From: Callorhinchus milii
Taxonomy: Eukaryota
NCBI RefSeq assembly: GCF_018977255.1
Contig: NW_024704742.1
Location: 12,960,001 to 13,024,000, forward strand
Reading direction: 5' to 3'
DNA length: 64,000 nt
Positions 1 to 64,000 of the stretch are shown piece after piece. The notes beneath the pieces were generated by a model that saw nothing but the letters and a program-made list of their open reading frames with translations, made no database searches and had not been told where the DNA came from. How positions within the stretch are numbered: position 1 is the first letter of the stretch; every line of letters begins with the position of its first letter. Position numbers and translations under genes: made by a program.

Positions 1-345
1 TTTGAATAATGCATGGGTGGAGAGGAAAGAGCGCAGCTGGGAGGCGACAACTCTTTCAAGGACTTTGGACAGGAAGGGGAGGTTGGAGATGGGCAGGTAG
101 CTTGATAGCTGCGACGCATCAAGGGAGGGTTTTTTCAAAGTGGGAGTGATGATGGCAGTTTTTAGGGGAATGGGAACAGAGCCAGAGGAGAGGGACAGGT
201 TAATGGTGTCTGTGAGAAGTGGGGCAAGGAGGTGGAGCTGAGAGATGAGGAGTGGAGTGGGATGGTGTCAAGGGAGCAGGTGGTGGGTTTCAGGGACAGG
301 ATGAGTTTGGTGACAGAGGGTGGGGAAACGGGTTCGAAGGTGTGT
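1..345 (-). mobile_element. L2-clade LINE ORF2 fragment (decayed)
   Basis: Minus-strand SLKPTTCSLD.IP matches SMKPTTCCVDPL in the L2 copy at 50880-51100. Confidence 0.75.
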
Positions 346-675
346 AGGGGAGGAAAAGGAAGAAAACACCATTGTGGAGAGAGCTCTCTTATCTGCAGTA
401 GATTAATGGGAGGTGCCCTTGTGGAGTAATGTATGTATCTTAATGCAGAATGTGTCATTCCAAATGGTTGTGATCTGATTGTGGATTGAATTCCCCTGTG
501 CCAAATAAGCAAGGGTTAAAAAACACAAGTTTCACAGTTAGACTTGGCTGTACCTAGCACATGCATTATAATTCTGAAAAAAATTGCTTTTCAAGAAGAG
601 GAAACAAATTGCATTGAGGTGGCTCTACATGTGTATGAGCATGTGTCTTACATTATTGTCGCTTGTAACTTTCAG

Positions 676-848
676 AATCTGCACCTAGTTCCCCCAGAAT
701 GGGAAGTCCTGGTGATGCAAAGAACAATGCTGAAATCAGTAACCTTCAGACGATGTCTAAAGGGTTGTCGACAAGTTTGCCTGATCTAGACTCTGATTCT
801 TGGATCGAGGTCAAAAAGAGACACCGTCCATCACCATTAAAATCAAAG
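676..848 (+). CDS. LARP1B: LARP1B internal coding exon (E)SAPSSPRMGSP...GLSTSLPDLDSDSWIEVKKRHRPSPLKSK; upstream exons lie outside the window
   Basis: ttcag acceptor at 671-675 and gt donor at 849. Translation carries the LARP1-family GLSTSLPDLD..WIEVKKRH motif. Phase 1 to 0, compatible with the next exon. Confidence 0.92.
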
Positions 849-1685
849 GTATACTTGGGTTTTATCCTCTGATAACCTTCCTTCAATGTGTTATTAACTG
901 AAGTCAAAGCCATCAGGATGATTTTTTTTACAAAAATGTTATACATAGTACTGATCTCACAAGATGTTTCTGGAGTAATAAATAGCCCAAACTGAATTGT
1001 AAACTGATTTCTTAAAAGGGAAGTAGTGGATAAGGCTATCCTTAGGGCAATTCAATTTGAAGTATAATAATTCTTCAGGTTTATCAAAATCAAAAGTGTT
1101 TTTATGAATTGTTACTGGAATTATTCTTTGCAGTGAATTTCCTTTCCAGCACATGTATTTTGCATCAGATGTGTGGGATGTCTTTTGCCTCTCAATTTTA
1201 GCATCAGACACTTAAGTGCAATGATGCCCCTTTATAAACATGGTACTTGGGGTCCATAAATCCTAATCAGTTTTATAGCTAATTGCCTTCATTTTGCCAG
1301 AACAGAGGATGTGGGTGTATGTGTTCAGCCATCAAATCGGTAAGCAGGCTTTTAACTGATCACTAATCAATCAATAAATAAACGAGGGTGATTCATACCA
1401 TTGTGTGGATTCCACACACGTCTTTCCCGTTGTCTAGGGGACCCATTTCTTGAATCGGGTGCTTTGCAATCCCCTTGCTCTGTGAACCAGTGCAGACTCA
1501 ATAGGCCAAATAGCTGCCCCCTGCCTTGTAGATTTCTATGTGTTTATTTTGTCTTTCTGCGCACCGACTGTGGTTTTGAAGTACTGATGGAGCCAATATG
1601 CACATTGTAGAAGTTATTTTGGGTAACTAGATGGTAAGATGTACACTTTTTTTTGTCAACCAGATGTCTGACACATGTTGAAACC

Positions 1686-2480
1686 TAACAACAACTTACG
1701 TTTTTATAGCGCCCTTCAAGTGGGGTGGAGTCCCAAAGCACTTGACAGGGGCGGAGTCTGACAATGAGCTAGGGGGAGAGGGAGTGGAACAGTGGCCGTA
1801 AGCACACTCAAAAAGAAAATCTTTCAGCAGGATTTGAAAGTGGGGAGGGAGGGGCAAGGCGGAGGGATTGAGGGGAAAAGTTCCAGAGTCTCAGGGCATA
1901 GTGGCTGAAAGTGAGGTCACTGATGGTGGAGGGGATGAGGGACGATTAGGAGGCTGGAGGCAGCGGGTGGGGGAGCGGGTGGTAAGCAAATCGGATAGGT
2001 AGGGAGATGCGAGAGCATGAAGGGATTTAGAAACGAGTGAGAAGATCTTGAAATCAATCCGTTCAGTAATTGGAAGCCAGTGGAGCCTGGCAAGGACTGG
2101 TGTGATGTGCGTACATAGTTTTGTGTGAGAATCTGGGCTGCAGAGTTCTGAATTTGTTGTATTTTGTGTACGGTAGAGTTGGGGAGACCAGTGAGGAGGG
2201 CATTGGAATAGTCCAGCCGAAAAATTGTGAAAGCGTGGATGAGGGTTTTGGCTGCTTTTGTTAGTAGGTACGGGCGGAAGTGAACAATGTGACGAAGGTG
2301 GAAAAAAGCGGTTCTTGTCAGAGAATGCATGTGGGGTAGAAAGGAAAGCTGGGGATCTAACCTAATGCCTAAGTTGCACATGGGTTCAGTGAGTCTGAAG
2401 GAGAGCCAGGGGAGGTTGAGGAGTTCATACCGCAGGAGAAAGACGTTGACATGGTGGTGAAGGAGGCATGGGGGGATGGC
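1686..2480 (-). mobile_element. L2 LINE 3' fragment with (GTT)n tail
   Basis: NLGIRLDPQLSF..H..SLTRTAFFHLR..., AKTLIHAF..RLDYSNALL.GLP, QIQNSAA. Tail caacaac at 1688. Confidence 0.88.
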
Positions 2481-3084
2481 GGTGGAGGAGGCATCCAGAT
2501 GGATGTTGTCTATTTTGAAAATGAAGAAGTCTAGGACCTTTTTGCACTTGCCATCTGAAGTGATGCCAAGTGCTAAAGAGTATCCAAACAAAACTTAAGC
2601 ATTCCGCCTATACGTGTAAATTCCTGTGCATTTGAATGGGTCACATCCTACTTGCATGTTTCCAGAGAGTGTTTGTCACAGACTAGCAAGAGAGCCAAGG
2701 TTTCGGGACCCCATAGTGTGAAGTTGGGGTACAGCTTGATTTTAACCAGCTAAAACCAGGCAGCTTGTCTTGTCTGACAACCTTCTAGCTTCTTGTCCAG
2801 CTAGGATCACCTTATGATTTAGGGCTTTGGTTTGCAGGATTAATAAAACTTGGAATTATGTAGCGCCCTTCACACTGGTAGCATCTTGGAGTTGGTCTCC
2901 TTATAATAGGTGCTGAAAGGGAAGAATCCCTGCCACCTATGACTGATCTGCCCTCCCAAGTCCTACCGATAAAACAGGCTGGATTGTCTGCAGCTCCAAT
3001 AAGACCCTGCTTACCTTCTTTGTCCCAAGCCCCGCTTCCCACCCTGGGAGAATAGTTGTCGAGTTGGTCATTTGACAACCAAGT

Positions 3085-3660
3085 GGAGTCCTATAGTGGG
3101 TGTATTGGTTAGAGCACTTGCTTCGCAAACGAGAGGACCCAGATTTGATTCCTGGGCTGAGCAAAACCTTAGGCAAATTTCCTCACTCCACATGCCTATG
3201 TTTACCTAGCAGTAAGTAGAAACCTGGTTGTTAACCGATTGGCAGATCACTTTCTGGGGGTAATAATCCCTTCAAAAAGTAAATTAATAATAATAATAAT
3301 TTGGTCACTCAATCCACGGGTATTTGTGGGTTATTGCTGTGCGCAATTGGCTGCCGCGTTACACCCACGAAACATAGTAAATTCACTTCACTGTATATTC
3401 TGCATAGCGCTTTCAGACATCTCAACGACATAATAATAATAATAATAATCCTTGCATTTGATATAGCGCTTTTCACGTCGGGAGGACGTCCCAAAGCGCT
3501 TCACAGAACACACTGTAAAGTGAATTGACTGTATATTTGTGGGCGAACGCGGCAGCCAATTGCGCACAGCAATGTCCCACAAACAGTCATGGATTGAAAA
3601 TGACCAATTTATTATTGTTTTTGACATGATAAGGTGCTATATCAAATGCAAGGATTATCA
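3085..3660 (+). mobile_element. tRNA-derived Deu-type SINE with a younger SINE 3' piece (3432-3622) inserted in the opposite orientation
   Basis: tRNA-like head at 3085, Deu-like core ctgtgcgcaattggctgccgcgtt. The tail resumes at 3628 after the insert. GACAT is duplicated at 3427-3431 and 3623-3627. Confidence 0.85.
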
Positions 3661-5129
3661 TAATATATGTAAGTGTGCATTTGAACCCTCACTAGAGGAA
3701 TAGCAGGTGTCAGGAACTTCCTGGCAGCTTCCTGGTGAGCAGCAAAGCATGAAATGCATGAAAGCATTGCCACTATCTACCTGCCCATCACTTGGAACAA
3801 AGGCATTCCAATCCATTGAACAATGGTTTCACCATTTGGAGGTGCAGAGAGTGGGCTACCGCTGCTTGGACTCCAGGTAATGCCTTCCAGCAGCTGCTTC
3901 CTCATTGACCATCTTGTGTCCACTTGAAGCACATTATAAATGGATTCTTAATGGTTGAAGCCAGATACACAGCTAAAAATTTCTTTTATCTTTGCTTGAG
4001 CGATGTGTCTTAACCCCAAATCCGGTAACCAACCTATCACTGGACATATTTTGACTTTTTTATAATGCATATACTTGCTACAGGTATGGGTTCTCCAAGT
4101 AAAGTTACCAATCAGAACAATGAACAGTTTATGCTTTGAGTTAGTTACTAAGAACTGGGATAAGCCTGTCAAAATTAATTTCACATATGATCCTTATAGC
4201 CAACACAGAAAATAAACTTAATCCCAGAGATCTGGGCTAGGATTTAAACTGTAATCCCAGAGATTAAAGTTAGGAGTTCCTGAAGCACTGCAGAGAAGGG
4301 CACTGTGGTTGTGCTCGTCTCTCTTCAAAGACGGCAAGATCCTAATGCAGGTCAGGCTTGTGGCATACAAGATCTGTGTGCAAACAGTTCTCTTATATCG
4401 ATCGGAGTTCCTTGGGATGGAGTGGAGCGGCTTCCTCTGACCCAATTGCAAAGTCCAGGATCAAGCAGTGAGGCTGTGGCAAACATGGGAAGCAGTTGCA
4501 GGGAGGGAGGGCTCCAGATTACACTGATCTGTCGCTGAGCACCTGGCAGGCGGAGTTGGTTTCACAGCAGACATATCTATTTGCCAAGAACTCCCATGAG
4601 GACCTGGATTAAACAACTGGTGCTGAGTAAGTGTGGTTCGTGGCCTCGGACTTGGAGCATCAAAGAGTCTGGAACGTCACAAGCTATCCTGTAAAGGTCC
4701 TCCCTCTGTGGTGGTCTCAGTAGTCCAGTTCCTGAGCCTGGCGGGTCTGCAGTATTCCAGGACAGAGCTTTTGACTGCTCAGCAAGCCTGGCTCATCAGC
4801 AAGACTTGAGGGCAGTGACTGTTCCCACTCAGCTCCTTTTAACCCTACAAAAGCCAAACTGGACAAGCAGCAGGAAAGCTTGCCAGACAGTGCTTTCATT
4901 GGCAAGTTGTGTATTTTTAGCAGATAGACTCCCCATCAGCACCCCAATGCAAGTCATGACTTGCCAACCTGTTCCTAATACTCTCCAGAAATTGAGTAAG
5001 CAGAATGCTTTCCTCCACTCAGGGAGAGAGTTCACATTCCATTCCAATAAATATCTCTGGAATTTCCATGTTTAGGTGGGATGCATGGAACTCTTCAATT
5101 TTGTTAGTCATTAGCATGGTGATAATGTA

Positions 5130-8100
5130 ACATAACATGTCGGAGCAGGAATAGGCCATTCGGCCCTTCAAGCCTGCCCCGCCATTCAATCATGGCTGAT
5201 CTTCTAATCTAACTCCAGCTAATAACCTAACCCTGCCTTATCCCCATATCCCTTAATCCCTTTTGCAATAAGGAATCTATCTATCTCAGTCTTGAATATG
5301 TTCAAGGACAGAGAGTCAACAGCCCTTTGGGGTAGCGAGTTCCATACATTCACCACCCTTTGAGTGAAGAAGTTCTTCCTCAAATCAGTGCGAAAGTGCT
5401 GCCTCTGATTTTAAGGTTGTGACCCCTGGTTTTAGTTTCTCCAACCACTATCTGTCTACTATCTACTCTATCATGCCCTTTGGTGATCTTATAGGTTTCT
5501 ATAAGATCCCCTCTTAATTCTTCTATATTCTAGAGAATATAGCCCCAAATTAGTCAGCCTATCCTCCTAACTCATCCCCTTCATCCCTGGTACTAACCTA
5601 GTAAATTTACGCTGCACCCCCTCCAAGGCAAGTACATCCTTCCTTAAATAAGGAGACAAAACTGCACACAGTATTCCAGGTGTGGTCTCACCAGGGCCCT
5701 ATACAGTTGAGGCAAGACTTCTGTACTCTTATACTCTAATCCTTTCATAATGAATGCTAACATCCCGTTCTCCTTCCTAATTGCTGCTGCACCTGCAGAC
5801 TAACTTTCTGTGATTGGTGTACACGGACACCCAAGTCCCTCTGGACGCCAACACATTCCAATCTCTTCCCCTTCTTAAAAAAAAACCTGCTCTACTGTTT
5901 TTGCTTCCTAGGTGGATGACTTCGCACTTCCCTACGTTATACTTCATCTGCCACCTACCTGCCCAATCACCTGACCTATCTATGTCGCGCTGCATTTTTT
6001 TAATGTCATCCTCTGTGTTGACACTTCCTCCTAGTTTTGTGTCATCCGCAAATTTAGATATATTAACTTCAATGTTAATCAATGTAGATCGTTGATGTAG
6101 GTGGTAAATAGCTGAGGCCCAAGGACTGATCCTTGTGGCACTCCACTAGTCACATCCCGCCAATCTGAAAAGAACCCGTTTATCCCTAACTCTTTGTTTC
6201 CTACCCGTTAACCATTCCCCAATCCACATTAATATGCTCCCCCAATTCCATGGGCCCTTATCTTTTAGACTAACCTTTTGTGCAGCACCTTATCAAATCC
6301 TTCTGCAAGTCCAAATAGACTACGTCCACTGATTCACCCTTATCTAGTTTACTCCAAATATCCTCAAAAAACTCTATGAGATTTGTCAAACATGACTTCC
6401 CTTTTGTAAAGCCATGTTGACTTGGCCTAATTATATTGTGCTCCCCTAAATACCGCACTACCACATCCTTAATCAATGATCAACTAACTGGCCTATAGTT
6501 CCCCATCTCTTTCCACCTTTTTTGAATAGTGGTGTGACATTTGCGATTTTCCAATCCATGGGGACTGTTCCAGAATCCAAGGAATTTTGGAAGATTAGAC
6601 ACAAGGCCTCCACTATCTCATAAGCTACCTCTTTTAAAACCCTGGGATGCAAGCCATCCGGACCAGGGGATTTGTCACTTTTTAGTGCTAACAGTTTCCC
6701 TAGCACCAATTCTCTACTAATGAAAATTTCTCTAAGTTGCTCCCTGTCCTTATCCCCTTGGTGCATCTCTATTATTGGCAGACTTGTTGTGTCTTCTAGG
6801 GTGAAGACAGATGAAAAGTACCCATTTAGGGACTCTGCCATGTCCTTATCCCCCATTACAACTTCTCCCATCTCTGACTGAAGTGGACCTACATTTACCC
6901 TCACTAGCCGATTCCTCTTAATGTATTTGTAAAAACTTTCACAATCAGACTTAACGTTCCTAGCTAGCTTACCCTCATACTCCTTTTTCTCGCTCTTAGT
7001 GAGTTTAGTTTTTTTTTGCTGGTTTCTAAAACTCTCCCAATCTTCAGATTTGCTGCTTTTCTTGGCAGTTTTATAAGTGTTTTCTTTTAATTTGATGCTT
7101 TCCCTAACTGCTCTAGTTAGCCACGGATGAATTGCTTTCCCTGTGGTACTCTTATTCCGCAAGGGAATATGCGACCGCTGAGAATTTTGCACTACATCCT
7201 TAAATATTTGCCACTGTTGGTCTACATTTTTACCTCTTAATCTTATTCTCCAGTCTATTTTACCTAAATCTTTCCTCATACCTACAAAATTAGCCCTATT
7301 TAAATTCAGAATATTTGCCTGGGATTTAACTATATCCCTCTCTAACTTAATGCAGAATTCAATCATATTGTGATCACTCTGCCCTAAGGATTCTTAATAC
7401 CTACACTGCCGACTAGCCCTGTTTCGTTACACAAAACAAGGTCTAGGATGGCCTATCCCCTGGTTGGTTCCTCGACATGCTGCTCTAGAAAGTTATCTCT
7501 TATACACTCAATGAACTCTTCTTCTGACCTACTTTTGGCAATTAGGTTTTCCCAATCTATGTGGAGATTGAAATCACCCACTAATATCGTTTTACCTTTC
7601 CTAGATTCTCTACTGATTTCCTGATTGATACCCTGTGCTATATTGTGATCACTGTTTGGGGGTCTATAAACCACTCCCATTAATATTTTCTGCCATTTAT
7701 TATTTTTTTATTTCCACCCATATTGTCTTGACCTCATCGGATTTCAGATCCTTCCTCTCCACTGCTTTTATTTCATCCCTAATTAACAGGGCTACCCCCC
7801 CACCTCATTTCCCATCTTTCCTGTAAACTGAGAACCCTGGAATATTTAACTCCCACCCTAGATCTCCTTGTAACCATGTTTCAGTGATGGCTACTAGATC
7901 GTGCCCAAATGTGTCTATCTGTGCTTTTGATTCATCAGTTTTATTCTGAATGCTTCGCGCATTCAGATATAACATTTTAAATTTCCTACCATTTCCTCTA
8001 CTCTCTGATTCCTTATCTGCTTTGCCAAGCTTCTTACCCCTAGTTAACATATTCCTATTATCTGGCATGCTATTCTGCACTGTCACCTTTACTTTTTCTA

Positions 8101-8130
8101 ATGCTAACTTATGGTTTCTGATGGATTTTT
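5130..8130 (-). mobile_element. CR1-clade LINE, APE endonuclease plus RT, frameshifted and internally deleted
   Basis: YLNARSIQNK, DLVAITETWL, GVVYRPP, LVGDFN, KSPGPDGLHPRVLKE, WKIANVTPLFKKG, QHGF..KSCLTNL, DVVYLD, KFADDTKL. CR1-type 3' end near 5130. Confidence 0.92.
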
Positions 8131-8807
8131 GCACGTGTCAGATATCTGTCTGGCCAAAAAAAAGATTAAAAGGGGAGTGTACTGACTACCCAGTCCCCTT
8201 CCTTGAATTTTGTGGAACCTAATTTTTTATCCCAGAAAGCGAATCTTTATCTTTACAATTGTGTAATCTTGGTCAGGTGTGGATAATGCCCTACTTGTAC
8301 CATTTAATTATCTCGATAAAAATCTGTGTCATTTAGATAGAACATCCTGTTATTTAAATCTGTACAGATGACCTTTTTAAGTAGTTTGCATGTGGGCATA
8401 GTTGGGTCCATGCATCATAACTGAGTGATGTTTCAGGTTTGCAGAGCAATGCTGTACAGTGGAATGTTTCATTCTACATGCCAACTACTTGCCCAGTTAC
8501 CCCCATTTTTCTTCTATGCCAAAGTGAGGCAGAGCTGTAATCCAGCAAAAGGAATTTCAGTTGTTGCAAGGTTACTGGCAATTTGCCCGAGGAGTGTAAC
8601 TGAACTGGCAACATGACATACATGAGTCATTTTTTTCGCCACCTCTCGGTAGGGACTGAGTAGCCAACACTAGGAAAGATGTAATGGTGTATATTGGGAC
8701 ATGGATAGGGCGGGCAGTTTCTACCCTGAGAAAAATTAATGAGTCTCTCTGGGTCTCGTTTTGCTCCTTCACATCTGTTTCTGCTCACAGCACTGTATTC
8801 ATTTAAT

Positions 8808-8920
8808 ACAACAACAACAAAATTAGATTTGTATCGAGCCTTTCACGTTGGGAGCACGTCCCAAGGCACTGGACAGTCAGAGTTTCAGACCCGAGCTGGG
8901 GTCAGGATTGGGAGGCAACA
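8808..8920 (-). mobile_element. L2 3' tail fragment
   Basis: (CAA)n plus cctttcacg...cccaaggcactggacagtc tail shared with other L2 copies. Confidence 0.7.
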
Positions 8921-8989
8921 GTGAATGCACTCTCCTTTTCAGACATAGCTGTTTAAATCACTTTCTTCCTGCGTCAGATAGGATCAATT

Positions 8990-10043
8990 AATCCTTGCAA
9001 TTGAGTGGCACTTTTCACGTCAGCATGACATCTCAAAGTAATTCACAGAATATAAAGTGTCGTCACTATTTTGTGGGCAAATGCAGCACCCAGTTTGTAC
9101 ACAGCAATTTTCCACAAAAAGCAATGAAGTGAATGACCAGTTTTATTGGGCAAATATTGACCGGACTTTGAACTCATAGTCTAAGATGAAACTCCATTAT
9201 ATTGCTGGGGAGTGTTGGTACCGCTCTTCAGATCAGACATTAGCTTCTGTTCAGCCAAGGGGTTCAGGTGGATATTAAAGATTCCATGGCACGATTAGAG
9301 AGAAGGGAATTTCGACGTCCTGGCCCACAATCCCCCAGATAAAATTGTTTATTCACTTAATGGCTGTTTGCAGGACATTGTTATGTGCAAGTTGGCTGCC
9401 ATGTGTTTACCTACAACTACACAGTCACTACGCTTTAAAGTGAATTCTTTAATTCTTTGTTATGTGGTGAAAGGCACTGTAAGAAAATGCGAGGATAATT
9501 ATTTATTCAACCGGTATATGTAACTGGTGTTGGTTTCTCTCAGTCACTTTTTTAAGTCCATCATCAACAAACTACATACAGTAATTTCTTCAATTGCAGA
9601 AATGCAAGACGACAGTTTAAATGCATAAATATATTTTGTGAATTTTTAATTTGAGGGCAACAACTGCTATATGTAAATTGCAGAAAATATTACTAATTCC
9701 ATCATCAGTATGTTTCTCCACACCATCTCTTTTTCATGAAGGAGTTGTATTTTTTTTTGTTCAAATAGTCAATGTGCCAAATAACATAGTCCTATAATTA
9801 TGCTCAACATAATGGCAGTGTTTTTTAATGAGTATTTAACAATTATACAAATTATTATATGAATACAAGGTATTAAATACCAAATTAATTCTTCAGAATT
9901 ATATGATCAGGATGGCAATATCCTGTCTGCAAATTGGCTGCAGCATTTTCCCACGAAATACAGTTACACCACTTCACAGTATACTTGTAAAACGAGATGA
10001 CTTGACGATGTGATAGAGCTGTATATCCAATGCATGGATTATT
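8990..10043. mobile_element. Cluster of decayed Deu-type SINE pieces (8990-9140 minus, ~9165-9500 plus, ~9905-10043 plus)
   Basis: Deu core and tail motifs (gcaaattggctgc, cacttcacag, aaatgc.aggattatt). Confidence 0.7.
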
Positions 10044-10074
10044 CACTAACCGGTTATTTCTGATTTGGTTTTAG

Positions 10075-10431
10075 GAGACTGAGCCAACCAAATCTCAGCA
10101 AACTTGTAAACCGGAACAAGAGGAACAGGAGGAACTGGATTTCATGTTTGATGAAGAGATGGAACAGATAGAAGGACGCAAGAACACATTCACTGATTGG
10201 TCAGATGATGACTCAGACTATGAAATTGATGATCGTGATGTGAACAAAATCTTGATTGTAACTCAGACCCCTCCCCACTTGCGCAAACATCCTGGGGGGG
10301 ATCGTACAGGAAATCATGTTTCACGAGCAAAAATTACAACTGATCTAGCAAAAGCGATCAATGATGGCCTATACTACTATGAGAAAGATCTTTGGATGGA
10401 AGAGAATGAGCCTGAATATGCAACAATAAAG
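10075..10431 (+). CDS. LARP1B: LARP1B coding exon (ETEP...EELDFMFDEE...HPGGDRTGNH...INDGLYYYEKDLW...TIK)
   Basis: cactaac branch point 10044-10050, ttag acceptor, gtgaat donor at 10432. 357 nt, phase 0-0. Contains LARP1/1B conserved blocks; the RKNTFTDWSD and WMEE wording fits LARP1B. Confidence 0.95.
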
Positions 10432-11452
10432 GTGAATGTTTTTGTGTGTTCAATATACTACTAATCTTGGCTTGTTCAGTATTGTAAACCAGTTGATAGA
10501 ATTCTGTGGAGCATCATAGCACAGAAAGGAGCACTAGTCTTCTCTCCACGTGAACCATTTATTCTTCTTAATTTAAAGACCTGTCTCAGCGTTCTCAGCT
10601 CTAATGATAAAAGCCTTCACTTCTCAAGTCTTTGGTTATGGTAACTAAAATCCCCCTAATCCCGGTAAATTTCTGGGGAATCTTCACTGCTTTCCTTTCT
10701 ACAGCTTCTTATGGTTCTACATTCTTCCAATAATTGACTGCCCATAACACATTACTACAGTTGTAGCCAAACCAATGTTTTATGTTGCTTTTAAAGTCAG
10801 TGCCATTATCTACCTGCGCTATCACCTTGATTGATCTGTATATCTATCCACTGCTATATTGTATTTAAAATGTGTATTTCCTTTATCTATTTGGACCCAA
10901 GATGTACTTCAGATTGTGCTACGTTGAATTGCCATCTATCTGCCCTTCAGTGCCTTTCACTATTCTGTTTTTTTTTACTCCTAATAGTTTTTCAACTACT
11001 GTTTTTCCAACCATCTCACATTCAACTTCATAATCTTGTCTCAACCTCTGATATTGCATTTGTTTTCAAAATATAGTAAATACACTATACAGTAATTGCA
11101 CCTTGGAGTAAAATCATTAATTGTTCAGATGTCCATAGCATTTAAATCGCTTAAATTGGCATTTCGGGTTTGAACTATTGGTATATGGTTGGTCATCCTT
11201 CATGTGTAATTCATTTTTTGGATTTATCTGAAAAATATTGTCTTCTAGATTTAATTGTAAATATGTTGTACATTTTTTTTATCTGATATAGCCTTTGTCT
11301 CTTAATTAAATAATTGTTATACAGTTTTGTGTATTCCAAAATAGAGAATCTATTCACAAATGAATGCTTACTTCCAATTGATTTGGGAGGGATGTGATTT
11401 AGCTTTCTAACACCAGAATTGTAATTGGTTTGCTTCTCTGTCTACAATATAG

Positions 11453-11576
11453 CAAGAAATAGAAAATTTTAAGAAACTAAATGTAATTACTAAAGAACAT
11501 TTTGATACCTTGGCTCCTGAACCACCAATTGATCCAAATCAGGAAGTCCCTCCTGCACCACCAAAAGCCTCACAAG
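11453..11576 (+). CDS. LARP1B: LARP1B coding exon (QEIENFKKLNVITKEHFDTLAPEPPIDPNQEVPPAPPKASQ)
   Basis: atag acceptor, gtaag donor at 11577, 124 nt, frame continuous with neighbouring exons. Confidence 0.93.
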
Positions 11577-12724
11577 GTAAGAATTATATAATCTGTTATA
11601 GACAATATTCTAATTCTCCTGCACCGTTGTCTTGTAGAATTAGATTCCTGTTCTTGCTTTTATGATCAGAGTAAGTTGACCCATTTCTTCTGGTTGAATT
11701 TAAATGCCCAGAAAATAACAAAAGAATGGCAGATATTTTCATTGAACAAATTATATTTGGGATTTGCTCAATTGACATGAAAAGCTACATTTGTACAGCA
11801 TTTAATGTCTTACTTTCTTCAAATCAAATCATTGAACTTGAGTAAATTATATTAAATTTAACTAATATTTGTTTTACATATGTCTAGATGATAAGTCTTA
11901 TAAGGGATCTACAGGTTAAAATTATGATGACATCCCAGCTCGTTAATTTAGTTATTGAACTGTTTAACATTGTAGTGTATTTCAGTGATGATTTTGTTGG
12001 TAATCATTCTCATGTGAGATTAACATCTCCACTTGCTACTTCCATTATGGCAGCTATGATTTGGCTTGGGCTGCACAGCACATGATCAGAAAAGAGATTT
12101 TTTCAAGGGCCTGACTAAAAAAAATTACCGTGTTTTACAGGACTGGTATTTTCACTAATTATGTAAGTAGTGCTAAATGTAATGAAATAAAATTCTGATA
12201 TTCCACATTTTCAATATTTTCCTGAGATTTTTTGGGATTGTCCTCCTTGGGGGCTTCAAGGTAACATACAACAGAATTAACATGTCTTACCTGAAGGACT
12301 GGAGGCAAATATTCTTCTCACTCAAGTCCTGTTAACCATGAAATCCAAAGCTCTTAACAGGTAGGGTGGTCCTAGCTGGACAAACAATAGGACGCTTGCC
12401 AGACAGTGCTTTCGATGGCAAGCTATGCAGTTTTAGCTGGTTAAACTTCATTATTACCCCAGCACACACTCTGAGGTCCCCAAGCCTTGACTCTTGCCAG
12501 TCTTCTCCTGATAGTCTAGAATTGCCAGCATCCAGCTTCTTGGGATGTCCTCCTTCGTGAATGAGCTAAATGCAATTTGTTGTTGTTGGTTATCTTTATA
12601 TGAGTGGCCATCTTGAGTGACATACTGAAAGGCACCTGCCCCATTGGAACCATGCCCTGATCTACAGGAGAGAAAAGTGCCATTAAATGATGCAGAAGCA
12701 AGTCTTAATTGTTTTTTCTGACAG

Positions 12725-12933
12725 ATTATACTGAAGAGCTCGCCAATAAGTTGTTTGGTATTCCAGAACCTCCATCATCAAACCTGGCCCGTTCTTTGCC
12801 TACAACTGTACCAGAATCTCCAGTATGTCCTGCCAGAACACCAAGAACACCTCGAACACCTCGGTTACAGGATGCTAACAAGACTCCTCGGTTCTATCCT
12901 GTTGTTAAAGAAGGACGGTCACTAGATGTTGAG
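12725..12933 (+). CDS. LARP1B: LARP1B coding exon (DYTEELANKLFG...ARSLPTTVPESP...RTPRTPRTPR...TPRFYPVVKEGRSLDVE)
   Basis: acag acceptor, gtataa donor at 12934, 209 nt. Carries the LARP1-family ARSLP and RTPRTPRTP/RFYPVVKE motifs. Confidence 0.94.
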
Positions 12934-13174
12934 GTATAATAAAGGCTTAGTTTGTACTTTTATCTAAAACCTAAAACAAATGCGTTAATAAGACCTTGCT
13001 TGATCACATCTATCATTAGAATGTCTTGATTAGTGTGTGATGCATTACCTGATGAGAAGCTGTGGGTTATAAATGTTATATATTGGTTGTTCCTCACAAA
13101 TTATACCATTTTAGATTATGGAATGATGGCATAGCAGAATCATGACACAACAACAAGATAATATTTGTATAATA

Positions 13175-13820
13175 TACAACAATATATTGTACTTATATAG
13201 CGCCTCAGAGCGCTTAACAGTCGTGTAGCCCAAGGCCAAGCCAGGGGAGTGGGAAGGTGACCTTAGGCACGATCGAAAAGGAAGGTCTTCAAGCGTGACC
13301 TGAAGATTGGGAAGGAGGGGGCGAGGCAAAGGGTTGAGAGAGTTCCAAAACTTCGGGGTGTAGTGGCTGAAAGCACGGCCGCCGATGGTGGAGCGGAGGA
13401 TTCGTGGAATGCGGAGAAGGCGGGTACTGCTGTGGGGAGAGAGGAGGTTAGAGAGATAAGGGGGTGCCAAGGAATGGAGGGATTTAAACACTAGAGTGAG
13501 AATCTTGAAGTCGATCCAGGGAGCCAGTGGAGTTTGGCAAGGACTGGAGTAATCGGGTTACCAAGTTTGGTCAGGGTGAGAATGCATACAATGGAGTTTT
13601 GAATGAGCTGAATTTTGTGAATAATGGAGGAGGGGAGACTGGCGAGGAGGTCGTTAGTGTAGTCTCGCCGAGAGGTGACAAAGGCATGGCCAAGGGTTTC
13701 GGCAGCTTTCGGGGTGAGGTATTGTCATAGCCGACAATGTGGCGGAGGTGGAAGAAAGTGGTGCTGGTCAGGGATCCGATGTGGGGAATGAAGGAAGGAT
13801 AACTGGGGAGCTGAGGAGGA
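13175..13820 (-). mobile_element. L2 LINE 3' fragment
   Basis: FKSLHSLAPPYLSNLL...GGRAFSHY.PK.WNSL and SFIPHIGSLTSTTFFHLR; tail near 13175. Confidence 0.87.
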
Positions 13821-14199
13821 GTGACCCAAATAATGGTGAAAAACGAGGACTTTGTGTTCCAGATAAAATCTTGTTCTGATGGATATTTGGGGATGAGGGT
13901 AATTTTGAACCAAGTATTTGCCCTAGCCATTGCTAAAAAGGAGAAAATGGGCAAAACTGCAAGGGGCCATGTCACTATATTTGTAAGATAGGAATATACA
14001 TGACCAGAAAGGATCATTGCGACCCATTTGGCCAGTTCCAAAAAGAAAATATCATTTTTAAAAGCGTAAAATGGAAAACTTTAAGAGTACAATCTTTATA
14101 GCCTGGACAGCATGACTAAACGGTGGCTTTCACTTTTCAGTTTCACTTTTTTATGTCAATTTTGTGTCCAGTAATGTTTATTAAATTGCTGGTATATGC

Positions 14200-14520
14200 C
14201 CTCTGCTCTTGGTCTGGGTTTTCTCTTGTTGGAGTGAGGTTCCACTGGAGCAGTTCCTCGCCAAGAGGCCGTTGTTCATATGTGGGCCCCTACCTGTAGA
14301 GTCTCACCTTTTCCCACCTGTCTACTTCTCACGCAGGCAGTAGGGGGTGCTCTAAAGAGGAACCAGGAGCAGTAACCCTAGCTTGTTTTCTCCTCCCTAA
14401 CACTGGGAAGTCCAGGGTCAATTTAGCCTCGCTTGCTGCCCCGGCTGAGATCCAAAAGCCTGGCGCAAGCCTCTCTGCTCCTGGTGCATAAGCTGCAGTT
14501 CTATCCACAACATCCTCAGG
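14200..14520 (-). mobile_element. Old SINE-like dispersed repeat relic (unclassified)
   Basis: GC-richer block. Parts resemble 26405-26490 and 12600-12660. Confidence 0.35.
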
Positions 14521-15051
14521 GCAGCCAATTTCACTTTTCATATACAGTATAAAATCTGTACTTTTATTTCAGGAACTATTTCTATAAAATAAATCGTTTT
14601 TATAATTAACACTTTATCAGTGGGTAATTGAAAGTAATTTTTGGTGGAAAGTATCTGGAGTAGTCTTTGTCGTGTTTAATGATTCAAATACTCTTATCCT
14701 AAAGTTTAAACAACAATGTTTAGCCTCATGTCAAGATGTTGCCATGTAAGTTGTTTCCCATTTTCTGCATGTGCTTCTATGTGGATTTCTATTTCTACAC
14801 ATATGCGCTTAAAGTGAAGTAAAGGTTAGATATCTTGTTGCCTTACCATCATCTCCCTTTTTGTACATTAAAAATCTTGCAAAATATCCCTATTTAACCT
14901 CACAATCTCTTTACCTCAAACCCTTTCTGACCTCACAGTTGACTTGACCTGTGTGCATGATGTGAATATGTCTGAGGCTAAAATGTAATGTAATTGAAGG
15001 AAAAAGCAAGTTATTGGTTGGTATTAATGTTTAACGTGGATATTGTTGCAG

Positions 15052-15158
15052 ACCCCAAGGAAGAGAAAGACAAGACACAGTTCAAATCCACCACTTGAGT
15101 GTCATATTGGCTGGGTTATGGATTCAAAAGAACACAGGCCACGAACATCATCTGTCAG
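15052..15158 (+). CDS. LARP1B: LARP1B coding exon (TPRKRKTRHSSNPPLECHIGWVMDSKEHRPRTSSVS)
   Basis: gcag acceptor, gtaaat donor at 15159, 107 nt. Conserved KRKTRHSSNPP.E.H.GWVMD motif. Confidence 0.94.
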
Positions 15159-16029
15159 GTAAATGTTACTGTTAATTCGTAAGAAGGTGTACCTTATGAA
15201 AAGTATGAAACCAGAATGCAGTTGTAAACTTGTCTTATGGGGGTGTATGTTGTTGTATAAATCTAAAATATCTCAATCGATACAATACATCAGTCACATA
15301 AATAGAAGCTTGGCTAATCCACAGAAATGCGGACTATTTCCGTGAGCACCATAACTGATGCACACCAAGGCAGGCACACAAAAAAAAGACAAATGTAACA
15401 TTCAGAGCTTTTTAACTCACCAAGCCAACATTAATTGAAGTTCAGAAATTCTGTTATCTCACCTCAATCACTTTATATATCAGATTTTCTACCAAGCCCT
15501 ATGTTTCTCTCAATTAATGTTTCTGATGACACCTGTTAGCATTAATAGCACTATTAGATATTCACAGTTTGTTTCTGTCAGGGCATTATTGATTAATAAA
15601 GCATACACCCCAGAAATACCCTTTTAATTTACCTATAGAATATGTATGTTGGTTATGTTCTCGCAAGGTAAGAAGCATCATAGATAGAATTTGATGCTCC
15701 TTTGCTAAATTAATAATGTTGGTAATGCATTATGCATGGTTCTATTTTTGGTGTCTGACATGCTCAGAAACCCATTGCCCTCCCCAAATCCCCGGCTTCC
15801 AGTCAGCTGTGTGAAGTACTTTGAGACATCTTCTCAGCATAAATATAAATTGTAATTGTTAAAGCATCAAATCTATTCAAATTAGCAGATAATTCAGAAT
15901 CCCCAAACACCACACAATTTTTTGCCCCAGCACGCCATGGATAAGTGCCATAGCTTCACCTGGAATGGGGTTTGTGAGGCAGGTAACCCCATGAGCAATG
16001 GTACATCCCAAGCACCAGCATGGGTGGGG

Positions 16030-16210
16030 ATCGCTGACTGTCCAGCGCCTTGGGACTTCCTCCTGATGTGAAAGGCGCTATGCAATGTAATTTGTTGTTA
16101 TTTGTTCTCAGATCCTTGGTCAGAATGATCAAGATGTGTTGATCCTGTGCCTTGGGACGTCCTCTCGACGTAAAAGGCACTTTACAAATGTAATTTGTTG
16201 TTTGTTGTTA
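16030..16210 (+). mobile_element. Two tandem L2 3' tails
   Basis: gcgccttgggac...gtgaaaggcgct...atgtaatttgttgtt occurs twice (16040-16100 and 16148-16210). Confidence 0.75.
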
Positions 16211-16723
16211 TTACCACTGAGATTACCAATGAGTGATCTCATTTGGTATTACCAACATAGTTGATTGGCCATTCCAAACAAAAAAGGAATTACACTCTAC
16301 CAATAAACTGTCGACAAAGCAAAATATTACAATGGAAAATCAAGGAGGCAGGTAATCAGTTGCTAGACAATTTCACTGTAAGACATTAAATTCCTAGTGT
16401 AAAGTTAATTTGCAAATGTCTTATTATTTTGGCAGTCAGGTTTCTTCCTTACCAACCCCTTCATAATTAGAAAATGCATCAAGTAAGCCAGTAATTTTGA
16501 TTTAGCAATTTTTTTTGTCAACCGGGTGTCTGACACACATCTGTAGAGCTTTTCCTGTACCTATATAAATTTGACCTATTGTTTGTAGTTGGAAGAGACT
16601 ATTTGCATTAGGGAGGGGAGAAATATCCGCTGCTGTGTTTTCTCGTAGCCAATTCTAGCAGAAATATGTGAAAATTTGAGCGTTGTTTTATTTACCTTGG
16701 TTTGATTTCCTTGTGTTTTGTAG

Positions 16724-16884
16724 CAGCTCAAATGCCAGTCCTTCAGAAGGTACTCCTTTTGTTGGAAGTTATGGATGCACGCCAAGCTCACTACCCAAAT
16801 TCCAGCATCCTTCCCACGAACTCTTAAGAGAAAATGGCTTCACGCAACAGGTGTACCACAAATATCGCCGAAGGTGCTTAAATG
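16724..16884 (+). CDS. LARP1B: LARP1B coding exon, start of DM15 region (SPSEGTP...GSYGCTP.SLPKFQHPSHELLRENGFTQQVYHKYRRRCLN)
   Basis: TAGCAG tandem acceptor (start at 16724 or 16727), gtacgt donor at 16885, frame continuous. Confidence 0.94.
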
Positions 16885-17285
16885 GTACGTTTTTGTTTAG
16901 TGAAGTTCTATAAAATCCTCCATCAAAACTGCTGTTACCATATATAAATAAATTTATAATATATATTTATTGTATTTTGTAATTTATTTGCTTTCCATTT
17001 CAAAGTTTATTTGCACCTCTTAAATAAACTATTTATATTTTCTTAGGGTTGAGTGAAGGCCATGCTATGTATAACTCAAGAGAATGTCTTGCTTATGTTG
17101 GATGACAAAAGAGGGAACATGCCCAATAGTTAATGTATTTTGTAATTGAAAGCCTTTGCATGTTAAAAGCTAACTAAAAAGCTTATAATAACCAACTTGT
17201 GGCTATCACTGGTTTGGGAGTGGGGGTGGAGAGATGATTGAGAAAGTGAGATAAGCAGTGTATACCTGAGGGCTCTGAGATTGCA

Positions 17286-17365
17286 ACAGAGAGAGGGAGA
17301 GAGACTGAGATAGTGAGAGAGAGACAGACAGAGAGAGAGAAACTGGGAGAGAGAGACTGAGAGAA
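17286..17365 (+). repeat. Imperfect (GA)n microsatellite
   Basis: Run of interrupted GAGA repeats. Confidence 0.8.
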
Positions 17366-17503
17366 AGTACATTGAAGAAGTCCTCCCAAAAGGAGTCCTC
17401 ATAGCTGATAAAGACGAAATGTCTGCATGTCAATCTATATTCTATATTGGATCCTTTGGTTGCAAGCATAGCTGAACATAGCTCACTGCTCCTTACTTTT
17501 CAG

Positions 17504-17648
17504 AGAGGAAGCGTTTAGGAATTGGACAGTCCCAGGAAATGAATACGTTGTTCCGTTTCTGGTCTTTCTTCCTCCGAGATCATTTCAACAGGAAGATGTA
17601 TGAAGAATTTAAACAGCTATCTCTTGAGGATGCAAAAGACAATTACAG
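17504..17648 (+). CDS. LARP1B: LARP1B DM15 exon ([49 protein letters not shown])
   Basis: ttttcag acceptor, gtatgg donor at 17649, 145 nt. Hallmark DM15 sequence. Confidence 0.96.
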
Positions 17649-18520
17649 GTATGGTCTGAGCAGCTACCAAGACCAGGTCATAAAAGTGGGGAAAAGTGGC
17701 TGATTTTTCTTCATTCGTTTAACCACATTTGAGGAGAAAGGTATCAAGGATATTATCCCTTACATAATGTGGGCAAGAAGCTTCTCCTCGCTGTCCTGAT
17801 GACTACTCACTTCCTTTTAAGATATTTGTAACTACTCCCTCACCCAAACCCACTGAGGTTAACTGCACAGGTCACGATTTGGATCTAGCACCTTTCTGGT
17901 CTGTGTGACTCAGCTACTCACTGAATAAGCTCATCCAACCTTAAAGGTGCAGCCCATTGGTTCCAGAATCAGACCCAAGTTCAGCCTTATTTATTACTTG
18001 AAATTACCTTGGATCCCAATACATCTGTCAAAACTAGCACAGAAAGTGTTGCTTATCAACCCAGAAAAGTTCTTCTCAAAATAAGTGGAAGGACCTGAGC
18101 CTATTGTGGACATAAGATTTAAAAGAATTGTGAATACTTGTATTTGCCTTCCACTTGTCAAGGCTAACTGTTTGGGTGACAGATTCAATACCTGCCATTA
18201 GAAAGCAGTAGGAAATTTATTTTGTCCTTACTGCCAGCACAGCAGAGATTTGCTAATACAGTTCAACCTCAACATTGCACAGGATACATTTTAGATTAGA
18301 GTGGGTATTGGGGAAGCACTGGTTAATCCATCTTTATACATCACATAAGTTTTACTCAATCGATTGTTATCCACAGCATTTGATTGCAAAAGTAAAATAC
18401 AGTATTTTTGTACAATATTTGAGCTGACAATACAATGATCAACTACTAATTTTCATTGGTTATATTCCACATAAAATATTTAACTTTTTCTTCATTTCTA
18501 TGTATGTATTTCTTTTTCAG

Positions 18521-18630
18521 GTATGGATTGGAGTGCCTGTTTAGATTTTTTAGCTATGGATTAGAGAGGAGGTTTCGACATGATATATTCAAGGACTTCC
18601 AAGAAGAAACAATAAAAGACTATGAAGCAG
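18521..18630 (+). CDS. LARP1B: LARP1B DM15 exon ([37 protein letters not shown])
   Basis: Long pyrimidine tract plus cag acceptor, gtaatc donor at 18631, 110 nt. Confidence 0.96.
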
Positions 18631-19284
18631 GTAATCTTCTTTGCATCTTCAATCTCTCCCCATATTTTCTGTGGCGGCTGACTAAAGATTAATACTAGTT
18701 TCCTTTCATAATGTCACCTTGTGTCCATTCTTAGTCTGTAAGTCTGGATATTGAGGCCATCAGACCCAGATTCTCTTTTTCCCCAATGTCAAAATACATT
18801 CACCTTCTAATCAAGTGTACTGGATAGGATTCACAATTCGTGATTTTTGTTCACTTCGAGTCACCTAGTCCAAGGTAGCTGATGTATATTAAAAAAGTGT
18901 GCCCCTACTCGTTCCTGAAGTAGTTCAACTTTAATTTGTTTGCAACTATAGAGAACCAATTCATTGGGTAGTTTTATGTAACACATCCAATGATTAGTTT
19001 AAAAATGACTGTAATGGACAACATTGGCTATTACAGAGCGCTTTTAAATGATGCTTCAGTTTCCAGTCACATTATAGTGAATTCACATGTCCTTTTCTAA
19101 CTGTCTGGAGTTCAAAGTAACAGAATAGTAGAGTAGTATGGAAACTTAAAGTCTTCAGATATCTGTATTGTGTTGGATATATAGTTTCGTTTTTGAAATG
19201 TATTTTTGATTTGATGACTTATTGATTTGATGACTTGGAATTATATTTTGTAGTGATTTCCTGCATTGCTTTATTTGCTTTTAG

Positions 19285-19412
19285 GGCAGCTTTACGGTTT
19301 GGAAAAATTTTGGGCTTTTCTTAAATACACTCAAACCAAGAATTTGCCAATTGATCCCAAACTGCAAGAATATCTTAGCAAATTCAAACGTCTTGAGGAC
19401 TTCCGAGTTGAT
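19285..19412 (+). CDS. LARP1B: LARP1B DM15 exon (GQLYGLEKFWAFLKY...IDPKLQEYLSKFKRLEDFRVD)
   Basis: ttag acceptor, gtaagt donor at 19413, 128 nt. Confidence 0.96.
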
Positions 19413-20290
19413 GTAAGTTTTTTTTTCTTTTGTTTGTTTTTGGACAAATTTGTTGTTAATGTTGCTCTGGTTAATCTGCAAAATGGGTATTGGAGAAGAA
19501 TATTTGTGTGTTTTGAAGCTTTAACCATTTATTCAAGAAACGCAAGGGATGTTAGATGCATATGGGCTGACCTGATGTGGCTCAGATTAAAAAATATATA
19601 TATATTTTGTGTTAACTTGGCTTAGTCAGCACTCTAGCTTCCGAGTTAGAAGGTTGGGCATTAAAGCCCTACTTTGGGACTTTAAATTCATAATTTAGCC
19701 TGGCACTCCAGTGCAGTGCTGGAGGCTTGCTGCATTGTTGGAGGTGCAGTCCTTTAGATCAGACCTTGAACCAAGATCCTGTCCCATTGGAACTGTTGTT
19801 GTTTACTGTCTGCTGTTGTTTGCCACCCCTTACCTGCATTATCTCTTACAAGATATCTTGTATTATTGCTAAGGAACACATTTCCTTTGGAGGCACCCTA
19901 GTGTTAACATTGTTCGCTATTTCTCCAAGAATAGAAAATAATTAGGCCTTGCATACAGAGCGTAATTTTGACATCTGGCCAGTTAAGGTCCAAACGTCTT
20001 GAATTGGTAACACATCCTGATGTTAACTACCAGATGAAAACAACCTCCATTTTATGTGGCGCTCAACTCAAAGAAAGAGTCTCTCACAGAATGAAGATCC
20101 TGTTTTGAATTCTGCCTCCAGGCATAACTGGTATGGCTTCCAGCTGTTTTACCATATATAATGGTTTCAGTGTTATAGCTGGTTAGATACAGTGGAATAA
20201 TGCAGGATTCCTCAAAGGTTTACTGACTTTGATGGTTTGAATTATGATATTTAAATTTTTGTTTAAACAAAAGTATCTTTTTTTTTGTAG

Positions 20291-20533
20291 CCTCCATTTG
20301 GTGATGAGGTTGGTAGAAAGAGACGTTCTTCTGGAGCTGAAGAGTTTGGTCGCAGAAGACATCTATCAAACTCTTCCACTAAATCCATAAATGCTGCTAA
20401 GCCCATATCCACCAATCAGCCTCAGGTCTCCAACTTCCCCAAACGGGATTCTGCATCTGGGAAACCCAAGGAACAAAAGAGCCAGAATATTGCTGCCATG
20501 ACTGCCACTGAATCTGAAACACCTGAGAAATGA
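20291..20533 (+). CDS. LARP1B: LARP1B last coding exon (PPFGDEVGRKRRSS...ESETPEK*)
   Basis: Poly-T plus gtag acceptor at 20290. 243 nt open to TGA at 20531-20533. Begins PP, as LARP1 does after FRVD. Confidence 0.88.
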   Translation, partial: PPFGDEVGRKRRSSGAEEFGRRRHLSNSSTKSINAAKPISTNQPQVSNFPKRDSASGKPKEQKSQNIAAMTATESETPEK

Positions 20534-22950
20534 GACTCTTTGCATCACCCTCCTTGCTTATACAAATCGCATCAGTATTTTAAGCTCAAGGAACTTGTCC
20601 AGTTTTTAGACGCTGCCTCAATGAAAGGAAAAGAAAACTTGAAAATGTTCATTTACTTTCAGTTTATGGGGTGGGGAAAAACTACTAAGTTCAAATTTTA
20701 TGAGCTTTCATCAAGCTATTTTAGGGGAGGGGACTATCTGTCAAGCTATTTGCCACTCCCTTCATTCTGATTGTCAAGATTACCTTGAGCTACTGTTTAC
20801 AAAAACGCATTCCTGCACAATATGCAAAAATTACACATTTGAATTTTGGGATGCCTTACATTTCAATGAGGATTTCTCATACTTCTTAAAGAAGAAAATT
20901 TATTTTTTAGTCCATTACCATAGTGCTTTCGCAGCCAATTCCTCCTATTGTTAATTATTAATTGTATATACTGATATCAGAGTAGAAAACAAATTCTGGA
21001 AGGGTGTACGATTGAAATTATTTGAGTTTTGAGGGAAAAGAAAAAGAATCTGGATAAAGAAAACCAATTCATACAGACAAGATTGTATAACTAAGGTTGC
21101 AACATAACTGAATGAATAACAATAATTAACAAAGTGTGTTGAGAATGGTTGTGCATCATCCTGGATGTGGAGTGTTTTAGATTTAAAGCAGTTGGTTACA
21201 TAGTTTTTCACAGTTTAGTGGAGGTTGTTAATGATCCATATAAAAGGTATTGTTTGGGCTTGAATGAAAGTAGAACTGAAGAAGATTGTGCATTTTTTTT
21301 TAAATGGTCTTCTGAATCACTAATGGTATCTTGCACTGCTTAAGTTTACCTACTGCTGCATCTTGACGTGTAGGCAAAGATAAAATAACTGGTTATTCTC
21401 ATTTCAGGAGGTACGTGAGGGTCTAGTTTAGGTTAATCCCTTTTATTTTATGCTTCATGTGCTTTCAGTAAAGCACTACAATTGATTTGTATTTTTTTTA
21501 ATGTCATACCGTTGGAAAATGTTTAAATTCTTGTGGAAAATTTACAAAAAAACTTAAGTGCTCATTTGCTGAAGTGATTTTGTTTAATTTTGCTCCATTT
21601 TAGGAATTATTAAGACCGTGTCATTATTTTTAAATTATACTTATAACAGCAGAGGTGGGTTTCTGTTTTTTTTGAAAGGTTGTATTCACACATCTGTGAA
21701 AATTACTGGAAAATGATAAAATCTGACACATTTGTATTTAAATATGCTATCAAGAGTAGCATTCTAATGCAACCAGTGAAAACAATCTGTTGGTCTTCCT
21801 ATCTGTTCAGACTTGAATATAGGAAAGTCTGGGCTGTAACTATTGACTTACTGCTGGTAATCTGAGGGCTAGAATGAACTGTAGCAGTGTGGAATCCACA
21901 TAACTACCTTTATAAATATTCTACAGCTGTACATGATTTAATTTGCAGAAATAACATTCATATCATACCTAATGTATAATCCAGGCTTAAACCCAGCTAA
22001 GAGAAGTGATTGTAAAATACTTGGATGAAAGATTGTATATACCATTCAAAGTAATCAGTTTAGAGTATTTACCCAAATTTTTTTCATCTAATGAAATAAG
22101 TGTGCACATCTAGCATTAGCGCGTGTAATTTGTGGCAATCTTCCCAACTTTTATAAAAATGCATATAAAAACATACAAAATGAATCAGAAAATATAAACC
22201 AGTTGTACTGTGATTATTTCCGTTGTGAGTTTTGGAGTTTGAGGATGCTGAGCAGGTGTAGTAATGTACATACATGTTGCATGAGAAGGAAGCTTCAAAG
22301 TTTACAAGGACTGAAAACCTCCTTATTTTGCCAAGGTAAAATGAGACAGAATTCAGAAACGTGCATCAATTACCTATTTTGTTAACCTTGGTGGTCTGTA
22401 TGACTGTTTATGTAGTCCAAATTTTAAAATTGCGGGCACCATTCTTCAGCATGGGATTCTATTTTAAGTTATTTTGTCCGTCTTTTCAGTTTTCCTGTAT
22501 AATTCCCATACCAAGATGGTGATGGTATGAAGTTCCCTGTATTACCTTTGGAGGTGGACACTCGGAGGTACTCAAGGAAGGGATAACTGAGCTCCTCAAT
22601 ATATGTTATATTCCTGAGAAGTTTTAAGTTAATGCTTTAAGTAAGTGTTTTTTTAAACTTACAGACTTATTTATGGTAGAAATGAGCACTAACCATTCTT
22701 TCTAGAAATATTTGTAACTTCAAACATACAAACGCAGAAAGAATCCCACCAGCATGGTAGATTGCTGCAAATTCTGAACATTTAAGATCCATATTCAATT
22801 GGAAAAAATTGGAAGATTTTCTATTCCTTCAGAAATAACTCAGTTGAAAAATTGCATTTTGATTTTAAGCTTTCTCAGGTTGAAGTGGACCATCAGATTC
22901 TATGCACTAGTTGATGCATGGGTAACGTTGAAGGGTGATTTATATCTAGT
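20534..22950 (+). other. LARP1B: Probable LARP1B 3' UTR (AU-rich, no recognisable TE); 3' end uncertain
   Basis: Follows the stop codon. No recognisable repeats for ~2.4 kb. Pumilio-type TGTANATA at 20963-20970 and 22034-22041. Confidence 0.55.
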
Positions 22951-22959
22951 TATGTTTTC

Positions 22960-23515
22960 GTCACATCCAGGCTCGATTGTGGAAACTCCCTCATCGGCCT
23001 TCCCAACTCTTCCCTTCACAAGCTGCAGATCATCCAAAACTCTGCAGCTCGTGTACTCTCACGCACCAGGCTCCACGCCCCCATCACTCCCACCCTCGCC
23101 CGACTCCACTGGCTCCCCATCCCCCAGAGGATCAAGTTCAAGATCCTCGTCCTCACCTTTAAGACCGTTCATGGCCTTGCCCCCTCCTACCTCTCTGACC
23201 TGCTGACTCCCTACCAACCTGCCCACTCCCTCCAGTCAGCGGGCTCTGGTCTGCTCCATGTTTCCCGCCCTACCATCGGTGGCCGGGCTTTCAGCCTCTC
23301 TGCCCCCACACTCTGGAACTCCATCCCACAGACCCTTCGCCTCCTCCCTTGCCTCCTTCAAGGCCGTTCCTTCAGTCGCCCTCCCACCTCTCTACCTTCC
23401 CTCCCCTCTACCCCACCCCTCCCCCATGCTCTGGTCCTGACCCCTGACTGTCCAGCGCCTTGGGACTTCCGACGTGAAAGGTGCTCTATAAATGTAATTT
23501 TGTTGTTGTTTTGTG
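22960..23515 (+). mobile_element. L2 LINE 3' fragment with (GTT)n tail
   Basis: ctccactggctcccc...ttcaagatcctc...ctctggaactcc and the characteristic L2 tail. Confidence 0.85.
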
Positions 23516-24936
23516 TCGAAGAACCAACAAGAATAATTTTTTATTCTTACATTTGCCTTACATTTGTTATAGTGTCTTTCCCATCAGCAGGATGTCCCAA
23601 AGCGCTTCACATGATTTACTGTAATGATTGTGTGATTTGTAGGCAAACATCAGTCAATTTGAGCCCAGCAATACCCCTCAAATGGCCATGAAGTGAATGA
23701 TGTGCATCAAAATGTTTTGAATTACAGTATGCAGAGAGGATGTTCTTCAAAACCAGGATAAAGTTGTGTTTGGGTTTCCATGATACAGTGAGACATTCCT
23801 TTCCGCTGCAGTGTACAGAAGGTGCAAATCAGGAATAGTCCCTTAAAAATTAAGCAAGCAACCATATTGTGGTGATCTTTGATGCTGCATTGTTCGTGGC
23901 TAAACATTCATATATCAAAAGATTTTGACAGTGAAGCTCTTCTTAAATTACCAGCCCACTACTTTTGTTGCTCTTAATTTTCTTTTATTTCTTATATAGA
24001 AATTTTCAATATAATGTCCAATATAAATACCCTTCCTCTTCCCTTCCTCCAAGATGCAGTCTTTTAATCCCTAAATTTGGCATAATTACTCAATTATTGT
24101 TTTCTATACACTATATGCCACTTACCTAAATTCATGATTTTTATAACTACTTTAAATACAACAAAAATTCAACATTTTGTACAGACTCAATACGCAGCAC
24201 TTGTATTTATTTCCTCTGTAGAATGCAAATGTTTCGTGAGATTTCAGAAAATGCTTGTATCTTTTCAGTATTCAAAACGATGTACAAAACCAGTACTCAG
24301 CCAGTAAGTACTTTTAAGGTTTACAAGCCATATTTCCTAGTAAGACCAGGAGGATTTAACAGTTCTTATGATTGGAAAGCAGTGGGGCAACACTCAAGAG
24401 CAAGAGATTATTTTTTTGGTCAGTTATGAAAACCATCCCTATATCTGAAATGGAATCTTTCCTTGGAGGGTTGAACCCTGCTTTGTCTAATTCCATGGAG
24501 TATTATGCACAGGTTGGCAAGAGCTGAGACTTGGGCATCCCAGAATGTGTGTTGGTGTACTGCTGGAGTTTAACTCACTAACACCAAATAGCCACAAATA
24601 AAATGAAAGTCAAGCTTTCCTGGTGCTTGACCAGCTAGGCCACAAAAAAATCAATTTGTTGGGTGGGGATTAAAACCGCAGTTTAAAACCATTGCTGGCT
24701 GCCTGCCTTTCAACCTGAATTTTAAGTCAGCCATATTCCTCTAACAGGCCACAGATAAGATTCCTTCACGAGACTGGGAAGGAGTGAAAAGGTAGGAATA
24801 TTAATAGGAAAAAGTGAGTGTTTTATATTAAAGGGGTGAGCTTTCAAATTCAGCCAGCATTTTAGCAATGTCGTGGACTATCCTAACCCATCCATCCAGT
24901 TTGTGATTCTCTCTGCTCCCCGTGCTCTCAGACTCT

Positions 24937-25310
24937 GGAGTCCTGTAGCTTAGTGGTTAGAGCACTCGCCTCACAAGCGGGAGGACCTGGGTTTGATTCC
25001 TGGGCAGGGTGGATTGTTAAGCAACTTTCCTTACCTGCCTTACATGCCTCTGTTTACCTAGCAGTAAGTAGCAATCCGGTTGTTAGTTGATTGGCGGATC
25101 GCTTCACCTGTAGTAATAATCCCTTCCCAAAACATTTTTTTAGAAAATAATTTGATCATTTCAATCCATGACTGTTTGTGGGAAACTACTGTGTGCAATT
25201 GGCTGCCCACAAATTCTAGTCAATTCACTTTACAATATACTCTGTGAAGCGCTTTGAGATGTCTCAAAGATGTGATAAGGCGCTACATCAAATGCAAGGG
25301 TTATCATTAT
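24937..25310 (+). mobile_element. Full-length tRNA-derived Deu-type SINE (family A)
   Basis: Head ggagtcctgtagcttagtggttagagcactcgcc...ggtttgattcc with A/B boxes, Deu core and TTA tail. Confidence 0.85.
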
Positions 25311-25579
25311 TGAGCATACCAACTAATTCAGTACTCCACCAGCAGTGTAAGCCTAGACGATCTGAATTCAAAGTTTGAAAACCTAACTTGATAACCCGTA
25401 GCCAGAGGTGAAAGTTCTACTAACTGAACCAGGCTGCAAGTAAGTACTGTATATAAATGCAACTTATTATACTGTGGCAGAAATGACCAACTAATGTCTA
25501 TCCTCATTGGTTGTGGAGATAAACTGAAGTGGCTCCATGGTGACATGTTTGGCAATGAAATATCAGAACCGAGCCCACC

Positions 25580-26010
25580 AGCCTGGGTCAGTGGTAGCAA
25601 TCTCGTCTCCGAGTCAGAAGGTTGTGATTTCAAGACCCACAATGGGACTTGGAATCACATAGTCTAAGCTGGCCTTCAATGACAATGCAGTGCTAGGGGT
25701 ATGTTGCGTTGGAAGAGGTGCAGTGCTTTGGATGAGACATTAAACAGATCCTGTCTGCCTATTCACATGGATATTAATATCCCATAGTACTGATTGAAAA
25801 GAAGAGTGAGATTCTCCTGGTGTCCTTTCCAGTGATCCAAATACTCACTCACTTCATAGTTGTTTGTGGAACATTGTTGTGCGCAACTGGCTGCTGTGTT
25901 TTGCCCACAATATACAGTCAAAATCACTTTACAGTAGATACCGTAAAGTGCTTAGAGCCTTATCTGTCGTCTAGATGTCTCAATCTCAAATGCAAGGATT
26001 ATTATTTATT
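25580..26010 (+). mobile_element. Deu-type SINE family B (different head, same core and tail)
   Basis: Head gtcagtggtagca.tctcg.ctccgagtcagaaggttg. Middle gacattaaac...ggatatt. Also at ~19620, 29400-29650 (-), 30750-31060 and 46210-46640 (-). Confidence 0.75.
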
Positions 26011-26245
26011 TTTACCCATGTGGAAGGCTTGGTAATCGAGTTCCTAAGCCAGGCAAGTCTGGATAACAGCACAGCCAGCCTGGCTCATTGGCAGAACTTG
26101 GAGGAACAGACCAGTCACTGGGGGCAGGGATTCTTCCCACTCGGAGCCTGTTAACGTGCAAGCTAAAGCCCTAACTGTGTCCTATCTAGACGAGCAGCAG
26201 GAAAGTTGCCAGACAGTGTGGGGAAATGTGTTAGGGTGTTCTTAT

Positions 26246-26353
26246 ATAGAAACAGAAGTCGCTGGGAACATGTAGCAGGCAGGCAGCATCTATGGAGAAA
26301 AGAAAGTGAGTTAACGTTTCAGGTCAATGACCTTTTGTCAGAACTGCCTTTTG
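26246..26353 (-). mobile_element. Penelope-like terminal-repeat fragment with hammerhead-like motif, flanked by a 14-bp direct repeat TAGGGTGTTCTTAT
   Basis: Direct repeats at 26232-26245 and 26354-26367. Minus strand reads CTGACAA-AAGGTC-ATT-GACCT-GAAACGTT. Confidence 0.65.
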
Positions 26354-27030
26354 TAGGGTGTTCTTATTTCTGATTGTTGAACAGAAGATCACTACTGGAA
26401 GTTGCATATGTGAGTGGATCCTAAGGACACCATCGGGCTGAGCTATGAATGTACACTCTGTGAAGCCTCCCATGTAGTCACTTGGGTGAGGCTAAGTTTT
26501 TTAGGGTGACTGATGTGTCTGTGAAATATTACTCAAATGCAAGAAAAGGAACTTACAAACAATTTTAAGAGGAGAAAGGAGAAAAAAATAGAGAAAACAA
26601 AGGGGTAGGAAATAAAACAAGGATGTGTGTACATGTATAATTTTATGACTGTTAAAAAAATAAAAGTGTTTTTTCTCCTACCTCTCATAAAATAGTGGCT
26701 TTCTGGTGCAATTGCAATTCCCTTTACATACCCTGCCACCTCTCAACTGCATACTGCCAACTTGTTTTTTGGATAGGTTTCTAGTACTCTGGTGTGCTTA
26801 AGGACAAGTTGTGAGCCATTTGATCCCTTCTGTGACCTGCTGCAATTGTATCTAAGATTTAAGATTGTTAATATTTTAACACAATAAAAATAACCACATT
26901 AATTATAGAATAAAATGGTGTACACCAATTTATAATCCAGTACATAACTTTGTGAAGTATGCCATCACATCGGTGGGCAATGAAATATTGTGTAGAACTC
27001 AAATTATTACGGTTTTCTTATTCCTTAGAT

Positions 27031-29185
27031 TAGGGGTGGGCAATTATTTTGGCTGGCAGACCACTTCACGAGTTTTGGTAAGCTTCACAGGCCACATGCT
27101 TAATAATAGCTCAAAATCAAGTGTTACACTTGTGCATGCATAAAATAAAGACTATATAATTGACATTCATTAAAATTAGGTTAAATAAAAACAACTCATT
27201 AGCAGACATTTATTCAATATTAATGAGAATGTGAGAAGCTCACTCAGTGGGAAGAATGAAAGCGCTAATGTGCTTCAACCAGACAATTGAAGTCAGGCAT
27301 TGTCTCCGTCGTTGCAATGCAGAGTACTGCTGGTTAACGTGCAAGCTAAAGCACTAATGGGTAGGGTGGTCCTTACTAGACAAGCAGCAGGAAAGTTGCC
27401 AGACAGTGTGGGGAAATGAGTTAGGGTGTTCTTATATAGAAACAGAAATCGCTGGGAACATGCAGCAGGTCAGGCAGCATCTATGGATAAAGGAAATTGT
27501 GTTAACGTTTTAGGTCAATGACCTTTCGTCAGAACTGCCTTTTGTAGGGTGTTCTTATTTCTGATTGTTGTCCAGAAGATCACTACTGGAAGTCATCACA
27601 GATCTATGTTTCGATTTGTTCAATTTCATCACAGAAAATGTCTCCTCACATATGTATGTTGATCCAAACAGCACAAGCATCCTCTGGGCATGAGCCTTTA
27701 TTTTTGGAAAGGTATATTCATTAAGAGAGGCGTAAAAACTGGGAAGCGGCATTGATTTGAATTGCTCCGCAAGCAATGGATCACATTGCAGGTCAATAAG
27801 CTTGAGTTGGAGGTCAAATGGGGCTTTGTCATCATCAAATGAGAAAGGTGAAGAGACCAAAGACAGGTCAGTTTCAATCAAATTGAAATCCTGGAATCAG
27901 TGAGAAAATTCAGCATGTAAGTCAAGAAGTGACGAAGTATATTTTTTAAGGCTTTGATCGCAAACAGTTGGAAAGTGGGCAAACAGCCTGTTTCCTATCT
28001 GACGCGATAAAATAAATAATTTCATCGTAAATGACTTGACACTGCAATGCAAATCGTGAACAAAGACTCCCTTCTGTTGCAGTTTTGAATTCAGTTCATT
28101 CATGTGGCCCATGATATCAATGGCAAATGCGAAATCAGAGCTAATTCGAGTCATTCAGCTGTGGGAAACCCAAATCTTTTTGTTTCATGTCCAAAAATCA
28201 ATCAATCTGTTCTCAGTTTCCACACTCTTTTCAAGACCTTTCCTAAACTAAGCCGTCTTACATGTGTGTGATACAGAACATCCGTGTGCTCGGATTCCAA
28301 TTCCTCAAACAGAGTTACAATTGCCTGTGGTTTAATGTGGTTGACCACCTCATAACTGTCCAAGACATTGCTTAGTTTTAGAACACTCTGTTTACAGAGG
28401 ACCTCTTGGTGAATAATGCAGTGTAGAAAAGCAATATTCTGTTCTGGGTTTGTTTTTTTGACTTGATCTTGAATTCTTTTCAGTAACCCAACATTTTTAT
28501 CTGTCTGATTTGGGTTTCCATCGGTGGTCACATTTACCAATTTTTTCCATACCTAATTTTAAGATACACCTATTTATTACCTCCAAAAAGTCTTCTTCAG
28601 TTGTTGTATCTATCATTGACTGCATTGCTGCCAATTCTTCTGTGAGCTCAAATGTTTGGTGATACCTCGAATAAAAATTATCAACTGGGCTGTGTCTTTG
28701 ACATCACAACTCTCATCGAGTGCCAGTGAAAAACATGCAAAATTGCTTACGTTATTTTGTAACTGCACAGTTTTTATTTTCTGTTTATTTTTTAATTTAT
28801 TTTTATTTTATTTGTTTTATTTTCCACCCACACTGGTAAAAACAATCTATTCTTTGTTGAATATTCTGCCTTCTGCGTCCACTTTCCGGTTCTTTGATAA
28901 ACTCATTTATAATTAACGTCCTCATCAATGAAAAGTATTGCTGTGTCTGAAAATTTGCCGATCCGTACATTTCTGACGTCAGCCTGATTCAACACTTAAG
29001 GGAGCGTACGCTCAACTAAGCAGTGTGATTGGCTGATGTTCCCGGTCAGGTTCAAATGAGAAATTTGTGCGACTTTCTGGGACTGAACAAACTATAATTT
29101 TTTGTATTGCTAGGCACAATGACGGGCTGGATAGAATCATTTGGTGGCTGGATATGGCCCGCGGGCTATCTTTTGCCCACTCCTG
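27031..29185 (-). mobile_element. Decayed hAT (Charlie-type) DNA transposon with transposase remnants
   Basis: TIRs (c/t)AGG(g/a)GTGGGCAA at 27031 and 29173-29185. 8-bp TSD-like ccttagat/ctctagat. Transposase motifs TTDG, HCIIHQE.LC, R.LSLGKVLKR, FGSTYICE..FS.MKLNKSKHRS. Confidence 0.9.
27436..27544 (-). mobile_element. Second copy of the Penelope-like terminal fragment, inside the hAT element
   Basis: Same direct repeats at 27422-27435 and 27545-27558. Minus strand reads CTGACGA-AAGGTC-ATT-GACCT-AAAACGTT. Confidence 0.65.
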
Positions 29186-29660
29186 CTCTAGATGGTGCTG
29201 TTGCTTTAATTAATACTAGAATCCTAAGTAGTATACTTATTGCCTAATTGTGCTGCCACTTCTTTAGTAATCAATATGAAATGTGCAGCTCATTGTTTTG
29301 CGTTTGATATATAGCCTACAACATCAATTTTTTGAAGCATTCCATTGGGAAATGATGTACGTGTAATGACTGTATTTGTAAACAGCCACTGCCAGTCATT
29401 GTATGCAGAACAATGTCCCACAAACCGCCATGAAGTGAATGTTCAATTTATCTGGAGCCAGAATATCAGGAGAAACTGCTTTCCTTTAGGTAGTACCATG
29501 TGATCTTAACCTTCAGATGAATCTTAGTTTAACACCTCATCTGAAAGACACCTCCAACAATGCATCACTTAACCATCAGTGTACTTGAGTGTCACCAAGT
29601 CTGAGCACAAAGTCCTAACATGGGGTTTGAACCCATACCGTTCTGACCTTTGACCTCAGT

Positions 29661-30025
29661 GAAGTCCTGTAGTTTAGTGGTTTGAGCACTCGCCTCGCAA
29701 GTGAGAGAACCTGGGTTTGATTCCCAGCAGGGCAAAACATTGGGCAAGTTTCCTTACTCCATCTGTTTATCTAACAAGCAGGAACCCGGTTGTTAGTTGA
29801 ATGGCGGTTTGCTTTCCGGGGATAATAATCCCTTCAAAAAAATTTTTTAAATAAATTGTTCACTCAATCTTCAAGACTGTTTGTGGGACACTGCTGTGTG
29901 CAATTGGCTGCCACATTTTGCACACAAATCAGTCAATTCACTTTACAGTATATAATGTGAAGTGCTTTGAGATATTTCAATGACCTGATATGGTGCTATA
30001 TCAAATGAAAGGATTATTTTATTAT
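29661..30025 (+). mobile_element. Full-length Deu-type SINE family A
   Basis: tRNA head, core and TTA tail as at 24937. Confidence 0.85.
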
Positions 30026-30489
30026 TTGTTTAATGGGCAGTGGACATGTGAATCCCAATGCCACGCTTAAGAGTACATAAGCCAAACAGTCAGAAATTCC
30101 CATGTTTGGAATGCAATGCACAGTCTATCCCTGGAGGGTTGCATCCTGCGTACCTATAGTGTTTCTGAAGAGAATAAGGTGCAGGTTGGCAAGACCCAAG
30201 GCTTGGGAATCTCAAGAGTGTTCGTTGAGGCACTGTTTGAGTCTGACCAACTAAAACTGCATAGCTTGCCATTGATATCGCTGTATGGCAAGTTTCCCAC
30301 TGCTTGTCCAGCTAGGATAATCCTATCCGTTAGAAGCTTTGGTTTACAGTTTTAACAGGAGCTGAGTGGAAAGAATCCTTGCTCCCCAGTCTTGCCAATG
30401 AGCCAGGCTGGCTGGTCTGTCATCAACAGTACCCTGGCAATACTGCATCCATTTCTGGCTCAGGAACCGGACTATCAAAACTGCAACAG

Positions 30490-30710
30490 AACCATAGAAA
30501 TTTACAATATATAAAAGTCATGCAGACCATTATGTCTATTCTGACTCTTTTGAGAGCAATCCTTTCAGTCCCATTTACCTGCTTTTTACCATACCCGAGT
30601 GTCTTACACCTTTTTAGATGTTTATCTAGTTCTTTTTTGACTGCTAATATGGATTCTGTCTCAACTACTGCTCCCAGCAGGGCATTCCATATTCTAACCA
30701 CTGTGAAATA
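30490..30710 (-). mobile_element. CR1 3' fragment
   Basis: FTVVRIWNAL..AVVE..SI...KKELDKHL, a CR1 ORF2 C-terminal motif. Confidence 0.75.
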
Positions 30711-31101
30711 AATTTCCATTTGTTCTTTGGCTAGCTAGCTATCCATTCATGCTAAATCAAGGCCTTAGTCTGCCTGTTCAGGTGGACATTAAAGATTCCA
30801 TGGCACTAATTCGAAAGAAGAGGAAGTTTTTACTGGTGTCCTGGCCAACAATCCCCCTAATAAATTTAGTCATTCAGGTCATGGCTATTTGTAGGACATT
30901 GCTATGTGCAAATTGTCCATTCATACCCACAAGCATACAGTCACTCCCAACTTTACTGTTTGCTGCATCTGCCCACGAAACACAGTCACTGAACTTTACA
31001 GCGTATCCCGTGAAGCTCTTTGGGACATCCTCTGAACACTATACCAAATGTAAGGATTCTAATTAATGTTTAATTCAAAGGACCTCTGCTAGCAATGCAT
31101 T

Positions 31102-31460
31102 GAAGCCTCATGTAGCATAGTGGTTAGCGGGCTCGCCTCGCAAGCAAGGACCCTGGTTCGATTTCTGAGTGAGGCAAAACCATAGACAAGTTTCCTTACT
31201 CCACGCGCCTCTGTTTACCTAGCAGTAAGTAGAAACCCAGTTGTTAGTCAATCAGCAGATCGCTTTCCGGGGCTAAAGTCAATTCCTCAAAAAAGTCACT
31301 CAATCCACAACTGTTTGTGGGACACTGCTGCACGCAAGTGGCTGCTGTGATTCGCCCACAAAATACAGTCAATCCGCTTTACAATATATTCTACAAAGCA
31401 CTTTGAGATGTCTCAATTATGTAATAAGGCACTTTATCAAAGACAAGGAGTATTATTATT
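31102..31460 (+). mobile_element. Full-length Deu-type SINE family A
   Basis: tRNA head with ggttcgatt B box, core and tail. Confidence 0.82.
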
Positions 31461-32649
31461 TTATTATGAGACTATCAGATCAAATTCCCAACGTGGGGCT
31501 TGAATGCACAACCTTGACTCAAGAGACAAGAAGGTACGATTGAGCCGGGCAGTGCATTTATTAGCATCGTAGACATTTAAAATAGTTCAAATTTTTAAAC
31601 CAAAATAAGTTGAATGAGATTTGATAGATTTGCTTAATAATAATCCTTGCGTTTGATACATTGCCTTATCACATCTTCGAGACTTCTAAAAGCACTTCAC
31701 AGAATATACTGTAAAGTGAATTGACTGTATATTTTGCAAAATGATTTCTCCCTTTCATGTGATTATATTAACCAAACAGCATGCAGCCCTATACTGCAAA
31801 ACCTTTTCACCCCTGCTCACTGTACAGGGATGCATGCCAGAAGCAATCATTGACCGACTGACCTGTAATGGAACGAGTCAGATAGCAAACTCATGATAAT
31901 GAGTGTTAACATAAATACAGTACAAAGCGTGAGCCTTATTAATGTGAGGATATGTTTGAATTAACCATGATCACTAAAGAATAATTACACTTGAAAAATA
32001 ATCAGAACTTGCTTGATGATTCCCTTTTGGGAATGGAGTGAACTTGGGCGTGTGAGCTGGCATTTGATTGACGGAGACTTGTCCAGCTTCTCAAATTCTC
32101 ACCAGCATCACAAGTACAGCGCTCGTGTCATGGCTGCAGCTAGTCTCAGTGGTGACCTGGCAACTGGCCAACACAGTCTATCAAACACACAGGCGGGTCC
32201 AAACACATTCATAGAGTCGCAGGTAGACAAACACATACATAGATGGGCGCACAGAGGTAGCTATGCCCTGCAGCGCATGCAGGTGGAATGCTAATTCTTT
32301 TTCTTTCAAACGAATTGCGTTCAGGATGTCAAATGATCAACTGGTAACTTGTCGGAGAGGTACATGGAGTCTTCTTGGGGCTAAGTTGGCTCTAAGACCA
32401 CATTCTTGTCAAAAAATGTCAGAATTGAGCCAATCTTCTGTGGTGGTCTCTCATGTCTGATTCCTGAGCCAGGCGGGTCTGCAGTAGTGCACAGGGCACT
32501 GCTGATGAAAGCACAGCCAGCCTGGAAAGGCAGACCAGGCACTGGGGGCAAGGATTCTTCGCACGTAATTCCTGTTAAAGCCAAAGCCCTAACAGGTATG
32601 GTGTTGCTAACTGGTTAAATGCCAGCAGTAGCCCCCACCAAAAATCAGG

Positions 32650-33000
32650 TTTGAACCCCAACTGTCCTTCTTACCTCACATCTGATTGCTGAACAGGACT
32701 GCTTTCCACCACCCTGGGCACATAATTCGCCTCCAACCGTACCTCATCTCCAATGCAGCTGAAACCCTCAGTCACGCATTTGTCATCTCCCTCCTCAAGT
32801 ATTCCAATGCCTTCCTTGCCGGTCTCCCCAGTTCCCCAAACTCTGTACAACCATCACAACAGTCCTCGCTGGGATCCATTGGCTCCCTATCACAGAACGG
32901 ATTGAATTCAAGATCCTCACACTCGTCTTCAAATCCCTTCATGCCCTGGCACCTCCCTACCTTTCTCACCTGCTTTCTCCCCACTCCACTACCCGCTCAG
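32650..33000 (+). mobile_element. L2 LINE fragment
   Basis: TAFHH...IRLQPYL..NAAETL.HAFVIS.L.YSNA.LAGLP. Confidence 0.78.
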
Positions 33001-33354
33001 CCAGCTCTGGACTCAACAAAAACTAGGATTTCTATAGTGCCTCAGGCAGGGAGGCGGCCCAGCCTCGTCTCCTCTGCTCCACCATCAGTGACTGCACTTT
33101 CAGCCCCCAGGCTCCGTCTCACCATCTTCAGGTCTTCTTTGACCGTGCCTACAGTCACTCCCCCCCGCTAGGAATTGTGTCTCTCCACTGGAAAGCGCTC
33201 TGGAGCGCTAATGTGCATGAGGGGTGCGATGTCAACATAAGCCGCTGTTGTTTTCCGAACCCACGTGTCAGACTGGTGGACACGCGTGTGCAAATCCACA
33301 CAACTTGAAAGACTGCAATACCTGGCAGCCTCTGTGACGGGAGGAGATGTGAGC

Positions 33355-34807
33355 GGGGGGGCACACCAGGAGGGGGGCACACCAGGAGGGGGGCACACCA
33401 GGGAGGGGGCACACCAGGGAGGGGGCACACCAGGGAGGGGGCACACCAGGGAGGGGGCACACCAGGAGGGGGGCACACCAGGGAGGGGGGCACACCAGGA
33501 GGGGGGCACACCAGGAGGGGGGCACACCAGGGAGGGGGCACACCAGGAGGGGGGCACACCAGGAGGGGGGCACACCAGGGAGGGGGGCACACCAGGGAGG
33601 GGGCACACCAGGGAGGGGGGTACACCAGGGAGGGGGGCACACCAGGGAGGGGGCACACCAGGGATGGGGGCACACCAGGGAGGGGGGCACACCAGGGAGG
33701 GGGCACACCAGGGAGGGGGGCACACCAGGGAGGGGGTACACCAGGAGGGGGGCACACCAGGGAGGGACGGTGCGGGGCGGGGACACCAGGAGGGGGCACA
33801 CCAGGAGGGGGCACACCAGGAGGGGGGCACACCAGGGAGGGGGCACACCAGGGAGGGGGGTACACCAGGAGGGGGCACACCAGGAGGGGGCACACCAGGG
33901 AGGGACGGGGGGGGGACACCAGGAGGGGGGCACACCAGGAGGGGGGCACACCAGGGAGGGGGGCACACCAGGAGGGGGCACACCAGGGAGGGGGGCACAC
34001 CAGGAGGGGGCACACCAGGGAGGGGGCACACCAGGGAGGGGGGACACCAGGGAGGGGGTACACCAGGAGGGGGCACACCAGGAGGGGGGCACACCAGGGA
34101 GGGACGGTGCGGGGCGGGGACACCAGGAGGGGGCACACCAGGGAGGGGGGCACACCAGGGAGGGGGCACACCAGGAGGGGGCACACCAGGGAGGGGGCAC
34201 ACCAGGGAGGGGGGCACACCAGGGAGGGGGCACACCAGGAGGGGGGCACACCAGGGAGGGGGGCACACCAGGAGGGGGGCACACCAGGAGGGGGGCACAC
34301 CAGGGAGGGGGGTACACCAGGAGGGGGGCACACCAGGGAGGGGGCACACCAGGGAGGGGGGTACACCAGGGAGGGGGGTACACCAGGAGGGGGGCACACC
34401 AGGAGGGGGCACACCAGGAGGGGGCACACCAGGAGGGGGCACACCAGGGAGGGGGCACACCAGGGAGGGGGGTACACCAGGGAGGGGGTACACCAGGAAG
34501 GGGGCACACCAGGGAGGGGGCACACCAGGAGGGGGGCACACCAGGAGGGGGGCACACCAGGGAGGGGGCACACCAGGGAGGGGGGTACACCAGGAGGGGG
34601 GCACACCAGGAGTGGGGCACACCAGGGAGGGGGTACACCAGGAAGGGGGCACACCAGGGAGGGGGCACACCAGGAGGGGGGCACACCAGGAGGGGGGCAC
34701 ACCAGGGAGGGGGGCACACCAGGGAGGGGGGTACACCAGGAGGGGGGCACACCAGGAGGGGGGCACACCAGGGAGGGACGGTGCGGGGCGGGGACACCAG
34801 GAGGGGG
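33355..34807 (+). repeat. G-rich minisatellite, unit ~15-17 nt G5-6-CACACCA-GG(G)A, roughly 90 copies
   Basis: Directly visible tandem array with variant units (GGTACACC, GGACGGTGCGGGGCGGGGACACC). Confidence 0.97.
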
Positions 34808-34876
34808 CGGGGTGGGGTGGAGACGGGTGACCAATGGGAAGCGGGCACACGGTGTGGGCGGGGCTGACGGGCGGCC
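34800..34876 (+). promoter_or_regulatory. PGRMC2 proximal promoter / 5' UTR with GC boxes and CCAAT
   Basis: GGGGCGGGG near 34804-34812, CCAAT at 34831-34835, GGGCGGGGC near 34856-34864. CpG-rich and immediately upstream of the ATG. Confidence 0.55.
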
Positions 34877-35192
34877 ATGGCGGGCGGCACGGAGGCGGAG
34901 GGGGATGGCGCGGCGGCTGCCCGGGAGGAGCTGTCCGGGGCGGGAGGGCTGGGGGTGGGCGGCCTGGCCCTGCTGTTGCTGGCGCTGCTCGGGGTTTACC
35001 GGCTGTACCGCAGGAGCAGAGCGGGCGGGCACAGGGCGGGAGGGCAGGAGGCGGCGCTGCCGAGGATGAAGCGGCGCGACCTGAGTCTGGACCAACTCAG
35101 ACAGTATGACGGCGTCAGCAGCGCCCGCCTCCTGCTCGCCGTCAACGGCAAAGTGTTCGACGTGACCAAAGGCAAGAAATTCTATGGACAGG
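34877..35192 (+). CDS. PGRMC2: PGRMC2 exon 1 (N-terminal TM helix and start of cytochrome b5-like heme/steroid-binding domain)
   Basis: Strong Kozak gccATGg. Hydrophobic GLALLLLALLGVY segment, then LPRMKRRD.SL.QLRQYDG...LLAVNGKVFDVTKG.KFYG. Donor G|gtcagt at 35193. CpG-rich. Confidence 0.95.
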
Positions 35193-35199
35193 GTCAGTA

Positions 35200-38100
35200 T
35201 CACTGTGTGTGTGACAGTCACTGTGTGTGAGACAGTCACTGTGTGTGAGACAGTCACTGTGTGTGTGACAGTCACTGTGTGTGTGTGACAGTCACTGTGT
35301 GTGTGACAGTCACTGTGTGTGAGACAGTCACTGTGTGTGTGACAGTCACTGTGTGTGTGACAGTCACTGTGTGTGTGACAGTCACTGTGTGTGAGACAGT
35401 CACTGTGTGTGTGACAGTCACTGTGTGTGAGACAGTCACTGTGTGTGTGTGACAGTCACTGTGTGTGTGTGACAGTCACTGTGTGTGTGTGACAGTCACT
35501 GTGTGTGACAGTCACTGTGTGTGTGACAGTCACTGTGTGTGTGACAGTCACTGTGTGTGTGACAGTCACTGTGTGAGACAGTCACTGTGTGTGTGACAGT
35601 CACTGTGTGTGTGACAGTCACTGTGTGTGTGACAGTCACTGTGTGTGTGACAGTCACTGTGTGTGTGACAGTCACTGTGTGTGTGACAGTCACTTGTGTG
35701 GTGTGTTGGTGACAGTCACTGTGTGTGTGTGACAGTCACTGTGTGTGTGTGACAGTCACTGTGTGTGACAGTCACTGTGTGTGTGACAGTCACTGTGTGT
35801 GTGACAGTCACTGTGTGTGTGACAGTCACTGTGTGTGTGTGACAGTCACTGTGTGTGTGACAGTCACTGTGTGTGTGACAGTCACTGTGTTGTGTGTGAC
35901 AGTCACTGTGTGTGTGACAGTCACTGTGTGTGTGACAGTCACTGTGCAGTCATGTGTGTGTGACAGTCACTGTGTGTGTGTGACAGTCACTGTGTGTGTG
36001 ACAGTCACTGTGTGTGTGACAGTCACTGTGTGTGTGACAGTCACTGTGTGTGTGTGACAGTCACTGTGTGTGTGTGACAGTCACTGTGTGTGTGACAGTC
36101 ACTGTGTGTGTGACAGTCACTGGTGTGACAGTCACTTGTGTGTGACAGTCACTGTGTGTGTGACAGTCACTGTGTGTGTGTGACAGTCACTGTGTGTGTG
36201 ACAGTCACTGTGTGTGTGGTGTGAACAGTCACTGTGTGTGTGACAGTCACTGTGTGTGTGACAGTCACTGTGTGTGACAGTCACTGTGTGTGTGACAGTC
36301 ACTGTGTGTGTGACAGTCACTGTGTGTGTGACAGTCACTGTGTGTGTGTGACAGTCACTGTGTGTGTGACAGTCACTGTGTGTGTGTGACAGTCACTGTG
36401 TGGTGGACAGTCACTGTGTGTGTGTGACAGTCACTGTGTGTGTGACAGTCACTGTGTGTGTGACAGTCACTGTGGGTGTGTGACAGTCACTGTGTGTGTG
36501 ACAGTCACTGTGTGTGTGACAGTCACTGTGTGTGTGACAGTCACTGTGTGTGTAGACAGTCACTGTGTGTGTGACCAAGTCACTGTGTGTGGACAGTCAC
36601 TGTGTGTGTGACAGTCACTGTGTGTGTGTGACAGTCACTGGTGTGTGTGACAGTCACTGTGTGTGTGACAGTCACTGGGTGTGAGACAGTCACTGTGTGT
36701 GATATGTTGTGAAGTCACTTGTGTGTGTGACAGTCACTGTGTGTGTGACAGTCACTGTGTGTGTGACAGTCACTAGGTGTGTGACAGTCACTGGTGGACA
36801 GTCACTGTGTGGGTGACAGTCACTGTGTGTGTGACAGTCACTGTGTGTGTGACAGTCACTGTGTGTGTGACAGTCACTGTGTGTGTGACAGTCACTGTGT
36901 TTGTTACAGTCACTGTGTGTGTGACAGTCATGTGTGACAGTCACTGTTGTGTGTATCTGTGGTGTGACAGTCACTGTGTGTGTAGGACAGTCACTGTGTG
37001 TGTGACAGTCACTGTGTGTGTGACAGTCACTGTGTGTGTGACCACTGTGTGTGTGGTGACAGTCACTGTGTGTGTGACAGTCACTGTGTGTGTGACAGTC
37101 ACTCTGTGTGTGTGACAGTCACTGTGTGTGTGTGAGACAGTCACTGTGTGTGTGACAGTCACTGTGTGTGTGACAGTCACTATGTGTGTGACAGTCAGTG
37201 TGTGTCTGACAGTCACTGTGTGTGTGACAGTCACTGTGTGTGTGACAGTCACTGTGTGTGTGTGACAGTCACTGTGTGTGTGACAGTCACTGTGTGTGTG
37301 ACAGTCACTGTGTGTGTGACAGTCACTGTGTGTGTGACAGTCACTGTGTGTGTGACAGTCACTGTGTGTGTGACAGTCACTGTGTGTGTGACAGTCACTG
37401 TGTGTGTGACAGTCACTGTGTGTGTGTGACAGTCACTGTGTGTGTGACAGTCACTGTGTGTGTGTGACAGTCACTGTGTGTGTGACAGTCACTGTGTGTG
37501 TGACAGTCACTGTGTGTGTGACAGTCACTGTGTGTGTGACAGTCACTGTGTGTGTGACAGTCACTGTGTGTGTGACAGTCACTGTGTGTGTGACAGTCAC
37601 TGTGTGTGTGACAGTCACTGTGTGTGTGACAGTCACTGTGTGTGTGACAGTCACTGTGTGTGTGACAGTCACTGTGTGTGTGACAGTCACTGTGTGTGTG
37701 ACAGTCACTGTGTGTGTGACAGTCACTGTGTGTGTGACAGTCACTGTGTGTGTGACAGTCACTGTGTGTGTGACAGTCACTGTGTGTGTGACAGTCACTG
37801 TGTGTGTGACAGTCACTGTGTGTGTGACAGTCACTGTGTGTGTGACAGTCACTGTGTGTGTGACAGTCACTGTGTGTGTGACAGTCACTGTGTGTGTGAC
37901 AGTCACTGTGTGTGTGACAGTCACTGTGTGTGTGACAGTCACTGTGTGTGTGACAGTCACTGTGTGTGTGACAGTCACTGTGTGTGTGACAGTCACTGTG
38001 TGTGTGACAGTCACTGTGTGTGTGACAGTCACTGTGTGTGTGACAGTCACTGTGTGTGTGACAGTCACTGTGTGTGTGACAGTCACTGTGTGTGTGTGAC

Positions 38101-41100
38101 AGTCACTGTGTGTGTGACAGTCACTGTGTGTGTGACAGTCACTGTGTGTGTGACAGTCACTGTGTGTGTGTGTGTGACAGTCACTGTGTGTGTGACAGTC
38201 ACTGTGTGTGTGTGATAGTCACTGTGTGTGACAGTCACTGTGTGTGTGACAGTCACTGTGTGTGTGACAGTCACTGTGTGTGTGACAGTCACTGTGTGTG
38301 TGTGACAGTCACTGTGTGTGTGACAGTCACTGTGTGTGTGTGACAGTCACTGTGTGTGTGACAGTCACTGTGTGTGTGACAGTCACTGTGTGTGTGACAG
38401 TCACTGTGTGTGTGTCAGTCACTGTGTGTGTGACAGTCACTGTGTGTGTGTCAGTCACTGTGTGTGTGACAGTCACTGTGTGTGTGACAGTCACTGTGTG
38501 TGTGTGTGACAGTCACTGTGTGTGTGACAGTCACTGTGTGTGTGTGTGTGACAGTCACTGTGTGTGTGTGACAGTCACTGTGTGTGTGACAGTCACTGTG
38601 TGTGTGACAGTCACTGTGTGTGTGTGACAGTCACTGTGTGTGTGACAGTCACTGTGTGTGTGACAGTCACTGTGTGTGTGACAGTCACTGTGTGTGTGAC
38701 AGTCACTGTGTGTGTGACAGTCACTGTGTGTGTGACAGTCACTGTGTGTGTGACAGTCACTGGTGTGTGTGACAGTCACTGTGTGTGTGACAGTCACTGT
38801 GTGTGTGACAGTCACTGTGTGTGTGACAGTCACTGTGTGTGTGACAGTCACTGTGTGTGTGACAGTCACTGTGTGTGTGACAGTCACTGTGTGTGTGACA
38901 GTCACTGTGTGTGTGACAGTCACTGTGTGTGTGACAGTCACTGTGTGTGTGACAGTCACTGTGTGTGTGACAGTCACTGTGTGTGTGACAGTCACTGTGT
39001 GTGTGACAGTCACTGTGTGTGTGACAGTCACTGTGTGTGTGACAGTCACTGTGTGTGTGACAGTCACTGTGTGTGTGACAGTCACTGTGTGTGTGACAGT
39101 CACTGTGTGTGTGACAGTCACTGTGTGTGTGACAGTCACTGTGTGTGTGACAGTCACTGTGTGTGTGACAGTCACTGTGTGTGTGACAGTCACTGTGTGT
39201 GTGACAGTCACTGTGTGTGTGTGTGTGCAGTCACTGTGTGTGTGACAGTCACTGTGTGTGTGTGACAGTCACTGTGTGTGTGACAGTCACTGTGTGTGTG
39301 ACAGTCACTGTGTGTGTGTGTGTGACAGTCACTGTGTGTGTGACAGTCACTGTGTGTGTGACAGTCACTGTGTGTGTGACAGTCACTGTGTGTGTGACAG
39401 TCACTGTGTGTGTGACAGTCACTGTGTGTGTGTGACAGTCACTGTGTGTGTGTGTGTGTGTGACAGTCACTGTGTGTGTGACAGTCACTGTGTGTGTGAC
39501 AGTCACTGTGTGTGTGACAGTCACTGTGTGTGTGACAGTCACTGTGTGTGTGACAGTCACTGTGTGTGTGACAGTCACTGTGTGTGTGACAGTCACTGTG
39601 TGTGTGACAGTCACTGTGTGTGTGACAGTCACTGTGTGTGTGACAGTCACTGTGTGTGAGACAGTCACTCTGTGTGTGAGACACTCTGTGTGTGTGACAG
39701 TCACTGTGTGTGTGACAGTCACTGTGTGTGTGACAGTCACTGTGTGTGTGACAGTCACTGTGTGTGTGTGACAGTCACTGTGTGTGTGACAGTCACTGTG
39801 TGTGTGACAGTCACTGTGTGTGTGACAGTCACTGTGTGTGTGTGACAGTCACTGTGTGTGTGACAGTCACTGTGTGTGTGACAGTCACTGTGTGTGTGAC
39901 AGTCACTGTGTGTGTGTGACAGTCACTGTGTGTGTGACAGTCACTGTGTGTGTGACAGTCACTGTGTGTGTGACAGTCACTGTGTGTGTGACAGTCACTG
40001 TGTGTGTGACAGTAACTGTGTGTGTGACAGTCACTATGTGTGTGTGACAGTCACTGTGTGTGTGTGTGTGTGACAGTCACTGTGTGTGTGACAGTCACTG
40101 TGTGTGTGACAGTCACTGTGTGTGTGACAGTCACTGTGTGTGACAGTCACTGTGTGTGTGACAGTCACTGTGTGTGTGACAGTCACTGTGTGTGTGTGAC
40201 AGTCACTGTGTGTGTGTGACAGTCACTGTGTGTGTGACAGTCACTGTGTGTGTGTGACAGTCACTGTGTGTGTGACAGTCACTGTGTGTGTGACAGTCAC
40301 TGTGTGTGTGTCAGTCACTGTGTGTGTGACAGTCACTGTGTGTGTGACAGTCACTGTGTGTGTGTGACAGTCACTGTGTGTGTGACAGTCACTGTGTGTG
40401 TGTGTGTGTGACAGTCACTCTGTGTGTGTGACAGTCACTGTGTGTGTGAGTATGGTTGACAGTCACTGTGTGTGTTGACAGTCACTGTGGTGTGTGACAG
40501 TCACTGTGTGTGTGACAGTCACTGTGTGTGTGACAGTCACTGTGTGTGTGACAGTCACTGTGTGTGTGACAGTCACTGTGTGTGTGACAGTCACTGTGTG
40601 TGTGACAGTCACTGTGTGTGTGACAGTCACTGTGTGTGTGACAGTCACTGTGTGTGTGACAGTCACTGTGTGTGTGACAGTCACTGTGTGTGTGTGACAG
40701 TCACTGTGTGTGTGACAGTCACTGTGTGTGTGACAGTCACTGTGTGTGTGTGACAGTCACTGTGTGTGTGACAGTCACTGTGTGTGTGACAGTCACTGTG
40801 TGTGTGACAGTCACTGTGTGTGTGACAGTCACTGTGTGTGTGTGACAGTCACTGTGTGTGTGACAGTCACTGTGTGTGTGACAGTCACTGTGTGTGTGAC
40901 AGTCACTGTGTGTGTGACAGTCACTGTGTGTGTGACAGTCACTGTGTGTGTGACAGTCACTGTGTGTGTGTGACAGTCACTGTGTGTGTGACAGTCACTG
41001 TGTGTGTGACAGTCACTGTGTGTGTGACAGTCACTGTGTGTGTGACAGTCACTGTGTGTGTGTGACAGTCACTGTGTGTGTGACAGTCACTGTGTGTGTG

Positions 41101-44100
41101 ACAGTCACTGTGTGTGTGTGACAGTCACTGTGTGTGTGTGTGTGTGATGACAGTCACTGTGTGTGTGACAGTCACTGTGTGTGTGACAGTCACTGTGTGT
41201 GTGACAGTCACTGTGTGTGTGTGACAGTCACTGTGTGTGTGACAGTCACTGTGTGTGTAACAGTCACTGTGTGAGACAGTCACTGTGTGTGACAGTCACT
41301 GTGTGTGTGACAGTCACTGTGTGTGTGACAGTCACTGTGTGTGTGTGACAGTCACTGTGTGTGTGACAGTCACTGTGTGTGTGACAGTCACTGTGTGTGA
41401 CAGTCACTGTGTGTGTGACAGTCACTGTGTGTGTGACAGTCACTGTGTGTGTGACAGTCACTGTGTGTGTGACAGTCACTGTGTGTGTGTGACAGTCACT
41501 GTGTGTGTGACAGTCACTGTGTGTGTGACAGTCACTGTGTGTGAAGTCACTGGTGTGGACAGTCACTGTGTGTGTGACAGTCACTGTGTGTGTGACAGTC
41601 ACTGTGTGTGTGACAGTCACTGTGTGTGTGGACAGTCACTGTGTGTTTGACAGTCACTGTGTTTGTGACAGTCACTGTGTGTGTGACAGTCACTGTGTGT
41701 GTGGAAGTCACTGGTGTGTGACAGTCACTGTGTGTGTTGACAGTCACTGTGTGTGTGACAGTCACTGTGTGTGTGACAGTCACTGTGTGTGTGAGACAGT
41801 CACTGTGTGTGTGACAGTCACTGTGTGTGTGACAGTCACTGTGTGTGTGTGACAGTCACTGTGTGTGTGACAGTCACTGTGTGTGTGACAGTCACTGTGT
41901 GTGTGACAGTCACTGTGTGTGTGACAGTCACTGTGTGTGTGTGACAGTCACTGTGTGTGTGTGACAGTCACTGTGTGTGTGACAGTCACTGTGTGTGTGA
42001 CAGTCACTGTGTGTGTGACAGTCACTGTGTGTGTGACAGTCACTGTGTGTGTGACAGTCACTGTGTGTGACAGTCACTGTGTGTGTGACAGTCACTGTGT
42101 GTGTGACAGTCACTGTGTGTGTGACAGTCACTGTGTGTGTGACAGTCACTGTGTGTGTGTGACAGTCACTGTGTGTGTGACAGTCACTGTGTGTGTGACA
42201 GTCACTGTGTGTGTGACAGTCACTGTGTGTGTGACAGTCACTGTGTGTGTGACAGTCACTGTGTGTGTGACAGTCACTGTGTGTGTGAGAGTCACTGTGT
42301 GTGTGACAGTCACAAGTGGACAGTCACTGTGTGTGTGACAGTCACTGTGTGTGGGACAGTCACTGTGTGTGTGACAGTCACTGTGTGTGTGACAGTCACT
42401 GGTGTGTGTGACAGTCACTGTGTGTGTGACAGTCACTGTGTGTGTGACAGTCACTGTGTGTGTGACAGTCACTGTGTGTGTGTGACAGTCACTGTGTGTG
42501 TGACAGTCACTGTGTGTGTGACAGTCACTGTGTGGTGTGACAGTCACTGTGTGTGTGAAAGTCACTCTGTGTGAGACAGTCATTGTGTGGTGTGACAGTC
42601 ACTGTGTGTGACAGTCAGCTGTGTGTGTGTGACAGTCACTGTGTGTGTGACAGTCACTGTGTGGGTGTGACAGTCACTGTGTGTGTGACAGTCACTGTGT
42701 GTGTGACAGTCACTGTGTGTGTGTGACAGTCACTGTGTGTGTGACAGTCACTGTGTGTGTGTGACAGTCACTGTGTGTGTGACAGTCACTGTGTGTGTGA
42801 CAGTCACTGTGTGTGTGACAGTCACTGTGTGTGTGACAGTCACTGTGTGTGTGACAGTCACTGTGTGTGTGTGACAGTCACTGTGTGTGTGTGACAGTCA
42901 CTGTGTGTGTGACAGTCACTGTGTGTGTGACAGTTACTGTGTGTGTGACACTCACTGTGTGTGTGACAGTCACTGGTGTGTGTGACAGTCACTGTGTGTG
43001 TGACAGTCACTGTGTGTGTGACAGTCACTGTGTGTGTGACAGTCACTGTGTGTGTGACAGTCACTCTGTGTGTGACAGTCACTGTGTGTGTGTGACAGTC
43101 GCTGTGTGTCTGTGACAGTCACTCTGTGTGTGTGACAGTCACTGTGTGTGTGACAGTCAGTGTGTGTCTGACAGTCGCTTTGTGTGTGTTACAGTCACTG
43201 GTGTTGTGTGGACAGTCACTGTGTGTGTGACAGTCACTGTGTGTGTGACAGTCACTGTGTGTGTGACAGTCACTGTGTGTGTGTGACAGTCACTGTGTGT
43301 GTGACAGTCACTGTGTGTGACAGTCACTGTGTGTGTGACAGTCACTGGTCTGTGTGTTGACAGTCACTGTGTGTGTGTGACAGTCACTGTGTGTGTGACA
43401 GTCACTGTGTGTGTGTGACAGTCACTGTGTGTGTGAACAGTCACTGTGTGTGTGACAGTCACTGTGTGTGTGACAGTCACTGTGTGTGTGACAGTCACTG
43501 TGTGTGTGTACCTGTCAGTCACTGTGTGTTAGTGTCAGTCACTGTGTGTGTGTCAGTCACTGTGTGTGTGTACCTGTCAGTCACTGTGTGTGTGTCAGTC
43601 ACTGTGTGTGTGTGTCAGTCACTGTGTGTGTGTCAGTCACTGTGTGTGTGACAGTCACTGTGTGTGTGACAGTCACTGTGTGTGTGACAGTCACTGTGTG
43701 TGTGTGACAGTCACTGTGTGTGTGACAGTCACTGTGTGTGTGTGACAGTCACTGTGTGTGTGACAGTCACTGTGTGTGAGACAGTCACTGTGTGAGACAG
43801 TCACTGTGTGTGACAGTCACTGTGTGTGTGACAGTCACTGTGTGTGTGTGACAGTCACTGTGTGTGTGACAGTCACTGTGTGTGTGACAGTCACTGTGTG
43901 TGAGACAGTCACTGTGTGAGACAGTCACTGTGTGTGTGACAGTCACTGTGTGTGTGACAGTCACTGTGTGTGTGTGACAGTCACTGTGTGTGTGTGACAG
44001 TCACTGTGTGTGTGACAGTCACTGTGTGTGTGTGACAGTCACTGTGTGTGTGTGACAGTCACTGTGTGTGTGACAGTCACTGTGTGTGTGTGACAGTCAC

Positions 44101-44612
44101 TGTGTGTGTGACAGTCACTGTGTGTGTGACAGTCACTGTGTGTGTGTCAGTCACTGTGTGTGTGACAGTCACTGTGTGTGTGACAGTCACTGTGTGTGTG
44201 TGACAGTCACTGTGTGTGTGTGACAGTCACTGTGTGTGTGTGACAGTCACTGTGTGTGTGTGACAGTCACTGTGTGTGTGACAGTCACTGTGTGTGAGAC
44301 AGTCACTGTGTGTGTGACAGTCACTGTGTGTGTGACAGTCACTGTGTGTGTGACAGTCACTGTGTGTGTGTGACAGTCACTGTGTGTGTGACAGTCACTG
44401 TGTGTGTGTCAGTCACTGTGTGTATGACAGTCACTGTGTGTGTGACAGTCACTGTGTGTGTGTGACAGTCACTGTGTGTGTGACAGTCACTGTGTGTGTG
44501 TGACAGTCACTGTGTGTGTGTGATAGTCACTGTGTGTGTGACAGTCACTGTGTGTGTGACAGTCACTGTGTGTGTGTGACAGTCACTATGTGTGTGACAG
44601 TCACTGTGTCTG
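35200..44612 (+). repeat. ~9.4-kb satellite in PGRMC2 intron 1, core unit GACAGTCACT(GT)4 (18 nt, GT count variable), roughly 500 copies
   Basis: Directly visible tandem array. Homogeneous blocks at ~37460-38090 and ~38765-39210, with degenerate patches elsewhere. Confidence 0.98.
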
Positions 44613-45254
44613 TGAAATGTTATGAAATGCCCACAGGTAACTTGCTAAGGAGAGTTACATTCACTGCACAGCATGATTTATTTTCAGGGAAAGTAATTTT
44701 TCTAGAAATACAGTGCTATGCACGGTACTGAAGGAATACGTGTCAATTTCAGTGTTTTTATGGATGCGTAAGATCGTAAATAAATCTCCACCTGAAAGTC
44801 GGTTAACAGCAGGACATAAACTTGTAACAAGTTGAAGGACTGCTGCGTGCACATTTTAAATATTTGAAGATGTTATCTCCATAGTTTATGATGATGTATG
44901 CAAGTACAAAGATGGTATCTGCAGACATTACTGTTTTAAATAGATCTGTCTCCTTTAATCCCAACACTGAAATATTCGCCATCATTCAGAATAGATCTGT
45001 TACTTATTCTCTCAATGCTAAATGTACACTTTGAAATACAATATTCTTGAATGTGCACTTTGCATTTTTTTTAAAAAATCCTTTACTTGCGGATCTGCTA
45101 CCAATTGTTGCTATGTGATTGGCTGCTTGCCAAAAGGTGCAAAAGAGTGATTTGTAGTAACTTTTTATCAATAAAATATGCTCTTCTCATTTTCCCAAAG
45201 TGAACACTAGTGAAGTTTCGAGAGTTGCTTTGTCTATTGATAAATTATACCTTG

Positions 45255-45722
45255 AACATCCCATCCTCGTCTGGCTTCAATGGCTGCCCATCCCCCAGAG
45301 GATCGAGTTTAAGATTCTCATCCTCTCTTTTAAAGCCCTCCAGGGTCTTGCTCCTTTCTCCCTGCCTCTGTGACCTGCTAAAACCACACCAACCCACCCG
45401 CTCCTTCCGCTTGACGGACACTGGCTGTTCCACACTGCCCACCCCACCATCAGCGGTCAGGCCTTCAACCACTCTGCTCCCACCCTCTGGAACTCCATCC
45501 CAGAATCCATTTGACTTGCCGCCTCCAGGGCCTGCTACAAGGCCCGTCTCAAGACCTTCCTTTTTGGCCAGCTTTCGATCATCACTTGCAATTCGATCAC
45601 TTGCCCTGCACCCCAATTTGATTCCAACCCCAGCTCCTGTGCAAACCTTGACTGTCCAGCACCTTGGGACACATATTCTGATGTGAAAGGAGCTATAAAA
45701 ATGTAATTTGTTTTTGTTGTTG
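45255..45722 (+). mobile_element. L2 LINE 3' fragment with tail
   Basis: Same 3' region and tail as the other L2 copies. Confidence 0.82.
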
Positions 45723-46207
45723 TATATTTTACTTTGTGGCACATTAACTTTGTACACCAAACTGGAGATACCATCAATATTACACTATTTATTGTAAAAG
45801 TGCAACACTACTTGTTTCATATCCAGTATCTTCAAACAAAATAATTTGCCTATATTGAGCACATAACAGGTATTATATTATGTGCACAATATAATATAAT
45901 ACCTATTTTATATAGGTAATATATTATATGGAGAAGAAATGAGAATGAAAATTGTGAGTGCATTAGAACAAACCAAACTAGCCAAAGAGAAAAAAAGTAC
46001 AAAGCACTACAAAAACAAAATAAAATGACTTGTTTTGGTTCCTTAGTCACCAGTATTTAACCCATATGTGTGTGAGGCCAGACTTTAAGTATTGGGGTGA
46101 AACCTTAGGTTCGATTCCCGAGCAGGGAATGCAGTCTGTTTTTGATTGACGTCCGCACTCACCCTGACTGTTAGCTCACTCGACAAGACCATTGATTAAA
46201 TATTGAT

Positions 46208-46640
46208 GATAATAATCCTTATATTTGATCTAATGACTTACATGTCAGGACATCTCAAAACGCTTCACAGGATATACTGTAAAGTGTAGCGACTCTATTT
46301 TATAGGTAAACACAACCAATTTGCCCACAGCAATGTCCCACAAACAGCCATGAAGCGAGTGACCAATTTTTATTTGGGGGATTGTTGGCCAGGACACTGG
46401 GAGAAACTTCTTTCTCTTTTTAAATAGTGCCATGGGATCTTTAATATCCACCTGACCAGGCAGACGGGACATTGGTTTACAATTCATCCAGAGGCCAGCA
46501 CCTCCAACAATGCAGCAAATACCCCCAGCACTGTATTAGAGCGTCAGCCAAGACTACAAATTCAAAGTCCTGATGTGGGTCTTGAACCTAGTATCTTCTG
46601 ATTCCAAGGCAAAAGTGTTACCAAATGAACCAGGCCGAAA
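46208..46640 (-). mobile_element. Deu-type SINE family B
   Basis: Reverse complement of the head, core and tail seen at 25580-26010. Confidence 0.78.
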
Positions 46641-47329
46641 CTAAATCACTCAACCACTCACTAGCTTAGTCATTTTTCGTTAATTAGAAACGCCATATGG
46701 CTCGCAGATTTTCTTTAAAAAAGCTCTGTGATGTTAAACTTTTAGATGTTTAATACATAGTGCCCACATACATTTTATTATGGTTGTTTTCTTTGAATAG
46801 TGTCCTGTCATAATTTAATCTCTTTGATATTTTTGTTAAGAGTGAATTGTTTGTTTATCTGAATTGTTGCATAATTTTGGGGGTAAAATATTTGGGTGTA
46901 TTTGATCAGGTCCTTTTCATCTTTCCTGTTTCTATATGTAAAAGGCATTGTTCAGAGGCAGTCCAGGAGCAAGCATTTTGATACAGTGCTGTCAGTACCT
47001 CATTGAATCAGTCACTGTTGAACCTAGATGGTAACTATTTAATTCTGAAAACTACCAAGCTGAAAGAGATCCTGTCCTATCTAATATTGCAGACTGGAAA
47101 AAGGTCACAAGGTAGAGAGCAGGAAATTCCACTCTACATATCATGCCCATGCCCCACTTTGGGCACAGGAAAATTGAGTTCACCTCTTAGATCAAGAGTG
47201 AAATGTGCATCTTTATGGATGGTATGGCTCACTACCACACTGATGGGATACTTAGACACTGAGCCACAGTAGTTGATGATCAAAACTACAGCTACCTGAA
47301 AGCACAGAGAAAAAGATTGAAGGATGGGA

Positions 47330-47830
47330 TGGACTCAAGGATGAAGTTTCCTGGAGAGGGGGCAGAATAGCTGCAAGCTTGCACACTGATGATTGGCCAA
47401 GGGACATGAAGCAGGCTGGTGTTTGCTGAGTTGAGGCAGTCAGTAGGGTAGCAGAAGGTCACAGAGATAGGAGGTGGCGAGAGCCAGGAGGCGATTTGAA
47501 AGTAAGGATGAGAATCTTTAATTTACTGGGGGATGGAATTAGAGGTGATGAGCTTGGGGGCCTGGTGCAGGAGAGGACGCAGACTGCAGGGTTCTGGATG
47601 GTTTGCAGCTTTTGGGAGATCATCTGGGGAGTCCGGCGAGCAGGGCATTGGAATAATCGATCCTGGACATGGTGAAGCACTTTAGGTGAAGACTTGTTGA
47701 TATTGAGCTGTAGAAATTTACAACTCATCCAGGATTTGATGTCTGACAGGTAGTTGGTCAGACCAACGTTGGTCCCGGAATTGAGGTTAAAGGTGGAGAG
47801 AGGGAGTGGGATGTGAATGTGAAAGTGTAT
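47330..47830 (-). mobile_element. Decayed L2 fragment
   Basis: LSDIKSWMS..FLQLN..K, KLQ.IQN.A, KILILTFKS. Confidence 0.7.
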
Positions 47831-48527
47831 CCCAGGTTTAGATTTAGAATAACCATTGTTATATTGAAACATTTTTGATGAAATTGTGCAATAGTTTATC
47901 AATATAAGGAATTGACAGCCAGATTACTCCTCTTCCCCTGCCCCAGCACTTTACAAATTCGCAACTTACAGCTAAAAAAGTGGAGGATTGATTGGTAGTG
48001 ACCAGATTCATAGCCTGGAATCTGTTCTCCTGTAATTAGCTAATTGCAATTTCATAGATTCATAGAATGTTACGGCACAGAAGGAGGCCATTCGGCCCAT
48101 CGACTCTTTCCTTGGAAGAGTAGGACACAATACCATCTAAGCATGTTTTAAATATGTTGCTTTAAATAATAATAATAATCCTTGCATTTGGTGGTATTTT
48201 GGCAATAAAAATCCTTGCATTTGGAACATCTTAAAACGCTTTACAGAATATATGGTAAAGTGGATTGACAGTGCATTTTGTGGGCAAAACATGACAGCCA
48301 GTGTTCCACAAATAGCCATGGAGTGAGTAACCAATTGTAATTGGGGATTGTTGGCCAGGATAATAGGAGAAATGGGAAATGGTGATTGTATTTCTGGATT
48401 TATTCATGGTTGAAACCTTCAAACCCTAAACCCCAAAACTCAGTGCTCAACCCCCAGATAAGAGGGCATGAATTGGAAGATTTTGATGAGGTGAGTAAAA
48501 AGTAAGGTCTCGAGGCTTGTCAGTGTA

Positions 48528-48767
48528 GGATGATTTGTTAGGGATCACTGTATAGGATGATTTGTCAGGGATCACTGTATAGGATGATTTGTCAGGGATC
48601 ACTGAAAAGGATGATTTGTCAGGGATCACTGTAAAGGATGATTTGTCAGGGATCAGTGTATAGGATGATTTGTCAGGGATCACTGTATAGGATGATTTGT
48701 CAGGGATCACTGTATAGGATGATTTGTCAGGGGTCACTGTATAGGATGATTTGTCAGGGGTCACTGT
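48528..48767 (+). repeat. 27-bp minisatellite GGATGATTTGTCAGGGATCACTGTATA, ~9 copies
   Basis: Visible tandem repeat; produces the PDKSSYTVI repeat in the ORF track. Confidence 0.93.
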
Positions 48768-48974
48768 TGGACCAGAATTGCTTGATGACATTTACAAGAG
48801 AATTTAGATTAGTTTTGGTTCCTCTGCAGGTCTCTGTGATCTTACTGTTCTATTGCTGAAGTTGAGGAAATAAGGAATTAGAAATGATTTTTCCTGTACA
48901 GGAATCCTAACATTGCTCCCATGTCTACATGGAAAGGAATTCCAGGAATTTCTCTTTCCTGAGTTGACTCTGGT

Positions 48975-49580
48975 ACAACAACAAAATTACATTTGTAAAG
49001 CGCCTTTCACATCAGGAGGATGGCCCAAGGCGCTGGACAGACAGTTTCAGACCAGAGATGGCGGTTGGGATTGGGGAGGGTGGAGGGGGGGAAGTAGGGT
49101 GATTGAAAGTACGGTCGAAGAGGAGGGTCTTGAGATGGATCTTGAAGGAGGCAAGGGAGGGGGCGAGGGGAGGGACTGCGGGATGGAGTTCCAGAGGGTG
49201 GGTGCAGAGTGGCAGAAGGCCCACCTGCCATTAGTGGGGTGAACTAGGCAGGGGACGTGAAGCAGGACAGAGCCCACTGAGCGGAGGGAGCGAACAGAAT
49301 GGTAGGGGGTCACAGAGGTAGGAGGGAGCAAGACCATGGAGGGCTTTGAAGGTGAGAACCAGGATCCTCTGTGTGATGGGAAGCCAGAGGAGTTGGGCAA
49401 GGATGGGGGTGATAGGGTCGCGGAGCCTAGTGCGGGAGAGGACACAGGCTACACAGTTCTGGATGATCTACAGCCTATGGAGGGAGGAGTTGGGGAAGCC
49501 AACAAGCAAGGAGTTTGCATAGTCGAGCCTTGAAGTAATGAAAGCGTGTATGAGGGTTTCGGGTTGAGTGGGTTGAGTTC
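48975..49580 (-). mobile_element. L2 LINE 3' fragment with tail
   Basis: (CAA)n tail at 48975; AF.HSAPTLWNSIP and SLASFK.HLKT.LFD. Confidence 0.85.
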
Positions 49581-49802
49581 TAGCAGAGTCCAAATGGTCC
49601 ATTAGAAAGGAGGCGTTTCATAGCCCAAATACTCCTTTTCCATCTTATATTAAATTCCACCTATTCAAACTTTTGACTAAGATACATGTGTTTGAAGGTT
49701 ATATGTTTGTCAAATAGAATTTGGAGAAATTTATTTTGATTCATGGAAACTCCACTTTACCAGTACATTTCTGATCAACATATGTTGATTTTGTTTTTAC
49801 AG

Positions 49803-49958
49803 ATGGTCCCTATGGTATATTTGCTGGCCGAGATGCTTCTAGAGGGCTGGCAACTTTCTGTCTTGATAAAGATGCACTTAGAGATGAGTTCGATGATCTG
49901 TCTGATTTAAATGCTGTACAAATGGAGAGTGTTGGAGAATGGGAGATGCAATTCATGG
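49803..49958 (+). CDS. PGRMC2: PGRMC2 exon 2 ([52 protein letters not shown])
   Basis: tttttacag acceptor, gtaagt donor at 49959, 156 nt, phase 1-1. The [14 protein letters not shown] wording matches PGRMC2 rather than PGRMC1. Confidence 0.97.
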
Positions 49959-50245
49959 GTAAGTATTCTTCTTTTCTAGTTGTATTCAACATTGTAAACT
50001 TGTTCCATTTTAACCCGTTACATTAAAGAAAAAAAGTTCGAACTGAAAGTTGAATTCAACTAAATTTTTGTTTCGTCAACTGGATATCTGACATTCTGAC
50101 CCATCAGAATGCTTAACTGTATCCAAACCAGACAGTTTCATGCATGCCAAGTACACATATACTTTCCCCCTGGAGGAATGACCCTTCATACCTAATTCCA
50201 AATAGTATTCGATACAGACTGTTGAGAGTTTTCTGATGGGCATCT

Positions 50246-50470
50246 TACAACAACAATAACAAAATTACATTTATAAAGCGCCTTTTCGTCGGGAGGACAT
50301 TGAACAGTCAGCGATCAGGACCCGAGCGTGGGGGGCAGGGTTGGGATGAGGGAGGGCATAAGGGGTAGAAGGGCGGCTGAAGGCATAGTCAAAAAGGATG
50401 GTCTTGATTCGTGCCTTGAAGGAGGCAAGAGAGGGAGCAAGGCAAAGGGATTGTGGAATGGAGTTCCAAA
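50246..50470 (-). mobile_element. L2 3' tail fragment
   Basis: (CAA)n tail and 3' UTR similar to the 48975 copy. Confidence 0.75.
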
Positions 50471-50769
50471 GAGAGACTGAAATACTATAAATATCTTACC
50501 CTTTAAGAAATTTCTTTGTCACCATGTAAAGTGGTTGTGATCTTCAACTTTACTGTGCACATAAGATGAAGCTCCTTTAGTTGTTTTTTTTCTACTGGGG
50601 CATCAACCAAGAGGAATGGGGAACAGATAGGTACTTTCTATTGATGGATCAAAATAAACTATTAAAATCAAGTCCTCCATCAACCCAGCATCTGAAGCAG
50701 ACAGTGCAGTGCCAGGTTTTAATGGTTGGATGGAAAATCTACTCAACCATGTCAGAACAAAATGTAACG

Positions 50770-52516
50770 TCATCACCCACCTGCCCCTTGTCACCCACCA
50801 CCATGCCCTCTCTGTTCCCCTCACCCTCCCCATCATCTGCTCCTACCAGCACCCCCATCCTACATTCCTTCCTCCCCATCTCTCCCTCCTCCTTCTCACC
50901 CACCATCACCTCCATGAAACCCACCACCTGCTGCGTCGACCCACTCTCCACCAACTTGCTGGTCACCCAGCTCCCCCTCCTCTGCCCATTACTGGCTGAC
51001 GTCATCAACCAATCCCTCTCCTCCGGATCAGTCCCTGCCCCCCTCAAAACTGCTGTCATCACCCCCTTCCTCAAAAAACCTTCCCTAGATCCCTCAAACC
51101 CCAGCCACGACCACCCTATTTCTAACTTGCTATTCCTCGCAAAAGTCCTAGAACGTGTTGTTGCCAATCAACTTTGTGCACACCTCTCCTCCCACTTCCT
51201 CTTTGAACCCCTCCAGTCCAGTTTCCACCCTACCCACAGCACAGAGACTGCGCTTGTGAAAGTCACAAACAACATCCTCTCTATCTGTGATCAGGGCTCC
51301 CTCTGCCTCCTTGTCCTCCTGGATCTCTCCGCCACGTTCAACATAGTCGATCACACCATCCTCCTCCACGGTCTTTCCTCCGTCATCCACCTCAGTGGGA
51401 CCGCACTCATCTGGTTCGAGTCCTACCTCACAAACCGCCAGCAGTACATCTGCACAAACGGCTTCTCCTTCCGCTCTCACCCGGTCACCTGTGAGGTACC
51501 CCAAGGATCCATCCTTGGCCCCCTCCTCTTTCTGATCTACCTGCTCCCTCTTGGGGAAGTCATCCACAGACATGGGTGAGAATACTTCCACATGTATGCG
51601 GACGACACCCAACTCTACTTTTTCACCTCTTTGCGACCCCTCCAGTCCCCTGATGTTCTGTCAGCCTGCCTGTCAGATCTCAGGGGCTGGATGAGTGCAA
51701 ATTTCCTTCAGCTGAACGTTGACAAGATGGAAGCCATACTCTTGGCTCTCGTCAACATTTAAACCTAACGGTTCTCACCTCCTTCACCTGCCCGACCTCC
51801 GCCTAAAACTCTCCGAACTCATACGCAACTTAGGCGTCAGATTCGACCCCCAATTATCCTTCCTCCCCCACATCCGGTCCCTCACCAGCACCGCCTTTTT
51901 CCACCTCCGTCGCATCGCCCGTCTCCACCAATACCTCACCCCAAAAGCCGCTGAAACCCTGGTCCATGCCTTTGTCACCTCTTGGCCGGTCTCCCATCCA
52001 CTACCATCCATAAAATCCAACTCATTCAAAACTCTGCCGCCTGCATTCTCACCCGCACGAAACTCCGCTCCCCGATTACCCCAGTCCTTGCCAGACTGCA
52101 CTGGCTGCCTATCCCAGAGAGGATCGACTTCAAGATCCTCACCCATATCTTCAAATCCCTCCCCTCCTCCGCACCCCCCTAACTCTCTGACTTCCTCTCT
52201 CCTCAAAACAGTGCCCGTTGCCTTCGGTCCTCAGGGTCTGACCTTCTCCTTGTCCTCCGAGTCCTCCGTTCCCCCATCAGCGACCGTGCCTTCTGCCACT
52301 ACGCTCCAAGGCTTTGTAACTCCCTTCCTCACTCCCTTTGCCTCGCCCCCGCTCTTCCTATTTTCAGGTCTCAGCTGAAGACCTTTCTTTTCGACCGCGC
52401 CTTTGGTCACCTTCCTCCCCTTCCCCCTGGCTCGGCCCCGGGATCCGTTACTGTGAAGCACTCTGAGACGCCGTCCAGCGTGGAGGGCACTATATAAATC
52501 CAAGTTGTTGTTGTTG
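50770..52516 (+). mobile_element. 5'-truncated L2 LINE with a nearly complete, frameshifted RT domain
   Basis: PISNL.FL.KVLERVV, QS.F...HSTETAL.KV, LLDLSA.F..VDH, VPQGSILGPLLF.IY, HMYADDTQLY. (GTT)n tail at 52503-52516. Confidence 0.93.
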
Positions 52517-53199
52517 TAACGTCTTCAATGACTTAACTAAATCGTGTCAACTCTGATTAGTTCCAATAACACAGTTAGGAGTGAAACAGTGGCATTTTAG
52601 AAACTTGTATACTTAAATTACTTTATGCTGGTTTTATATCCTTATTCAAACATCTTGTAGACCAAAATACCATTCAAGATAAATTCTTCACTATTTTTCC
52701 ATAATAGGGTTTGTATATTCTGGCTATATGGTACATTAATTAACCAGTGAACCAAAAAGGCTTTCAGTGTGATTCTAAAATCAGATTTGAATCCTATTGA
52801 GACCATTTAATGTTCCCTTTTTGGAATAAGTAAACCAGTCCAGATTTGGGGTTGAGGTATTTTTTTGAATAGTTCACCGCTAGCTCTCTGGATCTTTGCA
52901 GATTAGAGAATTGCTTAACTTCCAGTATCACGGAGTGTGGATATACTGACTCAATTTGAAATGTTGAATGATCTGCATTTGGCCTAGATTATTTATCTCA
53001 TTATGAATATAATTTATTAAAAGGTTTCTTTTAAGTTTTTTTTAAATTTGCTTAAAATAAAATGATGTACAAACTGTACAAATGATGTACAAACTACAAA
53101 TGTACAAACTGTGCCTGTTTGGAGAGTAGCTACATGTTCACTTCCTCATCTTTCTGTTTGCTGAACTGAATTTCATTGGGACTTTTCTGTTTTTATAAT

Positions 53200-53465
53200 T
53201 AAGAACATAAGAATTTGCTTGGCGAAAGAAGACCAAGCTCCATCCAGTTCGCCTTCCACCATCCTGGCAGTTGTCATGACACGTCATGTCCCAAACTATA
53301 TACTGTATCCCCAGATATTATTCCCTAACAGAAAGCTACCTAATTTGTTCTTGAAAGAATCAACACTTACTACTTCCATCGTCTCCCTAGGGAGCCTGTT
53401 CAATAGGTTTACTACTCACTTACTGAAGCAGTATTTCTGTACATTTGTTCTGAATTTACCCCCTT
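53200..53465 (-). mobile_element. CR1 3' fragment
   Basis: taagaacataagaa terminus. Reverse strand resembles the CR1 KY.FS.RVV..WN.LP motif. Confidence 0.6.
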
Positions 53466-54308
53466 CAATGGCCAACCTGTACATCACTGATGATACTGTA
53501 TGTACAATTCCCTCTTGAACACATCATTAATCACTAATTGAAATAATTAGGTGTTCCAAAACAGTTCATTTGTTGGATTATTGCTAATTGTGTGAAAATG
53601 TCAATTATAACCAAACCTTTCTGTAAACTGGCATAAACATTTAACCTTATATTGTTATTGCAGATATTTACCCCAGGCAAAATCTATCTTAAAACAGGGT
53701 AACACTAATATAGTACTAAACCAGTATACAGTGATACATCAATTGCCTTGTTATAGTTCTGCCTCGCTTATGGTGTGGTTTACTGTAGACTAGAAGCACA
53801 GTACACCTGCTTTTAGTGTTGACTTGCGAGCTTCCTTCATTAAAAAAATGCCCAACTTGCACTGGTTGCCACTGATGACACTTCCTATATGTACAATTCC
53901 CTCTTCAACACATCATTAAGCACTAATTGAAATCAATTGTTCTCAGTTTCCATGCCCCAAGTAATAGTTGGCAGCAACTTTAACACTGTCACTTTGCTCC
54001 CTTAGTCTTAAATGGTCCTAACAATTATTTAGACTATGTTTAGAACAGAGTTGCAGTATATGGACCAGGCTAATAATTAGCAGGAAATTTGAAAACACAT
54101 TGATGCTGGTGACCTGGTATACCTGTAAGAAGAAGAGAAATATCTCGGACATCATTATTACTACTTAAAGTTGCAGTGGCTATAGGAAAGCAATTTAAGT
54201 TTGTGTAGCAGAGCAAGCTGCTCAAAAAGTAAATTGTGTGAAAACACAAGGCATCATTTCAATTCAGAATGCATGTGTGATTAAATTGAATTCTCGTCTA
54301 ACTTGCAG

Positions 54309-54406
54309 AAAAATATGACTATGTTGGCCGACTGCTGAAACCAGGGGATGAACCGTCAGAATATACAGACGAGGAAGATGTCAAGGAGCATGCAAAGCGC
54401 AACTGA
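54309..54406 (+). CDS. PGRMC2: PGRMC2 exon 3 coding part (EKYDYVGRLLKPGDEPSEYTDEEDVKEHAKRN*)
   Basis: ttgcag acceptor, TGA at 54404-54406. Total CDS 570 nt = 189 aa. Confidence 0.96.
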
Positions 54407-55465
54407 ACCCGTTTGTCAACCAAAGCATAGGCCTTCCCTGCTGCACACCATTTTACTCTGATTTCTGCAGCTTTGTTTTTCTTCAGAAGCTACAAATGAT
54501 TGAATGCAAAATATATTTTGTAAAAGTGGTGATACTCTTGTGTGGAGATTTTACTTCAAATGTCTGGTATGTGCTGCCAACATTGTTTTGCAGTTGTTGT
54601 AACGCATCAGGTAAGGTTATGTTCATATTAGCAAAAAAAAAACACCCAAGAGTTATTTAACTTAGGCCATTAGTTTGCCAATATTGGAGGTGGGGAGAAC
54701 GAGTCATCTGACATTCTGCTAATATCTTCAGAGACTTTAAATGGTGGTTGTGATTTGGGGGCAAGGCTCCCAAGTCATTAGTGTATTTGTTTTTTCATTA
54801 AATAGCTTGCACTACCAGAAAACTAGAGTTCAGAGTTGAATTCAGCATTTGAAGACTGCAGAATGTAGTTTTAATGTTTTTTTTCCCCCATAAAACTGCA
54901 CTAAGTCAATATACAGTAATACAAGGAAAGGGAAGGTACAAATACGATTGTCCTGGCTTAATTCAAACAGCCATCTGCGTGTGCCCACTGAATGTTTCAC
55001 AATTAGTTCTCTGCAATGATTGTAGTGCTGAAGTCTTGGTCCCCTTTCGTTTATCAAAATGTAGGTAATATTCATAGTGCCTTATTTTGATTACTTTTCT
55101 ACTGCAACCTGAATTATTATTATAAATTGATTCCCCAAACTTGAGTAAATGATATAATAGTATGTAAAGGAGAGAAGCAGTCATTGCATAAAATGTAGAT
55201 CTGTTTATCATTGCCTATGGTGTATTGTCATTTGACTGAACAAAATATACACATGTGTTAACTGTATGTACGGCTGTCATATCCAGTGATACTGCCATAT
55301 TTATGTAGTGATGTACAATTTGGTGTTCTAGCCAGACTCCCAAATTTTGTGATTTTTTTTCTTCCCTCTGATTTGCAGTTTCTCCTTTGTTCTGTGGGAG
55401 AGGAGGAAGCACCTTTTAATTATGTGGGATAGAGGGAAAATTGGATGGTAAGACATTGCAAATCT

Positions 55466-55594
55466 TGTAAATATGTGCAACTGTTTTAATAAAGGCATGT
55501 ACTACAAACCAAACTCAGAACAGACTTTGTGAGAAGTAAAAACAGAAACCCAAGTTATAGAGGATGGTGGAACAGATAAATAATGCACAATAAA
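55466..55594 (+). terminator. Candidate PGRMC2 polyadenylation region: AATAAA at 55488-55493 and 55589-55594, preceded by TGTAAATA
   Basis: Canonical hexamers ~1.1 kb after the stop codon. A further AATAAA at 57626-57631 is followed by a U-rich tract. Confidence 0.5.
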
Positions 55595-55913
55595 CAATTG
55601 GTTATTAATCTGGTCTGATTTGTGACTTATTTTCAAAATATTTAAATCCATTTTAGTGCATGGGTTGTAGAAATGGCAGCAAAACAGCTCAGTTTGTGGT
55701 ATCTTAAGTATTTAAGCTTTTTTTTAGGCAAACAGACTTTTGTTGCATGATAGTTTTAAGTATTTGCAATTTTCCCACTTGGTACTTGTTTATTTGACCA
55801 AAATGTTTGCATTGTTTGCATTTGTATTGCATGTCTACATGTAATTTTATCATCTTTGGCTATTTCAAAGATTGCCAAACCCATGTCAAAAACACTTCTT
55901 GCTCAGTGAATAT

Positions 55914-56229
55914 ATAATAATAATAATCCTTGCATTTGATATAGCGCTTTTCACGTCGAGAGGACATCCCAAAGCGCTTCACAGAACAACTGTAAAGTGA
56001 ATTGACTGTATATTTGTGGGCGAACGCGGCAGCCAATTGCGCACAGCAGTGTCCCACAAACAGTCGTAGATTGAAAATGACCAATTTATTATTGTTTTTT
56101 TTTTTTTGGAGGGATTATTATTAGGCGTGTGGAGTAAGGAAACTTGCCCAAGGTTTCGCCCTGACTGGAATTGAACTCAGGTCTCTCGCTTGCAAAGCGA
56201 GTGCTCTAACCACTGAGCTACAGGACTCC
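55914..56229 (-). mobile_element. Young full-length Deu-type SINE family A (tRNA-Ala(TGC)-like head)
   Basis: Minus strand GGAGTCCTGTAGCTCAGTGGTTAGAGCACTCGCTTTGCAAGCGAGAGACCTGAGTTCAATTCC, followed by core and (TTA)n tail. Confidence 0.9.
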
Positions 56230-56666
56230 ACAATATTGCAAACATTTTTTGCCAGTTTTTGCTTATTAGCCCTCCAGAGTTAATATCTTTTCTGCATCTG
56301 TCCAAAAATTACAGAAGCAGTACTTGCAGAGAGATGAGTGTGTAGCATTTCAGTTCTATATCATAGTGTGTTTCTTCAAATGGATTTAAACATCGTATCC
56401 ACTATTGAAACAGTACCTTAAGGACAAAAAAAAAACCTCAAGTCAAGCTGAAAGAAATTGTTGTATTCAGTCTGGTGAGAAATTGTTCTTAAGCAGTTCA
56501 GAAATATGCAAGACGTGTGACTCAGGCAATGTACATCCCAGATATGCATGACAAGAAGGCGTACACCTTTTGGTTCAGATATTTGTATTCCTCTACCGTT
56601 ATACGTGAGTCCAGCTCAATTGGCTTTGGGGTGCTATAAAAGGAAGTCTGTTCCATCCTAATGGGA

Positions 56667-57125
56667 TAATAATAATAATAATCCTTGCATTTGATATAGC
56701 GCTTTTCATGTCTTCTAGATGCCTCAAAGCCCTTCACAGAATATACTGTAAAGTGAATTGACGGTATATTTTGTGGGGAAGTAGGGTGAAAGACTGCTAA
56801 TGGACATGGGAGTGCAGGAAAGGTTTATTTTGTGGAATTGTTGGAGAGTGGAGATACATTTCTGTCATTTCTATTTTGACATTACAGTGGAATTTGTACA
56901 ATCCCAGTGTATCAACAGTTACACAGTGCCTCATGTTACTCAAAAAAAATTGTGGTCATTCACTCCATGACTATTTGTGGGACACTGCTGTGCTCAATTG
57001 GCTGCCATGTTCGTCCACAAAATTCACAGTCAATCCACTTTGTTATATTCTGTGAAGGACTTCGAGACATCTCAAGAGCATGATAAGGCGCTATACCAAA
57101 TGCACGGATTATTATTATTATTATC
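56667..57125. mobile_element. SINE 3' pieces (56667-56778 minus; 56955-57125 plus)
   Basis: Core and tail motifs in opposite orientations. Confidence 0.75.
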
Positions 57126-60100
57126 CTAGATTTAATATTGGCCCACTGCACTGAAGGTGTTCCCTATATTTCAAAGTGTTTTGTTGTAAGCTGATTTAGA
57201 AAGATGCTTGTGTATATTTCCAATCAGAATGACAATGCATAAGAAAGGGTATGTAATAGTTTGAAACCCTCAACTTATTTGTATATACATAATAAATAGT
57301 TTGCATTTATATAGCAACTTTCACGTCAGGAGGATGTCCCAAGACACTGAAATATACATATTCCTAAAACAAAATTGTACTATGAATTTCCCAGCACAAA
57401 TTAATGACTGATTAATAATGGTCACAAGTCCAGATTCTGTAAATATATCTGATTTTGTTCTGGCTATTAATGGCAAATTCAATCCCAAATTATTTTTATT
57501 AATAGCTAGAATAAGATTATGGAAAAGTAGATTAATTTTAAAATGTATTCTTAAATTCAAAGCTCCTTATGAAAGCCTTCCTGTTGATGGCTATAATTTT
57601 AATTAATTATCACAGATTCACATCCAATAAAACATTGACTTTTTTGTTTTTCAGTATTTACTTGGTTTCAAAAGATGTCTGTGGGTAATGATCTTTTCAC
57701 AGAGTTATCTTCAGAATCTGAGCCCCTATTGTTTTTTTTATTTTGCAAGAGTGTTTTTTCAGATGGACAGGCATCCATTCTTTTACTTACTTTTGCTTTT
57801 GTGCTGTTGATACTCAGGGCCGGTATGAGATGCACTGTGTTCTAACAAATGTAATCCAAATGTCAGAAGTTGGAACTGAAAAAGAAATACAGTAAGCGCT
57901 CCGAGACACTGCCCGACGTGAAGTGCGCTATTTAAATGCAAGTTGTTGTTCAACCACAGTACTAACTAGAAATTAAATGTATTATCCAGGTTTATCTGTT
58001 TTGTGTCTTTGGGAACCTTTTGTCATTGTCCAAGGCTGCGTGAAACAAGGCAGTTGCACCTTTGTGTTTATGCTTTGCTGTTTAAACTTAATAGAAAAGA
58101 ATGTGTTCATAAGCTGTCAGAATCATTGCAGAGTGCCATTTGATTAGAATAGTCTATTTCTGTTGATAGCTATGCCAAAAAGTGTGGTTGTTTTTATATG
58201 CAGATAAGTACTTTTTAATTCTACTGTGAAGATCTGTTTGCTTACGGAAGTAGTTGCTGCTGAAAGAAATAATTTTTAAAAATAAAACAAAGTCTGTTTT
58301 TGGAGGTTGAGGTAAAATGGGAATGGCCTCCTGCAAAACTTCCATTGTTCTTAGTCATTTAGGTGAATATTTACATGGAAGAAATCCTACTTATTTCTAT
58401 GAAAGTTTAAGAGAATCATTGTACATCTAAGAGGATCATTTCAATACTTTCTATTTACTAATTATGTGAGTCTAGCCAGTGGAAATGTCATTCTCAATTT
58501 TCTTGAGATGACCAAAATGACCTAACTGCTGTTTGTAAATGCTCTTGTTATATAAATCAGATAAACATAATTTTCGTTCCTGAATTAGGTTCTGCATAAA
58601 ATACTTTTTTGGTCATTTTCTCATTTTGTTCATTAGAACAGGCTGGAAGAATTGTCTTTTCAACCTCTCTCAACTTCTCAACTCCCACCACCATACACAA
58701 TTTCACAGATTACATACTTTAAAGCAACTGATTAACAGTAGAGGAGCTGTGAGCAACATTGGACAATACTGGAATAATTTTGGTTCCATTGTGCTCACAT
58801 TAGCAAACAGCAATGGTGAATTCTAATTGCAAGTATTGGAAATTAAGAATCCTTGTATTGAAAAGATATTTCTGTACCTTTTTTGCAAAAAAAATCATTT
58901 CATTATACATGAAAGTAGGAAGAGTTTGGGAATCTGAACTTGGTCTGCTAGTTTTTATGGAAAAATAGATTTGTAATTCTCAAGAGTGTTATAACGATAG
59001 AATTTGTTAAAGGTCAAATTTTCTACCATGCAGTGTTCTAATAGTTTTGGTTGAAAAACAACAGTGAGAAACAATAGGCCCAATAGTGAGACAGATGTAG
59101 TGTGATTTTTAAGCTACCAAGTACAATTAAACTATTACAAACTTTCCATCTTATTATATTCCTGCTCCTGACACATGCTCTATTACAATTGCACACTGTA
59201 GAATGAAATTCTTCATTTGACTTGGTTTGGTTCTAATGAACCTGCAGTTTCTATCAGGCCGTGTTATAATGTGCCACCCACCTGGATCTGTTTGTCCCTG
59301 TGTCACCAAACATTCCCAGCATCATTCCAGCATATACACTTGCATATATGCTCAAAGATATTTCTTCTTGCTCCTTTAATCTCTAGCAAAGGACTTGAAG
59401 TTGAGAGAGGTTGAAAGGTTTATACCATACAATATATATTATATAGCCCCTTTCGCGTTGGGAGGATGAAGGACATCCATACTGGGGTGGGATCTGAGGG
59501 GGTTTTGCGATTACCAAAAGCGATCAAAGAGGTACTCGAGGGTGGAGCTCCAGAGTGTTATAGTATTTGATTCCCTAAATAAGCTACTTTGGTGGTGATG
59601 GGGGAGGTGGTGGTGGGGTTGTAATTGTGGTTTGACTGTATAATAGCAGCTGTCAGGATATTGGATGTTAAGAAGATGTAAAAACAGATTGTGTCTTTGT
59701 CATCTCTCAGTCTTGTTTAAACCAGAAAAGTTGATGTCTTGTCAGTGGGTTGGGGCTGGTGGTTGGGGTTGAAGTGTGCGTTTTTGACTGTTTTCCCCTT
59801 TCTGTAAACGTGCTTTTTCAAAGTGTGTAGTTACTAGATGCCGAGTTTCAGATGTATTGAATATTCTCACCTATTAAAAGTTTTAGGAGCTGAATTGCTC
59901 TGATGTAGGAAATGATGTGTGAAACCTTCAGTGTAAGTGTGTGCTTTTAGTTCCCTCAAAAAACAATTTTATATAAAAATACTGTTCTGTTCTTTTTTGC
60001 AGGTAGCATGTTCTAACATTTTTATAAAAGTATGTTGCACAAACTTAGAACAATCAAATATTTCCCAATCAGATTAAGTTGCTCAACTTGCGCAAGCCTT

Positions 60101-60964
60101 TGTGTTTCAGGATGAGGGGTGGTGGGTATGGTTTATGTGTCTCATTTGGCCTCTACATGTGTGTTTATAGAGTTGCGACTAATGATTTCTTGGATTGCTG
60201 CCTGGTAATACAGTTGGCGAGAAACATGCCGCCTTTTCTAGAAGTTGCAGACGTAGGTATGTCTTTGGCTATTTCCACCGGAGAAATCCAGAGGTACTTG
60301 TGCAAGTCCTGGGATTGTTGGGCCAAAATACATATTTATACAGTATTGAAATTCGATGGAGAACTTGGACACATGTCCCTACCCACTGATGGATCAATGA
60401 TGGATCAATAATGACATAGTGAAATTGATCTTTCCTGAACACAATCTAGATTGTGAGCAAGTAATGTTGGACAGGCAATTTTACTCTTTCCATGTTTTTG
60501 TGAATGTGTTCAATTGCAGTTTGGCATGATTAAGCAAAACACAGTCGATTCACTTTACAATATATTCTGTGAAGCACTTTGAAACATCTCAACAACGTGA
60601 TAAGGCGCGATATCAAATGCAAGGATTAATAATTATGTGATCAATGGGATGTTTACCCAGCATACGGTATTGTCTTTCTTCACTGAGGAAAGAAAAAAAA
60701 GGGTCAAGAGGAGGGGAGAAAATTGGAAGAGAAAAATTGGATCAGGTGGGAAGGAATAAGTAAATTTGGCAAAGACGCAGAAAATGGTTTCAATATCAGA
60801 AAATAAAAAATGAGAATTTTAGAAATGAAAGGTCCAGGAAAAGGGTGTGGACATGCCATATTAGATAGGTTGCTACAATACTGTTTTTTATCAGGACATA
60901 GCAGCAAAGGACTCATAAGATTTACCAGAAAATCGTGTTCTATTGAAACCCTTTTCTTCTCTAA

Positions 60965-61286
60965 ATAATAATAATAATAATAATCCTTGCATTTGATATA
61001 GCGCTTTTCACGTCGGGAGGACGTCCCAAAGCGCTTCACAGAACACACTGTAAAGTGAATTGACTGTATATTTGTGGGCGAACGCGGCAGCCAATTGCGC
61101 ACAGCAATGTCCCACAAACAGTCGTGGATTGAAAATGACCAATTTATTATTGTTTTTGGTTTTGGAGGGATTATTATTAGGCTCTGTGTGGAGTAAGGAA
61201 ACTTGCCCAAGGTTTCGCCCTCTGCCTGGAATTGAACTCAGGTCTCTCACTTGCAAAGCGAGTGCTCAACCACTGAGCTACAGGAC
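60965..61286 (-). mobile_element. Young Deu-type SINE family A, near full length
   Basis: Nearly identical to 3432-3622 and 55914-56229. Confidence 0.9.
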
Positions 61287-62109
61287 ATGATAAAGAATAA
61301 GGTAGTTCTCTCTTTTATAATACAGTACTGTGTGCTGGGCAAACATCCCATTGGATCTCACCAGCTGGCTAGATATTATCATCCTCATAACTATCCTCAT
61401 AACAAAAGTGGAGAAACGACAGAAGTAAGGCAGGTCTTTTACCGTGTACTGGTGAGCATTGCCATGCTCTGCAAACTGATATTGTTACAGATCAGGCGCC
61501 TTTGAAATTTCATGTGCTTTCAACGTGTCAATGATTCTGCACCTGCACCTACAGCAGTGACCCAGCACCACGATAACAGTTTGCTGAGCACCTGCTGAAA
61601 GAGTCAGTTTTAAGAACAAACTAAACTCAACTTGTTGGTTGGTGCCAACTAGGTGGAGAAACCCAATCCACCACAAGGTGGGAAAAACACAGCAGCCCAA
61701 TTGCGATTATTTTTTCAACTGACAGAATATACTTACAGAATACACTGTAAAGTGAATTGACTATGTTTTGTGGAGAAACATTTTGTAGGTTTGAGTGACC
61801 AATTTTTATTAATTAATTGTTTTTTTTAGTGCCGCCTGTTGGGATATGTACCTGGGTTGTGCTGTGTTATAGAGCAGATTTCCTAAAAGTTGCATCATTT
61901 TTATATATTGGTAGAGATAATAAATTAAGAAACACATTTTTTTAGACAAGGTACCTTACAGTAGTACCCTGGCACAGAAAGCAGGATCAAAGCTGGCAAC
62001 ACTGTACATCGGTGCTGTTGATCAGAGGTAATGTACGAAGCCAGAAGATGTCAGAAGCAGAACATTTGCATGCCGAAACCGATTCAATGCTAATTTATGT
62101 GGCACGTTA

Positions 62110-62345
62110 TATATTAATCCTTGCATTTGATATAGCGCCTTATCACGTGGGCGAAATGTGGCAGCTGATTGTAAACAGCTGTGTCCCACAAACAGTCGTG
62201 GATTCAGTGACCAATTATTAATTAAAAGTTTCTTGAAGGGATTATTACCCCCAGTAAAGCGATCTGCCAATCGACTAACAAGCGAGTTCCTACTCGCTGC
62301 AGGTAAACAGGTGTGTGGAGTAAGGAAACTTGCCTAACGTTTCTC
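62110..62345 (-). mobile_element. Internally deleted family A SINE
   Basis: Tail joined to core, then the gtttacct..cag..agtagg block. Confidence 0.7.
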
Positions 62346-62429
62346 CCAATGTTTAGCAATCTATACACAGGCCAAATCGAGTGCATTAGAACAGGGATTA
62401 CACATGATCTTAGATCTGTTTTTATCCGT

Positions 62430-64000
62430 TGTCGGGAGCAGAGGTAGGAGAGCGCGGAGGGGGGTAAGTGATTCACAAAGTGATGTCGACGAGACGTCAC
62501 AGTTAATAAAAAATGTTTTTAACCCAGCAACAACAACAATGTCTGCTCGAGCCTGGGCATCCTCCGCTGGGCCCATCGTGGCTCCAGGCACTGGCTGTCC
62601 CAGAGCAGCAACCCCAAGTGTCCAATCATTCACTCCTTCCACTCAAACCGCCTCCTTAAGGCAAATCCAACTTCCCCCTTCCTCACACGTACCCTCCCCA
62701 ATTCTCCACTCTCCACAACCATAATAATAATAATAATCTTTGCATTTGATATAGCGCTTTTCACATCGGGAGGACGTCCCAAAGCGCTTCACAGAATAGA
62801 CTGTAAAGTGAATTGACTATATTTGTGGGCGAACGCGGCAGCAGTGTCCCACAAACAGTCGTAGGTTGAAAATGACCAATTTATCATTGTTTTTGGTTTT
62901 GGAGGGATTATTATTAGGCGTGTGGAGTAAGGAAACTTGCCCAAGGTTTCACCTTGCCTGGAATTGAACTCAGGTCTCTCGCTTGCAACCATCTCTCCTA
63001 TACAGCCCAAAATCCTCTCCGCATCAATCTCTCCTCCCTCCCCCACCCTCCAGCAAACCCACCCGCATTTCCCTTCAAAATGTCTGTTCCCTCTCAAACA
63101 AAGCCCTCAAAATCCATGACCTCATCCTGGATGAGCACCTCGACATTCTTGGGCTCACAAAAACCTGGCTCTCCCTCAGTGACCCCATCCCCCTAGTTGA
63201 AACCTCCCCTCCAGGCTACTCCTTCCACCACCCCCCCCTGTCCAAACCAACATGGCGCTGGGGTGGCCCTCATCTCCAAAGCCTCCTTTGACTTCACTCC
63301 CTACTATGGATGCTTCCACTCTTTCGAGCACCTCACCCTTTTTCACCCCTCTCCCTTTGAAATTCCTCCTTGTTTACCGTCCCCCTAAATCCCTCCCACC
63401 AGCTCCTTCCACACAGACATCTCCACTTTCCTCTCTTTCCTGTCCCTCTGCTCCGAGCGCCTACTCATAATGGGCGATTTCAACCTCTACCCTGCACCAC
63501 TTCTGCTGATTTCACTGCCTTCCTCTCCTGTCCTCCCTTAACCGTACCCTACATATAAATTCACCCACCCACAACCATGGTCATGCACTTGACCTCATCA
63601 TCACCCACGGCCTTGACATTTCCGACCTTAGCATAGTGGACAATGCCATCTCGGACCACTTTTTCATCTCCTTCTCCTCTCATATCCCTCTCTCCTCCAC
63701 CAAGCCCTCAACCATCCTCTACTACCCTTGGAAAAGGCTACCCCTGAGACCCTCACAAAGGCCCCCTCATCATCAAACATCCTATCCTTCTGGCCTTCCA
63801 CCCACGGAGATCCTGAAGCAGCTGTCCAGCTGTTCCATGATCGCCTCTCCTCCACCTTCAACTCCCTCATCCCCCTAAAATCCAGGACCATCTCCAAACC
63901 CACCCGATCCCCCTGGTACAACAACTATCTCCACCACCAAAAATATGAAACCCGTCTGCTTGAGCGCAGATGGTAGAAAACTGGCCTGACAGTTTACCAC
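62430..64000 (+). mobile_element. 5' part of an L2 LINE with decayed APE endonuclease; runs off the window
   Basis: LGILRWAHRGSR, LQNVCSLSNKALKIHDLI...LDILGLTKTWL, GVALI, VYRPP, MGDFN, PTH.HGH.LDLII, ISDHF. Confidence 0.85.
62723..62985 (-). mobile_element. Young 5'-truncated family A SINE inserted in an L2, TSD CAACCAT
   Basis: CAACCAT at 62716-62722 and 62986-62992. Confidence 0.85.

Follow-up and report, generated by a model that had tools for sequence, protein, structure and literature searches.

The window analysed here is a 64,000-nt stretch of the Callorhinchus milii genome, and positions refer to this stretch unless a contig position (C1) is given. It carries a three-exon gene which, judging from its splice-site letters, translations and alignments, is predicted to belong to the PGRMC family, with a cytochrome b5-like heme/steroid-binding (MAPR) domain after an N-terminal membrane segment. 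Exon 1 (34877..35192, plus strand) lies in a CpG-rich stretch (CpG o/e 0.82-0.98 across 34800-35199); its translation (P0001) contains the hydrophobic stretch GGLALLLLALLGVY and can be aligned with human PGRMC1 (chain 4x8y) over residues 9-45 (E 4.8e-10). The Pfam Cyt-b5 match on exon 1 alone (residues 71-104, E 4e-4) scores 20.7 bits, below the curated cut-off of 23.7. Exon 2 (49803..49958, plus strand) aligns to residues 47-102 of the same chain (E 1.5e-24) and is followed by the donor G/GTAAGT. The last coding exon, exon 3 (54309..54406, plus strand), was placed by motif scan and translation; it follows the acceptor TTGCAG/ and ends in EKYDYVGRLLKPGDEPSEYTDEEDVKEHAKRN and a stop codon. Intron 1 (35193..49802, plus strand, 14,610 nt) begins with the donor G/GTCAGT (GTCAGTA at 35193-35199) and ends with TTTACAG (acceptor CAG/), and exons 1 and 2 align contiguously to 4x8y over the junction. 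A tandem array begins at base +8 of this intron and fills 64% of it, the coding strand of the gene being the TG-rich strand of the array. The original prediction had described this repeat as intronic and as adjoining a CpG-rich exon 1, and both statements are borne out. None of the 24 sequencing runs listed is identified as RNA; one of them (X5) was considered as RNA evidence for the gene and set aside, as intron and exon are covered alike at a depth of 3-12, which looks like DNA. A contig from related organism B covers exon 2 (49623-50035, 34 differences and 4 gaps), and this organism also gives modest depth on the 3' flank of the array.

The array (35200..44615, listed without a strand) is an 18-bp minisatellite with the unit TCAC(TG)5ACAG, as determined by TRF, heptamer counts and a unit map. 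TRF returned a period of 18, 514.8 copies, 91% matches, 6% indels and the consensus TCACTGTGTGTGTGACAG over the 9,416 bp present in one assembly, in agreement with the earlier estimate of ~9.4 kb and ~500 heptamer-bearing copies. The array contains 472 exact CACTGTG heptamers, which read CACAGTG on the opposite (minus) strand, and none in the other orientation; the 54.6 kb of the window outside the array contain three CACTGTG and one CACAGTG, against a chance expectation of ~6.7 by our own arithmetic. Among the 471 heptamer-to-heptamer steps, 330 measure 18 nt, 76 measure 20 nt and 14 measure 16 nt. When the array was split before each TCACTG we obtained 483 pieces, of which 311 are exact consensus units, 68 have one additional TG and 10 have one TG less. 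The 500 TG runs show the same pattern, with (TG)5 in 351 and (TG)6 in 75 cases and some longer runs. In the unit map the centre of the array (~37.2-41 kb) is homogeneous, while both edges are degenerate and have the GAGACAG variant in common.

Many units carry odd single-base insertions, and the stretches at 35.6-37.2 kb and 41.5-43.6 kb are rich in indels. It is quite improbable that the 9.4-kb size and the indel-rich stretches of an otherwise real repeat come from long-read error or mis-assembly. The odd units would fit such an origin, as would the short-read contigs from runs of two other studies, which end ~35 nt into the array, none of them spanning it. However, runs of both studies reproduce the 3' junction in contigs 44581-45316 (2 differences) and 44580-45034 (0 differences), and the variant units lie in ordered blocks, with GAGACAG shared by the two edges, an arrangement that looks biological. 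The summed read depth in the bin 44500-44686 (25,000-760,000) is a figure that does not represent a copy number.

The repeat had also been termed a satellite, which implies many loci or Mb-scale blocks. In the 991.5-Mb genome all 211 exact unit dimers and 410 of the 427 copies of the 17-mer core fall within the window. The repeat is therefore a single-locus minisatellite, with a head-to-tail unit in the ~10-100 bp range and a kb-scale array (9.4 kb) at one chromosomal locus. To place it among related sequences, the pattern CACAGTG-N5-35-CACAGTG-N5-35-CACAGTG was counted genome-wide: it occurs 13,560 times, compared to 5,604 for the reversed control, and 447 of the 13,560 lie in the window. The first 100 matches come only from C1:4.4-8.8 Mb, yet they represent at least 10 separate loci. 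Nine of the loci listed were retrieved, and seven of these hold arrays with at least 10 heptamers (13, 90, 21, 10, 30, 25+38, and 13). We concluded that CA minisatellites bearing heptamers are commonplace in this genome. These comparator arrays (L010-L016) are built like the array in intron 1, with tandem CACAGTG, a CA run and a few other bases; they measure 0.2-2.6 kb with 10-90 heptamers, whereas the array studied here measures 9.4 kb with 472. Comparator L010 has an 18-mer one base off the array unit, a variant that also occurs eight times inside the array, and it shares the nonamer register described below. A transposon-borne origin was considered and rejected: comparison of the flanks with those of nine comparator arrays gave four short matches only (32-100 nt, 77-94%), and no common element.

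Read on the minus strand, the array resembles a series of 12-type recombination signals. CACAGTG followed by a 12-nt spacer and ACAGTGACT is present at 329 of 472 heptamers, 304 of these 329 composites being one identical 28-mer, and each composite nonamer overlaps the heptamer of the next unit. An example at 35252..35279 on the minus strand (C1:12995252-12995279, a genome composite match) has the spacer ACTGTCACACAC. Beside the CpG-rich exon 1, the first kb of intron 1 contains 31 composites and the first 2 kb contain 56. There are 414 composites in the whole genome, so that the array accounts for 79%; exact-consensus 12-RSS number seven genome-wide, and the array composites are 47 times as many. 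The original prediction had noted a 5/9 match of the nonamer to ACAAAAACC, 12 nt past the heptamer. The match and the spacing stand, but on current data the weakness that such a match seemed to imply does not: ACAGTGACT fits the non-canonical functional consensus NNNRWRWCT wherever the latter specifies a base (six positions), and it is among the 1000 nonamers, out of 262,144, with the best predicted function (Hanout-Chuiko et al., 2025, Table S2). It stands there at row 177 (~rank 174 of 262,144), with the consensus nonamer at row 4. Its NF score is 0.62 compared to 0.90 for the consensus nonamer, both values being predictions of a model based on a screen of 23-RSS nonamers in mouse pre-B cells, for which the authors state a caveat concerning 12-RSS; the published RIC score of -37.6 likewise applies to the nonamer within an otherwise constant 23-RSS (Hanout-Chuiko et al., 2025). 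The nucleosome-occupancy score of ACAGTGACT is 0.44, above the 0.27 of the consensus nonamer. In a classical consensus scan allowing up to three mismatches the standard unit fails with four nonamer mismatches, and only variant units with a long CA run pass.

The composite register is a property of the unit length. It is kept only at 18-nt steps (329 cases) and is lost at 20-nt (75) and 16-nt (13) steps; thus a good nonamer register results from a unit of 18 nt, and nothing else is needed. A similar search of the comparator arrays found one of their 12 dominant nonamers in the top-1000 table, namely ACAGAGACA, at 2 of the 14 heptamers of L016. Taking the array and the comparator arrays together, one of 23 nonamers other than ACAGTGACT is in that table, which suggests that such matches are not rare among CA-rich repeats.

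Published work describes CA repeats and CAC as cryptic targets of RAG and promoters marked by H3K4me3 as its destination (Maman et al., 2016, PMC5175335), as the original prediction had stated. By such a route H3K4me3 near the promoter would draw RAG2 in RAG-expressing lymphocyte precursors transcribing the gene, and RAG1 might bind ACAGTGACT and nick or cleave the heptamers, so that the array would become an off-target hotspot with lymphocyte-specific breaks, unit-number changes or inversions in intron 1. This would be a claim on somatic behaviour, compatible with a neutral origin of the repeat, and we regard it as conceivable but doubtful. It is supported by the 329 composites, in which a perfect heptamer and a nonamer from the top 1000 by prediction stand 12 nt apart. 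The CACNGTG variants are all top heptamers, so CACTGTG on the plus strand counts as well. The coding flank is CACACA at 425 of 472 heptamers, which is not the unfavourable polypyrimidine type, and the spacer starts with AC, outside both the best and the worst quartile. RAG1 is intact in this genome, and its nonamer-binding stretch (GGRPR...LTRRAQKH) is identical to that of solved RAG1. There are also precedents: cryptic signals (cRS) of the mouse gamma satellite recombine and show RAG-induced breaks in cells, functional cRS occur in CA repeats too (Cowell et al., 2003, PMC2193808), and joins at off-target sites are made at plain CAC (Zhao et al., 2016, PMC4995090).

On the other hand, the NF score is only a prediction and carries the 12-RSS caveat given above, the predicted nucleosome occupancy is higher than that of the consensus nonamer, and the standard unit fails classical matching. 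The 12/23 rule is a further point against a hotspot, all signals of the array being on one strand and in the same direction. A 23-nt spacer before ACAGTGACT was found by script in a single composite (41123..41161, minus strand), a 22-nt spacer in three (heptamers at 40470, 39474, and 35974) and a 24-nt spacer in one (36978), all of them sharing the strand of the 12-type signals. Consensus-like 23-RSS in the 64-kb window are not above chance (4 found, 2.45 expected). According to Zhao et al. (2016, PMC4995090), strong off-target activity depends on two bona fide RSS that form a pair within one loop domain, and in thymocytes recombination at cryptic sites was reported not to be predicted by RSS resemblance, Z-DNA potential or chromatin. 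With these points weighed, it seems unlikely that the array is a natural promoter-proximal hotspot whose ~330 overlapping 12-type signals would be nicked or cut in developing lymphocytes.

The array could in principle have been kept by selection as a decoy or sink that absorbs RAG activity near the promoter or genome-wide. The idea has a forerunner in the mouse gamma (major) satellite, whose cRS reach recombination levels of up to 0.6%, comparable for one of them to a J-beta RS, and whose heptamers show an 8- to 16-fold increase in breaks on RAG induction in cells; these cRS were suggested to be a "frequent and safe site," with the tandem repeat acting as a harmless RAG sink (Cowell et al., 2003, PMC2193808). 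The excess of the 329 strong 12-type signals over the seven exact-consensus 12-RSS of the genome would suit this role. Yet the array is a single 9.4-kb locus amid ~13,000 other heptamer triplets in the CA minisatellites of the same genome. Moreover, any gain or loss of TG in a unit destroys the register, and such slippage products have not been purged; genomic RAG1 binding is, in addition, governed mainly by chromatin rather than by sequence (Maman et al., 2016, PMC5175335). Selection for a decoy therefore appears extremely unlikely. The RAG part of the original prediction was in this way partly supported: the sequence-level likeness to an RSS goes beyond what had been estimated and RAG1 is intact, but the decoy role is unsupported, heptamer-bearing CA minisatellites being so common.

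A function at the RNA level is another candidate. UG-repeat-binding proteins include TDP-43 and CELF, and (UG)6 is the length usually quoted for binding. The ~500 (UG)4-6 tracts in the pre-mRNA might bind such proteins and alter how intron 1 is spliced or how much transcript is made, a reading we consider improbable. It is favoured by the TG-rich coding strand, by tracts that begin 8 nt past the 5' splice site and by 19 donor-like GTGAGA hexamers in the array. The numbers of (TG)5 and (TG)6 runs, 351 and 75 of 500, cut both ways, as they provide many tracts that are mostly below the quoted length. In the RNA folding prediction the array does not surpass shuffled sequences (z +0.97, 167 of 200). 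The DNA was folded as well, with hairpin-driven instability in view, and this candidate was rejected: the unit has GTCAC/GTGAC arms and does form hairpins, but the fold gave -23.6 kcal/mol compared to a dinucleotide-shuffle mean of -28.2 kcal/mol (z +2.17), and 198 of 200 shuffles were at least as stable. Since folding is no better than in shuffles, hairpins were dropped as specific support for slippage.

The reading we prefer, with a probability of about three in four, is that the array is a neutral, slippage-grown single-locus minisatellite without a selected RAG-related function and at most a plausible incidental RAG substrate. It is supported by the period-18 anatomy, length variants in whole TG steps, a homogeneous centre with degenerate edges and the single locus, and also by the abundance of heptamer-bearing CA minisatellites in the genome, a nonamer register that unit length explains and the finding that top-1000 nonamers are not rare in CA-rich repeats. 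Moreover, plus-strand CACAGTG was counted in the array with a result of zero, so that the assembled germline copy holds no trace of inversional events. The unit TCAC(TG)5ACAG probably arose on a (TG)5 microsatellite core and was amplified to ~515 copies in intron 1, and the array anatomy points to replication slippage and unequal exchange as the processes involved. Read on the minus strand, a unit and the start of the next spell a perfect heptamer and, after 12 nt of spacer, a nonamer of the predicted functional non-canonical class; this RSS-like spelling is a by-product of a CA/TG-based unit with a length of 18 nt. In lymphocyte precursors the array may serve as an incidental substrate for RAG nicking or cleavage, and any such event would be limited to harmless intronic repeat DNA. 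Some observations run counter to the neutral reading. The coincidence is strong, as a perfect heptamer followed at exactly 12 nt by a nonamer of ~rank 174 recurs 329 times, these composites make up 79% of those in the genome and are 47 times as many as its exact-consensus 12-RSS, and 56 of them lie within 2 kb of a CpG-rich first exon. In addition, heptamers and CA dinucleotides are depleted at RAG1-bound promoters in mouse and human (Maman et al., 2016, PMC5175335), and a heptamer array beside a promoter opposes this trend.

Among the literature matches listed we met with no description of perfect heptamers arrayed in an intron, and the nearest case is the mouse gamma satellite (Cowell et al., 2003, PMC2193808). 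Both are tandem repeats with RSS-like signals in every unit. The gamma satellite has a 234-bp unit, is multi-locus and pericentromeric, makes up ~6% of the genome and carries 23-type cRS with imperfect heptamers (Cowell et al., 2003, PMC2193808), whereas the array has an 18-bp unit at one 9.4-kb locus in an intron by a CpG-rich first exon, with perfect heptamers, 12-type spacing and successive signals that overlap. The array shares with CA-repeat and CAC cryptic RSS, which are documented RAG off-targets (PMC5175335, PMC2193808, PMC4995090), a CA/TG-based composition and CAC as the putative cleavage site. Plain CA repeats differ in that they have neither a full CACAGTG nor a nonamer in fixed register, both of which the array has every 18 nt. 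With a bona fide 12-RSS it has in common CACAGTG, a CA/TG-rich 12-nt spacer and a nonamer that starts with ACA and ends in the RWRWCT pattern. It differs from a bona fide 12-RSS in its nonamer without an A-tract, the head-to-tail overlap of its signals and the lack, within the window, of consensus-like partner 23-RSS beyond chance, and there is no V, D or J segment: every heptamer is flanked by the next repeat unit, and the host gene is of the PGRMC family.

As a minisatellite the array is ordinary, and a tandem repeat as RAG sink was already proposed in 2003 for the mouse gamma satellite. Its possible value is that of a natural experiment, in which one gene holds 329 strong predicted 12-type signals and the whole genome seven exact-consensus 12-RSS. 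If it were a hotspot, lymphocytes would show their own changes in unit number or inversions within a harmless intron, and the array could serve as an endogenous reporter of RAG activity; it would also contradict the trend in mouse and human, where RAG-bound promoters are depleted of cleavage targets. If RAG acts on the array, one could test whether the non-canonical nonamer code of mouse cells is valid for another jawed vertebrate, whether a homotypic array is protected by the 12/23 rule, and whether this lineage, too, is subject to selection against promoter-near cleavage targets. If RAG leaves it untouched, the array would illustrate clearly that resemblance in sequence does not suffice for RAG targeting.

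The array also contains TGACAG 451 times, a homeodomain-type site. An 18-mer repeated ~500 times is bound to hold some famous short motif, of which TGACAG is an example.

At 35200-44615 of the window lies a single tandem array with a period of 18 nt, 514.8 copies, 91% matches and 6% indels, as measured by Tandem Repeats Finder on one assembly (consensus unit TCACTGTGTGTGTGACAG). The exact heptamer CACTGTG (minus-strand CACAGTG) occurs in it 472 times, and the original prediction of an array of perfect RAG heptamers was right in all countable respects. An exact count over 35200-44615 gave zero heptamers in the opposite orientation, and the remaining 54.6 kb of the window contains three CACTGTG and one CACAGTG. 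Consecutive heptamers are 18 nt apart in 330 out of 471 steps, 20 nt in 76 and 16 nt in 14. When the array was split ahead of every TCACTG, 311 of the 483 pieces were the exact unit, 68 had one more TG and 10 had one TG less. The unit map shows long pure runs in the centre and more degenerate edges that share a GAGACAG variant. The TG-step length variants and the homogeneous centre fit an array that grew on a (TG)n core through slippage and unequal exchange, which is its probable origin; hairpin folding of the unit added no extra support for slippage growth. The array itself is probably neutral. Run contigs from two other studies cover the 3' junction (44581-45316 with 2 differences and 44580-45034 with 0 differences) and both stop ~35 nt inside the array; the junction is thus independently reproduced, while the array length is that of one assembly. 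The word TGACAG, the core site of TALE-homeodomain factors, is found 451 times in 35200-44615, a motif array that is just as accidental and warns against inferring function from a single short word.

The array does lie within an intron, right next to a CpG-rich exon 1. Exon 1 (34877-35192, plus strand) is in frame from the ATG at 34877 to a G|GTCAGT donor, and the 37 residues at its end match human PGRMC1 chain 4x8y at residues 9-45 (E 4.8e-10). Exon 2 (49803-49958, plus strand) follows a TTTACAG acceptor, and its translation aligns with that chain at residues 47-102 (E 1.5e-24); exon 3 (54309-54406, plus strand) encodes the C-terminal tail and stop. Intron 1 therefore spans 35193-49802 (14,610 nt), and the array, whose first base is intron base +8, makes up 64% of it. 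Over 34800-35199 the CpG o/e comes to 0.82-0.98. A second minisatellite directly precedes exon 1 (33356-34777, plus strand; 89.2 copies of the 16-mer GGGGGGCACACCAGGA, 86% matches), and the exon is thus sandwiched between 1.4-kb and 9.4-kb arrays. The 16-mer array has a GC content of 0.73-0.75, yet its CpG o/e is only 0-0.13, and it carries a G6 run per 16 nt on the sense strand of the gene. A separate possibility is that the 18-nt array acts at the RNA level: it would place ~500 (UG)4-6 tracts in intron 1 from 8 nt past the 5' splice site.

The term "satellite" does not fit: in the 991.5 Mb of genome searched, all 211 exact unit dimers and 410 of the 427 copies of a 17-nt core lie inside the window (C1:12960001-13024000), so that the array is a single-locus minisatellite. 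The genome abounds in CA/TG-based minisatellites carrying CACAGTG in each unit. Heptamer triplets (CACAGTG-N5-35, three times) number 13,560 genome-wide versus 5,604 for the reversed pattern (2.4-fold); the window contributes 447 of the 13,560 and zero reversed-control matches. At least 10 other triplet loci are present among the 100 matches listed (C1:4.4-8.8 Mb), and nine loci from these matches were taken as comparator arrays. The largest count is 90 heptamers in a 2.55-kb 26-mer array, followed by 38, 30, 25, 21, 13 and 10. One 18-mer comparator (13 heptamers) differs from the unit of the window array by a single base, and its variant unit also occurs in 8 copies inside the window array. 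Examples of CA/TG minisatellites with CACAGTG per unit are the comparator stretches L011 (1777-4327), L015 (1055-4788), L012 (1227-1944) and L010 (1643-1883). Given the triplet count and these sister arrays, the window array is the extreme member of a common class.

Read on the minus strand, 329 of the 472 heptamers of the array have the nonamer ACAGTGACT behind a 12-nt spacer; the spacer is ACTGTCACACAC at 407 of 472, and one identical 28-mer accounts for 304 of the 329 composites. The nonamer is made of positions 2-7 of the next heptamer plus ACT, and the signals thus overlap head to tail. The nonamer had been judged weak at 5/9 matches, which holds by the classical RSS scan, where the standard unit fails at 3 mismatches allowed, but not by a recent screen of 11,201 nonamers on an integrated-substrate 23-RSS in mouse pre-B cells (Hanout-Chuiko et al., NAR 2025, PMC12711392). 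That paper describes a second functional nonamer class, NNNRWRWCT, which ACAGTGACT fits at all 6 specified positions. Its Table S2 gives the best 1000 of 262,144 nonamers sorted by predicted functionality (NF, an XGBoost prediction whose screening data come from mouse cells and the 23-RSS, as the authors themselves caution); the consensus nonamer ACAAAAACC is at file row 4 (NF 0.902) and ACAGTGACT at file row 177 (~rank 174; NF 0.621, NBD binding 0.686), with a nucleosome occupancy of 0.44, less favourable than the 0.27 of the consensus. The RIC of ACAGTGACT in Table S2, with the fixed heptamer and 23-nt spacer of that study, is -37.6, exceeding both the -45 "canonical-like" line (PMC12711392) and the -60 threshold (Cowell et al., PMC2193808). 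All four CACNGTG heptamers were top-ranked by Hoolehan et al. (NAR 2022, PMC9723617), position 4 mattering least, and therefore CACTGTG on the plus strand also counts. In the same work spacer bases 1-2 had a >50-fold effect (best AT, TT, GT and CT; worst GG, CG, CC and GA) and poor coding flanks were polypyrimidine; the array spacer starts with AC, absent from both lists, and the coding flank is CACACA at 425 of 472 heptamers.

Genome-wide there are 414 copies of the composite CACAGTG-N12-ACAGTGACT, 329 of them in the array, versus 35 matches to the reversed control. Within the array a good nonamer register arises only at steps of exactly 18 nt: none of 11 nonamers looked up from other registers (spacers 11 and 13, 16-/20-nt neighbours, the 23-nt register and plus-strand readings) is in Table S2 (PMC12711392). 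Among the dominant 12-/23-register nonamers of the comparators, 1 of 12 is in that table (ACAGAGACA, in row 369), found at 2 of the 14 heptamers of its array; another matches only a primer in Table S1. From the triplet count we roughly estimate several hundred heptamer-bearing arrays in the genome, and a few with a good nonamer by chance are therefore expected. Judged from its sequence, the array is an element of an ordinary kind whose likeness to a 12-RSS, though accidental, is unusually good.

RAG1 is intact in this genome. The Pfam RAG1 profile matches one locus (C17:9125648-9127546, 1234 bits), within a single uninterrupted 1075-codon open frame (247-3474 of the RAG1 stretch L009) with no intron in the family-model-matched region. 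The nonamer-binding stretch GGRPR...LTRRAQKH is letter-for-letter the same as in solved RAG1 chains, and R391, R402 and H406 in the published numbering probably fall on these letters. At the sequence level, the 12-RSS register, the published scores and the intact RAG1 lend the RAG interpretation partial support.

All signals of the array have one orientation. Signals in the same orientation yield inversions, not excision circles, as follows from the known geometry of V(D)J joining; the same-facing array signals would thus give inversions rather than the predicted circles, and the assembled array has zero inverted heptamers. The 12/23 rule requires a 23-type partner (Maman et al., 2016, PMC5175335). 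In the array ACAGTGACT follows a 23-nt spacer once (heptamer at 41161), a 22-nt spacer three times and a 24-nt spacer once; the window has 4 consensus-like 23-RSS versus 2.45 expected, a count attained in 23 of 100 shuffles. In mouse, strong off-target activity was reported to follow a bona fide RSS pair lying in the same loop domain and to use convergent CAC (Zhao et al., 2016, PMC4995090). Genome-wide RAG1 binding was described as driven by chromatin, not sequence, and heptamers and CA dinucleotides as depleted at RAG1-bound promoters (PMC5175335). It seems unlikely, though conceivable from the sequence features, that RAG nicks or cuts the array in lymphocyte precursors at a level detectable by sensitive assays; a selected decoy is highly improbable.

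The hotspot-or-decoy idea is a known kind of proposal, since Cowell et al. (J Exp Med 2003, PMC2193808) described cryptic recombination signals in the mouse gamma-satellite, a 234-bp repeat. The recombination frequency of one such signal was 0.6%, the same as that of a J-beta RS, and by LM-PCR breaks at the satellite heptamers went up 8- to 16-fold with RAG induction; CA repeats also contained functional signals (PMC2193808). Compared with the gamma-satellite described there, the present array has perfect heptamers, 12-type spacing, one locus and an adjacent promoter, and would be a new and sharper example.

The unique part of intron 1 also has a 27-mer tandem array (48526-48767; 9 copies, 96% matches, unit TAGGATGATTTGTCAGGGATCACTGTA) with a heptamer-like CACTGTA in every unit. 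Intervals 45248-45808, 46183-46556, 48053-48426 and 48801-49548 of the same intron are high-copy dispersed repeats, with a summed contig depth of 10^4-10^6 versus ~10 in neighbouring bins (in all four runs, including related organism B) and thousands of contig joints and loose ends. Intron 2 contains long open frames (332 and 220 codons; 50581-52378, plus strand), and a neighbouring frame, with a YADD motif within HMYADDTQLYFF, looks by eye like a LINE-type reverse transcriptase remnant. Exact-consensus 12-RSS number seven in the whole genome; two are identical 28-mers ~23.9 kb apart on opposite strands (C5:4974819-4974846, minus; C5:4998704-4998731, plus), a pair that may mark duplicated antigen-receptor segments.
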